Shown here piece after piece: positions 1 to 64,000 of a stretch of DNA of 64,000 nucleotides. Where the stretch lies: contig JAHITT010000001.1 in assembly GCA_018817715.1 (NCBI GenBank), positions 34,690 through 98,689 of the forward strand, given 5' to 3'. The position numbers were made by a program, and so were the translations under genes. The first letter of the stretch is position 1. The number at the start of each line of letters is the position of its first letter. This stretch comes from Patescibacteria group bacterium. GTDB taxonomy: Bacteria; Patescibacteriota; Patescibacteriia; Veblenbacterales; UBA10138. The notes below the pieces were generated by a model, which was given only the letters and a program-made list of their open reading frames with translations, had not been told where the DNA came from and searched no databases.

Positions 1-879
1 TACAAAACCAATTAACATCACAAAAATACTGGTAAACAAAAAACCTAATTCTTCAGCAATAATAGCAAAAATGGAATCGCCGGTTACCTCGGGCAAATAA
101 GCGTGCTTTTGCCTGGAATAACCTAAACCCAAACCAAAAAATCCACCCGAACCCACGGCCAATAAAGCCTGATTAATATGATAACCAATACCTTGCGGGT
201 CTAATTCTGGATGTAAAAAAACAGTTAAACGGGCGGCCCGATAAGGTTCTAATTTTATCATTAACCAAGCAAGCAAACTACCCGAACCAATCAAACCAGC
301 CAAATGACTTAAATTGGCGCCACTGGCTAGCAAAATAAAAAAAGCACTAACTCCAATAACCGAAGTGGTACCTAAATCACGCTGCAGTAAAACAAAAACT
401 AAAGTAAGACCAGTTATTAAAACAAAAGGCAAAATTCCTTCTTTAAATTTTTTTATCTGTTCACCCTTACCAGCTAACCAAGCTGATAAATAAATAATAA
501 AAGCCAATTTTAAAATTTCACTAGGCTGCAAGGAATTGCCAAACAAATGAATCCAACGCCGAGCACCACCGTATTCAAAACCAACACCTGGCACAAAAAC
601 TAAAAGCATTAAAAACAAAGTTACAATTAAAATAGGCATGGCTAACTGCCGTAATTTTTGATAAGGCAATCGACTAAAAGCCAAACACAAAATAAGCCCG
701 GGTCCCACACCGTACAGTAATTGCCTTTTTATATAATAATAACTGTCACCAAATTTATTAAAAGCCAACACCGAAGAAGCCGAGGCTAAAAAAATAAGAC
801 CGAACAACAATAAAAGACCCACGGCCACAATAAAAACATAATCGGGTCGATTGGCGGTTTGTAAAATTTTTTTATTCAT
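1..879 (-). CDS. ftsW: Cell division protein FtsW (SEDS family), 3' end outside the window
   Basis: Read by hand from ATG at 879 (MNKKILQTANRPDY...). Contains the SEDS motifs GARRWI, SLQPSEILK, QRDLGT, GYHINQALLAVGSGG and YLPEVTGDSIFA. Lies downstream of murD. Confidence 0.92.
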   Translation of the reverse strand, partial: MNKKILQTANRPDYVFIVAVGLLLLFGLIFLASASSVLAFNKFGDSYYYIKRQLLYGVGPGLILCLAFSRLPYQKLRQLAMPILIVTLFLMLLVFVPGVGFEYGGARRWIHLFGNSLQPSEILKLAFIIYLSAWLAGKGEQIKKFKEGILPFVLITGLTLVFVLLQRDLGTTSVIGVSAFFILLASGANLSHLAGLIGSGSLLAWLMIKLEPYRAARLTVFLHPELDPQGIGYHINQALLAVGSGGFFGLGLGYSRQKHAYLPEVTGDSIFAIIAEELGFLFTSIFVMLIGFV

Positions 880-891
880 TTTAAATTATTC

Positions 892-2313
892 TTAAACTAA
901 AGCTTTTACTTCTTTAATAAATTGCTGGCCCCTATCAAACTCGTGTTTAAATAAATTAAAACTAGCCGCCCCAGGCGACAGCAAAACCGTTCCCCCACTG
1001 GCCACACCTAAAGAACTATTAGCCAACTTAACCGCCTGTTTCATATTATCAACTTCCAAATACGGATAATCTTTAGGCAAAGCCGCTAGCAATTTAACCG
1101 TAGCTGTACCAGGTAATAAAATTAAAACCACCTGATTTATAACTATCTGCTTGGCCAATCCTTTATACTCTAAATTCTTGTCTTGTCCGCCGGCAATTAA
1201 AGACACCGCCTGACCAGCCAAAGTTTTAAGGGCCGCTATAGTAGCTACCGGCGCCGTAGCGGTTGTATCGTTATAATAATACCGACCCTTAAACTGCCTA
1301 ACTAACTCTAAACGATCGTGCAAACCTTTATAATTACGCAAAGTTTTAGCAATCTTACTAGCTGGTAAACCAATTAAACGACCAGCCGCTACCGCCGCTA
1401 AAATATTAGCCAAATTATGCTGGCCTTTAAGCTTAACATCAGCCACTGACATAATTTTTTCTATTTTTTTATTTTGCCAATAAATAAAATTGTTTTTTAT
1501 ATAACAGCCCCGCCTAACCGGTTTAATTAAAGAAAACCAATAAACTTTAGCCTTAGTTTGTTTGGCTAAAGCCCGGGTTCTTACATTATCATAATTTAAG
1601 ACTGCTTGATCAGTGACTTTTTGCCAACGTACTAAAACCGCCTTGGCTTTTACATAATGCGCCAAAGAATCATAACGATTCAAATGATCCGGCAAAATAT
1701 TGGTAATAACAGCCAGCGGCACTCTTTGTTTGTGCAAATCCATTACTTCCAATTGCCAACTAGATAACTCCAAAATTAACCGACTATGTCGGTTAATTTT
1801 CTTTAAAGCTTCAAACATCACCGTATCGCGTATATTGCCGGCCACCAAGCTATTAACAAAGGTAGATTTAACCATTTGTCCTAACAAACTAACGGTGGTG
1901 GACTTACCCTTACTGCCGGTAATTGCTACTAAATGCTGGCTGGGACAAATTTTTAAAAATAAACTAGCTTCATTTTCTATAGGAATATTTTTTTGTCTGG
2001 CTAATTTAAGTATCTTGGCTTCCCTGGGCACCGCTGGATTTTGAATTATTAAATCACAATTTTTAAGCAAAGTTATAGGTTGTTTTCCCAAAACCAATTG
2101 TAATCTTGATGAACGCTTTAATTTTTTTAAACTTGATTGAAGTTCCAATGAATTTTTAAAATCACTAATTGTCACTAAGGCACCTTGGCTAAGCAACCAA
2201 TTAGCCACCGCCAAACCGCCACCATGTAAACCCAAACCTAAAACCAAAACCCTTAATTTTTTAAAACCAGCTACTGTAGGCATATTTTTAAAAACCTTTG
2301 TCCAACAAAGCAA
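892..2313 (-). CDS. murD: UDP-N-acetylmuramoylalanine--D-glutamate ligase
   Basis: Motifs AITGSKGKSTT, ELSSWQL, DHLNRY, NDTTAT, GGQDK and LLSPGAASF; mraY-murD-ftsW order. True start is probably ATG at 2283. Confidence 0.93.
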   Translation of the reverse strand: MLCWTKVFKNMPTVAGFKKLRVLVLGLGLHGGGLAVANWLLSQGALVTISDFKNSLELQSSLKKLKRSSRLQLVLGKQPITLLKNCDLIIQNPAVPREAKILKLARQKNIPIENEASLFLKICPSQHLVAITGSKGKSTTVSLLGQMVKSTFVNSLVAGNIRDTVMFEALKKINRHSRLILELSSWQLEVMDLHKQRVPLAVITNILPDHLNRYDSLAHYVKAKAVLVRWQKVTDQAVLNYDNVRTRALAKQTKAKVYWFSLIKPVRRGCYIKNNFIYWQNKKIEKIMSVADVKLKGQHNLANILAAVAAGRLIGLPASKIAKTLRNYKGLHDRLELVRQFKGRYYYNDTTATAPVATIAALKTLAGQAVSLIAGGQDKNLEYKGLAKQIVINQVVLILLPGTATVKLLAALPKDYPYLEVDNMKQAVKLANSSLGVASGGTVLLSPGAASFNLFKHEFDRGQQFIKEVKALV

Positions 2314-3322
2314 TTATTAAACCAGTGGCCGCCATTACTCCAGCAATTACCCAAAAACGCATAACTATCTTAGGTTCCGGCCAACCAATAGCCTCCAAAT
2401 GATGGTGCAAAGGGGCTGACAAAAAAATTTTCTTGCCACGTATCTTTTTGGACAACACCTGAAGAATCACCGATAACGATTCTAAAACAAAAACCAAACC
2501 GATAATCGGCAACAATAAAACACTATTAGTTAACATAGCCACAATACCTAAAGTAACCCCTAAAGACATCGCACCGGTATCACCCATAAAAAATCGGGCT
2601 GGATTTATGTTAAACCATAAAAAAGCCAATAAACTGCCAACAATCACTCCACAAAAAGTCGCTAAATCATATTTACCCTGTAAAAACGCAATAGCACCAA
2701 AAGCACCAAAAGCTGTTAATAAAGTCCCGCCAGCCAAACCATCTAAACCATCAGTTTCGTTAACCGAAAAAGAAGTGGCCACAATAATAAAAATAAAAAT
2801 TGGAATATACCACCAATTCACTCCGACATTACCCACAAAAGGAATATGCAGAACATCCCAATCCAATTTAAAATAAAACCACCAGGCACCCACTAAAGAA
2901 ATAGCTGTATAAATAAGCAAACGGTGCTTCATACTTAAACCACCACCTTTGGGCCCAAAACCTTTAATGTTAAACCAATCATCCACCAGGCCCACAATGG
3001 CCGAAGCCACCAAAGCGCCCAAGGGCAACAATGTTTCACTACGGGTTAAAAAGTTTAAACCCCAACCAAACCAAACATCTAAATAAAAAAACAGCAAAGC
3101 TAAAACTAAAACAGTCAGCCAAATTAAAACCCCGCCCATAGTCGGTGTACCATTTTTATTTTTATGCAAAGCCGACATAATCGGCGCACTATCAGAATCC
3201 CTAACCTGCTTGCCTAAGCGGTAACGATATAAAAAATGAGTTAAAATCGGCGTCCAACTTAAAGCCACCAAAAAAGAAACTATAGTTAAAAAAATTACTT
3301 CAAAAATAGCGCTAAAAAACAT
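2288..3322 (-). CDS. mraY: Phospho-N-acetylmuramoyl-pentapeptide transferase
   Basis: Motifs KNGTPTMGG, NETDGLDGLA, FMGDTG and APLHHHLE; multi-pass membrane protein. Confidence 0.96.
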   Translation of the reverse strand: MFFSAIFEVIFLTIVSFLVALSWTPILTHFLYRYRLGKQVRDSDSAPIMSALHKNKNGTPTMGGVLIWLTVLVLALLFFYLDVWFGWGLNFLTRSETLLPLGALVASAIVGLVDDWFNIKGFGPKGGGLSMKHRLLIYTAISLVGAWWFYFKLDWDVLHIPFVGNVGVNWWYIPIFIFIIVATSFSVNETDGLDGLAGGTLLTAFGAFGAIAFLQGKYDLATFCGVIVGSLLAFLWFNINPARFFMGDTGAMSLGVTLGIVAMLTNSVLLLPIIGLVFVLESLSVILQVLSKKIRGKKIFLSAPLHHHLEAIGWPEPKIVMRFWVIAGVMAATGLIIALLDKGF

Positions 3323-3329
3323 AAGCCTT

Positions 3330-3716
3330 TTAAGTATTAATCCAAACCAATAACATAGTTAAGCCAAACCAACCAGCTGTTAAAATTAAACCGCACCACA
3401 ACCACAACTGCTTTAAGAATAAAGTCCGCCGACCCAAGGTATAAGCCAATAAAACATTAGCCACCATAAACAAGGTACCTAAAACTGGTACTAAATATAA
3501 ATAACGCGGCTCAGCTAACCAGTTCGGGCCTAAAACAACCGAATACCTAATAACACTCAACTCGGCCTGCTGGGGCAACACCAACCACAAAACCAGCCAG
3601 CTACTTATAGCCATTAAGAAAGTTAAACTAACCGGTAGCCACACCAGCCTTTGTCGCCAAAAAGACCGCCAACTTTCTTTTCGCCACTGCCAAAAAATTA
3701 TTTTTTTACCAAACAT
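3330..3716 (-). CDS. Small 3-TM membrane protein of unknown function
   Basis: 128 aa with three hydrophobic segments; first gene of the mraY operon. Confidence 0.7.
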   Translation of the reverse strand: MFGKKIIFWQWRKESWRSFWRQRLVWLPVSLTFLMAISSWLVLWLVLPQQAELSVIRYSVVLGPNWLAEPRYLYLVPVLGTLFMVANVLLAYTLGRRTLFLKQLWLWCGLILTAGWFGLTMLLVWINT

Positions 3717-3732
3717 AAAGGTTTACTCACTA

Positions 3733-3809
3733 ATTGTAGCTAGTTACCACCTATTTTGGCAAACCCTCCAAATACTTTTATTGTCCAGCCAAACAACTTT
3801 TGGTATACT
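3733..3809. promoter_or_regulatory. Divergent sigma70-type promoters for the mraY operon (-) and the pilus operon (+)
   Basis: + strand: TTGTCC-N17-TATACT with extended TG (3781-3809). - strand: TTGCCA-N18-TACAAT (3762-3733). Confidence 0.55.
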
Positions 3810-3846
3810 CAAGTCAAGTGGCCTTTAAATTAGCCTTTAAAATAAT

Positions 3847-5583
3847 ATGCTAAACCAAAATCTACTTTATAAAGCCTTGCTTAATAACCAGCTTTTGCCA
3901 ACGGCCAAGCTCGCTAAAGCTAAACAAGATTGCCTTAAGCAAGGCATAAATTTAGAAACATTTTTAATAGACAACAAATTAATCAAGGAACCAGACCTAT
4001 ACCAGGCCATGGCCAAAGAATTAAGAATACCTTATGTTGATTTACACACTACTGTTATTCGTAAAGATATCCTATTGGCCGTACCAGAACCAATTGCCGA
4101 ATCGCACCAACTGGTCGCCTATGACAAAGATGAAACCTCAGTAAAAATTGCCGCTACCGAACCAGATGACTTACAGACTATTGAATTTTTGGCAAAAAAA
4201 TTCAATAGTCAAATTGATATTGCCTTAACCTCTCCCACTTCCCTAAAGCAGGCTCTGCAACAATATCATAAAAGTTTAAAAGCTGAATTTGCCGAACTAA
4301 CCAATCCGGCTAAACCCTCCACACCCAATCCAGATAAACCGGCTGAATTAAAAAAACTAGCCGAAGATTTACCGGTTATAAGAATAGTCGACACTCTTTT
4401 GGAATATGCTGTTTTTGAACGTGCCTCCGACATACATGTTGAACCAACTGAACAAGAAGTTATTGTTCGTTATCGGGTGGATGGCCTGTTGCGCGATGTT
4501 ATGTCTTTACCCAAAGAGGCCCAAGACGGTTTAACCGCTCGTATAAAAATTCTAGCCAACCTTAAGCTGGACGAACACCGCTTGCCTCAAGATGGCCGTT
4601 TTAAAATTAAAACCAAAGACTACCAATTCTCTTTCCGCGTTTCCATTATTCCAGTGTTTGACGGTGAAAAGATAGTCTTACGTTTACTCCAAGAATCCGG
4701 CCAAGCCCTAACCTTGGAACAACTAGGACTACAACCAAACCCTCTGACCATTCTAAAAAGAAATATTGATAAACCACACGGCATGATTTTGGTTACCGGC
4801 CCGACCGGCAGTGGTAAAACAACTACTTTATATTCTGTTCTAAACGTACTTAATACCAACGACGTTAATATTTCCACCATTGAAGATCCGATTGAATACC
4901 GCTTGCCCCGCCTTAACCAAAGCCAAGTTTCCCCGCGCATCGGTTTTACTTTTGCCAATGGTTTACGCTCCTTATTAAGGCAAGACCCGGATATTATTAT
5001 GGTAGGTGAAATTCGTGATTTAGAAACAGCCGAAATTGCCATTCATGCCGCCATGACCGGCCACTTGGTTTTATCCACCCTACATACTAACGATGCGGTT
5101 GGCACTTTACCCAGACTACTAGACATGGGTATTGCTCCCTTTTTAGTTGCCTCCACCACCAATATAATTGTGGCTCAACGTTTGGTTAGAAAAATTTGCG
5201 GCAACTGTGCCACCAGTTATAAATTAAACAAAAAAAATCTTGATGATCTGGCTAAACAAATTAACCTAGCTAATATTTTAAGTACTTTAAAACGGGAAAA
5301 TGTCATAAAAACAACCGGCAAAACTTTAGAAAATCTAACTTTTAAAAAAGGTGCCGGTTGCAAGCAATGTAATAACCAAGGCTACCGCGGTCGCTTAGGT
5401 ATTTACGAACTATTTGAGATCACCGCCTCGGTGGCTCAACTTATTTTAAATCGGGCTTCGGCCAACGAATTAAAAAAAGAAGCTCAAAAACAAAATATGT
5501 TGACAATGCTGGAAGACGGTTTTATAAAAGCCGTGCAAGGCATTACTTCTATCGAAGAAGTCCTGCGCGTAACCATGGATTAA
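3847..5583 (+). CDS. pilB: Type IV pilus assembly ATPase PilB/GspE
   Basis: Motifs ASDIHVEP, RLPQDGR, Walker A GPTGSGKTT, TIEDPIE, LRQDPDIIMVGEIRD and tetracysteine Zn motif. Confidence 0.95.
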   Translation: MLNQNLLYKALLNNQLLPTAKLAKAKQDCLKQGINLETFLIDNKLIKEPDLYQAMAKELRIPYVDLHTTVIRKDILLAVPEPIAESHQLVAYDKDETSVKIAATEPDDLQTIEFLAKKFNSQIDIALTSPTSLKQALQQYHKSLKAEFAELTNPAKPSTPNPDKPAELKKLAEDLPVIRIVDTLLEYAVFERASDIHVEPTEQEVIVRYRVDGLLRDVMSLPKEAQDGLTARIKILANLKLDEHRLPQDGRFKIKTKDYQFSFRVSIIPVFDGEKIVLRLLQESGQALTLEQLGLQPNPLTILKRNIDKPHGMILVTGPTGSGKTTTLYSVLNVLNTNDVNISTIEDPIEYRLPRLNQSQVSPRIGFTFANGLRSLLRQDPDIIMVGEIRDLETAEIAIHAAMTGHLVLSTLHTNDAVGTLPRLLDMGIAPFLVASTTNIIVAQRLVRKICGNCATSYKLNKKNLDDLAKQINLANILSTLKRENVIKTTGKTLENLTFKKGAGCKQCNNQGYRGRLGIYELFEITASVAQLILNRASANELKKEAQKQNMLTMLEDGFIKAVQGITSIEEVLRVTMD

Positions 5584-5587
5584 TTTT

Positions 5588-6811
5588 ATGCAATTCAATT
5601 ATAAAGCTCGTCGCTCGGACGGTAGTTTACACAGTGGACAATTAGAGGCCCCTTCCGAACATGAATTAGCCGCTCTATTGCATGAGCAAAATTTAATTTT
5701 AACCCAAGCTGAACCGACGGTTAAAAATTCTTTTTTTAAAAACAATAAAATCAACTTCAATATCACTCTGGGTAAACCAGTATCCGTAGTCGATAAAATA
5801 TTTTTTACACAAAATCTTCAGGTTATGATAAAAGCCGGTTTGGCTTTAGCCCAAGCGCTTAAAACACTAACCAACCAAACCAGCAATAAACAACTTAAAC
5901 AAATTTTAGTAACCATTTCCAACGAAGTAGACAAAGGTTCTTCTTTAGCCGACAGTTTAGCTAAATTTCCTAAAGTTTGGCCGGATATCTTTGTTAATAT
6001 GATTCAAGCCGGCGAAAAAAGCGGCCGCTTAGAAGAAGTTTTAGGCCAATTAACAATCCAACTAAGAAAAAACCACGCTCTGATTAGTAAAGTAAAAAAC
6101 GCTCTAACCTACCCGATTGTTGTGGTGGTGGCCATGGTGGGTATAGGTGTTGGTATGATTATTTTTGTTATTCCCAAAATAATGGCTGTTTTTCAAGAAG
6201 TAAACGCCACCTTGCCCTTACCCACCAGAATACTTATTTCCCTAAGTGATTTTGTCGTTAATAATGGTTGGTGGTTATTAATAGGCTTAACTATTGGTTT
6301 AATTACCTTAATAAAACTGTGGCGTACCGAAAAAGGACGCTGGCTGGGGCACGGTCTATTGTTAAAATTACCTATTTTTAAAAATATTCTGCAAAAAATA
6401 AACTTGGCTAAATTCTGTCGCACTTTATCTTCCTTGCTAAAAACCGACATACCCATTGTACAAGCTTTCCAAATAACCGCTTCCACTCTAGGCAATGTTC
6501 GCTACCGACAAGCAGTTAACCAAACCGGCCAACGCTTAAGTAAGGGCACAGCCATTGCTACCATTATGGCCGAACATAGTAAACTTTTCCCTGGGTTAGT
6601 AATCCAAATGACGGCCGTGGGTGAACAAACTGGTACTTTAGATTCCGTCCTAACTGAATTAGCAGCTTTTTATGAAGAGGATGTCGACCGCACTATGTCT
6701 AATTTATCTACTATTATTGAACCTATTTTAATGTTGCTATTAGGTTTAGCCGTCGGTGGGTTGGCCGTTTCCATAATTTTACCCATGTATTCATTGACTC
6801 AAAGCTTATAA
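5588..6811 (+). CDS. pilC: Type IV pilus platform protein PilC/GspF
   Basis: Two T2SSF repeats (AGEKSGRL...ALTYP and VGEQTGTLD...IIEP); follows pilB. Confidence 0.95.
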   Translation: MQFNYKARRSDGSLHSGQLEAPSEHELAALLHEQNLILTQAEPTVKNSFFKNNKINFNITLGKPVSVVDKIFFTQNLQVMIKAGLALAQALKTLTNQTSNKQLKQILVTISNEVDKGSSLADSLAKFPKVWPDIFVNMIQAGEKSGRLEEVLGQLTIQLRKNHALISKVKNALTYPIVVVVAMVGIGVGMIIFVIPKIMAVFQEVNATLPLPTRILISLSDFVVNNGWWLLIGLTIGLITLIKLWRTEKGRWLGHGLLLKLPIFKNILQKINLAKFCRTLSSLLKTDIPIVQAFQITASTLGNVRYRQAVNQTGQRLSKGTAIATIMAEHSKLFPGLVIQMTAVGEQTGTLDSVLTELAAFYEEDVDRTMSNLSTIIEPILMLLLGLAVGGLAVSIILPMYSLTQSL

Positions 6812-6820
6812 TCCTCCTTC

Positions 6821-8626
6821 ATGGTCTGGCCAAATAAAAACCAACCTCCCTCCGGTGTTACTTTATTACAAGCCCTCTTGGGTCTAGCTTTGTTCACGGT
6901 TATTACTTTAAGCCTCTATGACGTTTACTTGCAATTAACTAAGTCTGTTAAAAAAAATCGCTTGGTAACGGCGGCCACTTTACTGGCCACGGAAAAAATG
7001 GAAGTGGTGCGCAACCTACCTTATCAATCGGTCGGTTTAGTTAATGGTTTGCCCAGCGGCAGTTTACCGGCCGACAGCTTAGACAGTAAAGATAATGTAA
7101 TTTTTACTGTTCAATACAACGTGCGTAATATTGATGATCCTTTTGATGGCACAATTGGCGGCTTACCCAACGATACGGCGCCGGCCGATTACAAACAAGT
7201 TACCGTAACAGTCAGCTGCTCCACTTGCCTACCCTTTTTTAATCCAGTCAGCCTAACTACTATAGTAGCGCCCAAAAATTTGGAAAACACCGGCAATAAC
7301 GGCGCTTTAATAATTAAAGCTATTAACGCCAGCGGCCAACCAATTAACGGCGCGCTGGTCCATATAACCAACTCCACCGTCAGTCCAATTATTGATCTAA
7401 CCGACACCACTGACAACCAAGGAAATCTTTTACTAGTGGATGTACCGCCGGCTCAGGAATCATATCGCATCGTTGTTAGTAAAACCGGCTATTCCACCGA
7501 CCGCACTTATGCCCCGGATGATCCAATAGTAATAAACCCGGTAAAAACAGATGCTACCGTGATTGCTCAAGAAGTTACCAGCCTGACTTTTGCTATTGAC
7601 CTATTAAGTCAACTTAACATTTCAACCATCAATTCTACCTGCGAGGCTATCGCCAACATACCCTTTAATCTTCAAGGTGCTAAATTAATATCCCAATCAC
7701 CCGCTGTTTACAAATATAACCAAAATTTAACCACTGACACTAATGGACTTAAAACCTTAACTAATTTAGAATGGGATTCCTATTTAATCTCTCCGACCAG
7801 CGCTTCTTACGAATTAAGAGGTACCATCCCACCCTTGCCGCTTAATTTATCACCAGCTTCTAACCAAAATTTAAACCTGGTTATGCAAACCAGCACACCT
7901 CATAGCGTGTTGCTAATAGTCAAAGACGCCAGCACCCAACTGCCGTTGTCCGGCGCCGCTGTTAAACTAACCAAAGCTAGTTGGTCAGAAACAATCTTAA
8001 CCAGCCGAGGCTATCTTACCCAAACAGAATGGAAACAAGGTCCGGGTCAAGAAAATTTTATTAACAGCGAAAAATATTTCAGTGATGATGGCCATATAGA
8101 AACCAGTAGTCCAGCCGGCCAACTTAAATTAAAAAAAGTCGGTAATAGTTATGTAACAGACGGCTGGTTAATCTCCTCCACTTTTGACGCCGGTGCCGCG
8201 GCCAGCCCGGCCACCGTTGCTTGGCAACCCGGTGATCAACCAGCCAGCAGCGGCAGTCAACCCATAAAAATACAACTGGCTAGTAACAACGATCAAATCA
8301 CTTGGAATTTTGTCGGCCCTGACGGTACAGCTAATACTTTTTACACAGCTAGTAACCAAACTATTGGCACGCAACATAATGGTGACCGTTATTTGCGCTA
8401 TAAAGTTTATTTAAGTACGGCCGATGATAAAGTAACACCTAATTTGTCCGATATTAGCTTAACTTATGCTTCACAGTGTATTCCCCCAGGCCAGGCCTTT
8501 TTTACCAAACTAACCAGCGCCACTTATGACGTAGAAATTTCTTTAACTAATTACCAAACCCTTACTACCCAGGCCGACTTATCCCCTAATTGGACTAGTT
8601 TAGAAATCAGTCTGTTACCAAATTAA
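6821..8626 (+). CDS. PilV-like minor pilin fused to a large beta-rich extracellular region
   Basis: Prepilin-like G|VTLLQ followed by a hydrophobic helix, A..LA.EKME.VRN.PY, and DYKQVTVTVS; carboxypeptidase-regulatory-like repeats follow. Confidence 0.75.
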   Translation: MVWPNKNQPPSGVTLLQALLGLALFTVITLSLYDVYLQLTKSVKKNRLVTAATLLATEKMEVVRNLPYQSVGLVNGLPSGSLPADSLDSKDNVIFTVQYNVRNIDDPFDGTIGGLPNDTAPADYKQVTVTVSCSTCLPFFNPVSLTTIVAPKNLENTGNNGALIIKAINASGQPINGALVHITNSTVSPIIDLTDTTDNQGNLLLVDVPPAQESYRIVVSKTGYSTDRTYAPDDPIVINPVKTDATVIAQEVTSLTFAIDLLSQLNISTINSTCEAIANIPFNLQGAKLISQSPAVYKYNQNLTTDTNGLKTLTNLEWDSYLISPTSASYELRGTIPPLPLNLSPASNQNLNLVMQTSTPHSVLLIVKDASTQLPLSGAAVKLTKASWSETILTSRGYLTQTEWKQGPGQENFINSEKYFSDDGHIETSSPAGQLKLKKVGNSYVTDGWLISSTFDAGAAASPATVAWQPGDQPASSGSQPIKIQLASNNDQITWNFVGPDGTANTFYTASNQTIGTQHNGDRYLRYKVYLSTADDKVTPNLSDISLTYASQCIPPGQAFFTKLTSATYDVEISLTNYQTLTTQADLSPNWTSLEISLLPN

Positions 8627-8627
8627 T

Positions 8628-9245
8628 ATGTTCCCGACCAATAAAAAATCTAACCAATCAGGTTTTACCATCTTAGAAACAGTTTTAGCTTTGGCTATTG
8701 TGGCTTTAGTTTTTTTGTCCTTAGGCTCTTTAGTCACCTCTATTCTTCGCTCCAGCCATGATATGAACCTTACCCTATTAAGCCACGATCAATCCAGATT
8801 GGCTTTAAATAAATTAACCACTGAATTAAGACGCGCTTCTGTATCATCTTTAGGTAGTTATCCTATCGCTCAAGCCACCGACCAATCTTTAACTTTTTAC
8901 GCCAACCTGGATTCAACAAGTGACAAAGAAAAAATAACTTACTTTAGCGATGGCACAACTCTTAAACGATCTGTTACCAAACCCAGTGGCACCCCCTTAA
9001 ACTATCAAACCGGCAATACTATAACCGACGAATTAGTTTACAATTTAACCAATGCCACCACGATTTTTTCTTATTACAACAATGATTACAACGGCCAAAG
9101 TGCTCCTTTAAGCACCCCGGTTAACCTAAACGATGTTCGGCTGATAAAAATAACTTTAATAGTTGACGCCACGCCCAACCAACTTCCCTTGCCTTATACC
9201 TTGTCGACCCAGGTTAATTTAAGAAACCTAAAAGACAACTTATGA
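8628..9245 (+). CDS. Prepilin-type minor pilin (PilW/GspJ-like)
   Basis: Class III signal SG|FTILE and C-terminal LSTQVNLRN. Confidence 0.85.
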   Translation: MFPTNKKSNQSGFTILETVLALAIVALVFLSLGSLVTSILRSSHDMNLTLLSHDQSRLALNKLTTELRRASVSSLGSYPIAQATDQSLTFYANLDSTSDKEKITYFSDGTTLKRSVTKPSGTPLNYQTGNTITDELVYNLTNATTIFSYYNNDYNGQSAPLSTPVNLNDVRLIKITLIVDATPNQLPLPYTLSTQVNLRNLKDNL

Positions 9246-10693
9246 TAAAAGCCCGTACCTACAAACTACCAGCCGGCGACATAATATTATTTTCTCTTTT
9301 TTTTGGGGCAATTGGTTTAATAATCTTGGGCGGTTTTGTTAACTGGAGTCTGGGAGTTAGTCGTTTAAGCCGAGCCCGTTTAAATAGTGAAAAAGCCTTT
9401 CAACTGGCCGAGGCTGGCTTAAATTATTATCGCTGGCATTTAGCCCACGCCCCGCAAGATTTTCAAGACGGCTTGAGTCAGCCCGGGCCCTATGTTCATG
9501 AATTTAAAGATATTAATGGTAATTTACTGGGTTACTTTAGTTTAAACATTACCCCGCCGCCAGTTGGTTCCACTTTGGTAACTGTTGATGCCACTGGCTA
9601 CACCACTTTGAACTCACAACAAAAAAGAACCCTGCGCGGCCAATTTGCCAGGCCCAGCTTGGCTCGTTTTGCTATTGTAGCCAACAGTGATATACGCTTT
9701 GGCGCCGGAACAATAGTTACCGGCCCCTTACACAGTAACGGCGGTATCCGCTTTGACGGTCGGGCAGAAAACCTGGTTACCAGTGCTAAATCAACTTACG
9801 ATGATCCCGACCATACCGGCGGTTTAGAGTTTGGCGTCCACACCCACTTAAGCCCAACCGATCCTTTGCCGCCAACCGCCGTACCCAGCCGACCGGATGT
9901 TTTTGTGGTCGGCCGACAATTTCCTGTACCAACCGTAGATTTTGACGGTTTAGCCTCGGATTTGGCAACCATCAAAAGCCAAGCCATCGCCGACGGCTTA
10001 TATTTGGCAGCTTCCGGCTACTTGGGTTATCGCCTGGTTTTAAAAACCAATGGCCAATTTGATTTGTATCAAATTAAAATTTTACAAAGCCCGCCTAGTA
10101 GCTGGTGCTACAATTCTTTAAACCAAACGGGCTGGGGCACCTGGAGCATCAGCTCGGCGCCTAATGCTCAAATTTTTTTAGGTACTTATAGCTACCCCAA
10201 CAACGGCCTAATATTTTTAGAAGACAATGTTTGGTTGGAAGGACAAATTAGTAATCAAAAACTTACTATTGCCTCAGCCCGCTTTCCCGAAAACCCCAAC
10301 ACTAATACTTCGATTACTGTTAACAATAATTTAGTTTACTCAAACTTGAATGGTAATGATATTCTATCTTTAATGGCTCAAAATAATATTAACGTCGGGT
10401 TGAATAGTGCTGATAATTTAAAAATAGATGCCGCTTTAGTAGCTAAAAACGGTCGAATTGGTCGTTATTATTATGGCTCGTCCTGCGGTTCTAGTTATGT
10501 TAGGCAAACCCTTACCTTAAACGGTATGTTAGCTTCCAGTTTACGTTACGGTTTTGCCTACACCGATAGCACCGGTTATCAAAATCGCCTAATAAATTAT
10601 GACTCTAATTTACTTTATAACCCACCGCCCAGTTTCCCCTTAACCAGCGACCAATATAGTCTGATTGATTGGCAAGAAATAAAACCTAATTAA
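9242..10693 (+). CDS. PilX-like minor pilin with a large C-terminal domain
   Basis: N-terminal TM helix and AFQLAEAGLNYYRW motif; ATGA coupling to the upstream pilin. Confidence 0.8.
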   Translation: MIKARTYKLPAGDIILFSLFFGAIGLIILGGFVNWSLGVSRLSRARLNSEKAFQLAEAGLNYYRWHLAHAPQDFQDGLSQPGPYVHEFKDINGNLLGYFSLNITPPPVGSTLVTVDATGYTTLNSQQKRTLRGQFARPSLARFAIVANSDIRFGAGTIVTGPLHSNGGIRFDGRAENLVTSAKSTYDDPDHTGGLEFGVHTHLSPTDPLPPTAVPSRPDVFVVGRQFPVPTVDFDGLASDLATIKSQAIADGLYLAASGYLGYRLVLKTNGQFDLYQIKILQSPPSSWCYNSLNQTGWGTWSISSAPNAQIFLGTYSYPNNGLIFLEDNVWLEGQISNQKLTIASARFPENPNTNTSITVNNNLVYSNLNGNDILSLMAQNNINVGLNSADNLKIDAALVAKNGRIGRYYYGSSCGSSYVRQTLTLNGMLASSLRYGFAYTDSTGYQNRLINYDSNLLYNPPPSFPLTSDQYSLIDWQEIKPN

Positions 10694-10718
10694 TAAAATT
10701 TTATGCTATACTAAATTT

Positions 10719-11768
10719 ATGCCTTTGTTTCAACCTCAGGTACAACATTTAGGTTTAGATATAAGCGATCGTTCGCTGAAATTGGTTCAATTTAAAAAAA
10801 ATCTTAAAGGTTTCTTAAGATTACGCGCCTACGCCGATAGTTCTGTACCGGCTGGCGTTTTTTTTGAAGGTGAATTAAAACAACCGGAAATTTTTCAAAA
10901 AATTCTCCAGCAAATGTTAAGTCAACCGAAAGTAGGAAAATTTACCAGTAACAATGTGGTCGCTTGCCTACCCGAAACAAAAACTTTCATCATGACCATC
11001 AATCTGCCGCCAATGCCCCTAAGCGAAATGCCCTTGGCAGTAAAATGGGAGGCGGAACACCACATTCCCATTGCTATTGAAGAAACTTATTGGGATTGGC
11101 AAGCAGTTGGTTCAATTGATACTAAAACCAACAAACAAACTCTTTTGTTGGGGGTAATTCCCAAAAACATTGTTGATTCCTATTCTGTAGCTTTAAAAGA
11201 AGTCGGTCTTATTCCTTTAGCTATGGAAATAGAAGCTTTGGCTATTGCTCGCAGTGTTATAGCTGAACAAGATTTAACTCTCAAACAGTCCGCCTTAATA
11301 ATAGACTTCGGCGCTACCCGCACCAGTTTGATAGTTTTAGATCAACAGGCTATTCAGTTTACCGTCTCCTTACCCATTTCTGGTTTAAATATTACCGCCA
11401 CCCTGGCTAAACAACTAAAAATGACAGAAGTTGAAGCAGAAAAAGCCAAAATTATTTGCGGACTGGACCCCAAACGTTGCCAGGGCGCTATTTACGCCAT
11501 AATGGAATCGGCGATTAATGAACTAATTAAAAAAATTAAAGAATCCATTAACTACCAAATTGATCATTTTCCCGAGCAACCGGTCGGCCAAATTATTTTA
11601 TGCGGTGGCGGTGCTAATTTTGGCAAACTAGATGCCTTGTTATCTAAAGGTCTTAAATTACCGGTTAGAAAAAGTAATGCCTGGCAATATTTGTCCGACG
11701 ACTCACCTTTTAACAAAGAACAGCTTAATTCTTTTGCCACGGCTATTGGCCTGGCCCTGCGGCCTTAA
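10719..11768 (+). CDS. pilM: Type IV pilus assembly protein PilM (actin-like)
   Basis: Motifs GLDISDRSLK, IIDFGATRT, ILCGGGA and ATAIGLALR. Confidence 0.93.
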   Translation: MPLFQPQVQHLGLDISDRSLKLVQFKKNLKGFLRLRAYADSSVPAGVFFEGELKQPEIFQKILQQMLSQPKVGKFTSNNVVACLPETKTFIMTINLPPMPLSEMPLAVKWEAEHHIPIAIEETYWDWQAVGSIDTKTNKQTLLLGVIPKNIVDSYSVALKEVGLIPLAMEIEALAIARSVIAEQDLTLKQSALIIDFGATRTSLIVLDQQAIQFTVSLPISGLNITATLAKQLKMTEVEAEKAKIICGLDPKRCQGAIYAIMESAINELIKKIKESINYQIDHFPEQPVGQIILCGGGANFGKLDALLSKGLKLPVRKSNAWQYLSDDSPFNKEQLNSFATAIGLALRP

Positions 11769-11774
11769 AATACT

Positions 11775-12311
11775 ATGCTGTCCTTAAACTTAAATTTGCT
11801 TTCACCTAACGACCAAAAACAATTAAAACTTGTTTCTTTGTACCGCTACGCCAGAATAATTATTTATCTTTTTTTGGCCTTTTCTCTGCTAGCGGCTGGC
11901 ACAGCTTTTACCGCCCGTTTAATGCTACAGGATAATCTAAATGAACTGCTAGCTACTAGCACGACCATTAACGAGAGAAATAAAACCTTGGACCGCGATA
12001 TTACTAAGCTGAACAATCAACTTAAACACATGTCGGAAATTCAACACGGCTTTATCAATTGGTCTAACTTAGTGTCAGACGTTAGTCTAAACCTACCTTT
12101 AGGTATTGAACTTAGCTATTTAAGTTTAGAAAAAAGTAATGGTTTAACAGTCTATGGTCAAGCTAAACAAAGAGATGATTATTTAACTTTTAAAAATAAT
12201 TTAGCTAAACTGCCCTATTTAAGTAACTTGTCCTCACCTTTATCTAATATTTTAACCAGTCAAAATATTGATTTCCAACTAGCCGGCCAAATTAATCTAA
12301 CAGCTGAATGA
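11775..12311 (+). CDS. pilN: PilN-like alignment protein
   Basis: N-terminal LNLL motif, TM helix, coiled coil; follows pilM. Confidence 0.75.
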   Translation: MLSLNLNLLSPNDQKQLKLVSLYRYARIIIYLFLAFSLLAAGTAFTARLMLQDNLNELLATSTTINERNKTLDRDITKLNNQLKHMSEIQHGFINWSNLVSDVSLNLPLGIELSYLSLEKSNGLTVYGQAKQRDDYLTFKNNLAKLPYLSNLSSPLSNILTSQNIDFQLAGQINLTAE

Positions 12312-12314
12312 TTT

Positions 12315-12875
12315 ATGATGCTTAACGCCTATTTATTAAAAAAACCTCATTTGGTAGCCGGTCTAACAGTCGGCTTGGCTTTACTAACCGTTCTAGGCAC
12401 GATTGGTTTTATTATTTGGCCTAATATTAAAACCATCTTTACCTTAAACCAGCAAATTATGCTGGAACGAGAATCTTTGGAAATGCTATACCAGCGCGGT
12501 CAAAAAATCCGACAAACTACCGCTCAATACGAAAAAATTAAACCCACTTTGGAACAATTTGAAACTATGTTCATAAAGCCCGGTGACGAACTTACTTTTG
12601 TAACTACCTTAGAACAAGTAGCCAAACAAAACAGTGTTAATCAAAAAATAAATCTGGCCAAAACGGATGATAAATTAATCACCAATAAATCTTTAAATCT
12701 ACAAGTTCAAGCAATCGGCCAATTTAACAATCTGCTTAATTACTTAAAAGATTTAGAAAAGCTGGATTATTATTTAAACTTGGAAACCGTACGCTTTAGT
12801 AAACCTGCGGACCAACCTAAAACTAGCGACCTTTTGCAATTAAATTTAGCCGGCACCGCCTTTTATAAATTATGA
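12315..12875 (+). CDS. pilO: PilO-like alignment protein
   Basis: TM helix, coiled coil, GQFNNLLNYLKDLEKL; follows pilN. Confidence 0.75.
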   Translation: MMLNAYLLKKPHLVAGLTVGLALLTVLGTIGFIIWPNIKTIFTLNQQIMLERESLEMLYQRGQKIRQTTAQYEKIKPTLEQFETMFIKPGDELTFVTTLEQVAKQNSVNQKINLAKTDDKLITNKSLNLQVQAIGQFNNLLNYLKDLEKLDYYLNLETVRFSKPADQPKTSDLLQLNLAGTAFYKL

Positions 12876-13264
12876 AACTACCCGACTATTTAACAAAACC
12901 ATTAAAACTAAAAATAAAACCGGACAAACTATTGCCCTGGCTACCTTCGCTTACTTTAGTAATATTATTATTTTTGCTTATTGTTTTAATTGTTTTTTTG
13001 CAACGCAACTTTTATCAAACTTTGGCCCAAGTGCAAGAAGTAAACTTACTGCGCTCCCAAGTTACCCAGTACCGTATTAATGTGCCTTTGTACGAAAAAG
13101 TTTTGTTAAACTGGCAAAACAAAAAAACCGAACTACCCAAGCCAGCTAACCCGATACCTAATCCTTTTTCTTTAAACAAACAAACAGCAGAAGACATTAC
13201 TGAAATCGATAAAGATACTGCTCTAGACAACTCTTCAACTGGAGTTATAAAATCTTTACCTTAA
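12872..13264 (+). CDS. Single-TM protein at the PilP position
   Basis: TM helix and PNPF motif; coupled to pilO. Confidence 0.6.
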   Translation: MKLPDYLTKPLKLKIKPDKLLPWLPSLTLVILLFLLIVLIVFLQRNFYQTLAQVQEVNLLRSQVTQYRINVPLYEKVLLNWQNKKTELPKPANPIPNPFSLNKQTAEDITEIDKDTALDNSSTGVIKSLP

Positions 13265-13298
13265 TCAATCGACTTCGATTTAAATTGTCATTATTAAT

Positions 13299-13538
13299 TT
13301 AACAAACCTCTATTTCCTTAACTTGCGGCAACTTAGCCCGAAGTTGTTTTTTTATATATTGATTAACTGTTAATTTAGACAAAGGACAAGTGGCACACCG
13401 ACCAGTTAATTCTACTTTTACTAGGCCCAACCTAGCGGACCAACTAACAAATTTAACTCCACCCTGATCCTTTTTTAAATAAACTTCCGTTTGCTGCAAA
13501 ACTTTTTTAATTAAACTTTCCTGCTGTTTTATAGTCAT
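13299..13538 (-). CDS. NifU/NfuA C-terminal domain protein
   Basis: YL..DQGGV and GRCATCP (CxxC). Confidence 0.85.
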   Translation of the reverse strand: MTIKQQESLIKKVLQQTEVYLKKDQGGVKFVSWSARLGLVKVELTGRCATCPLSKLTVNQYIKKQLRAKLPQVKEIEVC

Positions 13539-13556
13539 AATTCTATCTGCTAAATT

Positions 13557-14396
13557 CTAATTACCCACCACTACCATAACCTGCTGACCTTCGGTAACCT
13601 TACCACCATTCCAATCATGCACGGCTGTAGCAAAAATACTGGGCCGATAATAATAATTAAAACCATTTTTAGTGCCCGGATCATTGGTTATAAATTCATC
13701 AGTAGTAAAACCCTTTACTACCAGCATATGGTACAAGGGCCCGGGATGTTTAAAATTGGGGTTATTAAGCAAACGACCGGCCGCTGGCAATAAAACCAAC
13801 TTACCCTGCCTTATATAATCCTTTATTTTGACTGCATCATACTCCTCTACTGCTGCGCTTAAACCAAAATAATCTTTCATAATATCCGCCACCTCTTGGG
13901 CTGTGGTATCTTCGTAAAAACCGCGCTCCAGCTTTTGCCAGGCCACCAACTTTAATATTTCCTTGTCAGCATAATCTGGCTCCAAACGACTAACCCGATT
14001 ACCCTTAAAATATTCAGCCGCCATTATCATACTAGCTTCCTCGCAAGCTTCTTGGTAAGGCAAATCCCAATTATATTTAGGCGCCTGTGAAGTAAAAGGT
14101 ACTGGCAAAATTGTTATGGCGTGCTCTATCTTGGGCTCTGAATTATTTTTAGATTCAACTGTTTTTTCAACTTCAGCTGATTTATTTTCAATCACCTGAT
14201 CATTAGTTAATGTTTTTTCTTCTGCCACAGACTCATCTGTATTATCAATTGACTTATTTTTATTATCAACCAATTCTACAATATCAGACTGATTGCCGCC
14301 GACCTCCACCATCTTAGAATTTTTAGCCTGCTGACTAAACCAAAACCACCCCCCCGCAGCCACAACCAACACCATTATAACTAAATATTTTTTCAT
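13557..14396 (-). CDS. Membrane-anchored peptidase C39-like protein
   Basis: Motifs VPFTSQAP, QEACEEAS, YHMLVVKG and ITNDPGT. Confidence 0.85.
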   Translation of the reverse strand: MKKYLVIMVLVVAAGGWFWFSQQAKNSKMVEVGGNQSDIVELVDNKNKSIDNTDESVAEEKTLTNDQVIENKSAEVEKTVESKNNSEPKIEHAITILPVPFTSQAPKYNWDLPYQEACEEASMIMAAEYFKGNRVSRLEPDYADKEILKLVAWQKLERGFYEDTTAQEVADIMKDYFGLSAAVEEYDAVKIKDYIRQGKLVLLPAAGRLLNNPNFKHPGPLYHMLVVKGFTTDEFITNDPGTKNGFNYYYRPSIFATAVHDWNGGKVTEGQQVMVVVGN

Positions 14397-14401
14397 ACAT
14401 C

Positions 14402-14977
14402 TTAACTTAAAACTTCTTGTAATAATTCAGGAAACTCTTCTGTCTTCATATTTTTAAAACAATAATGACCATGATTTGGCAAACTAATAATTTCTCCACC
14501 TAAAGCTTTATTAAAAATTTTTAAACTTTGTTGGCCTTCATCTGCTTCGTCATTGGCTGTAAACATAATTATTTTGCTGACTCGCTCTTTAATCGTAACA
14601 TCGATATCATAAGTATAAAAATTCGGCCGAAAACTATCACCAGTGTGGGCAATTTTCCAAGGCGCCACTAAAATAAGCTTAGCTATTTTTTGCTTGGTTT
14701 CACCTAACCACCTAACCAAAAAAGTGCTACCGCAACTGTGGCCGATTAAAATACTATGTTCATTAACTTCGTACTTTTTAAACTCTTGTTTAAATTTTTG
14801 ATAATCCGGCGCCCAAGGCTCGGGCATTAGCGGCATTTCCGTTGGCACACCTTTGGCTATAAGTTCTTTTTTTAACCAAGGTAACCAATGTTTATCATAA
14901 ATCCTAGTGGCTGGATTCATTCCTTGTTCCACATTAGAAGGACAGCCGTGAATTATAAAACAATTCTTATTATTCAT
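14402..14977 (-). CDS. RBBP9/YdeN-family alpha/beta hydrolase
   Basis: IIHG, W.PWLK, nucleophile elbow GHSCG, C-terminal GH. Confidence 0.85.
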   Translation of the reverse strand: MNNKNCFIIHGCPSNVEQGMNPATRIYDKHWLPWLKKELIAKGVPTEMPLMPEPWAPDYQKFKQEFKKYEVNEHSILIGHSCGSTFLVRWLGETKQKIAKLILVAPWKIAHTGDSFRPNFYTYDIDVTIKERVSKIIMFTANDEADEGQQSLKIFNKALGGEIISLPNHGHYCFKNMKTEEFPELLQEVLS

Positions 14978-14980
14978 AAA

Positions 14981-15292
14981 TTAATCATTTTCCGATCCAG
15001 GAGAACCTTTGGTAAGCCTGGCTTGATATTTTACGATAGCTTGTTTAACCGCTAATTCCAAATCTATATCCAAACCGTTAGCCACGGTAATTAAAGAATA
15101 CAAAACATCGCCCAGTTCTTGTTTTAATTCCTCTTTATATTCAACGGGTTTTTTACCATAATCAGACGACCTTAAAATTTCCTTGGCCACCTCTCCCAAT
15201 TCGGATACCATATCCAATAACTGATATTCCACCGGTCTAATTAAACCATTAACTTGGCAAAAAATTTTAATCTCTTCCTGCAATTTTTTCAT
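14981..15292 (-). CDS. MazG-like nucleotide pyrophosphohydrolase
   Basis: SELGEVAKE and QELGDVLY; start refined to MKKLQEE. Confidence 0.85.
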   Translation of the reverse strand: MKKLQEEIKIFCQVNGLIRPVEYQLLDMVSELGEVAKEILRSSDYGKKPVEYKEELKQELGDVLYSLITVANGLDIDLELAVKQAIVKYQARLTKGSPGSEND

Positions 15293-15296
15293 AAAA

Positions 15297-15935
15297 TTAT
15301 TCAATTATTATAACCTCACCGTCGCGCAAAGCCTTAAATAACATTTTGTTATCAATCATTTGTTTTATTTCCTTGTCTACATCAGCCGATTCCGGATGGT
15401 CCGATTTATAATGTGGCGCAATGGAATAATTAATCAAACCTAAACCTTCCCAAATAGTCTCTCTGTCCGCACCATAAGGCTTTTGGTTAGGATCGTCCAC
15501 TATAGCTAACCCTTTTAAAGTTGGTGATAAAACACACACGCCAGCGCTATAACCAGCGTAGATTATCGGCCGGTCAGATTTTACAAACTCTTTAAGAATT
15601 ACATCTAAACCGCTCAACGCCATAGCTTGTCTAAGCACAAAAGTATTACCACCTTTTACCCAAAAAATGTCATAATTAACTAAAATTTTTTTTAACTCCT
15701 CGATTTTACCAAAATAATGGCGTAAATCCAAAACCTCAGCTGTAATTCCCAAACCCGCCAAATAATTTATTTCCTCCTGCTCACCTTGCTGACGACGTTC
15801 TAAATCATCAAAACAATCCAAAGCATTAGAAATATAAGCCGCTCTTTTATTAGTATTAGCTACCAAGGTCTTAAATTTAACCACATTATCTGGACTGCCA
15901 AATTTATAAGAAGATAAATAAAATTTTACAGACAT
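15297..15935 (-). CDS. Peptidase E (S51) family
   Basis: Motifs VKGGNTF, YAGYSAG and IAPHY. Confidence 0.88.
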   Translation of the reverse strand: MSVKFYLSSYKFGSPDNVVKFKTLVANTNKRAAYISNALDCFDDLERRQQGEQEEINYLAGLGITAEVLDLRHYFGKIEELKKILVNYDIFWVKGGNTFVLRQAMALSGLDVILKEFVKSDRPIIYAGYSAGVCVLSPTLKGLAIVDDPNQKPYGADRETIWEGLGLINYSIAPHYKSDHPESADVDKEIKQMIDNKMLFKALRDGEVIIIE

Positions 15936-15944
15936 AAATCATTT

Positions 15945-16514
15945 TTAAAACAAATCCACACTATGTAGTATTTTACGGCAAGTGCAATAATTCCCCAAAT
16001 GACAAACAGCTAACTTAGAAGCTGTAAAATAAATACTCTCATCCTTACCCTCTATTTCATATTTTCCCAAAGTAATATGAGGATAAAAATTACTAAAACT
16101 GCTTTTCTCTTTATAATTATTTACCCAACACAGAGTCCTCTCATTAATTTCTTCCCCTAAAAAACAATCAACTGTAGAATTGTATGATAAATAAGGTTCC
16201 AGCTTAGTCATTATAGCTTCATGTAAACTTTGTAGTTCTTTGGTATTCACTATTTCAAAGCAAACATGTTTGCCGTCTATTTTATTTATAGTTAACGGTA
16301 ATGGCTTATAGTTCTGCCCTATTTGATTGATTATTTGCTTAACCTTTTCTAAATCTTCTTCCCTTACCACACCCATGCACAGAGAAATATGCGGTAGGCA
16401 ATCCAGCTTATTAAGCCTAATAGCATCACCTGATAACTGGTTATTTATAGCAATGGCTTTATCCATTACTTCCTCGGGCGGTAGAAGAACAATATCAATG
16501 GCTAATTGGGGCAT
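15945..16514 (-). CDS. 2H phosphoesterase / 2'-5' RNA ligase family
   Basis: Two HxS/T motifs, PHISL and PHITL. Confidence 0.85.
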   Translation of the reverse strand: MPQLAIDIVLLPPEEVMDKAIAINNQLSGDAIRLNKLDCLPHISLCMGVVREEDLEKVKQIINQIGQNYKPLPLTINKIDGKHVCFEIVNTKELQSLHEAIMTKLEPYLSYNSTVDCFLGEEINERTLCWVNNYKEKSSFSNFYPHITLGKYEIEGKDESIYFTASKLAVCHLGNYCTCRKILHSVDLF

Positions 16515-16520
16515 AAAAAT

Positions 16521-17018
16521 TTACAAAACTTCATAATTTAAATCGTTAAAAATATCATCTAATAAAAAATCTTTATTATTAAATACGCTCAAAGCTAAGG
16601 TCGTATTAGTTGGCTTATTATATCCAGCATAAATTAGACTATTAATTATTTTATAATTTTTAATCTTACTATTTTTAAAAGATTCTTTAATATGATTATC
16701 TGTTTGATATCTCAAATTATAAAACACTAAACCATAATAACTACACTTTTTAATTTTCTCATAGCTTTTTATTTTTTTATCAAAATCAATAATATATTTA
16801 TTGACAACATTAATTATATTAATTTTTTGTATTTTTACCCCATTACTATATTCTTCCGTACCACTCTTATTTATTTCTTTGATTTCAAAAACAAATCTGT
16901 CATCAACTAAAAAATCCGGAAAATTATTTCCCTTTATTTTCACAATATTCTCACCAACGTTTTTAAAAAAATTACAAAAAGACTCTTCGGTTTTTGTATC
17001 AAATTTTTCTTTGCTCAT
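16521..17018 (-). CDS. Low-GC hypothetical protein, possible PD-(D/E)xK nuclease fold
   Basis: E...PDFLVDDRFVFEIKE resembles a PD-(D/E)xK core; start refined to MSKEKF. Confidence 0.5.
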   Translation of the reverse strand: MSKEKFDTKTEESFCNFFKNVGENIVKIKGNNFPDFLVDDRFVFEIKEINKSGTEEYSNGVKIQKINIINVVNKYIIDFDKKIKSYEKIKKCSYYGLVFYNLRYQTDNHIKESFKNSKIKNYKIINSLIYAGYNKPTNTTLALSVFNNKDFLLDDIFNDLNYEVL

Positions 17019-17206
17019 AAATAAAACAACTAATACTAACATTCTACCTTCTAATACCCCTCCACACAACCCGCTCATGACATTGACAAGATTTTAAAAT
17101 TCTGCTTAAATAAATCGTTATATTAAACTATAAAAGATCGATTATAATTCTCCGATTATTAAAATTAAATCTAAAAACTAATTTAAAAACAAAAAAGGAG
17201 TGTGCA

Positions 17207-17560
17207 ATGGAAAGCTTAATCGAAAAAGTTAACAGTCAGTGTCATGTATTCTTTGGTATAGAAGGCACAAAATTATTCGTGCAAATAGCTACCAGAGAAA
17301 ACGAAATAGCCTATGCTGCAGAAACATCCATTGCAGTAGATCCTAGTGCATCTTATTTAGCCGAAAAAGTATACGATTTATTTCCTGATAGTTTTAAAAA
17401 ATCAGGAATAAAAGCCCCAAAGCAATACTTTGAATGGGATGGACAAAAAGTTTTTAACTCTGGCGAAAAAACAATTATTGACTGTAAAACAGTCAAAGAC
17501 ATATTTCCTAAATTCGGAGCCTTTATATTCTCATTCCTTGCAGAAAACGGCATGGAATAA
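17207..17560 (+). CDS. Orphan hypothetical protein
   Basis: 117 aa with a strong SD (AAAGGAG) 6 nt before ATG, TTGACA at 17083, and hairpin plus T-run at 17592-17625. Confidence 0.7.
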   Translation: MESLIEKVNSQCHVFFGIEGTKLFVQIATRENEIAYAAETSIAVDPSASYLAEKVYDLFPDSFKKSGIKAPKQYFEWDGQKVFNSGEKTIIDCKTVKDIFPKFGAFIFSFLAENGME

Positions 17561-17666
17561 AACGAGAAATGAAAAGCAATAAAAAAGCCATGGTGCTATA
17601 GGTAGATACTTATAGCATCTTTTTATTATTTTACTACCCTCATTCCTCACAACCCACCTAAAACCC

Positions 17667-17695
17667 TTGACTTAAGACAAAGAATAATTTATAAT
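17667..17695 (+). promoter_or_regulatory. sigma70 promoter of rpmA
   Basis: TTGACT-N17-TATAAT. Confidence 0.75.
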
Positions 17696-17748
17696 AATTT
17701 GGCTGATTAAAAACAGCTAAACTTTTCGCAAGTAATTTACTATTAGAT

Positions 17749-18021
17749 ATGGCTCATACAAAAGCAGGCGGCTCTACAACACTAGGCCGCGATTCACAAA
17801 GTAAACGTTTAGGAGTTAAACTTTTTGCCGGACAACCAGCCAAGGCTGGTATGGTTTTGGTTAGACAGCGCGGTACCCGCTTTTTCCCTGGTAAAGGTGT
17901 TAAAAAAGGCGGCGATGATACCTTGTTCGCCACTCAAAACGGCATAGTAAAATTTTACCAACGCTGGCGCAAAAGCTTTACTGGTAAGTTAAAACTTGGT
18001 CGCTACATCAGCGTGGAATAA
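17749..18021 (+). CDS. rpmA: 50S ribosomal protein L27
   Basis: [22 protein letters not shown] and VRQRGT. Confidence 0.98.
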
Positions 18022-18045
18022 ACTAAAAGCAATTACTCTTGATTT

Positions 18046-18082
18046 AAAAAACTCCCCTTGTTACCCAATACGGGAGTTTTTT
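18046..18082. terminator. Bidirectional intrinsic terminator after rpmA
   Basis: AAAAAACTCCC...GGGAGTTTTTT. Confidence 0.75.
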
Positions 18083-18090
18083 GTCTTTAA

Positions 18091-18400
18091 GCCCTGCCGC
18101 TACCCGCAGCTTGGCTTATGGGACAGAAGCCAAGCGAGGACTCTAGCGGCGATTCTTTGTGTTACTTTCTTTAAAGAAAGTAACAGTCATATATATTTAA
18201 TTCATTACTTCTCTAGGAGAAGTAATAGCAAGAGTCGCCACCAGAATTTAAGCCCCTACAGTGCTCGTTGCGGCCGGTACTCGCGCTATGCTAAGCCACC
18301 ACAAACACGCGCTCGTTATACCCGGCCACAACTTCCGCTCTGTCACGTGACTTAAATATGGTGGCAGATAAATTGCTAAAAGGCGGATAGCGGCGGCAGT
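18091..18400 (-). ncRNA. Unclassified structured RNA candidate or palindromic element
   Basis: GC-rich island with a 12-bp closing stem and at least five internal helices; most imperfect pairs are G-U on the - strand. Confidence 0.55.
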
Positions 18401-18430
18401 AGATATAATGTAAACAAATATAAAAACTTA

Positions 18431-18461
18431 AACGCCTCAGTCTAAATTAGACTGAGGCGTT
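18431..18461 (-). terminator. Terminator-like hairpin after pyrG
   Basis: AACGCCTCAGTCTAA-A-TTAGACTGAGGCGTT. Confidence 0.7.
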
Positions 18462-18495
18462 GGTTAATATTTTATCTTGGTAAAGCCAAAAAAAA

Positions 18496-20160
18496 TTACT
18501 TTTTCAAACAGGCTTTTATAAAATCCCTAAACAAAGGATGTGGGCGCAAAGGCCGAGATTGAAACTCAGGGTGAAACTGCGTACCCAACATAAAAGGATG
18601 ATCGGCTAATTCAGCTACTTCCACCAAATCACGTTCCTTGTTTAACCCGGAAAAAATCATACCAGCTTCCTGAAAACTATGGCGGTACTCATTATTAAAT
18701 TCATAGCGATGCCGGTGGCGCTCGGAAATAGTGGCTGTGCCATCCTTATGCTCGGTTAAGGGCACGGCCTGTGGGGCGACTTTAGAGGTATAAGCGCTAT
18801 AAGCCTTAGATTTAGCCTGCAATTGGCAATTATAGGCTCCTAAGCGCATACTAGCGCCCAGATGCTTAGCCTCCAGGTTCTGGCGCTGTTCTGGCATAAT
18901 GTGAATAACCGGATTAGCTGTTTTATTATCAAACTCGGTAGAATTAACTTCCTTGGTATTAAGCAAACGACGACCAAACTCAATGCACATAATTTGCATC
19001 CCCAAACACAAACCAAAATAAGGAATCTTATTATCCCTGGCATAAGCCGCCGCCATTATTTTGCCCTCGATCCCCCGATTGCCAAAACCACCCGGTACCA
19101 CAATACCATCAGCTTGTTTTAAGCGAGTCCATTCTTTTTTATCCTTGCTTTCTAATTTTTCCGAATCAATATCAATAATATTTAATTTAGATGCCTGCCA
19201 AGCGCTAGCCGCCTTTAAAGCTTCATGAACACTAATGTAAGCATCGCCGTGTGCCGTGTACTTACCCACCAAAGCCACAGTTATTTTTTTGGCCTTGGGA
19301 TTATGAATCCGACGCACTAAAGTTCGCCAAGCTGACAAATCAACTTTTTTCGGTTTTAATTTAAAATGTTTGTAAATAAGTTCAGACACATTATTTTTTT
19401 CCAAATCCAAAGGCACTTCATAAATAGACTTTAAAGTCGGACAAGGCAAGGCGTTGGGCAAAGGCACATCGCAAAACAAAGCAATTTTATGCAAAACATC
19501 TTTGGGAATTTTTTTAGCCGCCCGAGCCAAAATTATATCCGGCTGAATACCGGCCCGATGCAATTCTCTAACGGCCATTTGTGTAGGTTTGGTTTTATAT
19601 TCTTCCGAAGTTTCCAAATGCGGCAACAGCGTTACCAAGGCGAACATTACGTTGTCCGGACCAGATTCACGATGAAACTGCCGAGCCGCTTCCAAATACG
19701 GCTCCCCTTCAATATCGCCGACTGTACCGCCAATTTCTATTAACAAAAAATCCGCTTTGGTGCGCTGGGCCGTTTCGGTTATTTTATTTTTTATAAAACC
19801 GGTAATATGCGGGATTACCTGAATAGTTCGGCCTAAATAAGCCCCCTCCCGTTCGTCTAATAGAATTTTTTGATAAACCTGACCAGTGGTTAAGTTAGAT
19901 AAACGAGACAAAGGCTCGTCAATAAATCTTTCATAATGTCCTAAATCCAAATCCGCTTCATAACCATCGTCGGTTACAAAAACTTCGCCGTGTTGAAACG
20001 GGCTCATGGTCCCGGGATCAATATTCAAATAAGGGTCTAATTTTAAAACTGTAACGCTGTAACCGGCTGTTTTTAAAATAGCACCAATAGAAGCCATGGC
20101 CGTGCCCTTACCCAAACCCGAACAAACTCCGCCGGTTACAAAAATGTATTTGGTGGACAT
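18496..20160 (-). CDS. pyrG: CTP synthase
   Basis: Motifs KYIFVTGGV.SGLGKG, DLDLGHYERF, GLCLGMQ, ERHRHRYE and QFHPEF; start refined to MSTKY. Confidence 0.98.
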   Translation of the reverse strand: MSTKYIFVTGGVCSGLGKGTAMASIGAILKTAGYSVTVLKLDPYLNIDPGTMSPFQHGEVFVTDDGYEADLDLGHYERFIDEPLSRLSNLTTGQVYQKILLDEREGAYLGRTIQVIPHITGFIKNKITETAQRTKADFLLIEIGGTVGDIEGEPYLEAARQFHRESGPDNVMFALVTLLPHLETSEEYKTKPTQMAVRELHRAGIQPDIILARAAKKIPKDVLHKIALFCDVPLPNALPCPTLKSIYEVPLDLEKNNVSELIYKHFKLKPKKVDLSAWRTLVRRIHNPKAKKITVALVGKYTAHGDAYISVHEALKAASAWQASKLNIIDIDSEKLESKDKKEWTRLKQADGIVVPGGFGNRGIEGKIMAAAYARDNKIPYFGLCLGMQIMCIEFGRRLLNTKEVNSTEFDNKTANPVIHIMPEQRQNLEAKHLGASMRLGAYNCQLQAKSKAYSAYTSKVAPQAVPLTEHKDGTATISERHRHRYEFNNEYRHSFQEAGMIFSGLNKERDLVEVAELADHPFMLGTQFHPEFQSRPLRPHPLFRDFIKACLKK

Positions 20161-20164
20161 AAAA

Positions 20165-20611
20165 TTATTCTGCTTCAATTATTACTTTTAGATTGACTGA
20201 CTCGTTAGAAGCCAAATTTACCTTAACCGTATGGCTACCAATAGTTTTTATATTATGACAACCGATTATTTGGCTGGCTTCTAACTTTAAACCGCCCGCC
20301 TTATTAATAGCCGCCAACACCTGCTCGGCCGAAACAGCTGCATACAACGTACTAGCCGACGAAGCTTTGGCTTGTAAATTAATTACCAAACCCTGCAAAC
20401 GTTGCTTAGTTTCGGTAAGTAAATTAACTTGAGCCAATAGTTGTTTTTTTTGCTTAGCAATATTAAGTTCCGCCTGTTTTAGAGTTTGGCTAGTGGCCCT
20501 AATAGCTAACTTATTAGGCAATAAATAATTCAAAGCAAAGCCGTCGCTTACCTCTTTGGTCTGATTTTTTTTACCGATATTAGGTACGTCTTTTAAGAAA
20601 ATAATTTTCAT
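20165..20611 (-). CDS. rplI: 50S ribosomal protein L9
   Basis: MKIIFLKDV..IGK, VSDGFALNYLLP and IKTIGSH. Confidence 0.96.
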   Translation of the reverse strand: MKIIFLKDVPNIGKKNQTKEVSDGFALNYLLPNKLAIRATSQTLKQAELNIAKQKKQLLAQVNLLTETKQRLQGLVINLQAKASSASTLYAAVSAEQVLAAINKAGGLKLEASQIIGCHNIKTIGSHTVKVNLASNESVNLKVIIEAE

Positions 20612-20614
20612 AAG

Positions 20615-20887
20615 CTAAATTATAATAAAAAAATCTGGTTCCTTAATTACCACTTCATTAATAAATTTTACACTTTTTAAATTAGCCAGTTTTATATCCC
20701 GTCTTAACCAACCATCAAAAACTTGGATAACCTCTGCTGGACCTTGAACAACCAAAGTAACACTGGTGCTGTTTAGCTCGTTGTGCACCCAACCGCTAAT
20801 TTTTAACTGCTCCGCTTTAGTTTTAACCTGCCACCTTAAATTTATCCCCTGCACCTGGCCCTGCAAACTATAACGCCGCCTAATCAT
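20615..20887 (-). CDS. acyP: Acylphosphatase
   Basis: GQVQGINLR and GWVHN. Confidence 0.8.
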   Translation of the reverse strand: MIRRRYSLQGQVQGINLRWQVKTKAEQLKISGWVHNELNSTSVTLVVQGPAEVIQVFDGWLRRDIKLANLKSVKFINEVVIKEPDFFIII

Positions 20888-20903
20888 AAACCCTGGTAAT
20901 AGT

Positions 20904-22169
20904 TCATCTGGCTAAAAATTGCAAAGCTCTTTCTAATTGAACATCTTTTTCTTCCTTAAGGTCTTCTTCGGTAAAGTCCACTTTAATATCTGGCTCCAAA
21001 CCGTTTTTATCAATCGATCGGCCTTTGGGCGTATACCATTTAGCCACGGTTAATTTAACAGCCGAACCATCAGGAAATTCTTCCAAATTTTGCACCGAAC
21101 CTTTGCCAAAAGTTTTTTGGCCAATAATGGTGGCCAAACCATAATCTTGCAAAGCGCCCGTAACAATTTCCGAAGCTGAAGCTGAACCTTCATTTACCAA
21201 AACCACTGTCGGCACTTTAACCAATTCGCCCGCGCCAGTGCTTTTATAATCCCGAGGTTCACCTTTAGGCATTTTTTCCGAAACTACCACCCCTTCCGTT
21301 ATCCAGTGGCTGGCAATAGCCACGCCTTGGTCCAAAAAACCACCCGGATTATTGCGTAAATCAAAAATAATCGACTGGCTACCTTGGGCTAATAATTTAG
21401 TCCAAGCTTCCTTAAATAAAATATCACTATTTTGGGAAAAATGAGCCAACCTAATATAACCGACTTTAGCGCCCGAAGGTAATTCTTTAATTTCACTTTG
21501 AACAATTTTTAAAACTATTTTATCGCGCACGATTTCCACTATTTTCGGCTGATCCGCTAATTTAGATAAAATTAAAAGCTTAACAGCTGTGCCTCGCTCA
21601 CCTCTAATTAACCGAACGGCCTTATCCACCGCCATACCAGTGGTATCGGTATTTTCAATAGCTAAAATTCGATCACCAGACTTTAAACCCGCCCGATCAG
21701 CCGGGGTATCAGGCAAAGGCGCCACAATTACTAAATTCTGGTCTTTAACACCAATTTCCGCACCAATACCATCAAAACTACCAGCCAATTCACTAGCAAA
21801 TTCTTGAGCAGTTTGCGGATCCATATAAATGGAATAAGGATCTTCCAAACCTTGAACCATGCCAGCAATAGCCCCATAAAATAATTTAGTGTCGCTAATG
21901 GAATTATTTATGTAATTATTATGAACGTATTGCCAAACTTTCCAAAATAAAGAAAAATCAATATCTTTAGCTAAATAATCCGGCGCCGGCTGATTAACAT
22001 TGGTCACCTGGCCATTAGGAATATTAGTAATCGTTTGTTTATTTAAACCCCAACCATAACCCAATAAAAATGCTACCAAAACAAAAACTACCACCAAAGT
22101 CGGTGGCAGAGGCCGCTGATAGCGGCTAAGAAAATTACTCTTAAAGAAAAAAGACAACTTTTGATTCAT
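20904..22169 (-). CDS. Carboxy-terminal processing protease (S41A, PDZ)
   Basis: Motifs DPYS, GIGAEI, DLRNNPGG, SASASEI and TFGKGSVQ. Confidence 0.95.
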   Translation of the reverse strand: MNQKLSFFFKSNFLSRYQRPLPPTLVVVFVLVAFLLGYGWGLNKQTITNIPNGQVTNVNQPAPDYLAKDIDFSLFWKVWQYVHNNYINNSISDTKLFYGAIAGMVQGLEDPYSIYMDPQTAQEFASELAGSFDGIGAEIGVKDQNLVIVAPLPDTPADRAGLKSGDRILAIENTDTTGMAVDKAVRLIRGERGTAVKLLILSKLADQPKIVEIVRDKIVLKIVQSEIKELPSGAKVGYIRLAHFSQNSDILFKEAWTKLLAQGSQSIIFDLRNNPGGFLDQGVAIASHWITEGVVVSEKMPKGEPRDYKSTGAGELVKVPTVVLVNEGSASASEIVTGALQDYGLATIIGQKTFGKGSVQNLEEFPDGSAVKLTVAKWYTPKGRSIDKNGLEPDIKVDFTEEDLKEEKDVQLERALQFLAR

Positions 22170-22226
22170 TTATTTTTAAATTAAAGCCACAGCCAGTCTA
22201 ACACTTAAAAAACTTCTGGTCAAAAA

Positions 22227-23477
22227 CTAAACTCTTTTTACTTTAGCACCTAAAGTGGTTAAACGTTCTACCAAATGCTGATAACCGCGATCCACAATTT
22301 CTAGATCATTAATCACAGTTTGGCCCTCGGCAATTAAACCGGCAATTATTAAAGTGGCCCCAGCCCGCAAATCAAAAGATCTTATTTCCCGACCATATAA
22401 AGGCGTTGGCCCGTTAATAATCACCCGATGCGGATCGGCCACCACAGCATTAGCCCCCATTTTAGTAAGTTCGGCAATATGATTAAGCCGGCCTTCGTAT
22501 AAAGGATCGTGAATCAAAGAACTACCGCTAGCCTGAGTAGCCAACACGGCAAAAGGTGCCTGCAAATCCGTGGCAAATCCCGGATAAGGCATAGTTTGTA
22601 ATTTAAAAGGCTTTAACTGCCGACTGGCTCGCACAATTAAACTATTTTCCTCTAAAGTAAAATCAACGCCAATTTCTTTAAGCTTTAACAGAACAATGCT
22701 TAAATGCTCGGGCATAATGGAATTAATTTTTATTTCTCCTCGACCTACGGCGGCCAAAACTGCCCAAGTACCCGCTTCTACCATATCAGGAATAATAGTA
22801 TGCTCGCCACCTGTAAGCTTACTAACACCTTCAATAACTAATTTATGAGTACCAATACCGCTTATCTGGGCGCCTAATTTATTTAAAAAATTACACAAAT
22901 CCTGAACATGCGGTTCAGCCGCCGCCAATTCTATAGTGGTTAAACCTTTAGCTAAAACCGCGGCCATAATAATATTTTCCGTGGCCGTAACCGAAAACTC
23001 TGGCAAAACTATCTGGGCACCATGCAAACCATTGGCTTTTAAAACATAAGAATCTTCAACCTGTTCCACTTTGGCGCCTAATTGCTTTAAACCAACAAAA
23101 TGAGCGGCCAAGGGTCGATTGCCGATTATACAACCGCCCGGTTCGGGCAAACTTACTTCGCCTAACCGACTAAGCAAGGGGCCAAACATTAAAACCGATG
23201 AACGCATACTACGCACCAAGGCCCTGTCTAATTTAGCAGCTGAAATTTCTTTAGCTTCAATTTGTACGCTCTCGCCCTGCCTTACCACCTTAGCGCCCAA
23301 ACCAACCAATAAAGCCAACATTTTTTCCACATCAGCAATTTGTGGCACGTTATTAAGCTTCACCACTTCTTGAGTCAACAAACAAGCCGCCACAATCGGT
23401 GTGGTAGCGTTTTTAGCTCCTTGAACAGTAATTTGGCCGTGCAAAGGTCGGCCGCCTTCTATCAAAAGTGATCCCAT
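22227..23477 (-). CDS. murA: UDP-N-acetylglucosamine 1-carboxyvinyltransferase
   Basis: Motifs GAKNA, PGGC.IG.RP, SVTATEN, DLRAGA and DRGY. Confidence 0.97.
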   Translation of the reverse strand: MGSLLIEGGRPLHGQITVQGAKNATTPIVAACLLTQEVVKLNNVPQIADVEKMLALLVGLGAKVVRQGESVQIEAKEISAAKLDRALVRSMRSSVLMFGPLLSRLGEVSLPEPGGCIIGNRPLAAHFVGLKQLGAKVEQVEDSYVLKANGLHGAQIVLPEFSVTATENIIMAAVLAKGLTTIELAAAEPHVQDLCNFLNKLGAQISGIGTHKLVIEGVSKLTGGEHTIIPDMVEAGTWAVLAAVGRGEIKINSIMPEHLSIVLLKLKEIGVDFTLEENSLIVRASRQLKPFKLQTMPYPGFATDLQAPFAVLATQASGSSLIHDPLYEGRLNHIAELTKMGANAVVADPHRVIINGPTPLYGREIRSFDLRAGATLIIAGLIAEGQTVINDLEIVDRGYQHLVERLTTLGAKVKRV

Positions 23478-23552
23478 GTTACACTTATTAAAGCTTAACT
23501 TAAATAAGTTTAGCTTATTATTGATAGCATTTCAACCTTCTAGTTTTATTTT

Positions 23553-24947
23553 ATGAATTTATTTTGGCGCCGCTTTATTTATTTAGGATTTTTTCTTATT
23601 TTTTTTCTAGCGGCTTTTGGTCTACTATTTTATCTGCAAGGCTACCGCTACGATTTCACCAATAACCGTTTGGAAAGGATTGGCGCTTTAATGGCCGACT
23701 CTCTACCTCTGAAAGCTGACCTGTTTATAAATGACCAAATAACTCCCCACCAAACACCAGTTACTGTCCAATCGCTACATCCCCAGGATTATCTAGTTAA
23801 ACTAACTCGAGACGGTTTTCAATCTTGGCAAAAAAAACTAAAAGTCCAACCAGCTTTAGTAACTTTTACCGGCCAAGTTAGATTGTGGCCCAACCAAACC
23901 GACAGCCAGCCAATTACCAGCGGGCAAATTAATAACGCCTTACTATCACCCAATAAAGAAAATCTACTGTACCAAATTCCCAAAGGCTTAAATAGTGGCT
24001 TATGGCTGTTAAATTTAGCCAGCGGGCAAACTGCTTTGTTAAAGCGTCAAGCTGGTTTATCTTTTAAAAATTTAGAATGGTCGCCCTCTAGCCGACATTT
24101 TTTGACCCAACAATCCAACAACGGCCAATTAAGCTGGCAAATTTATTCTTTAAGCGACAGTGCCTGGCGCAGCCTTAATTTGCCAGTCGATTTAAATCCC
24201 AAACAATTACACTGGGGCGATGATGAAGACTTAGTTTTTATCTCAACCGACAACGAACTTTATTCTTTTAATTATAAAAACGGCAGTAAAAAACTTATCT
24301 GGCGTGAAGCTATAAGTGATTTTCGCGTGCATGACAATTTAATTTTTGCCCTCAGTTTAAGAAGTAATCAAAGCTTAGCCCTAAAAGCCCTTAACTTATC
24401 TAACTTACAAGTAGTTTTATTTGACGATCCCCCCACCTTGTCCAGCAATTTAAAATTCTTACCAGCTAATCAACCTAGTGGCTGGTTACCTTTATTTGAT
24501 CTAGACCGCCACATCCTTTATTTACTACACTCGCCTTTAACCGAACTTATACCCATTAGACGACTACCCGAAGTTAATTCTTTAGATTGGTCCCCTGATG
24601 GCCAAAGTTTGCTTTTGACCAATAATTTCGAAATTTGGGACTATCAAATAACCGATAATAAATTAAACTTGCTCCTGCGTTTAGGTTCGGCCTTTTCTTT
24701 AGGACGCTACTTTAACCAAGAACCCTATTTAATTGTAGCCGCTGGCCAAGAAATCTGGGCTTTGGAAACAGATACTAGGGACACTCAACAACGTTGGTTA
24801 TTAAGCGAACTTAAAAATGAAGTCCAGGATATTTATCTGGACCCCAAAAATAAAAATATAATTCTCTTAACAGAAGCTGGGCTAAACCAGCTAACCGTTG
24901 ATCCTAGTTCGCTAAGCGATAACCGGCAGCTAATACGTTGGCCTTAA
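23553..24947 (+). CDS. PEGA-domain membrane protein with a propeller-like C-terminus
   Basis: TM helix then GYRYD, PEGA-like segment, and repeated SP/WSP blades. Confidence 0.75.
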   Translation: MNLFWRRFIYLGFFLIFFLAAFGLLFYLQGYRYDFTNNRLERIGALMADSLPLKADLFINDQITPHQTPVTVQSLHPQDYLVKLTRDGFQSWQKKLKVQPALVTFTGQVRLWPNQTDSQPITSGQINNALLSPNKENLLYQIPKGLNSGLWLLNLASGQTALLKRQAGLSFKNLEWSPSSRHFLTQQSNNGQLSWQIYSLSDSAWRSLNLPVDLNPKQLHWGDDEDLVFISTDNELYSFNYKNGSKKLIWREAISDFRVHDNLIFALSLRSNQSLALKALNLSNLQVVLFDDPPTLSSNLKFLPANQPSGWLPLFDLDRHILYLLHSPLTELIPIRRLPEVNSLDWSPDGQSLLLTNNFEIWDYQITDNKLNLLLRLGSAFSLGRYFNQEPYLIVAAGQEIWALETDTRDTQQRWLLSELKNEVQDIYLDPKNKNIILLTEAGLNQLTVDPSSLSDNRQLIRWP

Positions 24948-25620
24948 GCAAAGAATCAAAAGTACCGGCATCTATCCATTCACCAGTTACTGTATCAACT
25001 ATTAATTCACCGCGCTGTAAATACCAATTGTGCAAATCAGTTATTTCCAACTCACCCCGCGCCGATGGTTTAAGATTTTTAGCTACTTCCACCACTCGAT
25101 TATCATAGATATATAAACCAGTAATGGCATAGTTGGATAAAAATTCCTGGGGTTTTTCTTGTATAACCGTGGCTTTTTTTTGCTCGTCAAATTTTACCAC
25201 ACCAAACCGTTCCGGATCGGTTACTTCTTTGGCAAAAATATGCCCACCGCCAGTAAAAGATTTAATAGCCTGACTAAAATCATCCTGAAAAATATTATCC
25301 CCCAAAATCATAGTAACATTGTCCTGACCGATAAAATCAGCACCAATCACAAAAGCTTGGGATAAACCTTCAGGTCTGTCTTGTATTTCGTAAGTAAACT
25401 TAGCGCCAAATTGCCGACCCGAACCTAATAAATGCAAAAAATCTCCAGCGTGTTCTGGTGAAACAATAATCAAAATCTCCTTAATCCCCGCTTTCAACAA
25501 AGTTTCCAAGGGATACATAATCATCGGCTTGTTATAGATGGGTAATAATTGCTTACTGGTTACGGTTGTTAAAGGCTTTAATCTACTACCTTCACCGCCG
25601 GCTAAAATTATTCCTTTCAT
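24904..25620 (-). CDS. rmlA: Glucose-1-phosphate thymidylyltransferase (short form)
   Basis: Motifs GIILAGG.GSRL.PLT, SKQLLP, ARGELEITD and W.DAGT. Confidence 0.93.
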   Translation of the reverse strand: MKGIILAGGEGSRLKPLTTVTSKQLLPIYNKPMIMYPLETLLKAGIKEILIIVSPEHAGDFLHLLGSGRQFGAKFTYEIQDRPEGLSQAFVIGADFIGQDNVTMILGDNIFQDDFSQAIKSFTGGGHIFAKEVTDPERFGVVKFDEQKKATVIQEKPQEFLSNYAITGLYIYDNRVVEVAKNLKPSARGELEITDLHNWYLQRGELIVDTVTGEWIDAGTFDSLLKANVLAAGYRLAN

Positions 25621-26492
25621 AAAGTTGTTTGTAAATATTCTTTAACCGCTTCTTGCCAAGGGCGCAAGTGCGGAAACTTAGTATTAAGTAAAATAGCTTT
25701 TTTGGGCCGAACCACTAGATCTGGATAATCAGCCGAGGCCACCGGTTGTAAAGAATTTTTTAAACCCCGTAACCGTCCAATTTCTCTAGCTAATTCATAC
25801 CAACTAGTTGCTTGCTCATTTACCAAATGATAAATACCCGGCTCATAACCATTACTTAGTAACTTGCGCACAGCGTTAGCCAAATCCACTGTGTAGGTTG
25901 GTTTACCAAATTGATCATTAACCACCTGAAGATTTTTTTGTTGTTGAGCTTTTTGTAAAATAGTGGCTATAAAATTCAAACCTCTAGGCTTGCCCCGTTG
26001 AGGCGTCCGCCCATACAACCAAGAAGTTCTAATCAAAAAACCATTTTGATAATTTAAAATATGCTTTTCACCAGCCATTTTACTTTGGCCATAATAATTT
26101 AAAGGTTTAGGTCTGGCTGACTCATCATAACCAGCCGCCTCGGTTAAACCATCAAACACGTATTCTGTGGAAAAATGCACTAACCAAGCATCTAATAATT
26201 TAGCGCTGTCGGCCAAATAACCAACGGCTCGGTCATTTAAACTATCAGCTGCTGTATGATTGTCTTCGGCACCTAAAACATCGGTATAACCAGTGGCGTT
26301 AATAATAATCTTTGGTTTAAGCTCTTTAATTTTTAATAAAACTTCAGCCTGATTAGTAACATCAATCTGTTCCTTATCCCACAAAACTAAACCAGGTAAA
26401 TCAGCCAAAACTAAGGCCAAATCACTGCCCAACATACCTAAAACACCCAGTAATAAAACTTTATCGTTTGGCTTGTTTAACAAATTCTGCAT
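25617..26492 (-). CDS. rmlD: dTDP-4-dehydrorhamnose reductase
   Basis: G..GMLG, STEYVFDG, YGQSK and NDQFGKPT. Confidence 0.92.
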   Translation of the reverse strand: MQNLLNKPNDKVLLLGVLGMLGSDLALVLADLPGLVLWDKEQIDVTNQAEVLLKIKELKPKIIINATGYTDVLGAEDNHTAADSLNDRAVGYLADSAKLLDAWLVHFSTEYVFDGLTEAAGYDESARPKPLNYYGQSKMAGEKHILNYQNGFLIRTSWLYGRTPQRGKPRGLNFIATILQKAQQQKNLQVVNDQFGKPTYTVDLANAVRKLLSNGYEPGIYHLVNEQATSWYELAREIGRLRGLKNSLQPVASADYPDLVVRPKKAILLNTKFPHLRPWQEAVKEYLQTTL

Positions 26493-26862
26493 AATCGTTT
26501 ATATAATCCTGGCGCGCTGAATCATAATTAGTGGATGATAAAGCCATTAGCACGCAATCTTGAGAAAAATCTTTAAAATGATGCCAAACATAGTTACCTA
26601 CGTAAATAGCTTCCCCGGTTTTTAAAATTACTTCTTGGCAACCCAAACCGTTACTATCAATAACAGCTGTTACCTGACCAACTAAACAAATAAAACACTC
26701 TTTCTCCACTTTGTGACAATGAGAACCGGTCGGCTGACTAGCCTTAAGTAAGGCGTAAACCCGCTCTACTGTAAAATCCAAGCGCTCTTTAACCTCCAGT
26801 GGTATTAAACTGAATCGTTCATTTTTGTGGATAGGTAAAATTATTTTTTTAAACAAGCCCAT
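26461..26862 (-). CDS. FdtA/QdtA-like cupin (sugar-nucleotide isomerase/epimerase)
   Basis: RVY, GSHCH, VWH, LSS..YD..DYI.DY.EF. Confidence 0.8.
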   Translation of the reverse strand: MGLFKKIILPIHKNERFSLIPLEVKERLDFTVERVYALLKASQPTGSHCHKVEKECFICLVGQVTAVIDSNGLGCQEVILKTGEAIYVGNYVWHHFKDFSQDCVLMALSSTNYDSARQDYINDYAEFVKQAKR

Positions 26863-26872
26863 AAAACTCCTA

Positions 26873-27877
26873 TTATTTTAAATGCTCATTAAAAGCCGAC
26901 TGCCTGGCCAATAAATTTTTAACCCACTCTTGATTATTTAAATACCAATCAACTGTTTCTTTAATGGCCTTGGTAAAATCATAAGCCGGCCGCCAATCAA
27001 GCTCTTGAGCAATTTTGGAAGCATCAATAGCATAACGTCGATCGTGACCCGGTCGATCTTTCACAAAAGTTATTAAATCTTCCGATTTATTAAGTTGCTT
27101 TAAAATTATTTTAGCTATGTCTAAATTAGACATTTCATTATGTCCGCCAATATTATAAACTTGGCCGGGCACACCCTTATGCAACATGGCGTCAATAGCT
27201 GTACAGTGATCCCTAACATACAACCAATCACGTACGTTAAGCCCGTCGCCGTACAAAGGCAAGGGTAAATTCTGGCTAGCCCGAGTAATAAAAAACGGAA
27301 TTAATTTTTCCGGAAATTGATAAGGCCCATAATTATTAGAACAATGGCTTACCACCACCGGCAAGGCAAAAGTTTTCCAAGCCGCTCGGCATAGCAAATC
27401 ACCAGCCGCTTTAGCGGCCGCGTAAGGCACATTAGGCTGAAAAGCGGTGTCTTCGGTAAAATATTGTCCGTCGTTCAACTCCAAAGAACCATACACTTCA
27501 TCCGTGGAAATTTGAACTATTTTTTTTATTTTAAACTGACGCGTAGCATCCAATAAAGTCTGCACACCCAACGCATTAGTCAAAACAAAGTCTCGGGCGC
27601 CCAAATGAATACTACGATCCACGTGAGTTTCGGCGGCAAAATTAATTATCGCTTCTACGCCCTGACCTAATACTTCAACCACTTTAATTGGGTCGGCAAT
27701 ATCACCCTGAACAAAACTATAACGCGGATTATTAGCCACCTTGAGTAAATTGTCTAAATTGCCAGCATACGTTAATTTATCCAAATTAATCACTGTATAA
27801 TTCGGATACTTGTCCAAAATATAATTTATAAAATTTGAACCAATAAACCCAGCGCCGCCGGTTACTAATATTTTCAT
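26873..27877 (-). CDS. rmlB: dTDP-glucose 4,6-dehydratase
   Basis: Motifs TGGAGFIG, DKLTYAGN, AAETHVDRSI, STDEVYG and DRPGHDRRY. Confidence 0.96.
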   Translation of the reverse strand: MKILVTGGAGFIGSNFINYILDKYPNYTVINLDKLTYAGNLDNLLKVANNPRYSFVQGDIADPIKVVEVLGQGVEAIINFAAETHVDRSIHLGARDFVLTNALGVQTLLDATRQFKIKKIVQISTDEVYGSLELNDGQYFTEDTAFQPNVPYAAAKAAGDLLCRAAWKTFALPVVVSHCSNNYGPYQFPEKLIPFFITRASQNLPLPLYGDGLNVRDWLYVRDHCTAIDAMLHKGVPGQVYNIGGHNEMSNLDIAKIILKQLNKSEDLITFVKDRPGHDRRYAIDASKIAQELDWRPAYDFTKAIKETVDWYLNNQEWVKNLLARQSAFNEHLK

Positions 27878-27881
27878 AATG

Positions 27882-28295
27882 TTATAATTCTTTAAAATAA
27901 GCTGCTATCTTGACTGATAAATCTTCCGCCTGGTTAATCTGATAATCCTTATGCGGCCAAGCTGGCAACTGGTCATGAGCTAACCGAGGAATAATATGAA
28001 AGTGACAATGGTTTATAACTTGTCCGGCCGTAACGCCATTATTCAAAGTTAAATTAAAACCCGAACTAGCTGTACCTTTAACCACTGCTTTAGCCACAAT
28101 TTTAGCAAACTTTATTAAACCAACCGCTGATTCCTCGGGCAAACTTAATAAATCCTCATAATGTTTTTTGGGTATTACCAAGGTGTGGCCCGGTTGAACT
28201 GGTTTAATATCTAAAAAAGCCAAATAATCTTCAGTTTCCGCCACTAGCCAAGCTGGCAATTCTTTATTTACTATTTTACAAAAAATACAATCCAT
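27882..28295 (-). CDS. HIT family hydrolase
   Basis: CIFCKI, GHTLVIPK and HCHFHIIPR. Confidence 0.94.
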   Translation of the reverse strand: MDCIFCKIVNKELPAWLVAETEDYLAFLDIKPVQPGHTLVIPKKHYEDLLSLPEESAVGLIKFAKIVAKAVVKGTASSGFNLTLNNGVTAGQVINHCHFHIIPRLAHDQLPAWPHKDYQINQAEDLSVKIAAYFKEL

Positions 28296-28307
28296 AATAA
28301 ATTCATT

Positions 28308-28387
28308 AAATCCGAAATCCTAAATAATTTAAATATTGGTTTGTTGTTTGATATTTGAAATTAAACATTTTTAATGTTTAGAATTTT
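28308..28387. repeat. Degenerate heptamer-periodic palindrome
   Basis: AAATCCG-AAATCCT-AAATAAT followed by a T-rich inverted counterpart. Confidence 0.45.
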
Positions 28388-28389
28388 AT

Positions 28390-28872
28390 CTAATACAACA
28401 TCAGCTCCTGTCTTAAACCGGCTAAATATTTTTGGGCAGCTACAGTGTCCTGTTCTTCTGGCGACCAAGGCGCCATAATTTTATGAGTAGCTGGTTGCCA
28501 AGGTCCTTCAGTAACTATATAAACGGCTGTATCAGCCTCTAAAGCAATTGACATATGCCAAGTATTCGACTCTATTTCCAAAACATAGGGACTAACCTTG
28601 GCTGTTAAAATAATCTGGCTAGCTGGCCGACCGTCTTCGGCAAACTCCACCATAGCTAATTTACCCTGTAAAACAACCATCACTTCCACCTTGTCCGGCG
28701 ATTGATGTTTGTGCGGACGGACGTAAGAATCTGGTTGAATTACATTAAGTAAACGATGAATCTTATCATCATTATCTTGATGAAAAGTGTATAAACTGCG
28801 CCGCCTGGCTGAATTCTGAGCTGCCGCCGCTATTTCGTTTATTAAATTGTCGTCTAGCAGTTTAAAAGACAT
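28390..28872 (-). CDS. WbuC-family cupin metalloprotein
   Basis: S.RRR...FH, PDSYVRPHKH, WH and EGP. Confidence 0.87.
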   Translation of the reverse strand: MSFKLLDDNLINEIAAAAQNSARRRSLYTFHQDNDDKIHRLLNVIQPDSYVRPHKHQSPDKVEVMVVLQGKLAMVEFAEDGRPASQIILTAKVSPYVLEIESNTWHMSIALEADTAVYIVTEGPWQPATHKIMAPWSPEEQDTVAAQKYLAGLRQELMLY

Positions 28873-28877
28873 AAGAC

Positions 28878-29165
28878 TTACTTAATTAGCCTAACTATTA
28901 AAACACTTATTATTATAACAGATAGAATTAATTGGCTGTAATAAGCTAATTTATTCCCCTGTTTTACCGGCTGACCAATTAGCCAAGCTATTAGAGCTAA
29001 CACTAAAATCAAATTAAGGTCAAGGTACAAACTTACCCCGCCCGGCCTAACTAATTCTAAAAGCCACATTAACCACCAAGCACCTAATAATCCCAAAGAT
29101 AATTCGCCTAACCACCGACGGATTAATTTACTAACTCGATAATCTAATATTGATAAATTAATCAT
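28878..29165 (-). CDS. Small membrane protein
   Basis: Hydrophobic, LE...PG.V motif; ATGA overlap with the upstream gene. Confidence 0.6.
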   Translation of the reverse strand: MINLSILDYRVSKLIRRWLGELSLGLLGAWWLMWLLELVRPGGVSLYLDLNLILVLALIAWLIGQPVKQGNKLAYYSQLILSVIIISVLIVRLIK

Positions 29166-29692
29166 AACCAAAAAAATAATCTGCTTTTAAGCCAACCCTT
29201 GGAAAAATTATTTCTTACTATTTCCACTTGGACTTTTTTTATTATTAAATCTTCGGCCGGCATATCTTTAATCGACAAAATAAAACGCCAACTATAATCC
29301 GGTGCTAGTTGTCCAATCGGTTCGGCTACTATCAAATAAATGACTTCGTCCCCTTGTTCTATTTTAGTCTGTGGCCACCATTGCCAAGACCACTCGCCAA
29401 CCTGACGCGAACCAATAGTTACCTCAGCCTGACCCTTTACCAACAGTTTTAACTTAACCGCCTGAGCTCGGGGTGGTATTTTTATATCCAAATACAAGGG
29501 CTCTTGTTTAACTTTTAATCCCTCCTCCACTCTGGTTACTCGGCCGGCCGGTAATAAAATACCTACTGCTGGCTGACGATTTAATAACCAGCTGTCAAAA
29601 GATAAACTGGCCTGGCTAAACAAATTTTGTCCAGCCAAATAAAGCAAAAATACTAGTGGCACCAGCCATCTTAAATAAGTCGGCGTCCTCAT
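29162..29692 (-). CDS. Membrane-anchored hypothetical protein
   Basis: N-terminal TM helix; coupled to the upstream glycosyltransferase. Confidence 0.65.
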   Translation of the reverse strand: MRTPTYLRWLVPLVFLLYLAGQNLFSQASLSFDSWLLNRQPAVGILLPAGRVTRVEEGLKVKQEPLYLDIKIPPRAQAVKLKLLVKGQAEVTIGSRQVGEWSWQWWPQTKIEQGDEVIYLIVAEPIGQLAPDYSWRFILSIKDMPAEDLIIKKVQVEIVRNNFSKGWLKSRLFFWL

Positions 29693-31305
29693 AAGCCAAG
29701 TGAACTAAATTGATATAAACTAAAACCAGACCAACCGTCTTTCACTAAAGTTATGGTTAAATTGTATTTTTTTAACTTGTCGGTATTTAAATAAAACAAA
29801 GTGTCCTGAGGCCAAGAGGGATGAAACTGATAAACCGGCCAACCAGCCACCAAAAGATTCTTAATGGCTTGATAATCACTATCACTAACTAAATCCACAA
29901 TAACTTCCCGCTCTGGCCAAAAAAATTTATCAGTTCGACCGCTAACAATAACACTATTAACTGGTGTTAATTCTTGAACCGCCTGACTAACTTTAGCAAA
30001 ATCCTTAATATTTGACCTAATTCTCAGCAAACCTTCCGGTTCAGACCAAACAACTAAATAAGCTGACCAAACTACATAAAAGACCAACCCTAACCAAACT
30101 GCGTATTTTGGCCCTTGACCCTTTTTTAACCAATTAGCCAAAGCTAAACTGGCTGGTATTAAGGCTAAGGCGTAACCGGGCAACCAATAACGAACATAAG
30201 ACGTACCAATAGTTACCGCTTGCGGATCAGGATTATCATTAAACAACCAACTACCATACAAAATTATCAGCCAAACAAACACCAAACCAGTCATAATAAA
30301 AACATTTTTTTGCTGACGGCTAAACATTTTTAAATTTCTGATTAACCACAACCAACCCACTACAGCTAAACTAAACCACCACCATTGCAACCCAATCAAA
30401 TAATTACCAACTGTGCTTAAAATAACTTTAGGGTGCCAACCAAAAGGCAATAGTAACTGCCCTAATAAAGAAACTGTTTGTTGTAAACCAACTGCCTTAA
30501 CTACACTGGCTGTTGGATAAGCTATGGCCAAAGGCTGTCCGTAAATTATTAAGTTAGCCACCACCACCGGACTAAAACCAACCAAACCACCAATTAAAAA
30601 AGCTGTTATAAAACGCCAATCCCATTGCTGACGATAACTATAAAACCACAAACCGCCGACTACCAACAACCAAAATACTTCTGAACTGCGAAAAGTTATA
30701 GCCAAACCAGCCAATAAACCACTTAAACCAGCTCTTACCCAAGACTTTTTTTCTAAGGCCCCAAGACTTAACCACCAAGCCAAAATAAGCAAACTAAAAA
30801 AGGGTCCATTATGAAAAAATGATCGCGACTGATAATACCAACCGGCTGGTAAAAAAGCTAATAAAATCCAACCTACCAAAGCAGTCTGCTGGTTAAACAA
30901 ACGACGTAAGATTAAATACCAAGCCGCTAAACTTACAGCCGCCAATAAAGGCGTTAACCAAGGCAAAATCGCCGGACCAAAAACTTTAGCCAAACCGCCG
31001 GCCATTAGAGGTAAACCCAAAAAACTAACTGGCTGCAATTGCCCGTTAATTACTTTGGTGCTCCGAGGATGAACTATCGGACTTTGAGCAATTTTATTTA
31101 AAGGGCTGTCTATTTTTAAACTTTGTCCCACAGCCAAACGCTTAGCCCAAAAAGCATTAGCGGCCTCGTCTGGTGAATTAAAACGTCCTGGCAAGCCCCA
31201 ACTAAAACTTGAATACAGTAAAAAAATAAGACTACTGGAAATTATTAAGCCAATAATTTCTTTAGTTGATAATTTTTCCTTCAACAAACCAGTCTGAAAA
31301 GGCAT
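29689..31305 (-). CDS. GT-C fold (PMT/ArnT-like) membrane glycosyltransferase
   Basis: SPDE after TM1, many TM helices, late SYVRY motif; start refined using TG-N-TATAAT 6 nt upstream. Confidence 0.75.
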   Translation of the reverse strand: MPFQTGLLKEKLSTKEIIGLIISSSLIFLLYSSFSWGLPGRFNSPDEAANAFWAKRLAVGQSLKIDSPLNKIAQSPIVHPRSTKVINGQLQPVSFLGLPLMAGGLAKVFGPAILPWLTPLLAAVSLAAWYLILRRLFNQQTALVGWILLAFLPAGWYYQSRSFFHNGPFFSLLILAWWLSLGALEKKSWVRAGLSGLLAGLAITFRSSEVFWLLVVGGLWFYSYRQQWDWRFITAFLIGGLVGFSPVVVANLIIYGQPLAIAYPTASVVKAVGLQQTVSLLGQLLLPFGWHPKVILSTVGNYLIGLQWWWFSLAVVGWLWLIRNLKMFSRQQKNVFIMTGLVFVWLIILYGSWLFNDNPDPQAVTIGTSYVRYWLPGYALALIPASLALANWLKKGQGPKYAVWLGLVFYVVWSAYLVVWSEPEGLLRIRSNIKDFAKVSQAVQELTPVNSVIVSGRTDKFFWPEREVIVDLVSDSDYQAIKNLLVAGWPVYQFHPSWPQDTLFYLNTDKLKKYNLTITLVKDGWSGFSLYQFSSLGL

Positions 31306-31440
31306 AAAATTATTATAACAAGACTCTAGCAAACTAGCACGGTTTAACAAAACCACTACCCTAAGCCCCTTAAAACCAAAAACCGGCTTACTTAACTGTT
31401 AAACCGTGATTGTTTTAACCCTAAATGCTACAATAAAACT

Positions 31441-33456
31441 ATGTTAATAAAAAGTTTAGTCAGCCTTTTAGGATTAGGCTTGGCCTTAATCGCTTATTAT
31501 TTAAACTGGCCGCTAATAAACTTATTAGGCGGTTTAATTTATTTGGTGGTTAACGCCTGGTTATGGGGCAATCGTTTAAAAAATGGCACAAATTTAGAAC
31601 GTCTAATTATGGGCGGTTTGGCTATTTTAGCTTTTATTAGTTTAAGCGGTGCTCTGGTTTTTTATATTAATTTGTTTAAACCACTATTCGCTTTGGTCTT
31701 ATTTACTTTACTACCTTGGCTGGGCCAAAACCAACCCCTTAATTTTCAAAATTTAAAAATAAGCTGGTCTAATACTAAAAATAATTGGCTGGTTATTTTT
31801 TATATTATCGCCTTAATAATCGCCGCCGGATTGCTTTGGCAATTCAGAACTGATGAAGCTTGGCGGTCACCTTGGCAAACTATACCAAATTGGTTTTTTT
31901 TAGTTTATTTTTTTCTAGCCGGACTAACTATTTTGATTAACCGGCGCTGTAATGTTTTTTGGCTTATACCCTTTTATTGGCTGAGCCTGTCTTTACTGCC
32001 GATAATTTTTCCCTTGGGTTATGCTTTTGATCCGATCATCCACCAGGCCACAGCCCAACTGTTACAACTTAATCATACTATTTCGCCCAAACCTTTTTAT
32101 TATCTAGGACAATATGGGTTGGAAGTTCTATTGGCTGATTTTTTAAAAATCCACCTTAACCAACTAGATCTTTGGTTAATACCTTTATTAGCCGGCTTAA
32201 CCTGGCCGGCCTTGCTTAATGGTTTTAAAAATCAAATTAAGCTCTCAACTAATTATATTTATTTAGTACCCCTACTTTTAACCTTACCTCTTTTTACTAT
32301 AACTACTCCCCTGGCTCTTAGTTATTTATGGGCTTTATTGGTCATTTTTTTAATATTTCCCAACCAACCAACCACAACTAGCCTATGGCTGGCTAGTTTG
32401 TTCGCCTTAAGCGCTCTGGTAACCCATCCCATAATCGGCTTACCTTTGCTCGGTTTGGTACTTTGGAAAATTTTTAATAATCGTGGCCCAATAATTAAGT
32501 GGCTAGCGATGGCTTGGTTAAGTTTAGCCGTACCGCTATCTTTTATTTTTTTAAATTTTATTAAACCAAATTTATTAAATTTAACTTTAAGTAATCCCTT
32601 AAAAAACTTGAATGAACTTTACGTTACTCTACAACAAAACTTACCCCAAATACCTTATGCTCTTAATATATTGGATACAGTCTACCTATGGGGATTGCCT
32701 TTAAGTTTAACTATGGTGGGCTTGGCACTCCTGGGTTATGGTTTAAATCGTCTAAATAAAACTGACCAACAAGTTTTTATTTGGCCAGTTTTATCTTTAA
32801 CTTTAAGTTATTTAATACTTAAATTATTTTTCCACTTTAACAGCCTGCCAGATAATGAACAAAATTTTTATAACCTCCGCTTGTGGCACTTAGCTTTATT
32901 AACTTTATGGCCACTGGTTTTATTAGGTGCTAATTGGCTACTAAATTTCCTAGTACAAAAAACCTTTAGAACCCTGCCTATGGTTTTAGGTTTAGCTTTA
33001 TTATTAACAGCTAGTTGGTATTTAAATTATCCCCGATTTGATCTTTATCAAAAAGACACTGCTTACCCCACTACCCCTAGAGATGTTAAAGCTGTTAAGT
33101 TGATAAACGACTTAGAAAAAAATAATGACTATGTAGTCTTAAGTAACCAGGCAGTAGCCGCCGCCGCTGTCCAAACCTTTGGTTTTAGCCGTTATTATAA
33201 TGAACACTATTTTTATCCACTACCCACCGGTACCAACCCTTTATATCAAACCTATCTTCAAGCCAGCCAATACAGTCAGCCCGACAGATTAACTATTAAA
33301 TCAGCAGCCGACTTAACCAATCTTAATAAAGTTTATTTAATACTTAATCGCTACTGGGCCAACTTTGACCAATTAAACGAAGTGGCCGCCAAAGAGGCTA
33401 ACGAAACCTGGCTTATTAACAACGGTACGATTGCTATATATTATTACCAGTTTTAA
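31441..33456 (+). CDS. Large multi-pass membrane protein, possibly GT-C-like
   Basis: 671 aa with many TM helices and GYAFDPIIHQA. Confidence 0.65.
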   Translation: MLIKSLVSLLGLGLALIAYYLNWPLINLLGGLIYLVVNAWLWGNRLKNGTNLERLIMGGLAILAFISLSGALVFYINLFKPLFALVLFTLLPWLGQNQPLNFQNLKISWSNTKNNWLVIFYIIALIIAAGLLWQFRTDEAWRSPWQTIPNWFFLVYFFLAGLTILINRRCNVFWLIPFYWLSLSLLPIIFPLGYAFDPIIHQATAQLLQLNHTISPKPFYYLGQYGLEVLLADFLKIHLNQLDLWLIPLLAGLTWPALLNGFKNQIKLSTNYIYLVPLLLTLPLFTITTPLALSYLWALLVIFLIFPNQPTTTSLWLASLFALSALVTHPIIGLPLLGLVLWKIFNNRGPIIKWLAMAWLSLAVPLSFIFLNFIKPNLLNLTLSNPLKNLNELYVTLQQNLPQIPYALNILDTVYLWGLPLSLTMVGLALLGYGLNRLNKTDQQVFIWPVLSLTLSYLILKLFFHFNSLPDNEQNFYNLRLWHLALLTLWPLVLLGANWLLNFLVQKTFRTLPMVLGLALLLTASWYLNYPRFDLYQKDTAYPTTPRDVKAVKLINDLEKNNDYVVLSNQAVAAAAVQTFGFSRYYNEHYFYPLPTGTNPLYQTYLQASQYSQPDRLTIKSAADLTNLNKVYLILNRYWANFDQLNEVAAKEANETWLINNGTIAIYYYQF

Positions 33457-33490
33457 GTTAAAATAATTCATCATTCCAAATTAACTTCTT

Positions 33491-33535
33491 TGCGGGGAAA
33501 AATGTCCACCTGGACACTTTTCCCCGCAGGATGAC
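33491..33535. repeat. GC-rich palindrome ending in GGATGAC (REP-like)
   Basis: TGCGGGGAAAA-A-TGTCCA-CC-TGGACA-C-TTTTCCCCGCA. Confidence 0.6.
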
Positions 33536-33589
33536 AAACTGACTAAAAAAACAAAGGATGGATATTATTAAAATCCATCCGAATATTAA

Positions 33590-33817
33590 TTAATTTATTA
33601 CTATAGTTTGGCCATCCATCTGACCAATTATATAAATTTGTTTTGACTCCTCGTCATAATTAACTTTCATTTCCACTGGCTTAACTTTGCAATTACTAAT
33701 AACTATTTTATAAACACCTCCCTTTTTGATTACAGAAATGGTGCAATCATTTAAGCCATTAACATTCAGTCCTTCAATTTTTAGTTCATTACTTTTTGGC
33801 CAATTTACTTTTGACAT
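33590..33817 (-). CDS. Orphan hypothetical protein (75 aa)
   Basis: GGGAGG SD before ATG at 33817; hairpin plus T-run at about 33545-33580. Confidence 0.6.
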   Translation of the reverse strand: MSKVNWPKSNELKIEGLNVNGLNDCTISVIKKGGVYKIVISNCKVKPVEMKVNYDEESKQIYIIGQMDGQTIVIN

Positions 33818-33941
33818 AAAACCTCCCAAAGTTTTATTTTATTTTTTTAAATAACTATTTTTACCCAAATTGACCTTAAAATAACACAAATTAACCCAAG
33901 GTACAAATCCTTAAGTCTAAAGGGTCTAATTTAAGCTAATT

Positions 33942-35144
33942 TTAAGCCAAATTTCGACTATTTAACAACTGTAGTAAACGCCGAGCATAGTCTTCTAAGC
34001 TTAAAACTTCAGGATTTTGTTTAGCTTTTAAACCAGCTTGATTAACCAAATTTTCCGTTAACAATAGTTTTTCTAAAATAGCCAAAAAACCAAACTCATC
34101 ACCAGGATTAAATAACCAGCCATTAAAATTATGGCGAAGAATTTCCGGCACCCCACCAGTAGCTGTAGCCAAAACCGGCCGGCCCAAAGCCAAAGATTTA
34201 ACAATAACTGTTGGATAATTCTCGCAACATAAAGAAGGCATAATGGTTAAATAAGCTTGGGCCATATAATCATCCACCGTCTGCTGGTTTAAGCCAACAT
34301 TAACCACAAACCTACTATCTTGCCCTATTAACTGGTCTATTTTTTGCCGACTTTTTTTATCAGTCCATAGTATTAAACGCAACCGCCAATCTTTTAAATT
34401 AGAATTTTTTAAAGTATTAATCAGCCAAAAAACTCCCTTATATTCGGCAGCCTGCCCAACATACAACAATTCTTTACCTGTTTGTTGGCCAGCTAGTTGG
34501 TTAACAGCTAAGTTGGGTACTGGGTTGGGCACTACTAATCTAACTGATCTATTAAAAAATCCCCTAGTTTCGTGTTCCCTTAATAACCAAACAGATGGTG
34601 ACACTACAGCCCCAACCGACTTAAAAATCCTCTTGGTAAATCTTTGATAAATTTTTTCCAAAAAATTATCCTGCTTCTTATTCCAAAAAAATAAACCAGA
34701 AGGCTGCAATAACTGAACATCATGCAAAATATGCACATGCCCAAGACCAGCTTGTCGAATAGCCTTAACCGCCCCAAAACCTAAACCCATTAAATTAGAG
34801 CTAATAACCAAATCCGGTTTATAGGACCTAAAATAATTAAGCAAAATAGTTTTAACGCGTGGCGACCATAAATTAACTATTTGCCAAGCTAAACGTAACA
34901 ACCAAGGTTTAGATTGACCATTCAAATAATAATAAAAATTAAAAGGGGTAAATCGATTCACTTTTATACCAGCCTCCTCGTTGGTTTCAAATTTATTCCA
35001 ACCGCGAGCCTTGCCAGGCGCTGTGGTAACTACACTCACCTGATGCCCTAATTTTACCAACTGCCCAGCCAATTGATGAGTTAAATATTCAGCCCCACCT
35101 CGAGTAAACGGCGGATACAAATTGGTTAAAATACTTATTTTCAT
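33942..35144 (-). CDS. Glycosyltransferase family 4
   Basis: YPP...GGAE, PS.CCENYP and GGVPE. Confidence 0.9.
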   Translation of the reverse strand: MKISILTNLYPPFTRGGAEYLTHQLAGQLVKLGHQVSVVTTAPGKARGWNKFETNEEAGIKVNRFTPFNFYYYLNGQSKPWLLRLAWQIVNLWSPRVKTILLNYFRSYKPDLVISSNLMGLGFGAVKAIRQAGLGHVHILHDVQLLQPSGLFFWNKKQDNFLEKIYQRFTKRIFKSVGAVVSPSVWLLREHETRGFFNRSVRLVVPNPVPNLAVNQLAGQQTGKELLYVGQAAEYKGVFWLINTLKNSNLKDWRLRLILWTDKKSRQKIDQLIGQDSRFVVNVGLNQQTVDDYMAQAYLTIMPSLCCENYPTVIVKSLALGRPVLATATGGVPEILRHNFNGWLFNPGDEFGFLAILEKLLLTENLVNQAGLKAKQNPEVLSLEDYARRLLQLLNSRNLA

Positions 35145-36265
35145 AACAGACTTTGATACAATTCATTTAACTTAAGGCTAATTTGACTAGCACTATAATT
35201 TTTTTCTACTAATTTTAAACCATTTAAACCATACTCCTTAGCTAACTTAGGCGCGGCTAATAAACTGTCTAAAGCAAAGGCTAAACTATTGGGTTGCTTA
35301 GCTGGCACTAACAAACCATTAACTCCAGTTTGCACTAAAGACTGTACCCCTGGCAATTTGGAAGCCACCACTGGCTTAGCGCAAGCTAGGGCCTGCAAAG
35401 CCACCAAACCAAAGGATTCTGATTGATTAAGTGAAGGGAAAACTACTATCTCAGCTAAATTATAATAATCAGGCAACTGTTTATCTGATACAAAACCAGT
35501 AAAAATTACCCTATCTTCTAAACTAAGCTCCTTAACCATTTTTTTAAAAAAATCCTGCCGACCACCACCAACAATCAAAATTTTAAAGGCTCTGTTTAAT
35601 TGCTGGGCAGCCTTAAGCAAAATTGGTAACCCCTTAAAATAATGAGCCTTATCCAAAGTGCCCACGAATAAAATTACAGCTTCTGCTTGGTGTATACCCA
35701 AACTGTTTCTTAAATTTATATTAGGTTCTTTAGGCTTAAACTGTTCAGCTGGGGCAAAAGGTAAAATATGCCACTTGGCGGTGGTGACTGAAGGTGGGTT
35801 AACAACCTCGGTTAAATAATCTTTAGTGGAACAAATTAAGGCATCGGCTCTGGTTAATAATTTTTTTTCCCATAATCTGCTATCCTGCTTAAACAACCAA
35901 CCCTTAAAACCTGAAGCTGTGGGCTTCATATGGTAACTGATAACTAACTTGCTGGTTTTAGGTAACCACGGCAAAATTTCCTGCAAACCAAACCAAGGAT
36001 AATGCAAATGAACAATCTCAAAGTTTTTTAACCAATTAAACCAGGTAGGCATAATGGCCGCCTTCCCTACACTTAAAAGTGGTGGCGGGGCTTTAATAGT
36101 TACCGCGGGTAAATTTACAAAAGTTTGATTTTTTTTATAACGCGGGGTAAAAACAGTAACTTGGTAATTAGTCCTTAGCCAAGCAGCATAATCATAAGCT
36201 ACTCGACCAATACCTCCACCATAAGGTGGATACACGCAAGTCAATTGAACTACTGTCGGTTTCAT
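35141..36265 (-). CDS. Glycosyltransferase family 4
   Basis: YPPYGGGI, H.FKG and ESFGLV.LQALA..KPVV; start refined to MKPTVV. Confidence 0.9.
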   Translation of the reverse strand: MKPTVVQLTCVYPPYGGGIGRVAYDYAAWLRTNYQVTVFTPRYKKNQTFVNLPAVTIKAPPPLLSVGKAAIMPTWFNWLKNFEIVHLHYPWFGLQEILPWLPKTSKLVISYHMKPTASGFKGWLFKQDSRLWEKKLLTRADALICSTKDYLTEVVNPPSVTTAKWHILPFAPAEQFKPKEPNINLRNSLGIHQAEAVILFVGTLDKAHYFKGLPILLKAAQQLNRAFKILIVGGGRQDFFKKMVKELSLEDRVIFTGFVSDKQLPDYYNLAEIVVFPSLNQSESFGLVALQALACAKPVVASKLPGVQSLVQTGVNGLLVPAKQPNSLAFALDSLLAAPKLAKEYGLNGLKLVEKNYSASQISLKLNELYQSLL

Positions 36266-36276
36266 AAGTCTATTAT

Positions 36277-37326
36277 TTACCATCTTATTAAAAAATATAC
36301 CACTCGCCACACAGCCGCACTAACTGGATTAAAAATATAAGCTGTTAAAAAATCATTGCCCCCCTGAAAAGCAATCTGACTGGTGGCCTGGGATAAAATT
36401 TGCCGATCGCTTATTATTTTTAATTTTTTAAGCCGGCGCCGACGATTAATTATACCCTCTTGAGCTGGTCGGTTTAAGCAATACCAATAAGCTTTTAATT
36501 TTTGTCGCCACCAACCTTGCCAAAAAGACATAGCCAACAACAAAACTTCACTAAAAAACCAAGGTACAGCCAAAATCATTAAAGTCGGTACCTTAAAATA
36601 ACTAAACCAAACCAACCAGCGATTACGCTCCATATAATAAAACTGCTTTAAGGAGCGATTGGCTTGGTAATGATGAATTATCCGAGCGGTCGGTTCTACT
36701 TTTATCTTCCAACCACTTACTAAAAAGCGTAAAGATAATTCCAAATCTTCGTGGTACATAAATAATTCCTCATCCAACAAACCAACCTGGCACAAAGTAG
36801 CCGTCCGCAACATAACACCGGCCCCGGAAAAATAAGGTATATTTAAATCTTTTTTTAACCAAGGTAATTGCTCATCCGCTTCAATCTTATTTAAACCATT
36901 GCCACCAGCATAAGCCAAACCTAAATAATGGAAACAATTACCCAAAGAATTAACTAAACCGTTAGGCAAATATAAACCAGCCTGAACCGCTCCGATTGAA
37001 ATATCCGCCTGCAAAACCTCAACTAACTTAGCTATGGCCCCAGCCGTTAGAGCAGCATCCTGATTAAGCAATAAAACAGCTTCCCTGCCGTCTTGCAAAG
37101 CTTGTTCAAGACCTAAATTATTGCCAGCGGCAAAACCTAAATTCACGGGCGATTGAATTAGCTTAACTAAAGGGTAAGATTGCTTAATACTATCAACCGT
37201 ACCGTCTGTGGAAGCATTATCCACTACATAAACGGGCACCCCGGGCGCGTAACTAAAACAAGAAGCCAAACTAATGTCCAGCCACTTTTTTGCCTGATAA
37301 GTAACTATTACAATACCAACCTTCAT
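36277..37326 (-). CDS. Glycosyltransferase family 2
   Basis: VVDNASTDG, NLGFAAGNN, LLNQD and FMYHED. Confidence 0.92.
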   Translation of the reverse strand: MKVGIVIVTYQAKKWLDISLASCFSYAPGVPVYVVDNASTDGTVDSIKQSYPLVKLIQSPVNLGFAAGNNLGLEQALQDGREAVLLLNQDAALTAGAIAKLVEVLQADISIGAVQAGLYLPNGLVNSLGNCFHYLGLAYAGGNGLNKIEADEQLPWLKKDLNIPYFSGAGVMLRTATLCQVGLLDEELFMYHEDLELSLRFLVSGWKIKVEPTARIIHHYQANRSLKQFYYMERNRWLVWFSYFKVPTLMILAVPWFFSEVLLLAMSFWQGWWRQKLKAYWYCLNRPAQEGIINRRRRLKKLKIISDRQILSQATSQIAFQGGNDFLTAYIFNPVSAAVWRVVYFLIRW

Positions 37327-37345
37327 AAAAATTATCTAAACTTAA

Positions 37346-37699
37346 TTAACCATCAACCTCTTCTGTTTCCTTGGCTGAAGTTTTGGGTTTAGCTAAAGAA
37401 CGGACAATTATTGTTAACTGCTGTTCAATTTTTTCTAAGCGCACCACCATTTTAAACACCAAATAAAATAAAATCAGCACAGCCAAATAAACCACCAAAT
37501 CGCTACCCCGACCAACACCCACCCACAAAGCCAAATAAGAAGCGGTTTGCGGTAAAGCTATCACCAACAAAGCGGCCAGCCACAGCAACAGCCAAGCACT
37601 AAACTCCCCTTTGCCAATATCACGATTGCTAAACCTTATGTACAAACGGCGAATAGCCAACAACACCAACAATAATAATATAATTTGTATTAAAGTCAT
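37346..37699 (-). CDS. DUF2304-like membrane protein
   Basis: GVGRGSD motif; adjacent to a DPM1-like GT2. Confidence 0.8.
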   Translation of the reverse strand: MTLIQIILLLLVLLAIRRLYIRFSNRDIGKGEFSAWLLLWLAALLVIALPQTASYLALWVGVGRGSDLVVYLAVLILFYLVFKMVVRLEKIEQQLTIIVRSLAKPKTSAKETEEVDG

Positions 37700-37702
37700 A
37701 AT

Positions 37703-38377
37703 TTAACGAAGTAATTTACCTAACAATAAATCTTTAACTATGCGTACAGCCGGCCAACGACCTTGCTTACTATTTTGTTTACTATAATCGGTGTAACGTA
37801 CGGTTACCGGCGCTTCCACAAAATTTAATTTTAATCTTTTTATTTCATCTATCAACTCCGAACTAAAAGCCATCCTGTCCTGCCGTAAAATCATTAATTG
37901 CCAAGCAGTCGCCCTAAACAATCTTAAGCCGTTATGAGCGTCGCTTAATTTAACACCAGACACCACCCAGGTAAAAATTATGGCCACTTTTAAAGTTAAA
38001 CGCCTTAACCAAGGTAAGCCAATTACCCGACCCTTAAACCTAGAACCCAAGACTACCTGATTGTCATCTTTAACCAAATACTCAACCAACCTCGGTATAT
38101 CTTGGGGATCAAACTGCCCGTCGGCATCAAAATGCAACACGGCCCAAGCCCCTTGTTCAATAGCCCAATTAGAACCGGTAATCAAAGCTGCGCCATAGCC
38201 TCGGTTAACTACGTGTTGTAAAACAACAGCGCCGGCCGACTTGGCCAAGGTAGCAGTCTGATCACTAGAACCGTCATCCACCACAATTACTTTGTTAGCA
38301 TAAGGCTTAACAGTCGCCACGACAGCTGCAATAGATGGCTCTTCATTATAAGCTGGAATTACTATGTCTGGTTTCAT
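37703..38377 (-). CDS. DPM1-like GT2 polyprenyl-phosphate glycosyltransferase
   Basis: IPAYNEE, VDDGSSD, NRGYG, FDADGQ and GSRF. Confidence 0.9.
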   Translation of the reverse strand: MKPDIVIPAYNEEPSIAAVVATVKPYANKVIVVDDGSSDQTATLAKSAGAVVLQHVVNRGYGAALITGSNWAIEQGAWAVLHFDADGQFDPQDIPRLVEYLVKDDNQVVLGSRFKGRVIGLPWLRRLTLKVAIIFTWVVSGVKLSDAHNGLRLFRATAWQLMILRQDRMAFSSELIDEIKRLKLNFVEAPVTVRYTDYSKQNSKQGRWPAVRIVKDLLLGKLLR

Positions 38378-39300
38378 TTTTTAATAGATGATTTTTTAAA
38401 CCACAACAAAGTACGTCTTAAACCTTCAGTTAAGGGCACTTCGGCACGCCAACTTAATTGACGGCGGGCTTTGTCAGCTTTTAAACAACTTTTTGGTACA
38501 TCGCCTAAGCGTGGCGGCACATACTTAACTTTAGGCACTACCGCCAACACTTCGCCTAAAGCCTGAAGTAACTGCAATAAACTGGTCTCGCGCCCCGTTG
38601 ATAAATTATAAACACCTTGACCGTGCAACATAGCCTGGCTTAACCCTTTGGCCACGTCGACCACATAAATAAAATCTCTAGTCTGAAAACCCCTACCTTG
38701 TATGTTCAAATCCTGACCTTTTAATAAGCTTTCAGAAAAAATTGCCACTACCCCGCCTTCACCTAAAGCTTTTTGTCTGGGCCCATAAACATTAGATAGC
38801 CTAGTCACCACTGTCGGCCAACCCAAATCAGTTTTAAAATAATGCAAAAAATTTTCCACTGACAATTTACTGAAAGAATAAGGATTAAGCGGCTGCATCT
38901 TGACTAATTCATCAGTTGGTAAATCCTCGTTATCACCATACACACCAGCTGTAGAAACAAACAAAAATTTTTTAAGTTTTAAACCCTGACAAGCTTTTAT
39001 AAGATTAAGTGTTCCACTGATATTTATACTGGCATCTAAAGCTGGATCAACGATTGATTTAGGCGCACTAACTTGAGCCGCCAAATGACAAACATAATCC
39101 GGTTTTATTTTTTTTAACAAAACTATCAACTTAGGCGATCGAATATCCATTTTTTTAAAAACCGCCGCCTTAGGCAAATTCTTTTTTTGACCGCTGGATA
39201 AATCATCCACCACTATTACTTCAAACTTATTCCTAATAAGTTCTTCTGCCAAATGACTGCCAATAAACCCAGCACCGCCGGTGACTAAAACTTTAAGCAT
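38374..39300 (-). CDS. NAD-dependent epimerase (UDP-glucose 4-epimerase-like)
   Basis: TGGAGFIG, HLAAQ, YSFSK, NVYGP and TRDFIYV.DV. Confidence 0.9.
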   Translation of the reverse strand: MLKVLVTGGAGFIGSHLAEELIRNKFEVIVVDDLSSGQKKNLPKAAVFKKMDIRSPKLIVLLKKIKPDYVCHLAAQVSAPKSIVDPALDASINISGTLNLIKACQGLKLKKFLFVSTAGVYGDNEDLPTDELVKMQPLNPYSFSKLSVENFLHYFKTDLGWPTVVTRLSNVYGPRQKALGEGGVVAIFSESLLKGQDLNIQGRGFQTRDFIYVVDVAKGLSQAMLHGQGVYNLSTGRETSLLQLLQALGEVLAVVPKVKYVPPRLGDVPKSCLKADKARRQLSWRAEVPLTEGLRRTLLWFKKSSIKK

Positions 39301-40470
39301 TTATTTTTTTCCTTGGGGTAAATATTTTTTTAAAACCGCCACCTTATCTAACTTTTCCCAGGTAAACTTACTGCCCGGCTGACCAAAGTGCCCATAAACA
39401 GCTGTTTTTAAAAAAATCGGCTGACGTAATTTTAATTTATCCATAATAACTTGTGGCTCCAAAGGAAAATGTTTTTTAACAATAATGGCTAATCGGTTAT
39501 CGGGTAAAGCTGAAGTGCCAAAACTATTTACCACCACGCTTAAAGGCTTGGCCCGGCCGATTACATAAGATAATTGAACTTCACATTCTTCCGCCAAACC
39601 GGCTGCTACCAAATTTTTGGCCGCGTACCGAGCCGCATAAGCTCCGGTTCGGTCCATCTTAGTGGCATCCTTACCGGAAAAACAACCACCGCCATGTTTG
39701 GCATAACCACCGTAAGTATCAACAATTATTTTTCTTCCGGTTAAACCCGTATCAGCCTGCGGACCACCAGTTACAAACCGACCCGTGGCATTTATATAAA
39801 CTTTAGTATTATTTTTTAAAAAACGTCCGGCCACTGGTTTAATTACTTTAGCTAAAATATCTTTTTTTAAACGTTTTAAACTCACCCGATCATCATGTTG
39901 GGCCGCCACCACCACATTAACCAAACCAACCGGCTGACCATTACGATATTCAACTGTCACAGCTGTTTTACCGTCGGGTCGTAAATAAGGCAGTGTTTTA
40001 TTGTGTCTAACTTTAGCCAATTGTTCAGCCAAACGATGGGCCAACCAAATTGGCAAGGGTAAATATTCTTTAGTTTCTCGATTAGCATAACCAAACATTA
40101 TTCCCTGATCACCAGCTCCTAAAACTTTAAGGTTTTTATTTACCACCCCCCGGGCAATATCGGCGCTTTGTTCGTGCAAAGAAACCAACACTCCAATATC
40201 CTCGGCCGCCGCGCCAAATGATGGATCGGTATAACCAACCTTACGCAAAACTGATCGAACAATTTTTTGTACATCAGCAAAACCTGTAGTGCTAACCTCA
40301 CCAGCCACTAATACCAAACCGGCCGTCACGCAGGTTTCCACCGCCACCCGCGCTAAAGGATCTTGCCTTAACAATTCATCCAAAACTGCGTCAGAAATCT
40401 GGTCACACAGTTTATCCGGATGACCTTCCGTAACCGATTCTGAAGTAAAATATTTTATGTTATCGGCCAT
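39301..40470 (-). CDS. metK: S-adenosylmethionine synthase
   Basis: FTSESVTEGHPDK, GAGDQG, GLTGRKIIVDTYGG and HGGG.FSGKD. Confidence 0.98.
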   Translation of the reverse strand: MADNIKYFTSESVTEGHPDKLCDQISDAVLDELLRQDPLARVAVETCVTAGLVLVAGEVSTTGFADVQKIVRSVLRKVGYTDPSFGAAAEDIGVLVSLHEQSADIARGVVNKNLKVLGAGDQGIMFGYANRETKEYLPLPIWLAHRLAEQLAKVRHNKTLPYLRPDGKTAVTVEYRNGQPVGLVNVVVAAQHDDRVSLKRLKKDILAKVIKPVAGRFLKNNTKVYINATGRFVTGGPQADTGLTGRKIIVDTYGGYAKHGGGCFSGKDATKMDRTGAYAARYAAKNLVAAGLAEECEVQLSYVIGRAKPLSVVVNSFGTSALPDNRLAIIVKKHFPLEPQVIMDKLKLRQPIFLKTAVYGHFGQPGSKFTWEKLDKVAVLKKYLPQGKK

Positions 40471-40472
40471 AT

Positions 40473-41486
40473 TTAATTACTGCTTAAACGCAAAGTATTT
40501 TTATGAACTTTAAAATAATCAATCGTTTGCTTTAAACCTGTATCCAAAGGCTGCAGTGGAAACCAACCTAAATATTCCTTAGCTTTAGTTATACTGGGAA
40601 TGCCCTGCTTGCCCCAATAAGGCAAAGGCTCGGCTACCATAATCTCGCTTTTGCTTTCCGCTAAAGTTACTATCTTCTCCGCCACTTCAATAAAAGTATT
40701 TAAATCAATTGATCCCAAATTAAATATGCCATCACCTTCAAACTCCATTAATTTAACTAAACCTTCCACCATGTCACTAACATAACAAAAAGTGGAAGTG
40801 GCTTCTTTGTGACCATAAATAGTTAAAGATTCATCCCTCAAAGCATGAACAATAAAATCCGGTATCATACGTCCATCGTTCACTTTCATTCTGGGGCCGT
40901 AAGTATTAAAAATTCGGGCGATTTTTATACTTAAATCGTGTTGGCGACCATAATTAACTGCTAAACTTTCAGCAAAACGTTTGCCTTCGTTATAGCAACT
41001 TCTGGGGCCAACCGGATCAATAAATCCCCAATAAGTTTCTTCCAAAGGCTTACCCTCTTCCGGATCGCCGTAAATGGCCGAAGAAGAAGCTAACAAATAC
41101 TTGGCTTTATATTTTACGGCTAACTCTAAAGTATTCTTGGTGCCGTCGGCATTGCTTAATAAAGTTTCTATAGGCAATTTATTATATTCCTTAGGGCTAG
41201 TCGGACAAGCTAAATTATAAATCTCCTGCAAACCCTGCAGTTTAATTTTAAAAACTTCCAGTTCGGGAAATTTTTCCAAATCCAACGGCTGACTAATATC
41301 GTGACGAATAAATTCAAAATGCGGACTTTGTAATAATAAATCAATATTTTCTTCTTGACCGGTAATAAAATTATCAACACAAATTACGTTAGCGTTTTTA
41401 ATGAGTTCGTCGCATAAATGCGAACCAATAAACCCGGCACCACCGGCTACCAAAATATTCTTACGTTCTAATAATTGTTTATACAT
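40473..41486 (-). CDS. UDP-glucuronate decarboxylase (UDP-xylose synthase)-like SDR
   Basis: IYNLACPTSP, GPRSCY.EGKR and RIFNTYGPRM..DGR; start refined to MYKQLL. Confidence 0.88.
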   Translation of the reverse strand: MYKQLLERKNILVAGGAGFIGSHLCDELIKNANVICVDNFITGQEENIDLLLQSPHFEFIRHDISQPLDLEKFPELEVFKIKLQGLQEIYNLACPTSPKEYNKLPIETLLSNADGTKNTLELAVKYKAKYLLASSSAIYGDPEEGKPLEETYWGFIDPVGPRSCYNEGKRFAESLAVNYGRQHDLSIKIARIFNTYGPRMKVNDGRMIPDFIVHALRDESLTIYGHKEATSTFCYVSDMVEGLVKLMEFEGDGIFNLGSIDLNTFIEVAEKIVTLAESKSEIMVAEPLPYWGKQGIPSITKAKEYLGWFPLQPLDTGLKQTIDYFKVHKNTLRLSSN

Positions 41487-41562
41487 ATAAAGAAAAATTA
41501 TAAGTAATTCCTTAGTTAATTTTAGCCTAAAACCAAAGCATTTACAAACCAAGCTACTAAAC

Positions 41563-41690
41563 AAATCCCAAATTTTAAATCTTAATTTCTAAACAATACC
41601 CAAATCATAATAACTTGTTTTATTAGGAATTATTTAGGATTTAAGTTTTAGGATTTAAGTTTTAGGATTTTTGATTTTTAATTTTTGATT
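41563..41690. repeat. Heptamer-periodic palindrome without a gene in its loop
   Basis: AAATCCC-AAATTTT-AAATCTT-AATTTCT-AAACAAT-ACCC-AAAT opposite ATTATTT-AGGATTT-AAGTTTT-AGGATTT-AAGTTTT-AGGATTT. Confidence 0.75.
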
Positions 41691-42111
41691 CTTTAAATAC
41701 CCAACTTTTGGCCGCTGTAAAATAAAATAATGTACCCACAGCCAACAAAACAGCTTTGGCCAACAAATCCCACCAACCAACTTTAGCCACCAGCCACCAT
41801 AAACCTATTTCTATAAAAACTAAATAAATCAAAGATAAAGATAAAAACCGACCATAACCTTTAAAATTAAAAAAATTACCGCCCGTCGAAAAAGTCCAAT
41901 ATCTATTCCAAATAAAACTATTCAAATTAGCCACCAAAAAAGCTACGGCGTTCATTAACAAATACTGTTGCTGCCCAAAAGATAAGGTACGAGTTAATAA
42001 CCAATAAAGACCAAAATCCACCAGAGCATTACTTAAACCTACTAAACCAAACTTAATTAACTGGTTAAATAAACCTAACCATTGGCTCTTAATCTTAAAT
42101 AACCTGAACAT
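41662..42111 (-). CDS. GtrA-family membrane protein
   Basis: QLIKFGLVG..N..VD, SF.WNRYWTF and K.WVF. Confidence 0.9.
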   Translation of the reverse strand: MFRLFKIKSQWLGLFNQLIKFGLVGLSNALVDFGLYWLLTRTLSFGQQQYLLMNAVAFLVANLNSFIWNRYWTFSTGGNFFNFKGYGRFLSLSLIYLVFIEIGLWWLVAKVGWWDLLAKAVLLAVGTLFYFTAAKSWVFKESKIKNQKS

Positions 42112-42119
42112 AAATATTT

Positions 42120-44360
42120 TTAAGGTAAAACCGTAACGGACAAACCACCACGAAAATTAAGAGGCTCCACAAAAAATTGACTCTTTAATTCGTTTTTAGA
42201 ATTAAACATTCTAACGTGCGGACCACCACCTTCGCCCGGCGTAGTAACTATTTCGTTTTGACCATCACCATCTACATCGCCAATGCTAATATTAACACCA
42301 CCGCGAAAATTCTTTTCAAAAGCCATAAACTGCCTTAACAATTTCCCTTGGCCGCTAAATACTCTAACTTGCGGACCGCCCCCTTGACCGGGTGCTACAA
42401 TAATATCTTCTTTACCATCGCCATCACTGTCACCAACTGCTAAATTAATACCTCCTTTAAAAACCCAGGGATAAGGGTAAAATTCTTCCAATAAATTACC
42501 AAACTTATTAAACACGCGAACTGGCAAACGGCTATTACCTTGCGGGGCCACCACTATTTCCGGCTGGCCATCTTTATTAACATCGCCGGCCGCCACATTA
42601 ATGCCACCAATATAAGAAGGGTCGTAAGGAACAAATTGATACAATAAAACTCCCTGACCATCAAATATTCGAACTATGTTGCTACCACCCTTACCAACTC
42701 CTAAAACTAAATCCGTTTTACCATCACTGTTAAAATCCGCGGCCGCTATACTAAGCCCCCCACGCCAACCTTCGGCAAAAGCCATAAATTGATATTCCAC
42801 ACCACCTTTTAAATTAAACAACTTAACATGTGGTCCGCCGGCCGCTCTGGGTACGGTGGCAATATCGCTTTGACCGTCGCCGTCAAAATCACCGCTAGCT
42901 ATATTAACGCCTTGGGTAAACCTGGGGTGATAGGCAATAAATTTTTCCAACCGTTCACCCGAAACATCCAACAAACTAATTTCTGCCTGGCCTTTATTAC
43001 CCGGTGCCACAACAATTGGACTTTTAACAGCAAAAGCATTACTGCCCGCCAAACGCCAAGCAGCCGCTAAATTAAGTCGCCGTCCCACCTGGCCTTTAAG
43101 CCCGGGGTTGGCAAAGTCTATTTCTTCACCCGAAGCTATTAAAATATCCCGCAATTGCGAGGGTGACAATCTAGGATAAGCGGCTTTTAAAACCGCCAAA
43201 GCGCCCGACACCAAAGGAGCCGCCACTGAAGTACCACTCCAATAACCACCATAAGCTTCTTTAAAGCCTGGTTGCTCTTCGCTTAAAAATAAAGTACCAA
43301 AAATATCCGTGGCTGGCGCGGCAATATCTATGCAGCGACTGCCATAATTAGAAAATAGTGCCCGCGAATCATTTAATTCTAAACCAGCCACGCCAATTAC
43401 CTGGTTTTCTCCGTTATAACCATCGTCACACACGGGATACTGTGGCTGTTTATCCATATTAACACCAATTTGCTGTTCATTACCGGCAGCGGCCACCACC
43501 AAAATACCAGCCAAATAAGCCCGATGGATAGCATCTTGTAATATGGGATCAGAAACACTACCAACAAAACTTAAATTAATAATATCTGCTCGGTTGTCTA
43601 TGGCGTACTGTATACCGCGGGCGACCGTAACTGTGTTGCCAATACCAGCTGAATCCAATACTCGCACTGGCATTATTTTGGCATTCCAACTAACACCGGT
43701 AATACCTAAATTATTATTACCCACCGCCGTAGCTACGCCGGCCACAATCGTACCGTGATGCATAGCTACCTTGTTCCACACCTTGCCAAACTTAGGTTTG
43801 GGATCAGCTAAATTATCCACAAAATCCCAACCATATTGATCATCCACAAAACCATTACGATCATTATCTATATTATCACCCGGCACTTCCCAAGGATTAA
43901 ACCAAATATTAGGTGCTAAATCCGGATTATCTATATCTACTCCACTGTCTAAAACAGCGATTACCGGACGCAAAGGTAAATTCCGGGTACTTTCCCAAGC
44001 CTGAGGCGCTTTTATTTTATTTAAATATTCCTGCTGTTTGGGATAATGCGTGTCATTGGGTGTTAAAACAGTCCGATACTCAACTATGGCACTAACCTTC
44101 TTTATATCAGGTTGATTTAATAAATATTCTTTAGTTTCTTGGACTCCTAAACCAATCTGGCAAGCCACTTCTTGTACTTGATTATCAGTAGTCAAAACAG
44201 CTAAACGACAATTAGAAAAATTATTTATTGCCTCGGCTTGTTTAATAACATAAGCTAAAGTCGGCCCGGCTGGCAAAAACACCATAGCCAAGATTAAAAA
44301 CCCGAGTGCTAGGACCCGGGAATATAGCAACTGATTTTTATAAGATAATACCGGTTTCAT
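42120..44360 (-). CDS. Secreted S8 serine peptidase with C-terminal FG-GAP/VCBS-type repeats
   Basis: Catalytic triad motifs AVLDSG, HGT.VAG and SGTS.AAP; repeated GDxDGDG...GGGPHVR.F. Confidence 0.92.
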   Translation of the reverse strand: MKPVLSYKNQLLYSRVLALGFLILAMVFLPAGPTLAYVIKQAEAINNFSNCRLAVLTTDNQVQEVACQIGLGVQETKEYLLNQPDIKKVSAIVEYRTVLTPNDTHYPKQQEYLNKIKAPQAWESTRNLPLRPVIAVLDSGVDIDNPDLAPNIWFNPWEVPGDNIDNDRNGFVDDQYGWDFVDNLADPKPKFGKVWNKVAMHHGTIVAGVATAVGNNNLGITGVSWNAKIMPVRVLDSAGIGNTVTVARGIQYAIDNRADIINLSFVGSVSDPILQDAIHRAYLAGILVVAAAGNEQQIGVNMDKQPQYPVCDDGYNGENQVIGVAGLELNDSRALFSNYGSRCIDIAAPATDIFGTLFLSEEQPGFKEAYGGYWSGTSVAAPLVSGALAVLKAAYPRLSPSQLRDILIASGEEIDFANPGLKGQVGRRLNLAAAWRLAGSNAFAVKSPIVVAPGNKGQAEISLLDVSGERLEKFIAYHPRFTQGVNIASGDFDGDGQSDIATVPRAAGGPHVKLFNLKGGVEYQFMAFAEGWRGGLSIAAADFNSDGKTDLVLGVGKGGSNIVRIFDGQGVLLYQFVPYDPSYIGGINVAAGDVNKDGQPEIVVAPQGNSRLPVRVFNKFGNLLEEFYPYPWVFKGGINLAVGDSDGDGKEDIIVAPGQGGGPQVRVFSGQGKLLRQFMAFEKNFRGGVNISIGDVDGDGQNEIVTTPGEGGGPHVRMFNSKNELKSQFFVEPLNFRGGLSVTVLP

Positions 44361-44430
44361 TAAAGTTTACTATAACATAATTGCCTTGTCTTGTAAAACA
44401 AAAATCTTTTTTGTTTTATATCATTTATCC

Positions 44431-44638
44431 TGTCATTGCGAACTCTTTTTCCATTGTCATTGTGAACCACTCCCTCATGTCATTGCGAGGAGGTCGTAAG
44501 ACCAACGTGGCAATCTAGACTGCCGCGCTCATCCGCCAGCCGGCGGACATCGGCTCGCAGTGACAAACAACCCCATGTCATTCTGACCCCGCCGTCCGCC
44601 TTGGCCAGTTGGCAACTGGCGGAGCGGGAAAAAATCTT
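44431..44638. repeat. Cluster of GTCATT...TGAC REP/RPE-like palindromic elements
   Basis: TGTCATTGCGA (44431), TGTCATTGTGA (44455), a full element TGTCATTGCGAG...CTCGCAGTGACA (44478-44565), and TGTCATTCTGA (44576). Confidence 0.75.
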
Positions 44639-44663
44639 ATTCTAATAATCATCCCTAAATACC

Positions 44664-44692
44664 TTGACATTAAAGCGTTTTTAAGCTAATAT
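44664..44692 (+). promoter_or_regulatory. sigma70 promoter of the orphan gene
   Basis: TTGACA-N17-TAATAT. Confidence 0.6.
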
Positions 44693-44874
44693 TAACCATC
44701 AAAATGTAGCCACCGCTAATATAAATATAATATTTTGGCGAAATCCGCCGAAGTTTATATTACATTTTGTAAACAGTCAGTAACAAAAATAAATTAATTA
44801 ACTTATTAAATATAATCAAGATATTAACGAAGGCGGAATAAAAACAAAATCCAAAAAACAAAAAGGAGCTACCA

Positions 44875-45330
44875 ATGCATGACAGATACTATGTTAAAAG
44901 TTTGATCCAAAAATTTTTGGATCGAAAAAAACAAAATCCCCAAGCTGACGTAACAGATATTTTACAAGAAATGATTTACGAATACGCCTGGGAGCAACTA
45001 GAAATATCCACCATTCGGGCTACTAGTAAAAGTAAACACTGGATTATTCAAGGGCAAATAAAAGACCAGTTTGCCCGCGGCACTAATGGTAAAACAGTCA
45101 TTAATATTAAATTTGACTGGCTAAGGCAAAAAACTGAAAACGGTAGCAAGCCTATTAAGTTAAAAACTTTTCAATTAAAAGAATTGTATAAGTTTTCTTT
45201 AATTACTTACCCCGACCAGCCCAATCGCTTTAGTTTAGAAAAGCCAGCTTATCGCAACAAAAAAAATTCTAAAAATGGACTGTTTATCACTTTTATTCCC
45301 ACTGGTGACGAACAATTCATAAAAAATTAA
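44875..45330 (+). CDS. Orphan basic hypothetical protein
   Basis: 151 aa; SD AAAGGAG 6 nt before ATG. Confidence 0.7.
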   Translation: MHDRYYVKSLIQKFLDRKKQNPQADVTDILQEMIYEYAWEQLEISTIRATSKSKHWIIQGQIKDQFARGTNGKTVINIKFDWLRQKTENGSKPIKLKTFQLKELYKFSLITYPDQPNRFSLEKPAYRNKKNSKNGLFITFIPTGDEQFIKN

Positions 45331-45516
45331 ACTATTCACTAAATACATTTGATTACTAATAATACCTGCGGGGGAAAATAATTTTCTTTAAGGCGCGCTT
45401 TTTATTAAGCCGTCTTATTTTTTTACAACAATTAACCCCCACCCCCCTATTTTCACAGGAAAACAGGAAATTTTATTATCGCTATTACAATCTTAAGAAT
45501 GTAATTAATAAAACCA

Positions 45517-45556
45517 GGCAGATACTTCCATACTTGCGAGTATGGAAGTATCTGCC
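45517..45556. repeat. 40-bp palindrome, copy 1
   Basis: GGCAGATACTTCCATACT-TGCG-AGTATGGAAGTATCTGCC. Confidence 0.9.
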
Positions 45557-45589
45557 AAATAAATAATCTAATAAAAATTCTTCCATTAA

Positions 45590-46117
45590 TCACCTTACAC
45601 CTTTTAAATATTTTTCAAAGTCTTTGTTTAACTTCCCTTTAAGCTGTAAATTTTTTAAAACAACATATAATTTATCTTTCTGTTTTTTGTTAGCGGTAGC
45701 TATAATTTCTTTAATTAAAAGTTCTGGCCAATGATACATCGGATAAGCACGGCGTAACTTGGTCCAAGGAGAACCATCATCTTTTTTTAATAAATTTATC
45801 TCCTTATTTTTCGTTCTGTTAAAAATCATTCTAAAACCTTCACCAGCCTCTTGTAGCCAAATATTTATTCTAGAAATTGTCTGACTGCCCACTCTCAATT
45901 CACTCATAATCTCCTGATAACTAACACCCCTTAATAATAACTTGGCTATTTTTAAACGCTTAGCCAACATAGTTAGTTCGGAACGAGATAAAAGATCTTG
46001 AAATATCACGGCCATTTCCTTAAAACCATTAACAGTTGCCAAAGATCTAAAAAAATCCAGCAACAATTCTTGTTCGTCTTTTTTGGATAACTTATGATAA
46101 GGCGAAAATTTAGCCAT
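45590..46117 (-). CDS. TrpR-like (YerC/YecD) helix-turn-helix protein with a C-terminal extension
   Basis: F.DLLS.SE..MLAKRL.IA.LL..G.SY.EI..EL.V...TISRI; start refined to MAKFSPY (175 aa). Confidence 0.85.
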   Translation of the reverse strand: MAKFSPYHKLSKKDEQELLLDFFRSLATVNGFKEMAVIFQDLLSRSELTMLAKRLKIAKLLLRGVSYQEIMSELRVGSQTISRINIWLQEAGEGFRMIFNRTKNKEINLLKKDDGSPWTKLRRAYPMYHWPELLIKEIIATANKKQKDKLYVVLKNLQLKGKLNKDFEKYLKGVR

Positions 46118-46147
46118 ATTTTTAAATAAAAATAAATAAACATACCC

Positions 46148-46191
46148 GTCATTTTCTTCCACCCTGCGTCCGTTGGGTGGAAGAAAATGAC
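46148..46191. repeat. GTCATT...AATGAC hairpin upstream of the TrpR-like gene
   Basis: 17-bp arms GTCATTTTCTTCCACCC / GGGTGGAAGAAAATGAC. Confidence 0.75.
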
Positions 46192-46337
46192 AAAAAATAC
46201 CCAAAAAATAATGGGTAAATAACAGGCTTAAATATCACATAATTAGTCCCTCCAACTAATTAATATTAGATAATTAAACTTTACTACTTTTAACTAAGCT
46301 AGTAAACAAAGCTAATGAATGACCTGCTTGTCTTATC

Positions 46338-46377
46338 GGCAAATACTTCCATACTTGCGAGTATGGAAGTATTTGCC
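46338..46377. repeat. 40-bp palindrome, copy 2
   Basis: GGCAAATACTTCCATACT-TGCG-AGTATGGAAGTATTTGCC. Confidence 0.9.
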
Positions 46378-46414
46378 AAAGGGAATAGATAAAAAATAAA
46401 TTAATAACCAAACC

Positions 46415-46445
46415 AAAAGAGACTCGCTGACTGCGAGTCTCTTTT
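46415..46445. terminator. Intrinsic terminator after the 383-aa surface protein
   Basis: AAAAGAGACTCGC-TGACT-GCGAGTCTCTTTT. Confidence 0.8.
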
Positions 46446-46466
46446 TTTTAACTGTTTTAACAGTAA

Positions 46467-47618
46467 TTATCGGGTAGCTCCCGAATAAGCAATGGCGCGT
46501 ACGGCATCCCAATCACTGGCTGTGCTGGGCGCTTTGCCAAAAATAGCTTTAAAGGAATTAATAGCGACTTTTTCAGAATTCATATTCCTATTAGCGCTTC
46601 TAAGTCCGTAAGCCATAACAGTAATGGCCGCGTCGTCGTGGGCGTTAGTGCGCACGGCGTCTCTTAAGTAAATCTTTTTAAAAGTCGCAGCCACGGCTTT
46701 TTCTTGCGCGGCGTTCAAGGTACCAGGCCAGCGACCGTTGGCGATTTTTATTACATCTTGCCAATCGGTTTCGCTAGTTGGCACTCGGCCAAAAGCGGCT
46801 CTAAAACTATTCACTACGCCAGCCCTTTCCCCTGCCCCCAGGGCAAGAGTAGTAGCTGTACCATAAGTTACGAAGCTGGTAACCTGGGCCCTAGTAGCGG
46901 CTGGCGTGCTCGCCAGTACCACTCTGGCCACAATGGTAGAATCGTATTTTTGTTCTAAACCCAAGTTGCGCTGTAAACCCATTTCCCCAGCCATTTCACT
47001 AGCTGTTTTGCTTATCACATTAACAGCTTCTTGAGCCATAGTTTGCACCTGATTAGCCCGTTCGGTAATAGTTTCTGGTTCAGGTGTAGGAGTTGGAGTC
47101 GGCGTAGGGGTTGGTGTAGGAGTTGGAGTCGGCGTAGGGGTTGGTGTAGGAGTTGGAGTCGGCGTAGGGGTTGGTGTTGGTGCTACATAACTACTTCCAC
47201 CACCACTTCCTGAATTACAACTTCCAGTTAATGGAACTACTGCGTACGTACCACTACCCGAAGGTAACTCTACATAACTTGTCCCAGGTGTTGAATTAGC
47301 ATTACAGGTTACCCGATTACCACTCAAAGTAACTTCTATTGATTGAACAGAAGAATTACTAGAAACTACCTTAAAAGTATCTGTGGCATCAGGATTAGTT
47401 ACAGTAAAAGACCCACTATCAAAAGACCAACTTTCAGCCCTGGAACCACTAAGAATCAACATATCTGCTGTTCCTGAACCCAAAGTAACACTAGCCACTG
47501 TAATATCCCCATTAGCTATAAAATCCGTAGTAGCTGCTTTAACTGGTACAGCTACCAATAAAGCCAACGCCGTTATAACTAGCGCTTTCCAACCAAAACT
47601 TAAAAATTTGTTATACAT
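46467..47618 (-). CDS. Secreted surface protein with a Pro-Thr linker and a helical C-terminal domain
   Basis: Signal peptide (PVKA|A), Ser/Thr-rich beta domain, (PT)n linker, C-terminal GAGERAGV...IANGRWP...AYGLR...AIAYSGATR. Confidence 0.85.
   Translation of the reverse strand: MYNKFLSFGWKALVITALALLVAVPVKAATTDFIANGDITVASVTLGSGTADMLILSGSRAESWSFDSGSFTVTNPDATDTFKVVSSNSSVQSIEVTLSGNRVTCNANSTPGTSYVELPSGSGTYAVVPLTGSCNSGSGGGSSYVAPTPTPTPTPTPTPTPTPTPTPTPTPTPTPTPTPEPETITERANQVQTMAQEAVNVISKTASEMAGEMGLQRNLGLEQKYDSTIVARVVLASTPAATRAQVTSFVTYGTATTLALGAGERAGVVNSFRAAFGRVPTSETDWQDVIKIANGRWPGTLNAAQEKAVAATFKKIYLRDAVRTNAHDDAAITVMAYGLRSANRNMNSEKVAINSFKAIFGKAPSTASDWDAVRAIAYSGATR
47083..47172. repeat. Three exact 30-bp tandem repeats encoding the PT linker
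   Basis: GGTGTAGGAGTTGGAGTCGGCGTAGGGGTT x3. Confidence 0.95.
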
Positions 47619-47663
47619 AGGCGTGGTTTAATTAAATTATAAAAATATTAATTAAGCCAACGC

Positions 47664-48467
47664 TTAGTTAACTATAATATATTGCAAAGTCGCAGCATTA
47701 GCTGGAGCTGCTGAACACTTTACCTGGAAACTAGTAGAAGCTGTTCTGGTATATACACCGCAGACGGCAGCTGTCGCGTTAGCGCCAACACTTACACCTA
47801 TGTAAGAGTTAGCAGTTACGCTGGCAGCATCAGCCGTAATAGTAAAATCAGTAGCTGTAGCGTCCGGCACCCAGCCAAAAGCATCATCAGCCAAATTTCC
47901 TTTAACTACCTTAGTTATAGCCGTACCGCCACCCAAGGTAGTAGTACCAGTAACAGCTAAAGTACTGCCCAAGGTTACGGCACCAGCTATATGCCCGCTG
48001 TCAGCCACGTATAAACCTTGGTCCCAATTGGTACCTTCCACGTAAATACCGTATTCCGTAGAAGCGGTAGCTGCCGCTTGATCATTTACATGCAAACCAT
48101 ATACCGGGTTTGTTCCATCACCCGTAACATTAGTTAAATCTATATAAGCACCCTTGTAAGCATCGGTTGCCGTAACCGCGGCGGCGGCCGACAAAGCCAA
48201 CAAAGTGCCAGTAGTCATAGTAGCAGGTGGAACAATTGTCACGTTTCCATTGGTACCATTAACGGTAAATTGAGAAGTATCAACAGTAATACCTCCGTTA
48301 GCCGCCAAAGCACCAGTTAAAGTACTAGCACCAGTAACAGCTAAGGTACCACCTGTAGAAACATTGGTACCAATAGTCGTAGCGGCATAAGCGCTACCGG
48401 CTACTAAAGTAAGCACCAACATAGTTATTGGCACTAAGTAGCGCCTGAATTTATTAGGGTTAAACAT
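47664..48467 (-). CDS. Secreted Thr/Ala/Gly-rich surface protein (fibre/adhesin-like)
   Basis: Signal peptide (AYA|ATTIGTNV) and repeated TLAVTG.xTL.G beta motifs. Confidence 0.75.
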   Translation of the reverse strand: MFNPNKFRRYLVPITMLVLTLVAGSAYAATTIGTNVSTGGTLAVTGASTLTGALAANGGITVDTSQFTVNGTNGNVTIVPPATMTTGTLLALSAAAAVTATDAYKGAYIDLTNVTGDGTNPVYGLHVNDQAAATASTEYGIYVEGTNWDQGLYVADSGHIAGAVTLGSTLAVTGTTTLGGGTAITKVVKGNLADDAFGWVPDATATDFTITADAASVTANSYIGVSVGANATAAVCGVYTRTASTSFQVKCSAAPANAATLQYIIVN

Positions 48468-48860
48468 AAGCAAACAAATTTAATTATTAATGACAAATAT
48501 CAAATAACAAATCAATTGCTAAATGATTAATGTCAAATTTATAAAACTATTGTTATCAGCCAACCGGTTTAGGCAAATAACAAAATATTTTGTTTTTATT
48601 TTTTTACTGTTTGTTAACTAAACAGTCCGACCTTACCCTGTTTAATTTACTTACAGCGAATTTTTAAATTAAGGCTTATAAAAACAAAAAACCCAAAAAA
48701 TGGGTTCTAATAAACTACTGGGTCGCCAAAGCGATCCGCAAATATAATGCTATTTTGTAACCTAACTACAGGTTCAAAAAACATTTGACTTAGCCTTAAT
48801 TACTCCTTGGTTATTGCCTTCCCAATAACCACTAGCCTCCTTAGGCTATGATACTATTAT
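48468..48860 (-). promoter_or_regulatory. ~385-nt structured 5' leader with an upstream TATAAT
   Basis: ORF-free. Hairpins TAGCCT/AGGCTA, TGGTTATTG/CAATAACCA and long-range AATTAAGGCT/AGCCTTAATT; motifs shared with 53432-54219. Confidence 0.6.
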
Positions 48861-48940
48861 ATACAAAAGTCAAAACAACGCAACTAAAATAACTTTGTAA
48901 AACAAAAAGCTTTTACAAACCGCGAATAAAAAAGTATTCA

Positions 48941-49660
48941 CTACCTAATTTTTCCAGTTAATCTAGCTAATTCTTGACTGGCAATTTGGTCTTTATTATT
49001 TTTTGAAATTATAAAACGATACTCCAAAATAGCATCTTGGATACTGCCAATATTTTCCAAATACCTGGCAAAAGAATGATGTAAATCTAAATTATGATCC
49101 GTAGCTAAAAAAGATTTATTATACAATTCTCTTATTGCTCCTTGATTAGAACCTAATCTATATCTATTAAGCTCAATTAATTTAGACCAATTTATAACCA
49201 TAGTTGGCTCTATCTCTGTGGCTTTTTTTAAAGCTTGTTTAGCTAATTCATAGTCCCCAACTTGTTCATAAAGTGAACCTAAATTACTCCACGGGACAGA
49301 AATAAAAGGGTTTTGTTGAGAAGCCCATAAATAAGACTGCCTAGCCTTGTCTAATAATCCTAAACTTTCATAATTAATTCCTAATAATAAATACGACTCA
49401 GATAAATTAACTCCTTGCTGACTAGAAAAATCATTCAATTTTTTTTGCAGTGTTTTAATTTGTTCTGTTATACCTTGTCTTTCTTGTTCTGATAAATTAA
49501 CTTCTATATTATTTATACTGCTGTCAAAAATTAAATCTACTGAATTATTAAACGAACTTACTTTTACTTGTTCCGCTGGGTTAAAATAAATAAAAATAGC
49601 AGTAGTCAACACCAAACTGATTGATATTAATATAAAAATTTTAAATTTACTTTCCAACAT
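48941..49660 (-). CDS. Membrane-anchored TPR protein
   Basis: N-terminal TM helix; TPR patterns such as WSNLGSLY...GDY..A..A..KA..IEP. Confidence 0.85.
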   Translation of the reverse strand: MLESKFKIFILISISLVLTTAIFIYFNPAEQVKVSSFNNSVDLIFDSSINNIEVNLSEQERQGITEQIKTLQKKLNDFSSQQGVNLSESYLLLGINYESLGLLDKARQSYLWASQQNPFISVPWSNLGSLYEQVGDYELAKQALKKATEIEPTMVINWSKLIELNRYRLGSNQGAIRELYNKSFLATDHNLDLHHSFARYLENIGSIQDAILEYRFIISKNNKDQIASQELARLTGKIR

Positions 49661-49696
49661 ATATAAAATTATAGCAAATACAAAAATTTAAACAAT

Positions 49697-49728
49697 AAAA
49701 CAACCCCCACTTAAGTGGGGGTTGTTTT
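49697..49728. terminator. Intrinsic terminator of the large surface protein gene
   Basis: Perfect palindrome AAAACAACCCCCACTTAAGTGGGGGTTGTTTT. Confidence 0.85.
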
Positions 49729-49789
49729 GTCAAATTGTCGTTTTAACCTTTTTGGTAAAACAGCAAATGACTTTTAACTATTACTAACT

Positions 49790-52700
49790 TTATTGCTTGG
49801 ACATAGTACCCAAGGTTGGCTTACCATCAACGTACAACGAAGTAATCGTGTCGGCGAGGTCACCATCCTGAGTGCCATCATAACCCAAACCAGCTTCAGT
49901 TACGCTGTATTTGAGATCGCCCAAGCTAGCTACAGACAACGCAAAGCTGTCACCAGAAACAACGCTAGTAGCGGTGCTTAAGGTCACGGTCAAATAGCGG
50001 TAAGCTCCGCCATTAATCGCGGTAGAAGCAGTAAGAGCAGCGAAATCAAGAGTATCAGTAGCGCTAACTTCCAAAGAATTGGTAGTATAGTCGCCTGAAT
50101 TCTCACTTGAAGCATAAATAGTGTAACGAGCATCTGTACCAGTGTGGGTACCGCTGTCGGTGAATTTGACATTGGTCAAAGTAATTTGAGCATTGCCATT
50201 GTTCTGAACCTTAAAGCGGCCAATAGCCGTACCAGCAACCACAGTCTGGGTAACGCTGGAAGTAGGCTCAAAGGCAGATACCACTACACCAAACGGAACA
50301 ATGCGAGTAACAGCACCAGAGGCATTAAGATTACCACCGGTATAAGTACCAGGAGCAGCCGAGCTAGTAATACCCTTGGCTATCACATTGGTACCATCTA
50401 CATTCAAATGCATGTAGAAATCATTACCCAACTTGGCAATACCTTCGGAACCAATGTCAGCTTTGACATAAATAGTTACTGGGGTACCAGGTTGAATAGC
50501 GGCAGACAATAGATTGTCAGTCGCGGTCCAAGTGTTAGAACAGGCATTGCTAGAACAGGTTGTAAACTGGCTAGTTGTAGCAAACGGAGTGGCAGAGATT
50601 GTACCATTACCAATCTGTTCGTACAACTTAATGTTACGGACATTGTTCTGAGTCAAAGCTGTACCAGCAGCTTCTAACTTAAGAGTGGTAATCTTCTGAG
50701 CTTCATACTGGGTGGTAAACCTTACAGCCAAGAAGGTGGAATTGGCAGTGCCAACATTGAACACCTGGGCAACTGAAGGAGTAGCACCGGAACCAGTTAC
50801 TAAGGAACCAGTCAAAGTACCACCACTAACTAAGGTCATAGCCTGACCAGAGCCATTAATGGTGACATTAGAGGTACCAATAGTATTACCAGTGTCTTTA
50901 CCGTTAGCTGACACATGAGAAGTGGAGTTAACGTTAAAGGTATGAGTAGAAGTAGAACCAGCTGTACCAGCAATCCAATCACCTTTTAAGGTTAAGATTA
51001 CCGGAGTAGACTGCGTAACCAAAATTGGAGTGGTGAAATTGAAAGCTACAGTAGCAGCATTAGTGGAAGTAGAAGAAGAAGTCTGCAAAGAATTGCCTTG
51101 ACTGTCATACATGACGAGGTTAGCCACGTCAGTATAAGCAGCACCAGCACCCTTAGTATCGGTTACAGTCAAAGAAGTAACGCGAACAGATTCTCCAGAA
51201 TTTTGAGCATTTAACTCAAACTTAGCAAATTCCACATTGTTGGTGTTAAGAACCATTGAACCAGCTACCGGCGTAGACAAAGTGTTTACAGTAACGGCAG
51301 CGGCTTTAACAGAACGAGTGTTGCTATCAGTCGCAGTAATGGACGGATCAACAATATCGTTGGTAATTAACCTCTTAACAGAAGTGACATCAAAGTCATT
51401 AACGAAGTAAGCATCTGAACTGGTAGCACTAGAGCTAATGGAAGCAGATACAGTAATGTAGCTCATAACACCAGCCTTAATTATTGGGTAACTGGAAAGG
51501 CTTCTAGAAGAAGCGGTACCATTCACTGGGAAATTAGTGGTGTTGGCGGCGGCACTGTAAACAGTGTTGCCATCCACTTTGACATAGACAGTGCCAGTCA
51601 AAGCAATTGAGCTAGTGTCCTGATCCAAACCAAAACTGATAGCGCGCAATTCCATATCTTCGCCAGTAGACTTAATGTAGTACTTACCAATAACTACATC
51701 AGAAGCACCTGGGGTAACAGCATCAGACGGAGAGTCTGAAGCGCGACCAAAGATAGCGGAACCAGAACCGATAGTTACCTTGTTGTAATTGGTGGCATCA
51801 CCAATTGGGAAGGAAGTATCGTTACTGCCAGCACCTGGCAATAAACCAGCGCCACTGGATAAACCGCGAATATCCAAATCATAGTTTTCGTAAACTACAA
51901 ATTGAATAGTACGGCTAGCACCATCAATAATCTTAGTGCGGATAGTAAAGTCTTTAGTCTGACCTTTATCAATCAAGTAAGGATTGGTAGAAAGATCAAA
52001 CATAACATACTGACCAGAAGGCTGGGCAGTAGCTAAAACAGTGCCATCCTGAGAAACCAATTGAACATCTTTATAATCCGAAGAAGCGGAGGCATTACCA
52101 TTGTTCCACAAGTTCAAACCGTAAACTTTTACAGCTTCGTTGCTGGTAGTTTCGGCAATGCGGAACTTAGCAATATCCTGTGAGCTCTCTGAATCAACAT
52201 TCAAAGTAACGCCACTGGCGTTAATTGGTTGAGCATCCAAGGTGACAGTAGCCAAAGAGCTAGAACCATCTACGGTTGTCATAGTATTACCCATGGCTGG
52301 GAAAGTACCAGATACAGTAGCGGTAGAAGCTGTGCTTACGTCAGAAGCAGATTTGACAGAGAAGTCCAAGGTTCCGGAGTTAGCAGAACTGGACAAGTTG
52401 ATCTTAATAATAGCGAAAGTGGTAGAACCAGTAGACACTACGATAGGATCATTCACGAAGGTCAAAGTAGCTACACCGTCAGAACCCAAAGTGGTAACTA
52501 CGTTGCCATGGCGCTTGCCAGCAGCATCATAGACGGCCACACCAGTAATATTGGTGTTACCAGTATAACCACCCTTGGTTACTTTAAGTCCAGTCACACT
52601 GACTGGGCCATCATTACCAGCGGTGAAATTTAACTTCAACACAGCGTTATTGGCACTACCATCAGCCAAAGTGGCAGAAGCTGGAGTGTCGGAAGCCAAA

Positions 52701-53431
52701 GCTACAGACAAACCAGTACCCTGACCTGGAACATAAGATCCGGTAGAACTACCAGCTACGTTAGTAACTGTAGCTTCTTTGCCAGTCAAAGAAGTACCAT
52801 CAGAGTAAGTAACATCGGTAACAACTGCATTAGCAGTGTTTATCATGTTAGCAGCCAAAGCAGCATCAGAAGCGAAAGGCCTCTTTTTGCCATCTTCAAC
52901 CAAGTAATAAGTGGAAGAACCACTGTACTTAATCAAAGTACCGTTAACATGCATATCGGAAGAAATGGCGGAGCCAGTCTTGTAGTTAACAAAGAAAGCA
53001 TCCGACACATCCACGATCATTTTGTTCCAATTGGAACCGTATAACTTAAGGGCGCGAGCTTCGCTGTCAATACCATGCAAAGTGCCGCCGTGAGAGATAG
53101 CGTAGACTTTAGGGTCAGTCGTTATCTTAACGAGCTTGGTACCTGGACGAATAGTGACGTTGCCACCAATCGCATAGGTCTGAAGCTCAGAAGCAGGAAT
53201 AGTCTTCACACCCGAAAAGTCCTTATACCAGGACATGTAAGTAGCTTCGTTCGGGAAGACATACCTCTTAGAACCATCAAAGTAATAGACAGCGGAATTA
53301 CCAGCCATCTTAATGAGGTCGCCGGCTGAAGCCGCAGCGCTGACACCTAAAGGAGCCAAGCTAACGCCTACAGACCAGAGAACAGTCATTACTGTTACCC
53401 CGATAGTGAGGAATTTTTTCAAATTAGACAT
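49790..53431 (-). CDS. 1213-aa secreted S-layer-like major surface protein
   Basis: Signal peptide, N-terminal repeats (GDLIK...AVYY...KRYVFPN; GTKLVK...PKVY; GTLIK...YYL..GKKR), tandem Ser/Thr-rich beta-sandwich-like domains, strongly biased codons. Confidence 0.8.
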   Translation of the reverse strand: MSNLKKFLTIGVTVMTVLWSVGVSLAPLGVSAAASAGDLIKMAGNSAVYYFDGSKRYVFPNEATYMSWYKDFSGVKTIPASELQTYAIGGNVTIRPGTKLVKITTDPKVYAISHGGTLHGIDSEARALKLYGSNWNKMIVDVSDAFFVNYKTGSAISSDMHVNGTLIKYSGSSTYYLVEDGKKRPFASDAALAANMINTANAVVTDVTYSDGTSLTGKEATVTNVAGSSTGSYVPGQGTGLSVALASDTPASATLADGSANNAVLKLNFTAGNDGPVSVTGLKVTKGGYTGNTNITGVAVYDAAGKRHGNVVTTLGSDGVATLTFVNDPIVVSTGSTTFAIIKINLSSSANSGTLDFSVKSASDVSTASTATVSGTFPAMGNTMTTVDGSSSLATVTLDAQPINASGVTLNVDSESSQDIAKFRIAETTSNEAVKVYGLNLWNNGNASASSDYKDVQLVSQDGTVLATAQPSGQYVMFDLSTNPYLIDKGQTKDFTIRTKIIDGASRTIQFVVYENYDLDIRGLSSGAGLLPGAGSNDTSFPIGDATNYNKVTIGSGSAIFGRASDSPSDAVTPGASDVVIGKYYIKSTGEDMELRAISFGLDQDTSSIALTGTVYVKVDGNTVYSAAANTTNFPVNGTASSRSLSSYPIIKAGVMSYITVSASISSSATSSDAYFVNDFDVTSVKRLITNDIVDPSITATDSNTRSVKAAAVTVNTLSTPVAGSMVLNTNNVEFAKFELNAQNSGESVRVTSLTVTDTKGAGAAYTDVANLVMYDSQGNSLQTSSSTSTNAATVAFNFTTPILVTQSTPVILTLKGDWIAGTAGSTSTHTFNVNSTSHVSANGKDTGNTIGTSNVTINGSGQAMTLVSGGTLTGSLVTGSGATPSVAQVFNVGTANSTFLAVRFTTQYEAQKITTLKLEAAGTALTQNNVRNIKLYEQIGNGTISATPFATTSQFTTCSSNACSNTWTATDNLLSAAIQPGTPVTIYVKADIGSEGIAKLGNDFYMHLNVDGTNVIAKGITSSAAPGTYTGGNLNASGAVTRIVPFGVVVSAFEPTSSVTQTVVAGTAIGRFKVQNNGNAQITLTNVKFTDSGTHTGTDARYTIYASSENSGDYTTNSLEVSATDTLDFAALTASTAINGGAYRYLTVTLSTATSVVSGDSFALSVASLGDLKYSVTEAGLGYDGTQDGDLADTITSLYVDGKPTLGTMSKQ

Positions 53432-54219
53432 TTATATTAATCCTTTATGAATAAGAACAGTATTTATCTCTATTAACCTAATGTCATTCTGAACGTTAGT
53501 GAAGAATCTCATTGTTGCGATCCTTCCCCCACGGACGCGGGGTCAGGATGACGGGAATAATAAAGACCTAATCTATTTTCTTATTCAATTTTTAAGTTAT
53601 GGAACTCATCCTTGCCTTATCCCCTGTTTTAAATCAACATGGGGCGGCTCGACCTTTGCGCTACTTATTAGAATTTAAATTTTAATAAGTATACGAAGTA
53701 GGATTATCCGAACACGTGTTCTAAAAACAAATTAATAAATTAATATTAAGGTTCGATTACTAGTAGCAAGTTTTAGCTGTTAAAGCGTCTTTAATGTTAG
53801 TTATTCCTTAGCCGGCAGAGTAAAAGACATTTCAAGTCAAGCCGCCCATGGGTGGAAGAAGAGAAAGCAATATCAAATTTCCTTTTGCCCATTCGCCGAA
53901 GCGAAAAAAAAGAAAATCCATCTTTGCTAATCCCGTCCAACCTTGTGTCTTTAGAATCCACCAAAGGTGAACCTAAAGGACGGGTTAAACCCAGCCAGAC
54001 AAAAAAGTCTGTTTACCCACTGGAGGTTTAAAAAACATTTAACAGGCGCGGTGTAGCTTTTATCTTAACCACTAGTCCTTACCTATAATTAGTTTACAAT
54101 TTGTAAAAGAACTCGCGGGGAGTCACTAGACTCCGTCACCAAGGCAAATATATGTAAATATTGGCCGCAACGACAGAGAAATGACGATACTATTTTAATT
54201 TCAAATTACAAAGGTCAAA
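53432..54219 (-). promoter_or_regulatory. ~750-nt structured 5' leader / cis ncRNA
   Basis: ORF-free and GC-enriched. Nested stems CATGGGCGGCTTGAC/GTCGAGCCGCCCCATG, CCCGTCC/GGACGGG, GGAGTC/GACTCC and TGAATAAGAA/TTCTTATTCA; a cUUCGg tetraloop on the - strand. Confidence 0.65.
53483..53552. repeat. GTCATTCTGA...TCAGGATGAC REP-like element inside the leader
   Basis: Terminal inverted repeat with internal GAAGAATCTC/GATCCTTC arms. Confidence 0.75.
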
Positions 54220-54279
54220 TTTAAACCCTAAATCTTAAAATTTAAATCCTAAATAAATCCCAAATCACAATTTCCAAAC
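54197..54279. repeat. Heptamer-periodic arm 3' of the four-helix-bundle gene
   Basis: AAACCCT-AAATCTT-AAAATTT-AAATCCT-AAATAAA-TCCC-AAATCAC-AATTTCC-AAA. Confidence 0.75.
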
Positions 54280-54648
54280 TTACTTATCTTTTAACATCTC
54301 TTTGTTTTTAAGCTTAATTATTATGGAGTTAAAGATTAAGTTTAATTCCTTAGCTTCTTGCCATAATTTGCGAGCCGACTCCTTAACCTTTGGTTCGGCT
54401 TCCACCAACATTCTTAACCAGTGTTTAGTTTCACGAGCCTCTTTTTTACATATACCAAGCTTATGGATTAAATCTTTTTTAGACTCAGCATCATCTGCTT
54501 CACAAAAATTAGCTCCGATACTAGTAGCCGACCTTATTAATTGACTTATAATAGGTCTAATAACGGTATTATTGGACAAAGTTTTAACAAACTTTATAAC
54601 AGCTATACCAAAGGTAGCTGTCCTGTTTTCTAAATCATACCTTGGCAT
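54280..54648 (-). CDS. Four-helix-bundle protein (23S rRNA IVS protein / Avd-like family)
   Basis: DLE.R...F, QLIRSATSIGANF.EA, S.KD..HK..I.KKEA.ET..WL and E..EL..IF. Confidence 0.93.
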   Translation of the reverse strand: MPRYDLENRTATFGIAVIKFVKTLSNNTVIRPIISQLIRSATSIGANFCEADDAESKKDLIHKLGICKKEARETKHWLRMLVEAEPKVKESARKLWQEAKELNLIFNSIIIKLKNKEMLKDK

Positions 54649-54691
54649 TTTGGGTATTATTTAAGATTTAGAAATTAGGATTTGAGATTTT
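54649..54691. repeat. Heptamer-periodic arm 5' of the four-helix-bundle gene, inverted relative to 54197-54279
   Basis: - strand reads AAATCTC-AAATCCT-AATTTCT-AAATCTT-AAATAAT-ACCC-AAA directly into ATG. Confidence 0.75.
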
Positions 54692-54745
54692 ATTAAATTG
54701 TTAAACCCCTCCATAGGTTTATTTGTTAATTATTAATTTGTAATT

Positions 54746-55816
54746 TTATTTTAATTCCACTGTCTCACCTTCGGTTTTTAAGTCCTTAGTATTAGGCTGA
54801 TTAGTTAACGGCTCGGCGGGTTTTTCTGTTTGAACGCCTTCTACCTTACTTTCAGGCTGTTCTGTACTATCTATTACCTCTTCTGCTTTATTGGTTATTT
54901 CTTCACCTTCTTGAACTTTTTGCAAAGCTAAGGTGTAAAATTTCTTTTCTATTAATTCCCTAGCCTCATTTAAACTGGCCTTGGCTTGTTTAGAAGCTTC
55001 TTTAACTGGTACCACGGTTTTTTTGGATTCAATAACAACTTTTAAAGGCTTAGTCTGAGGCAATCTAATAATTCTACCGTCCACGCCGTCTAATTTAGCT
55101 TCGGCTTTAGTAATTTGTGATTGCAAACGATTAGCCAAAACCTGGCCGTCGTTCTCGGGGGCGCCAAAGTTTACTAATAAAGCTAAAGAACTGTCGGATA
55201 ATTTTTCCGTAACCTTAATAGCCGCCTTATAACCAGCTTCTTCGCCAACCTTATCTTTTAAATTAATTAATTGTTGAGCCAAGCGCTGGCTAGCCGAATC
55301 GTACAAAGCCACCAAATTAGCTTCTTGGCCGGCGGCCTGTAAACTAGCCTGAGCAAAACCAACACTAATATTATAGTCCCGTAACAAATTAGCTTGATCG
55401 GCTGGCTGGCCGGCCAATTTATTTATTTCTACCAAACGTTGATTAGCTAAATCCAAATAATATAAACCGCGGCTTAAAGGATTAGTTTGAAAAGACAACT
55501 GAACTTTTTCGGCTAAACGTTTAACACTGTATAAAGTTTGGCCGGGTAAGCTTTGGTTAGTAGCGCGAGCTACCGGCACTGTTCCACCAATTAACAAAAA
55601 TACAGCCGCTACAATCGGCGCCAAACGAAAAGGCGCTACCACTAAACGGGTTTCCTTGGCCCACAACCAAACGCGTTCCTTAAAACTATAAGCCGAAGTT
55701 TTTTCTTGAGCTACTGTATTAAGTAACGTTTGTCTTAATTCCTGACGCCACAAAACTGGAGCCTGCTTAAGGTTCTGTAGTTCTTTTATTTGATTTAACA
55801 AATGGCGATCAGACAT
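54746..55816 (-). CDS. DUF5667-like membrane protein, candidate anti-sigma factor
   Basis: Short cytoplasmic N-terminus, TM helix, SLPGQTLY.VKR..E and A..RL.E; directly downstream of the ECF sigma gene. Confidence 0.75.
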   Translation of the reverse strand: MSDRHLLNQIKELQNLKQAPVLWRQELRQTLLNTVAQEKTSAYSFKERVWLWAKETRLVVAPFRLAPIVAAVFLLIGGTVPVARATNQSLPGQTLYSVKRLAEKVQLSFQTNPLSRGLYYLDLANQRLVEINKLAGQPADQANLLRDYNISVGFAQASLQAAGQEANLVALYDSASQRLAQQLINLKDKVGEEAGYKAAIKVTEKLSDSSLALLVNFGAPENDGQVLANRLQSQITKAEAKLDGVDGRIIRLPQTKPLKVVIESKKTVVPVKEASKQAKASLNEARELIEKKFYTLALQKVQEGEEITNKAEEVIDSTEQPESKVEGVQTEKPAEPLTNQPNTKDLKTEGETVELK

Positions 55817-55824
55817 GATATTAA

Positions 55825-55917
55825 AAATCCTAAATCTTAAATCATAATTTCTAAAATAATTTTGGGAATTGTGCTTTGGAAATTATTTAGGGTTTAGAAA
55901 TTAGAAATTATGATTTT
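55825..55917. repeat. Heptamer-periodic palindrome without a gene in its loop
   Basis: AAATCCT-AAATCTT-AAATCAT-AATTTCT opposite ATTATTT-AGGGTTT-AGAAATT-AGAAATT-ATGATTT. Confidence 0.75.
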
Positions 55918-55918
55918 G

Positions 55919-56464
55919 CTACCCTATTATCTTCTTAAGTTCTTGCAAAGCCCGATGGATTATTACTCTGGTGGCGGCTGGAGTTTTGCCAATAATTTTA
56001 GCAATCTCCTTAGGCTTAAAACCTTCCACGTGAGCTAGCACTATAACCTCCTGCCAAGCTGGTTTTAATTTTTTAATAGCAACTTCTATTTCACTTAAGC
56101 TAACTTGTTGTTGAGGAGATAAGTAGCGACTACCACCCGCTTCGTCACTTACTTGAATAGCTTCATCCAAAGGCAATTCTTCTTGACGCTCGCGATAATA
56201 ATCTACTACTAAGTTACGAGCCATACGGTATAAAAAAGCTCGCAGATTATCCACTTGATTATTATTGTTGCGTAAATGCTGCCACAGTTTTAAAAATAAC
56301 TCGGCTACTATATCCTGGGCTTGCTCTTTGGTTTTTACCCGGAACAAGATAAAGCGGAACAAAGCGTCCACATACTTATCGTATACTCGGGCAAAAGCCT
56401 CTTCGTCACCGTGCCTTATTTTAAAAAGCAGAATTTCTTCTTCAATCCTGCGTGATACTTGCAT
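55919..56464 (-). CDS. ECF RNA polymerase sigma factor
   Basis: GD.EAF..Y, region 2 (AQDIV.E.FLK.W; FLYRMARN..VDYYR), region 4 HTH (KEIA.IIGK..A.RV..HRA). Confidence 0.95.
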   Translation of the reverse strand: MQVSRRIEEEILLFKIRHGDEEAFARVYDKYVDALFRFILFRVKTKEQAQDIVAELFLKLWQHLRNNNNQVDNLRAFLYRMARNLVVDYYRERQEELPLDEAIQVSDEAGGSRYLSPQQQVSLSEIEVAIKKLKPAWQEVIVLAHVEGFKPKEIAKIIGKTPAATRVIIHRALQELKKIIG

Positions 56465-56470
56465 ATATTA

Positions 56471-56498
56471 TAGACGTAATTTATTACCAAACGTTACA
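56471..56498 (-). promoter_or_regulatory. ECF-type autoregulatory promoter giving a leaderless mRNA
   Basis: TGTAAC-N16-CGTCTA, 6 nt before the ATG; matches the AAC/CGT pattern of SigW/SigM/SigX-type promoters. Confidence 0.7.
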
Positions 56499-56827
56499 GT
56501 TAATAAGCCGTACTGTACCCCAAAGCAAGCAAAAAAGCAAGCCTTTGGAATACAACTTTGTCTTAAGCTTTACAGCTACCTATAGTCTACAAATTATTAA
56601 TTTTCTTAATTATTATACCCATAAAATACCGAGTTCTTAAACCAATAGCTTAAGGTAGCAGACAAAGTTGTTATACAGGGCAAGCTTTAAAGGCTTTGCT
56701 AAATACTACGTTAACCTAACCTTAAGGTAACAGTTGTTAACATATAATTTGGTTTATTTTAGCTAATTAATCATAAAAATATGGATGAAGCACCCTTAAA
56801 AATTAAATTTTAAGCTTCTTTTGCAAA

Positions 56828-56928
56828 ATCCACCATAACCCCCTCCTTCGCTTTTAAGCTACGGAGAGTCCACCTTATTATTTATTTACAGTTATATAAT
56901 AACTGTAAAATATAAGGCGGAGGTGGAT
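56828..56928. repeat. Nested palindrome with a CTCCTTCGCT...AGCTACGGAG REP-like hairpin
   Basis: TCCACC/GGTGGA outer arms, plus CCTTAT/ATAAGG and TTTACAGTTAT/ATAACTGTAAA inner arms. Confidence 0.55.
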
Positions 56929-57037
56929 AACTTGCTCTTAAAGTATAGAATAGTCTATACTTTAATAAAGATATCTAAAGTCTATCATCCAACATTAATC
57001 CAAAATATTTATTGAATTAATATCTAAAAAAATAATC

Positions 57038-57307
57038 ATGACCACTTTACCAATTATACGAATATCCATTAGTGAAGCTGCTCGCCTTTTTGGCCTAAAT
57101 CAAAAAACCATTCGCCAAGCTATTAAACTGGGACACATAAATTATGTAGTCGTGCGTGGTCGTTATAAACTTAATTTTGCCAGTGTTTTAGAATGGTCCC
57201 AATCTTCCACTCGTCGCCGGAATATTATGGCCAAAAACGGTTTAGGGTCTTATGTTGAGCAATGGAAAATTACTAACCGCAAATACTCCCCTCGCCCGCC
57301 AGTCTAA
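57038..57307 (+). CDS. Excisionase-like helix-turn-helix protein
   Basis: SISEAARLFGLNQKTIRQAIK.G and V.RGRY.L. Confidence 0.8.
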   Translation: MTTLPIIRISISEAARLFGLNQKTIRQAIKLGHINYVVVRGRYKLNFASVLEWSQSSTRRRNIMAKNGLGSYVEQWKITNRKYSPRPPV

Positions 57308-57333
57308 ACCCCTAACCATCCCCTGTGTATAAC

Positions 57334-57361
57334 ATAGGCTAATTCGTACGAATTAGCCTAT
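57334..57361. repeat. 28-bp perfect loop-less palindrome
   Basis: ATAGGCTAATTCGT|ACGAATTAGCCTAT. Confidence 0.9.
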
Positions 57362-57487
57362 TAGTTTAATGTTAAAATATTGATAACCGCGTACACATAA
57401 GTAAAACCACTATATTAAGGAGGGATGGCTTTACTTCAACTACGCGGTTTTAAAGTACCAACTTTTTCTAATTACTTTAAAATAAAT

Positions 57488-57520
57488 AAGCAGTGTCCTA
57501 GGTGCAATAGAACACTGCTT
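57488..57520 (-). terminator. Terminator-like hairpin after the microprotein genes
   Basis: - strand AAGCAGTGTTCTA...TAGGACACTGCTT followed by ATTTATTTT. Confidence 0.6.
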
Positions 57521-57566
57521 TGCGGTACTGTTACTGTTGGCGCTCGGGGTTATTTATGCCCCGGAC

Positions 57567-57701
57567 TTAATTTTTAATACCGTCATGAACTTTACGACGG
57601 TTAATTAATTTTTGGTTTGGCTTGTTATTTCCGCTTTTCATAAAAACAAAAAGCCCAACCAATATAACCAAACCAATTACAAAATACCAATGCCAATCCA
57701 T
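57567..57701 (-). CDS. 44-aa single-TM microprotein (MDWHWYFVIGLVILVGLFVFMK...)
   Basis: Read by hand; SD-like AGGGGG upstream; TM helix followed by a basic tail. Confidence 0.55.
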   Translation of the reverse strand: MDWHWYFVIGLVILVGLFVFMKSGNNKPNQKLINRRKVHDGIKN

Positions 57702-57705
57702 AATA

Positions 57706-57879
57706 CTACCCCCTACTTTGTTTGTTTTCAAATAATATCATTTTTGCCAATAAACCAAACGGCACAACAATTGGTAAATAAGCTAACCAATAACCACCCA
57801 GTTTAAAACCAATAATTATACCAATCCACAAAAGAATACTGACAAAAAATAATATTTTTAATATTTTTAAATTAGCCAT
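57706..57879 (-). CDS. 57-aa membrane microprotein (MANLKILKILFFVSILLWIGII...)
   Basis: Read by hand; AGGTG upstream; two hydrophobic segments; promoter TTGACA-N17-TAAGGT at 57933-57905. Confidence 0.55.
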   Translation of the reverse strand: MANLKILKILFFVSILLWIGIIIGFKLGGYWLAYLPIVVPFGLLAKMILFENKQSRG

Positions 57880-58094
57880 TTTTACACCTAATTTATTTGC
57901 CCCTACCTTAAACCCAGCCTAAAAAAATGTCAAATAAAAAAGCGGCTATATTAATTATAAATACGCCACTTTGTTTAGTACTTTTTATTTTATTTTTAAC
58001 AAGCAATCGACCCGGAATTGGGGGGAGAAATAGGTCGATTGCCTGGCTAAGACAGGGGCCAGCCAGATATCCCCTGTTTTCTCTCCTTTTCCCG

Positions 58095-58262
58095 TTAGGA
58101 GGTTGTTCTGTCCCTTTTGGACTGCCAATGCCACTTCCCAAATAAAAATGAATACTTAATTGCCATAAAAATAACCAACAAATTAAAACAAGTTATTATG
58201 ACTAAATAAGCATCATAAGCAATGTCAGCCAAAGAATTAAAAGCTGATAATATTGATTCCAT
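58095..58262 (-). CDS. 55-aa single-TM microprotein (MESILSAFNSLADIAY...)
   Basis: TAATG overlap with the upstream ORF and an AAGGAAGG SD; this is the 3' part of track ORF 58095-58391. Confidence 0.6.
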   Translation of the reverse strand: MESILSAFNSLADIAYDAYLVIITCFNLLVIFMAIKYSFLFGKWHWQSKRDRTTS

Positions 58263-58420
58263 TACCTTCCTTTTATTTTTGATAATTTTTTTGCGTCCCA
58301 ATAAAAAAATGAAAATACAAAAAATACAGTAAAACAGGATATAACAATACAAGAAACCAAGAGAATAATAACGAAATAAATAATTTCCCAATTAATTAGG
58401 TTAATCCAATAATTCCACAT
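58262..58420 (-). CDS. 52-aa single-TM microprotein (MWNYWINLINWEIIYFVII...)
   Basis: Read by hand; GGAGG SD 6 nt before ATG. Confidence 0.6.
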   Translation of the reverse strand: MWNYWINLINWEIIYFVIILLVSCIVISCFTVFFVFSFFYWDAKKLSKIKGR

Positions 58421-58421
58421 T

Positions 58422-58565
58422 TTATTCCTCCGAACTATTTAGTTTATTTTTTAATTTATTATAATTTGGCAATTTAATTATTCTTACCAGGCCAATAATA
58501 ACTAAACACAGGGATAAAACTACTGTTGTAAATAGAACAATTTTAAAAGCTGGCTGAAAATTCAT
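58422..58565 (-). CDS. 47-aa single-TM microprotein (MNFQPAFKIVLFTTVVLSLCLVII...)
   Basis: Read by hand; AAAGGAG SD 7 nt before ATG. Confidence 0.6.
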   Translation of the reverse strand: MNFQPAFKIVLFTTVVLSLCLVIIGLVRIIKLPNYNKLKNKLNSSEE

Positions 58566-58622
58566 TCACATCTCCTTTTTGGGTTTGCGAGTTTTTAAAG
58601 TATTTTTTGTTTTAAGTACTTT

Positions 58623-58651
58623 ATAATATCCACAAAAAACGCATTTGTCAA
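58623..58651 (-). promoter_or_regulatory. sigma70 promoter of the microprotein operon
   Basis: TTGACA-N17-TATTAT. Confidence 0.65.
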
Positions 58652-58688
58652 TCCTTTTCAAGGGATAAACTTAAATATTATAAATAAA

Positions 58689-58720
58689 AATTCTATTTTT
58701 TGACGTCAAAAAATAGAATT
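58689..58720. repeat. 32-bp perfect loop-less palindrome
   Basis: AATTCTATTTTTTGAC|GTCAAAAAATAGAATT. Confidence 0.9.
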
Positions 58721-58820
58721 CAAAGTAACTATAAGGAATTATAGTGATACCTCTTTAACCCACTCCTTAATAAGTAGAATATACCCTCAAGTTCAAAAAA
58801 CTTCAATACATCGACAAATA

Positions 58821-60077
58821 CTACTCGGAAATAATTATCAAATTCTTACTTACCAATTCATCCAAAGTAGCGTTAAGTTTAATAGTTTTTCCATCACGAC
58901 TAACTGTAAATTCAATTTTAGTGCCTGGCCGATACTGTTGTATAGCCGCTGATAAACTTAATCTATCTAAACGCTGATTATCTACGGTCAGAATAACATC
59001 ATTTTCTTTAAAACCAGCCGCTGCTGCTGGTGTTTTAGCAGTTACAGCTGATAATTTGCCAGCCGTTAATAAAATAGCGCCTTCGGCTAATTTTATATCT
59101 TCGGGAATAAAAGTTTTTAACCAATTACTTTGTGAATAAGCTACGCCCAACCTCGGCCTTCTTACCTGCTTATCGGCGAATAAACCGTCGATTATAGCAC
59201 CAATAGAATCAATAGGTACAATCGCCCGCCACTCACCTTCCCACTTACCAAGCAAACCTAAAACCTCACCACGAGTATTACTTATGGGCATACCAGCCAT
59301 ACCTTGTGGTATGGTTTGGTCCAATAAATATCTATCGGGTAAAACTTCCGAAGAGACTACTAAATCAGTCCGACTGGCTGCTCCCTTAGCTGTTAAACTG
59401 GATAAACGTCGAACATAAAAAGAAGGAACAATATTTTGACTATTCTTACCAACAGCCAACACAGTTTGCCCTAAAGATAAACCACCAGAATTAGCAAAAG
59501 CAGTCGCTGTTAAATTATTAGCTTTAACTTTAAGGTAAGTTAAAGGTACGGTGGGGTCGACTACTATAGCTTCCACGGCATGCACCGCGCCATCATCAGT
59601 TGAAACCACCAAATTTTTACTGGCCGTACTAACTACTGCCTGAGTCGTTACTATCCAACCATCGCTAGATAAAACCAATCCTTGTCCCAAAGATTCCGAC
59701 CACAAATAAGCCTGATCCAATAAGTCGGCGTCTTTTTTTAATTCACGAGCTACAAAAACTGCCACGACTGATTTACTAAAATAGCCAACTGTTTGCTGAT
59801 TAAATTCCGGTGATAAAGCTACCGTTGTTCTTACTGGCTTATCGGTTAAAGGCAGAGCCACACTTGACTGCCAAATATTTACCACAATAATTGCACCAAT
59901 AAACCCGGCTAATAAAGACATTATCACCACAACAATTAAACCGCCCCAACCAGCCAAACCTCGGCCTTTATCATTTTTAGGCGTCTTAAAAAAACGACTA
60001 TTTCGTTCGCGATAAATACTACGAACTTCTTTTTCGTAATCTAAATTATCATTTTTTTCTGATGTTGGATGAGTCAT
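58821..60077 (-). CDS. HtrA/DegP-like (S1C) protein with PDZ domain, degenerate active site
   Basis: TM helix, G.G.VLSSDGWIVT, RPRLGV and PAAAAG.K..DVI; the catalytic His and Ser motifs are altered. Confidence 0.85.
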   Translation of the reverse strand: MTHPTSEKNDNLDYEKEVRSIYRERNSRFFKTPKNDKGRGLAGWGGLIVVVIMSLLAGFIGAIIVVNIWQSSVALPLTDKPVRTTVALSPEFNQQTVGYFSKSVVAVFVARELKKDADLLDQAYLWSESLGQGLVLSSDGWIVTTQAVVSTASKNLVVSTDDGAVHAVEAIVVDPTVPLTYLKVKANNLTATAFANSGGLSLGQTVLAVGKNSQNIVPSFYVRRLSSLTAKGAASRTDLVVSSEVLPDRYLLDQTIPQGMAGMPISNTRGEVLGLLGKWEGEWRAIVPIDSIGAIIDGLFADKQVRRPRLGVAYSQSNWLKTFIPEDIKLAEGAILLTAGKLSAVTAKTPAAAAGFKENDVILTVDNQRLDRLSLSAAIQQYRPGTKIEFTVSRDGKTIKLNATLDELVSKNLIIISE

Positions 60078-60095
60078 AACTATTTTCTAAATTTA

Positions 60096-60932
60096 TTAAA
60101 ACCAAGCGGCGGTTAATAATACTAAAAATAAAACTATTAATAAAATTATTATTTCTTGAATATATTGGCGTTTATTAATAAAACCTTGAGCTTCCTGATT
60201 TAAACTTAAAGCCAAAATAATATAAATTACAGCCAAACAAAAACCCGATACATAAGAATCAAGGGGTAGCCACATCACTAATACAAAAGCTTGCAATTGA
60301 ATAAACAAAGCAGCTAATCCATAAGGCCAGTGTTTGGCCAATGACCAATTATTAACTTGCATTAAACCCCAAAACAAAAAAGGTAACGGACTAAAAAATA
60401 CAGCTAACAATTTCCAAAAAGAAACATCCAAATAAACCAAAAAATTATTAGCCGAAGCACCTAAAATAAAAACAGTTACTGCACCAACCACCATAGTTGG
60501 CATAGGTCCGGCAGCCCTAGCTAAAGCAAAAAATTTTTGAGCATGCCTTTGCCACTCGCTTAAATACCACCAAGACAAAGCCATAAAAATAAATAAAAAT
60601 ATTATTCTTTGCCAGGTATAATTAAAAAATAACCAAAGATTAAAACTCCCACTCCAAAATAAAAACAAAAACAAACTACCCGCTAACCAGGCAGTCAAAT
60701 AATCAATTTTAAACCAAAAAAACCAAACTAATAATAACAATAAAATAGACCAAACTACAGCTGTTAAAGGTAAAAAAATTGGTTGCCACCAAGTAACCAG
60801 TAAATCCAAAACCGCCAAAATTATAAAAAAACTAACCAATTTATTAGCCCAACTATGGCTACGAGTAGGTAATTGCCTAAACAGCAAGTTACTCCAAGAT
60901 GTTATTTGAAAAAATCTATTATTAAAAACCAT
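60096..60932 (-). CDS. Multi-pass membrane protein
   Basis: 278 aa, highly hydrophobic. Confidence 0.7.
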   Translation of the reverse strand: MVFNNRFFQITSWSNLLFRQLPTRSHSWANKLVSFFIILAVLDLLVTWWQPIFLPLTAVVWSILLLLLVWFFWFKIDYLTAWLAGSLFLFLFWSGSFNLWLFFNYTWQRIIFLFIFMALSWWYLSEWQRHAQKFFALARAAGPMPTMVVGAVTVFILGASANNFLVYLDVSFWKLLAVFFSPLPFLFWGLMQVNNWSLAKHWPYGLAALFIQLQAFVLVMWLPLDSYVSGFCLAVIYIILALSLNQEAQGFINKRQYIQEIIILLIVLFLVLLTAAWF

Positions 60933-60940
60933 AACTTACT

Positions 60941-61390
60941 TTAATCCGATTCATCAACTAATAAAGCAGTTAACTTAGATTGATATTCAACTAATTTATC
61001 AGAAGACATTTTATCTTGCTTTAATTCATCCTTTAATTTATCAGCCGTTAACATTAAATCCAAATGATGCGCTTGTTCTTGTAAGGGAACATTAAGAGCT
61101 AAAATTCCCTGACGTAACTCCTCCACCATTGCTAAATCCTCTTTATCCATTGGTTCTGCTAAAGTAAGTCTAAATTTATTTGTTAAATCAGTTAAACCTT
61201 TCTGATAAATTTTTTCCACCGGCAAAGCCGCTTCAGCAAATAAGGTAGCGACTGATTGCTGATTAACCACTGCTTCATTAGATTTAACTTTTTCCGCTGA
61301 ATTCTTAACAAAATAGTTAAACCAAACCAAACCGACCAATAATAAAATTACGGCTGCTACAATAATAAAAGGAGTAAAACGAATTTTCAT
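60941..61390 (-). CDS. Single-TM helical hypothetical protein
   Basis: TM helix and L.VP....HL.L motif; start refined to MKIRF. Confidence 0.65.
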   Translation of the reverse strand: MKIRFTPFIIVAAVILLLVGLVWFNYFVKNSAEKVKSNEAVVNQQSVATLFAEAALPVEKIYQKGLTDLTNKFRLTLAEPMDKEDLAMVEELRQGILALNVPLQEQAHHLDLMLTADKLKDELKQDKMSSDKLVEYQSKLTALLVDESD

Positions 61391-61436
61391 AACTAACTTT
61401 ATTATAACCCCTAAAGTAAGCCCCGACAACCTTAGT

Positions 61437-61778
61437 CTAAGCCAATAAACCCATTTCGGCCACTTGAGCCAAAGAAACCTCCACCAATTCGCCTGATACT
61501 GGATGAGCCAATAAAACCCTAAGGGTTAAGGTGTGCTCGTTAGCATCATACTGATATTCTACAGTTGTACCCGAACCTATTCGTTTAGAATAAATAGTTT
61601 TTTTACCGATTATTTTAGGCGTACTTAAAAGTTCAAACCTCATTAAACCTTGGTCACTAATAAATTCCACATATTCCAAATGGCCTGCTTCATCGGCTAA
61701 AGCTTGCTTACCGCTTTGAGCCGCCGGAAAACGTTCTTTTAATTTGGCTGCTAAATCTTTCCAACGTTCGTGAGTCAT
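61437..61778 (-). CDS. Conserved-looking hypothetical protein
   Basis: MTHERW...PKIIGKKT.YS.RIG...VEY.Y; start refined to 61778. Confidence 0.7.
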   Translation of the reverse strand: MTHERWKDLAAKLKERFPAAQSGKQALADEAGHLEYVEFISDQGLMRFELLSTPKIIGKKTIYSKRIGSGTTVEYQYDANEHTLTLRVLLAHPVSGELVEVSLAQVAEMGLLA

Positions 61779-61812
61779 AATAATAGAATTAAGAATAAGG
61801 GATTTATAATAA

Positions 61813-62187
61813 TTAAAAATCAAAATTAAAAATGTGTTCCTTATCAACCTCATAAGTACTCATTGATTTTTGATGCTCTGGTGTATAAATTTTAGTAATA
61901 ACAAATTTACCAGTAGTCGTCCCTTTGGCCGCATTAATAGTTTGTTCTATTATTTGAATATGACCCCAATACAACCATTGGTTATTAACATTATGAACTA
62001 AAAAAACCCGAAGGGGTGCCGGATGAAATAATCTAAAACCTGGCTTATCAAAAAAAGAAAAAACTCGGCCAGCAAAATTATCAGCCGTAAAAGGTTTTTT
62101 TAAATGTTTTTTCAAATCTAATTCTTCAGGAAAACCCTGTTGACTAGTTAACTGTAAAGTGTCATTAAATTCTATTTTACTACCCAT
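61813..62187 (-). CDS. Hypothetical protein
   Basis: 124 aa, MGS.IEFNDTLQLT..QGFP; in operon with rarA. Confidence 0.7.
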   Translation of the reverse strand: MGSKIEFNDTLQLTSQQGFPEELDLKKHLKKPFTADNFAGRVFSFFDKPGFRLFHPAPLRVFLVHNVNNQWLYWGHIQIIEQTINAAKGTTTGKFVITKIYTPEHQKSMSTYEVDKEHIFNFDF

Positions 62188-62202
62188 AATTAATTGTTTT
62201 AT

Positions 62203-63477
62203 TTATTCTAAATATTTTTTACCCTTTAAATTGTCTGGCAAATAATCTTGATCCACCGGCTCTTTAAAATCGGGGTTATATTTATAACCCTTACCATAAC
62301 CCAAATTTTTCATTAATTTAGTCGGAGCATTTCTTAAATGAAGGGGCACGGAATCGTCGATTGTTTTAAAAACATCCTCTTGTACTTTTAAATAAGCTTT
62401 ATACAAAGCGTTAGATTTAGGGGCTTTAGCTAAATAAACCGTAGCTTGGGCCAAGGCCACATTACACTCCGGCATACCCAACTGATGCGCCGCTTGAAAA
62501 GCGGCCACGGCCTGCAATAAAGCATTGGGATCGGCTAAACCAATATCTTCTGAAGCAAACCTAACTAATCGACGAGCCACATATAAAGGCTCTCCACCAG
62601 CTTCCAGCATTCTAGCTAACCAATACAAAGCCGCATTAGCATCGGAACCTCTTAAGGATTTATGCAGGGCTGATATTAAATTATAATGTTCTTGTCCGTT
62701 TTTATCGTATTTTAAATGGGTGCGCTGTAAACTCTGCTGAAGAACTTGCTCGGTTAATTCTGCTTGGTTATTTTTTAAACTGGATTTAACAGCTAATTCT
62801 AAAACATTCAAAGCTAAACGGGAATCACCGTTAGCTAAATTAGCTATATAATCTACAGCTTGTTCGACACCAGTTATTTTATAATTTCCTAAACCCCTTT
62901 CTTTATCCACCAGGGCCCGCTTTAAAATATTTTTTAAATTATCAGCTGACAAAGATTGTAAAACAATTACCCGAACTCGAGACAACAAAGCGCTAATTAC
63001 TTCAAAAGAGGGATTTTCTGTGGTAGCACCAATTAAAGTTATGGCACCGTTTTCCACATAAGGCAGTAAGGCATCTTGTTGGGCTTTATTCCAACGATGT
63101 ATTTCATCTACAAATAAGATAGTCCGAAGGCTATTTAATTTACGACGATCAATGGCCTGTTTTATTTCCGTGCGCAAATCGGCCAAACCACTACTAACGG
63201 CGGACATTTGAACAAAATACGATTGACTAACCGAAGCGATAATTCTAGCCAAAGTAGTTTTACCTGTGCCCGGTGGCCCCCAAAAAATCAAAGACGGTAC
63301 TTCGTCTTTCTCCAATAAACGCCTTAATAATTTATCTGGTCCAACTACTTCCAGTTGCCCTTCAAATTCATCCCAGGTTAACGGCCGCAAACGATCGGCC
63401 AAAGGAGCTTCCTTTTTTAACAAATCGTCTAAAGCGGCCTGCCATAAATCAGCTGAATTGTTTCTTTTGGTTAGCAT
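62203..63477 (-). CDS. rarA: Replication-associated recombination protein A (MgsA)
   Basis: PLADRLRP, WGPPGTGKTT, DEIHR.NKAQQD, GATTENP, ISALHKS.RGSD and VPLHLRNAPT. Confidence 0.97.
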   Translation of the reverse strand: MLTKRNNSADLWQAALDDLLKKEAPLADRLRPLTWDEFEGQLEVVGPDKLLRRLLEKDEVPSLIFWGPPGTGKTTLARIIASVSQSYFVQMSAVSSGLADLRTEIKQAIDRRKLNSLRTILFVDEIHRWNKAQQDALLPYVENGAITLIGATTENPSFEVISALLSRVRVIVLQSLSADNLKNILKRALVDKERGLGNYKITGVEQAVDYIANLANGDSRLALNVLELAVKSSLKNNQAELTEQVLQQSLQRTHLKYDKNGQEHYNLISALHKSLRGSDANAALYWLARMLEAGGEPLYVARRLVRFASEDIGLADPNALLQAVAAFQAAHQLGMPECNVALAQATVYLAKAPKSNALYKAYLKVQEDVFKTIDDSVPLHLRNAPTKLMKNLGYGKGYKYNPDFKEPVDQDYLPDNLKGKKYLE

Positions 63478-63553
63478 AATTATTATTTTAATTATACCAT
63501 GCCTGACTATATTGTTATTTACTTAAATTTACTTATAAATTATTAACTTATAA

Positions 63554-63582
63554 TTGACAAAAAAGTATAAAAAGTGTATAAT
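63554..63582 (+). promoter_or_regulatory. Perfect-consensus sigma70 promoter with no downstream ORF
   Basis: TTGACA-N17-TATAAT. Confidence 0.7.
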
Positions 63583-63604
63583 AATTCCAATTTAATACCT
63601 ACTT

Positions 63605-63633
63605 AAATCCCCTTAAACGTCTGGGGATTTTTT
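63605..63633. terminator. Intrinsic terminator
   Basis: AAATCCCC-N10-GGGGATTTTTT. Confidence 0.7.
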
Positions 63634-63650
63634 ATTGTTTAAAAAATATC

Positions 63651-64000
63651 TTAAAAAAACATTAAATAACCCAATAACAAACTCAAAATCATACGATATA
63701 TTCCAAAAATAATAAAATTATGATTCTGAATATATTTGAGTAAAAATTTAATAGCCAACAAGGCCACAATAAAAGAAACAACCAAACCAATTAACAATAC
63801 ATCCACCTGCTGACTAATCAACCACCAATCACTTTTTAATAAATCCCACAAAGTAGCGGCAACCATAGTTGGCACAGCTAATAAAAAAGAAAATTCCACA
63901 ATTGTTTTACGCGGTAAACCAACAGCTAAACCACCAACAATTGTGGCTGCGGCCCTAGAAACACCCGGCACCATAGCAAGCGACTGAGCCAAACCAATCC
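63651..64000 (-). CDS. uppP: Undecaprenyl-diphosphatase, 5' part outside the window
   Basis: GLAQSLAMVPGVSR..TI.GG, EFSFLLAVP and FGIYR. Confidence 0.93.
   Translation of the reverse strand, partial: IGLAQSLAMVPGVSRAAATIVGGLAVGLPRKTIVEFSFLLAVPTMVAATLWDLLKSDWWLISQQVDVLLIGLVVSFIVALLAIKFLLKYIQNHNFIIFGIYRMILSLLLGYLMFF

Follow-up and report, generated by a model that had tools for sequence, protein, structure and literature searches.

Bacterial ribosome recruitment is explained by a single rRNA contact, that of the 16S 3' end, together with bS1. To our knowledge, other claimed pairings between mRNAs and 16S rRNA lack evolutionary proof. The Lactobacillus slpA mRNA and similar S-layer mRNAs have long stabilising 5' untranslated regions (UTRs), which are described as simple stem-loops. 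The group I core contains a P3-P7 pseudoknot with the strand order P3, P4-P6, P7, P3', P8, P7'.

Subdomain IIId of the HCV IRES and the Gtx and FGF2 leaders are reported to pair with helix 26 of 18S rRNA, which aids initiation (PMC6316650). Helix 26 (h26) is placed at the mRNA exit and the bS1 site of the 30S subunit (PMC10123108, PMC11800381). A trailer element of the rRNA operon was described as important for 16S maturation, in a study whose main text mentions neither h26, helix 26 nor Patescibacteria (PMC11404451). The raiA motif RNA is described as a small invariant pseudoknotted core with a variable periphery (PMC12968392).

Surface-protein locus

The locus described here lies in a 64,000-nt stretch of a Patescibacteria genome that was analysed as a whole and is called the window. 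The relevant genes are:

47664..48467, minus strand: gene for a 267-aa secreted protein of no known family
49790..53431, minus strand: gene for a 1213-aa secreted surface (S-layer-like) protein
54746..56464, minus strand: upstream genes for an ECF sigma factor and a DUF5667 protein

The 1213-aa protein matched no named family in Pfam, NCBIfam, PDB or the protein atlas. PF01471 or PF00395 is found in its relatives, one of which bears the name S-layer domain-containing protein; homologs occur in 137 of 251 class genomes. In the source genome a four-helix-bundle gene is inserted at 54280-54648. ARAGORN found no tmRNA. A second, independent DNA run agrees without a difference over 47391-49026 and 52015-54081, so the motif pattern discussed below is not an assembly artefact.

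Folded leader of the surface-protein gene

The 1213-aa protein gene has as its leader an uncatalogued RNA that recurs throughout the family; its blocks are near-invariant and its long-range helices covary. Its parts, from 5' to 3', are:

53432..54180, minus strand: whole structured leader or intercistronic RNA, 5' end provisional; z -7.3; block order the same in 21 leaders
54119..54134, minus strand: P1 hairpin (GGRGUC, loop of 4-5 nt, GACYC); A-U/G-C covariation 6:14; 0/20000 permutations in the cognate-arm test
54102..54114, minus strand: boxA-like word (GYUCUUU core) 3' of P1; in 17/20 leaders
54002..54100, minus strand: 5' arm of helix Pa with a long irregular extension; contains motifs ii (54081-54066) and iii (54043-54024)
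53990..54001, minus strand: block A (URUCUGGCUGGG), 5' strands of Pb and Pc
53837..53852, minus strand: block B (CCCAUGGGCGGCUUGA), 3' strand of Pc, proposed 5' strand of Pe and strand of Px; GGGCGGCUUGA invariant in 21/21
53715..53836, minus strand: 3' arm of Pa with its extension
53699..53712, minus strand: block C (GGAUA; 3' strand of Pb) and 5' strand of Pd
53649..53657, minus strand: h26-complementary word AAAGGUCGA; a duplex of 6 bp is possible with the h26 loop of the source genome; covariation in family f156
53614..53648, minus strand: hairpin Pf with motif iv AAACA in its stem; predicted fold, sequence variable in orthologs
53601..53613, minus strand: 3' strand of Pd and block E (RAGYUCC; proposed 3' strand of Pe)
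53448..53587, minus strand: final long hairpin, ending just 5' of the AAAGGA ribosome-binding site; similar layout predicted in 20 folded leaders

Both this leader and that of the 47664 gene folded better than shuffled sequences (z values of -7.3 and -5.9). The core comprises about 40 near-invariant nt over five blocks, with free peripheral insertions; the final hairpin of the source genome carries a palindromic repeat insertion. For Pa with its extension the cognate duplexes reached -46.7 kcal/mol versus -24.7 kcal/mol for non-cognate arms, and the own partner ranked best in 13 of 20 cases. Pd was 97.1% paired, had two-sided changes in four of its six pairs and was recovered independently by RNAalifold. 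Crossing helices Pb, Pe and Px are predicted from strands that are nearly invariant. On paper, two alternative pairings are available to blocks C and E.

The RNA is confined to the family of the source genome. Exact matches to block B among 401 class genomes were limited to it, and one-mismatch loci in other class genomes never showed the block order (0/30). A covariance model of the C-E domain found matches in 4 of 150 class genomes, all of this one family, and none in the four family genomes in which no full ortholog start was found. As a rule there is one copy per genome, before one gene; blocks A and B are missing from paralogous surface genes of the family. Block B matches in metagenomes had the block order in 4 of 120 cases, those in viral contigs in 0 of 22. 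In several relatives the leader is intercistronic. Contigs from RNA run X4 covered coding sequence of the surface gene as well as two other genes, but none reached the leader, and they showed no splice joint. Run X6 yielded two short fragments, from relatives, that match blocks B and D-E. Depth gives no ranking of genes in these reads, which may include carried-over DNA.

Rfam 15, with riboswitches, raiA, ROOL, GOLLD, OLE and group I and II introns among the classes considered, gave no match in the window at gathering threshold, and no relevant match at E<=10 in 48400-54400 or at 10 ortholog loci. The original suggestion of a structured RNA not described before, in which a conserved core carries an expandable periphery, was borne out for this leader. 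RNase P RNA was also considered and rejected, the true RF00010 copy lying at C2:52687-53078 (236.7 bits). The same applied to raiA, for which there was no model match; pairing of the 5' with the 3' flanks was not significant, and no closing P1 of that kind joins the ends.

The core could itself be a ligand-sensing riboswitch or a ribozyme, with the h26-complementary word as its output or a passenger. The near-invariant blocks, crossing helices, free insertions and alternative pairings of blocks C and E would suit such an RNA. The predicted strand order Pb, Pc, Pe, Pb', Pd, Pe' would also fit that of a group I core, with Pe a proposed helix of near-invariant strands. We give this only a small chance, given the lack of an Rfam match, the restriction to one family (4/150) with usually one copy per genome before one gene, and the lack of an obvious ligand.

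Second leader and the shared motifs

The leader of the 47664 gene contains:

48607..48656, minus strand: hairpin with AAGGUCG (48634-48628) in a 12-nt loop; the same-genus ortholog retains it and differs by one compensatory pair, a comparison of two sequences
48770..48874, minus strand: motifs i-iii, private to the source genome

The two leaders had been proposed to share a tertiary core built from four ordered motifs (i-iv), held by a long-range pairing of a UGUUU loop in motif iii with AAACA in motif iv. All eight motif strings are present at their predicted positions and are collinear. Comparison with chance gave a mixed result. The chain of ii and iii was rare (1/1500 shuffles) and the 18/20 identical window was reached in 11 of 1500 double shuffles, both statistics having been picked after the match was known. 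Of 1000 shuffles, 43 reached the gapped local alignment score of the leader pair, and when one of the two leaders was aligned to other intergenic regions, more than 20 of these scored higher. In the 872-kb genome motifs ii and iii have two sites each (at most one mismatch) and motif iv has two exact sites. Further AAACAGGG-TAAG sites in the genome were coding or unrelated.

Absence from orthologous leaders had been named beforehand as grounds for refuting this core, and the motifs were almost wholly missing there. Of 21 orthologous surface-gene leaders, only that of the source genome itself has motifs i-iii and the UGUUU loop (1/21), and two have motif iv (2/21). When the motif iii pattern was searched in 61 genomes, the source-genome locus was the only one of 30 retrieved loci to have the flanking motifs. 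The orthologs also refute the long-range pair. In the 47664 leader AAACA pairs with the neighbouring strand 48625-48618, because AAACAG/CUGUUU is changed in the same-genus ortholog to AAAUAG/CUAUUU, a compensatory change. In the surface-gene leader it is predicted to lie in the local hairpin 53648-53614, and motifs ii and iii are predicted to lie on the 5' side of a long-range helix whose other strand is 53798-53760. Motif i did not hold as a conserved promoter, since several relatives have at most about 100 nt between the end of the upstream gene and the first hairpin. The covariance model of the true core gave one significant match in 44000-60000, at 53589-53719, so the 47664 leader carries no copy. 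We consider a common four-motif core very improbable. Two further readings were dropped with the motifs, which are not conserved: short upstream ORFs (10-25 codons) starting from motif ii or iii, and a TrpR-like operator at motif ii (CTAG; a YerC/YecD gene is nearby).

Sequence shared with the same-genus ortholog of the 47664 gene is limited to the part downstream of about 48656. That ortholog therefore lacks motifs i-iii, which in the source genome are possibly a decayed local copy of the 5' part of the surface-gene leader. The element truly common to both leaders is AAGGUCG, which motif iv merely clips in the 47664 leader.

Complementarity to the 16S helix 26 loop

AAGGUCG is complementary to the apical loop of h26, UCGACC. 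The loop of the source genome is UAUCGACC; of the 42 class 16S loci that were parsed, 40 have UCGACC, with variation at the two remaining loop bases. One of the two exceptions is G013, a possible contaminant whose 16S carries an h26 of another type. Similar loops occur in Chloroflexota, Cyanobacteria and Negativicutes. In other families the 600 nt upstream of the surface gene contain AGGUCG at 24 of 25 loci, and the last 250 nt of these 25 leaders contain GGUCGR (21/25) or GACCGR (1/25). The sixth base of the word is mostly A or G, compatible with pairing to U. We rejected a Shine-Dalgarno identity of the word: the 16S 3' end is of the canonical CCUCC type, and the word matches h26 and lies farther upstream than the 5-10 nt before the start codon that such an element occupies.

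Family f156 has a different h26 loop, UCGGUC (6/6). Its surface-gene homolog (E 4.6e-22 and 8.5e-11) also has a DUF5667-like gene upstream (E 3.8e-16). Its full-length ortholog leaders carry GGACCGA in 6/6 cases from five genomes, which amounts to two compensatory pairs; these homologs were located via the word and the protein body, and four weaker matches without the word (paralogs or contig ends) are left out of this count. An N-terminal query of the surface protein gave no match in five variant-loop genomes. Leaders of genes for RRM proteins follow the same pattern in f156, with GACCG in 7/9 and wobble-compatible GAUCG in 2/9; outside f156 GACCG occurs in 0/58 and GGUCG in 13/58. Another loop, UUCUACC in G412, is matched by GGUAGAA in the RRM leader; a 1417-aa G412 protein with GGUAGA upstream has no detectable homology and was not counted. 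The pairing of word and loop is thus strongly supported by covariation, the mRNA part of which comes from one lineage (two pairs, two genes) and one genome (G412, RRM gene only), with related genomes as non-independent samples in all these counts.

The association is not universal. RRM leaders of canonical-loop genomes have GGUCG in just 7 of 19 cases, and those of G443, G464 and G432 have no match to their own variant loops. In the source family the 6-mer is broken in 5 of 21 leaders (GGCCGA twice, CGUCGA twice, AGUCGA), one of them from G016, a genome with the canonical loop. No genome-wide enrichment of the own-loop complement at -60 to -18 was found in any of six genomes, so the word is a few-gene signal at most. 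Sense/antisense counts over 250 nt were 16/6 in the source genome and 6/0, 3/1, 13/6, 4/3 and 3/1 in the others. In simple leaders the word lies at -27 to -47 from the start codon, elsewhere 80-450 nt upstream across hairpins; leaders with the word also carry an ordinary AAGGA site. Equilibrium folding left the GG of the word partly paired (unpaired probability 0.23-0.35).

A protein could read the same word. An RRM or KH protein might bind it for autoregulation and, in a cell that lacks SRP, to bring the messages for exported proteins to the membrane. The h26 match would then be indirect, via the pre-16S trailer. In the source genome the word lies 5' of an RRM gene and of a likely KH-protein gene (KH assigned by reading the sequence), several word-bearing genes encode secreted proteins, and SRP54 was not found although the genome is 99.9% complete. 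Such a protein would have to shift its specificity to the exact complement of a new loop in f156 and again in G412, the A/G and C/U variation obeys wobble rules, and cytoplasmic genes are also preceded by the word. We therefore regard protein recognition as improbable.

The strongest covariation with the h26 loop lies in the 3' trailer of pre-16S rRNA. GGUCG is present in the trailer of 24 of 29 canonical-loop genomes versus 2 of 16 with another h26, counts from which G013 is absent for want of a parsed trailer. Five variant lineages have a trailer complement of their own loop: f156 (4/4), G443, G429, G432 and G469.

These trailer data would also suit a role in processing or feedback, in which the word pairs with h26 and the leader mimics pre-16S rRNA by its boxA-like word, long stems and h26 word. 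It would be cut from the sigma-factor operon transcript, stabilised, or kept untranslated by the supply of mature 30S subunits. The leader is intercistronic in several relatives, and its GYUCUUU-core word, which we take to correspond to boxA of E. coli, recurs in the 16S leader of the source genome and of six of nine relatives. The surface-gene leader thus has the word of the organism's rRNA leader beside a hairpin and is a candidate for NusB/S10 binding. The source genome has a putative nusB gene. Rho was not found in the genome, which fits processing or feedback and makes boxA action against Rho unlikely here. Other-family surface-gene leaders have no such word (0/25), and in simple leaders the h26 word lies at -27 to -47, where mRNA exits the 30S. 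A processing or feedback function appears unlikely on balance.

Proposed role in initiation

The folded surface-gene leader carries GGUCGA, which probably base-pairs with the h26 loop and docks the small subunit near the start codon. The blocks are conserved, P1, Pa with its extension and Pd covary, and the word is complementary to the loop and changes with it in a compensatory manner. The word-h26 duplex would act as a second contact, either Shine-Dalgarno-like or of the standby kind. Once the hairpins that separate word and start codon fold, the word would stand at about -27 to -47 as in simple leaders, and docking would raise translation of a very abundant exported protein. The family-specific core may expose or hide the word via the alternative pairing Px. 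The 47664-gene leader, which lacks the core, would rely on the word alone, displayed in a hairpin loop. The pre-16S trailer would occupy the h26 loop in cis until the subunit matures. A role in initiation, one of the options raised originally, fits the h26-complementary word; recruitment of the ribosome is the part that we infer.

A broader scheme is possible and is put forward tentatively. In Patescibacteria the h26 loop may serve as a second anti-Shine-Dalgarno, plugged by the trailer until maturity, and a few abundant mRNAs, surface-protein messages above all, may dock through IRES-like leaders. In the source family the multi-pseudoknot core might gate this contact and couple synthesis of the surface coat to the supply of mature 30S subunits.

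Natural compensatory changes point to a second mRNA-16S contact in a large phylum, common to pre-rRNA and to the message of what is likely the major surface protein. They offer an exact logic for word/loop swap and rescue, a candidate step in maturation of the 16S 3' end, perhaps another handle for orthogonal ribosomes (a second one) and a new structured RNA family. No description of such an h26 contact was found in the open-access literature searched. An h26-pairing mRNA element may have been reported in Dehalococcoidia; a literature search combining h26 pairing and Dehalococcoidia terms found none. If that report exists, the novelty here shrinks to a new lineage and context.

Comparison with known systems

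The surface-gene leader resembles the S-layer mRNA UTRs in being a long structured leader before an abundant surface-protein gene, and is unlike the slpA UTRs in its near-invariant blocks, predicted crossing helices and rRNA-complementary word. A small core with a variable periphery recalls raiA, the group I core and RNase P RNA. Unlike a group I intron it has no exon context and interrupts no gene. The boxA-like word after a hairpin and the long irregular stems are shared with rRNA operon leaders and trailers; in the present case the trailer would pair with an internal loop of mature 16S rRNA, and the same word stands on mRNA.

In Shine-Dalgarno and standby sites the partner is the 16S 3' end, whereas here it would be the h26 apical loop; few genes use the word, which lies 27-47 or 80-450 nt upstream and recurs in the trailer. 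There is a likeness in principle to HCV IIId and the Gtx and FGF2 leaders, structured elements that aid initiation by pairing with small-subunit helix 26. The surface-gene leader has an h26-loop complement with compensatory change, and both pairing and initiation role are predicted. Those elements are eukaryotic or viral and make contacts of 3 or 9 nt, whereas the contact proposed here is bacterial, spans 5-7 nt and shows natural covariation.

Genome setting and the surface-protein gene

The window comes from an 872-kb genome, 99.9% complete, and its nearest relatives bear the label Patescibacteria group or Candidatus Kerfeldbacteria. The locus carries the following genes in order.

minus strand, ECF sigma gene
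minus strand, DUF5667 gene
minus strand, four-helix-bundle gene
49790-53431, minus strand, 1213-aa secreted protein (the surface gene)
further on, minus strand, 267-aa secreted protein

The 1213-aa protein has no family match of its own and its body is shared with proteins that carry peptidoglycan-binding or SLH domains, one of them named S-layer domain-containing protein; we therefore only infer from sequence that it is S-layer-like. The four-helix-bundle gene (PF05635, 54280-54648), flanked by A/T-rich repeats, sits as an insertion between the DUF5667 gene and the leader in this genome and in two relatives; others lack it. Downstream of the 267-aa gene lie a YerC/YecD TrpR-like gene and a gene whose secreted product contains a long Pro-Thr repeat (45590-46204 and 46467-47618). 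In the whole genome, SRP54/Ffh and Rho were not found, nor was tmRNA by ARAGORN; the genome does encode a likely bS1, a protein of 399 aa with four S1 domains.

A conserved leader RNA of the surface gene

We gathered 21 surface-gene leaders: 16 of the 21 family genomes supplied 17, and the other four came from 120 metagenome matches. The order of their conserved elements is identical in all 21:

P1 helix and boxA-like word
block A (URUCUGGC, UGGG)
block B (CCCAUGGGCGGCUUGA)
block C (GGAUA)
block D (AAAGGUCGR)
block E (AGYUCC)
about 13 unpaired bases
final hairpin
AAGGA site

The blocks are separated by spacers of about 20 to 270 nt, often with palindromic repeat insertions. Such repeats enter the peripheral loops and the final hairpin and leave the core untouched (53480-53560; ortholog leaders). 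The block B palindrome CCAUGG (53852-53846), possibly a self-pairing (dimer) site, is replaced by the equally palindromic CCUAGG in one ortholog, a single event.

For 20 leaders, after omission of a truncated one, the pairing of each leader's own strands was compared with swapped pairings. For helices P1, Pa and Pd the own pairing was matched by none of 20,000 permutations and for Pb p was 0.026, with two control pairings at 0.056 and 0.58; these p-values overstate the support because related genomes are not independent. Pc, Pe and Px, the last an alternative pairing that would show or hide the GGUCGA word, were uninformative since their strands scarcely vary. The Pa extension scored −46.7 kcal/mol with its own partner versus −24.7 kcal/mol, the own partner ranking best in 13/20 (control p = 0.35). 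Pd was 97.1% paired, with two-sided changes at four of its six pairs (17 sequences), and a 28-pair model was 91.4% paired versus 46-57% after sliding (10 sequences). RNAalifold recovered Pd unaided and also proposed a local GGA/UCC pairing in place of Pb and Pe. In the predicted topology Pa crosses Pb, and Pa and Pb each cross Pe, which makes the core a predicted multiple pseudoknot; Pb and Pe, as crossing partners, are proposed from complementarity and exclusively one-sided changes.

The leader RNA was found in the family of the window's genome alone and has no match in Rfam. RNase P RNA was excluded as its identity. A rival reading takes this family-specific core for a riboswitch or ribozyme.

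The original prediction had placed a common RNA core in the leaders of both secreted-protein genes, built of four ordered motifs (i-iv) and a long-range UGUUU/AAACA pairing. All motif strings occur where they had been reported, and motifs ii and iii have just these two occurrences in the whole genome. The resemblance between the two leaders is borderline to modest: the alignment score was equalled in 43 of 1000 shuffles, an 18/20 window arose in 11 of 1500 and the chain of ii and iii in one of 1500. As a conserved core the motifs did not hold up, motifs i-iii and the UGUUU loop being present in one of 21 surface-gene leaders and motif iv in two. Alignment with the 267-aa gene's same-genus ortholog starts only at about 48656, and a compensatory change in that ortholog puts AAACA in a local hairpin, contrary to the long-range pairing. 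The 267-aa gene's leader lacks a copy of the leader RNA core. Structure prediction places motifs ii and iii on the 5' side of a long helix in the surface-gene leader; their occurrence upstream of the 267-aa gene most likely reflects a local copy that has decayed, or chance. The specific model is thus refuted, but the RNA at this locus is real and uncatalogued.

A word complementary to 16S helix 26

Surface-gene leaders outside the family are unrelated apart from AGGUCG, present in 24 of 25 loci examined from 137 genomes having a homolog. In some of them (L276, L277, L291, L294) the word is doubled, with a hairpin after each copy. The 267-aa gene's leader has AAGGUCG inside a hairpin loop, both in the window's genome and in its relative. 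The helix 26 (h26) hairpin loop of this genome's 16S rRNA is UAUCGACC, and UCGACC occurs in 40 of 42 parsed 16S loci of the class. One family member's 16S (L379, G013 C62), possibly on a mis-binned contig, has an h26 type unlike all relatives. Excerpts of earlier reports term h26 variable and surface-exposed (PMC11800381) and site it at the bS1 site next to the 16S 3' end (PMC10123108).

Of 141 genomes sampled from the phylum, 86 yielded 16S anchors and 106 yielded RRM genes; 57 16S and 63 RRM loci were fetched from these. In family f156 the h26 loop is UCGGUC (6/6 genomes), and its RRM leaders carry GACCG (7/9) or GAUCG (2/9) roughly where other lineages carry GGUCG; outside f156 the counts are 0/58 for GACCG and 13/58 for GGUCG. 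The f156 homolog of the surface gene follows a DUF5667-like gene, and all six of its full-length ortholog leaders contain GGACCGA. The change amounts to two compensatory pairs: A-U becomes G-C and C-G becomes U-A. The variant genome G412 combines loop UUCUACC with GGUAGAA in its RRM leader. Matches of at least five pairs to the canonical loop occurred in 8/19 canonical-loop RRM leaders versus 1/19 with another h26 (p = 0.019). Two variant lineages thus support a putative pairing of mRNA leaders with h26. In a rival explanation, a protein binds the word in a cell lacking SRP54; on the covariation, pairing with h26 is highly probable.

In RRM leaders a YYUAC-like word often comes a few bases after the h26 word (G000 C1:194153-194243; L439-L468, L589-L597). 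Where a lineage of the phylum sample has an h26 without the 8-nt loop (e.g. G440, G461, G501, G516, G532, G535), its RRM gene tends to follow a strong canonical Shine-Dalgarno and to lack the h26 word.

Contrary evidence was also found. The word showed no genome-wide enrichment at −60 to −18 in six genomes, and RRM leaders of three variant-loop genomes lack a match to their own loop. The 6-mer is broken in 5/21 leaders of the window genome's family; there UUGAY in block B is a possible pairing partner of the word. Folding predicts the word partly paired. Among the RNA contigs of this organism, none covered the surface-gene leader.

The pre-16S trailer

Within the first 150 nt past the 16S 3' end, GGUCG is present in 24 of the 29 genomes with the canonical loop and in 2 of the 16 others; at 22 loci no trailer could be parsed. 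The trailer carries the complement of its own loop in f156 (4/4; 5/6 in the larger count), G443, G429, G432 and G469, and that of G539 is a 5-of-6 match. Five variant lineages thus support a probable trailer-h26 pairing, a candidate step in 30S maturation. In the window's genome (C6, L402) the complement stands about 80 nt past the 16S 3' end. These trailers bear on a further rival, in which the same word-h26 pairing serves processing or feedback.

Proposed mechanism

Taken together, the locus points to a covarying contact of mRNA and pre-rRNA with 16S helix 26. Most likely, the word would pair with the h26 loop of the free 30S and keep the subunit next to the start region, while the hairpins would reduce the distance to the AAGGA site and aid docking. 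The pre-16S trailer would fill the same loop in cis ahead of maturation. The family-specific core would fold co-transcriptionally, perhaps with Nus-factor help at the boxA-like word, and would expose or conceal the word. We consider this the best explanation overall, and with its presumed role of the pairing in initiation somewhat probable.

Comparison with known systems

A literature search at listing level found no description of such a system, though supplementary files may list such motifs. The main text of a leader-trailer helix survey mentions neither h26 nor Patescibacteria (PMC11404451), and excerpts of a CPR ribosome biogenesis study leave h26 unmentioned (PMC12641178). Pairing of mRNA with helix 26 is itself already known, according to an excerpted account, from the HCV IRES and Gtx (PMC6316650); there the partner is helix 26 of 18S rRNA, whereas here it would be that of 16S rRNA.
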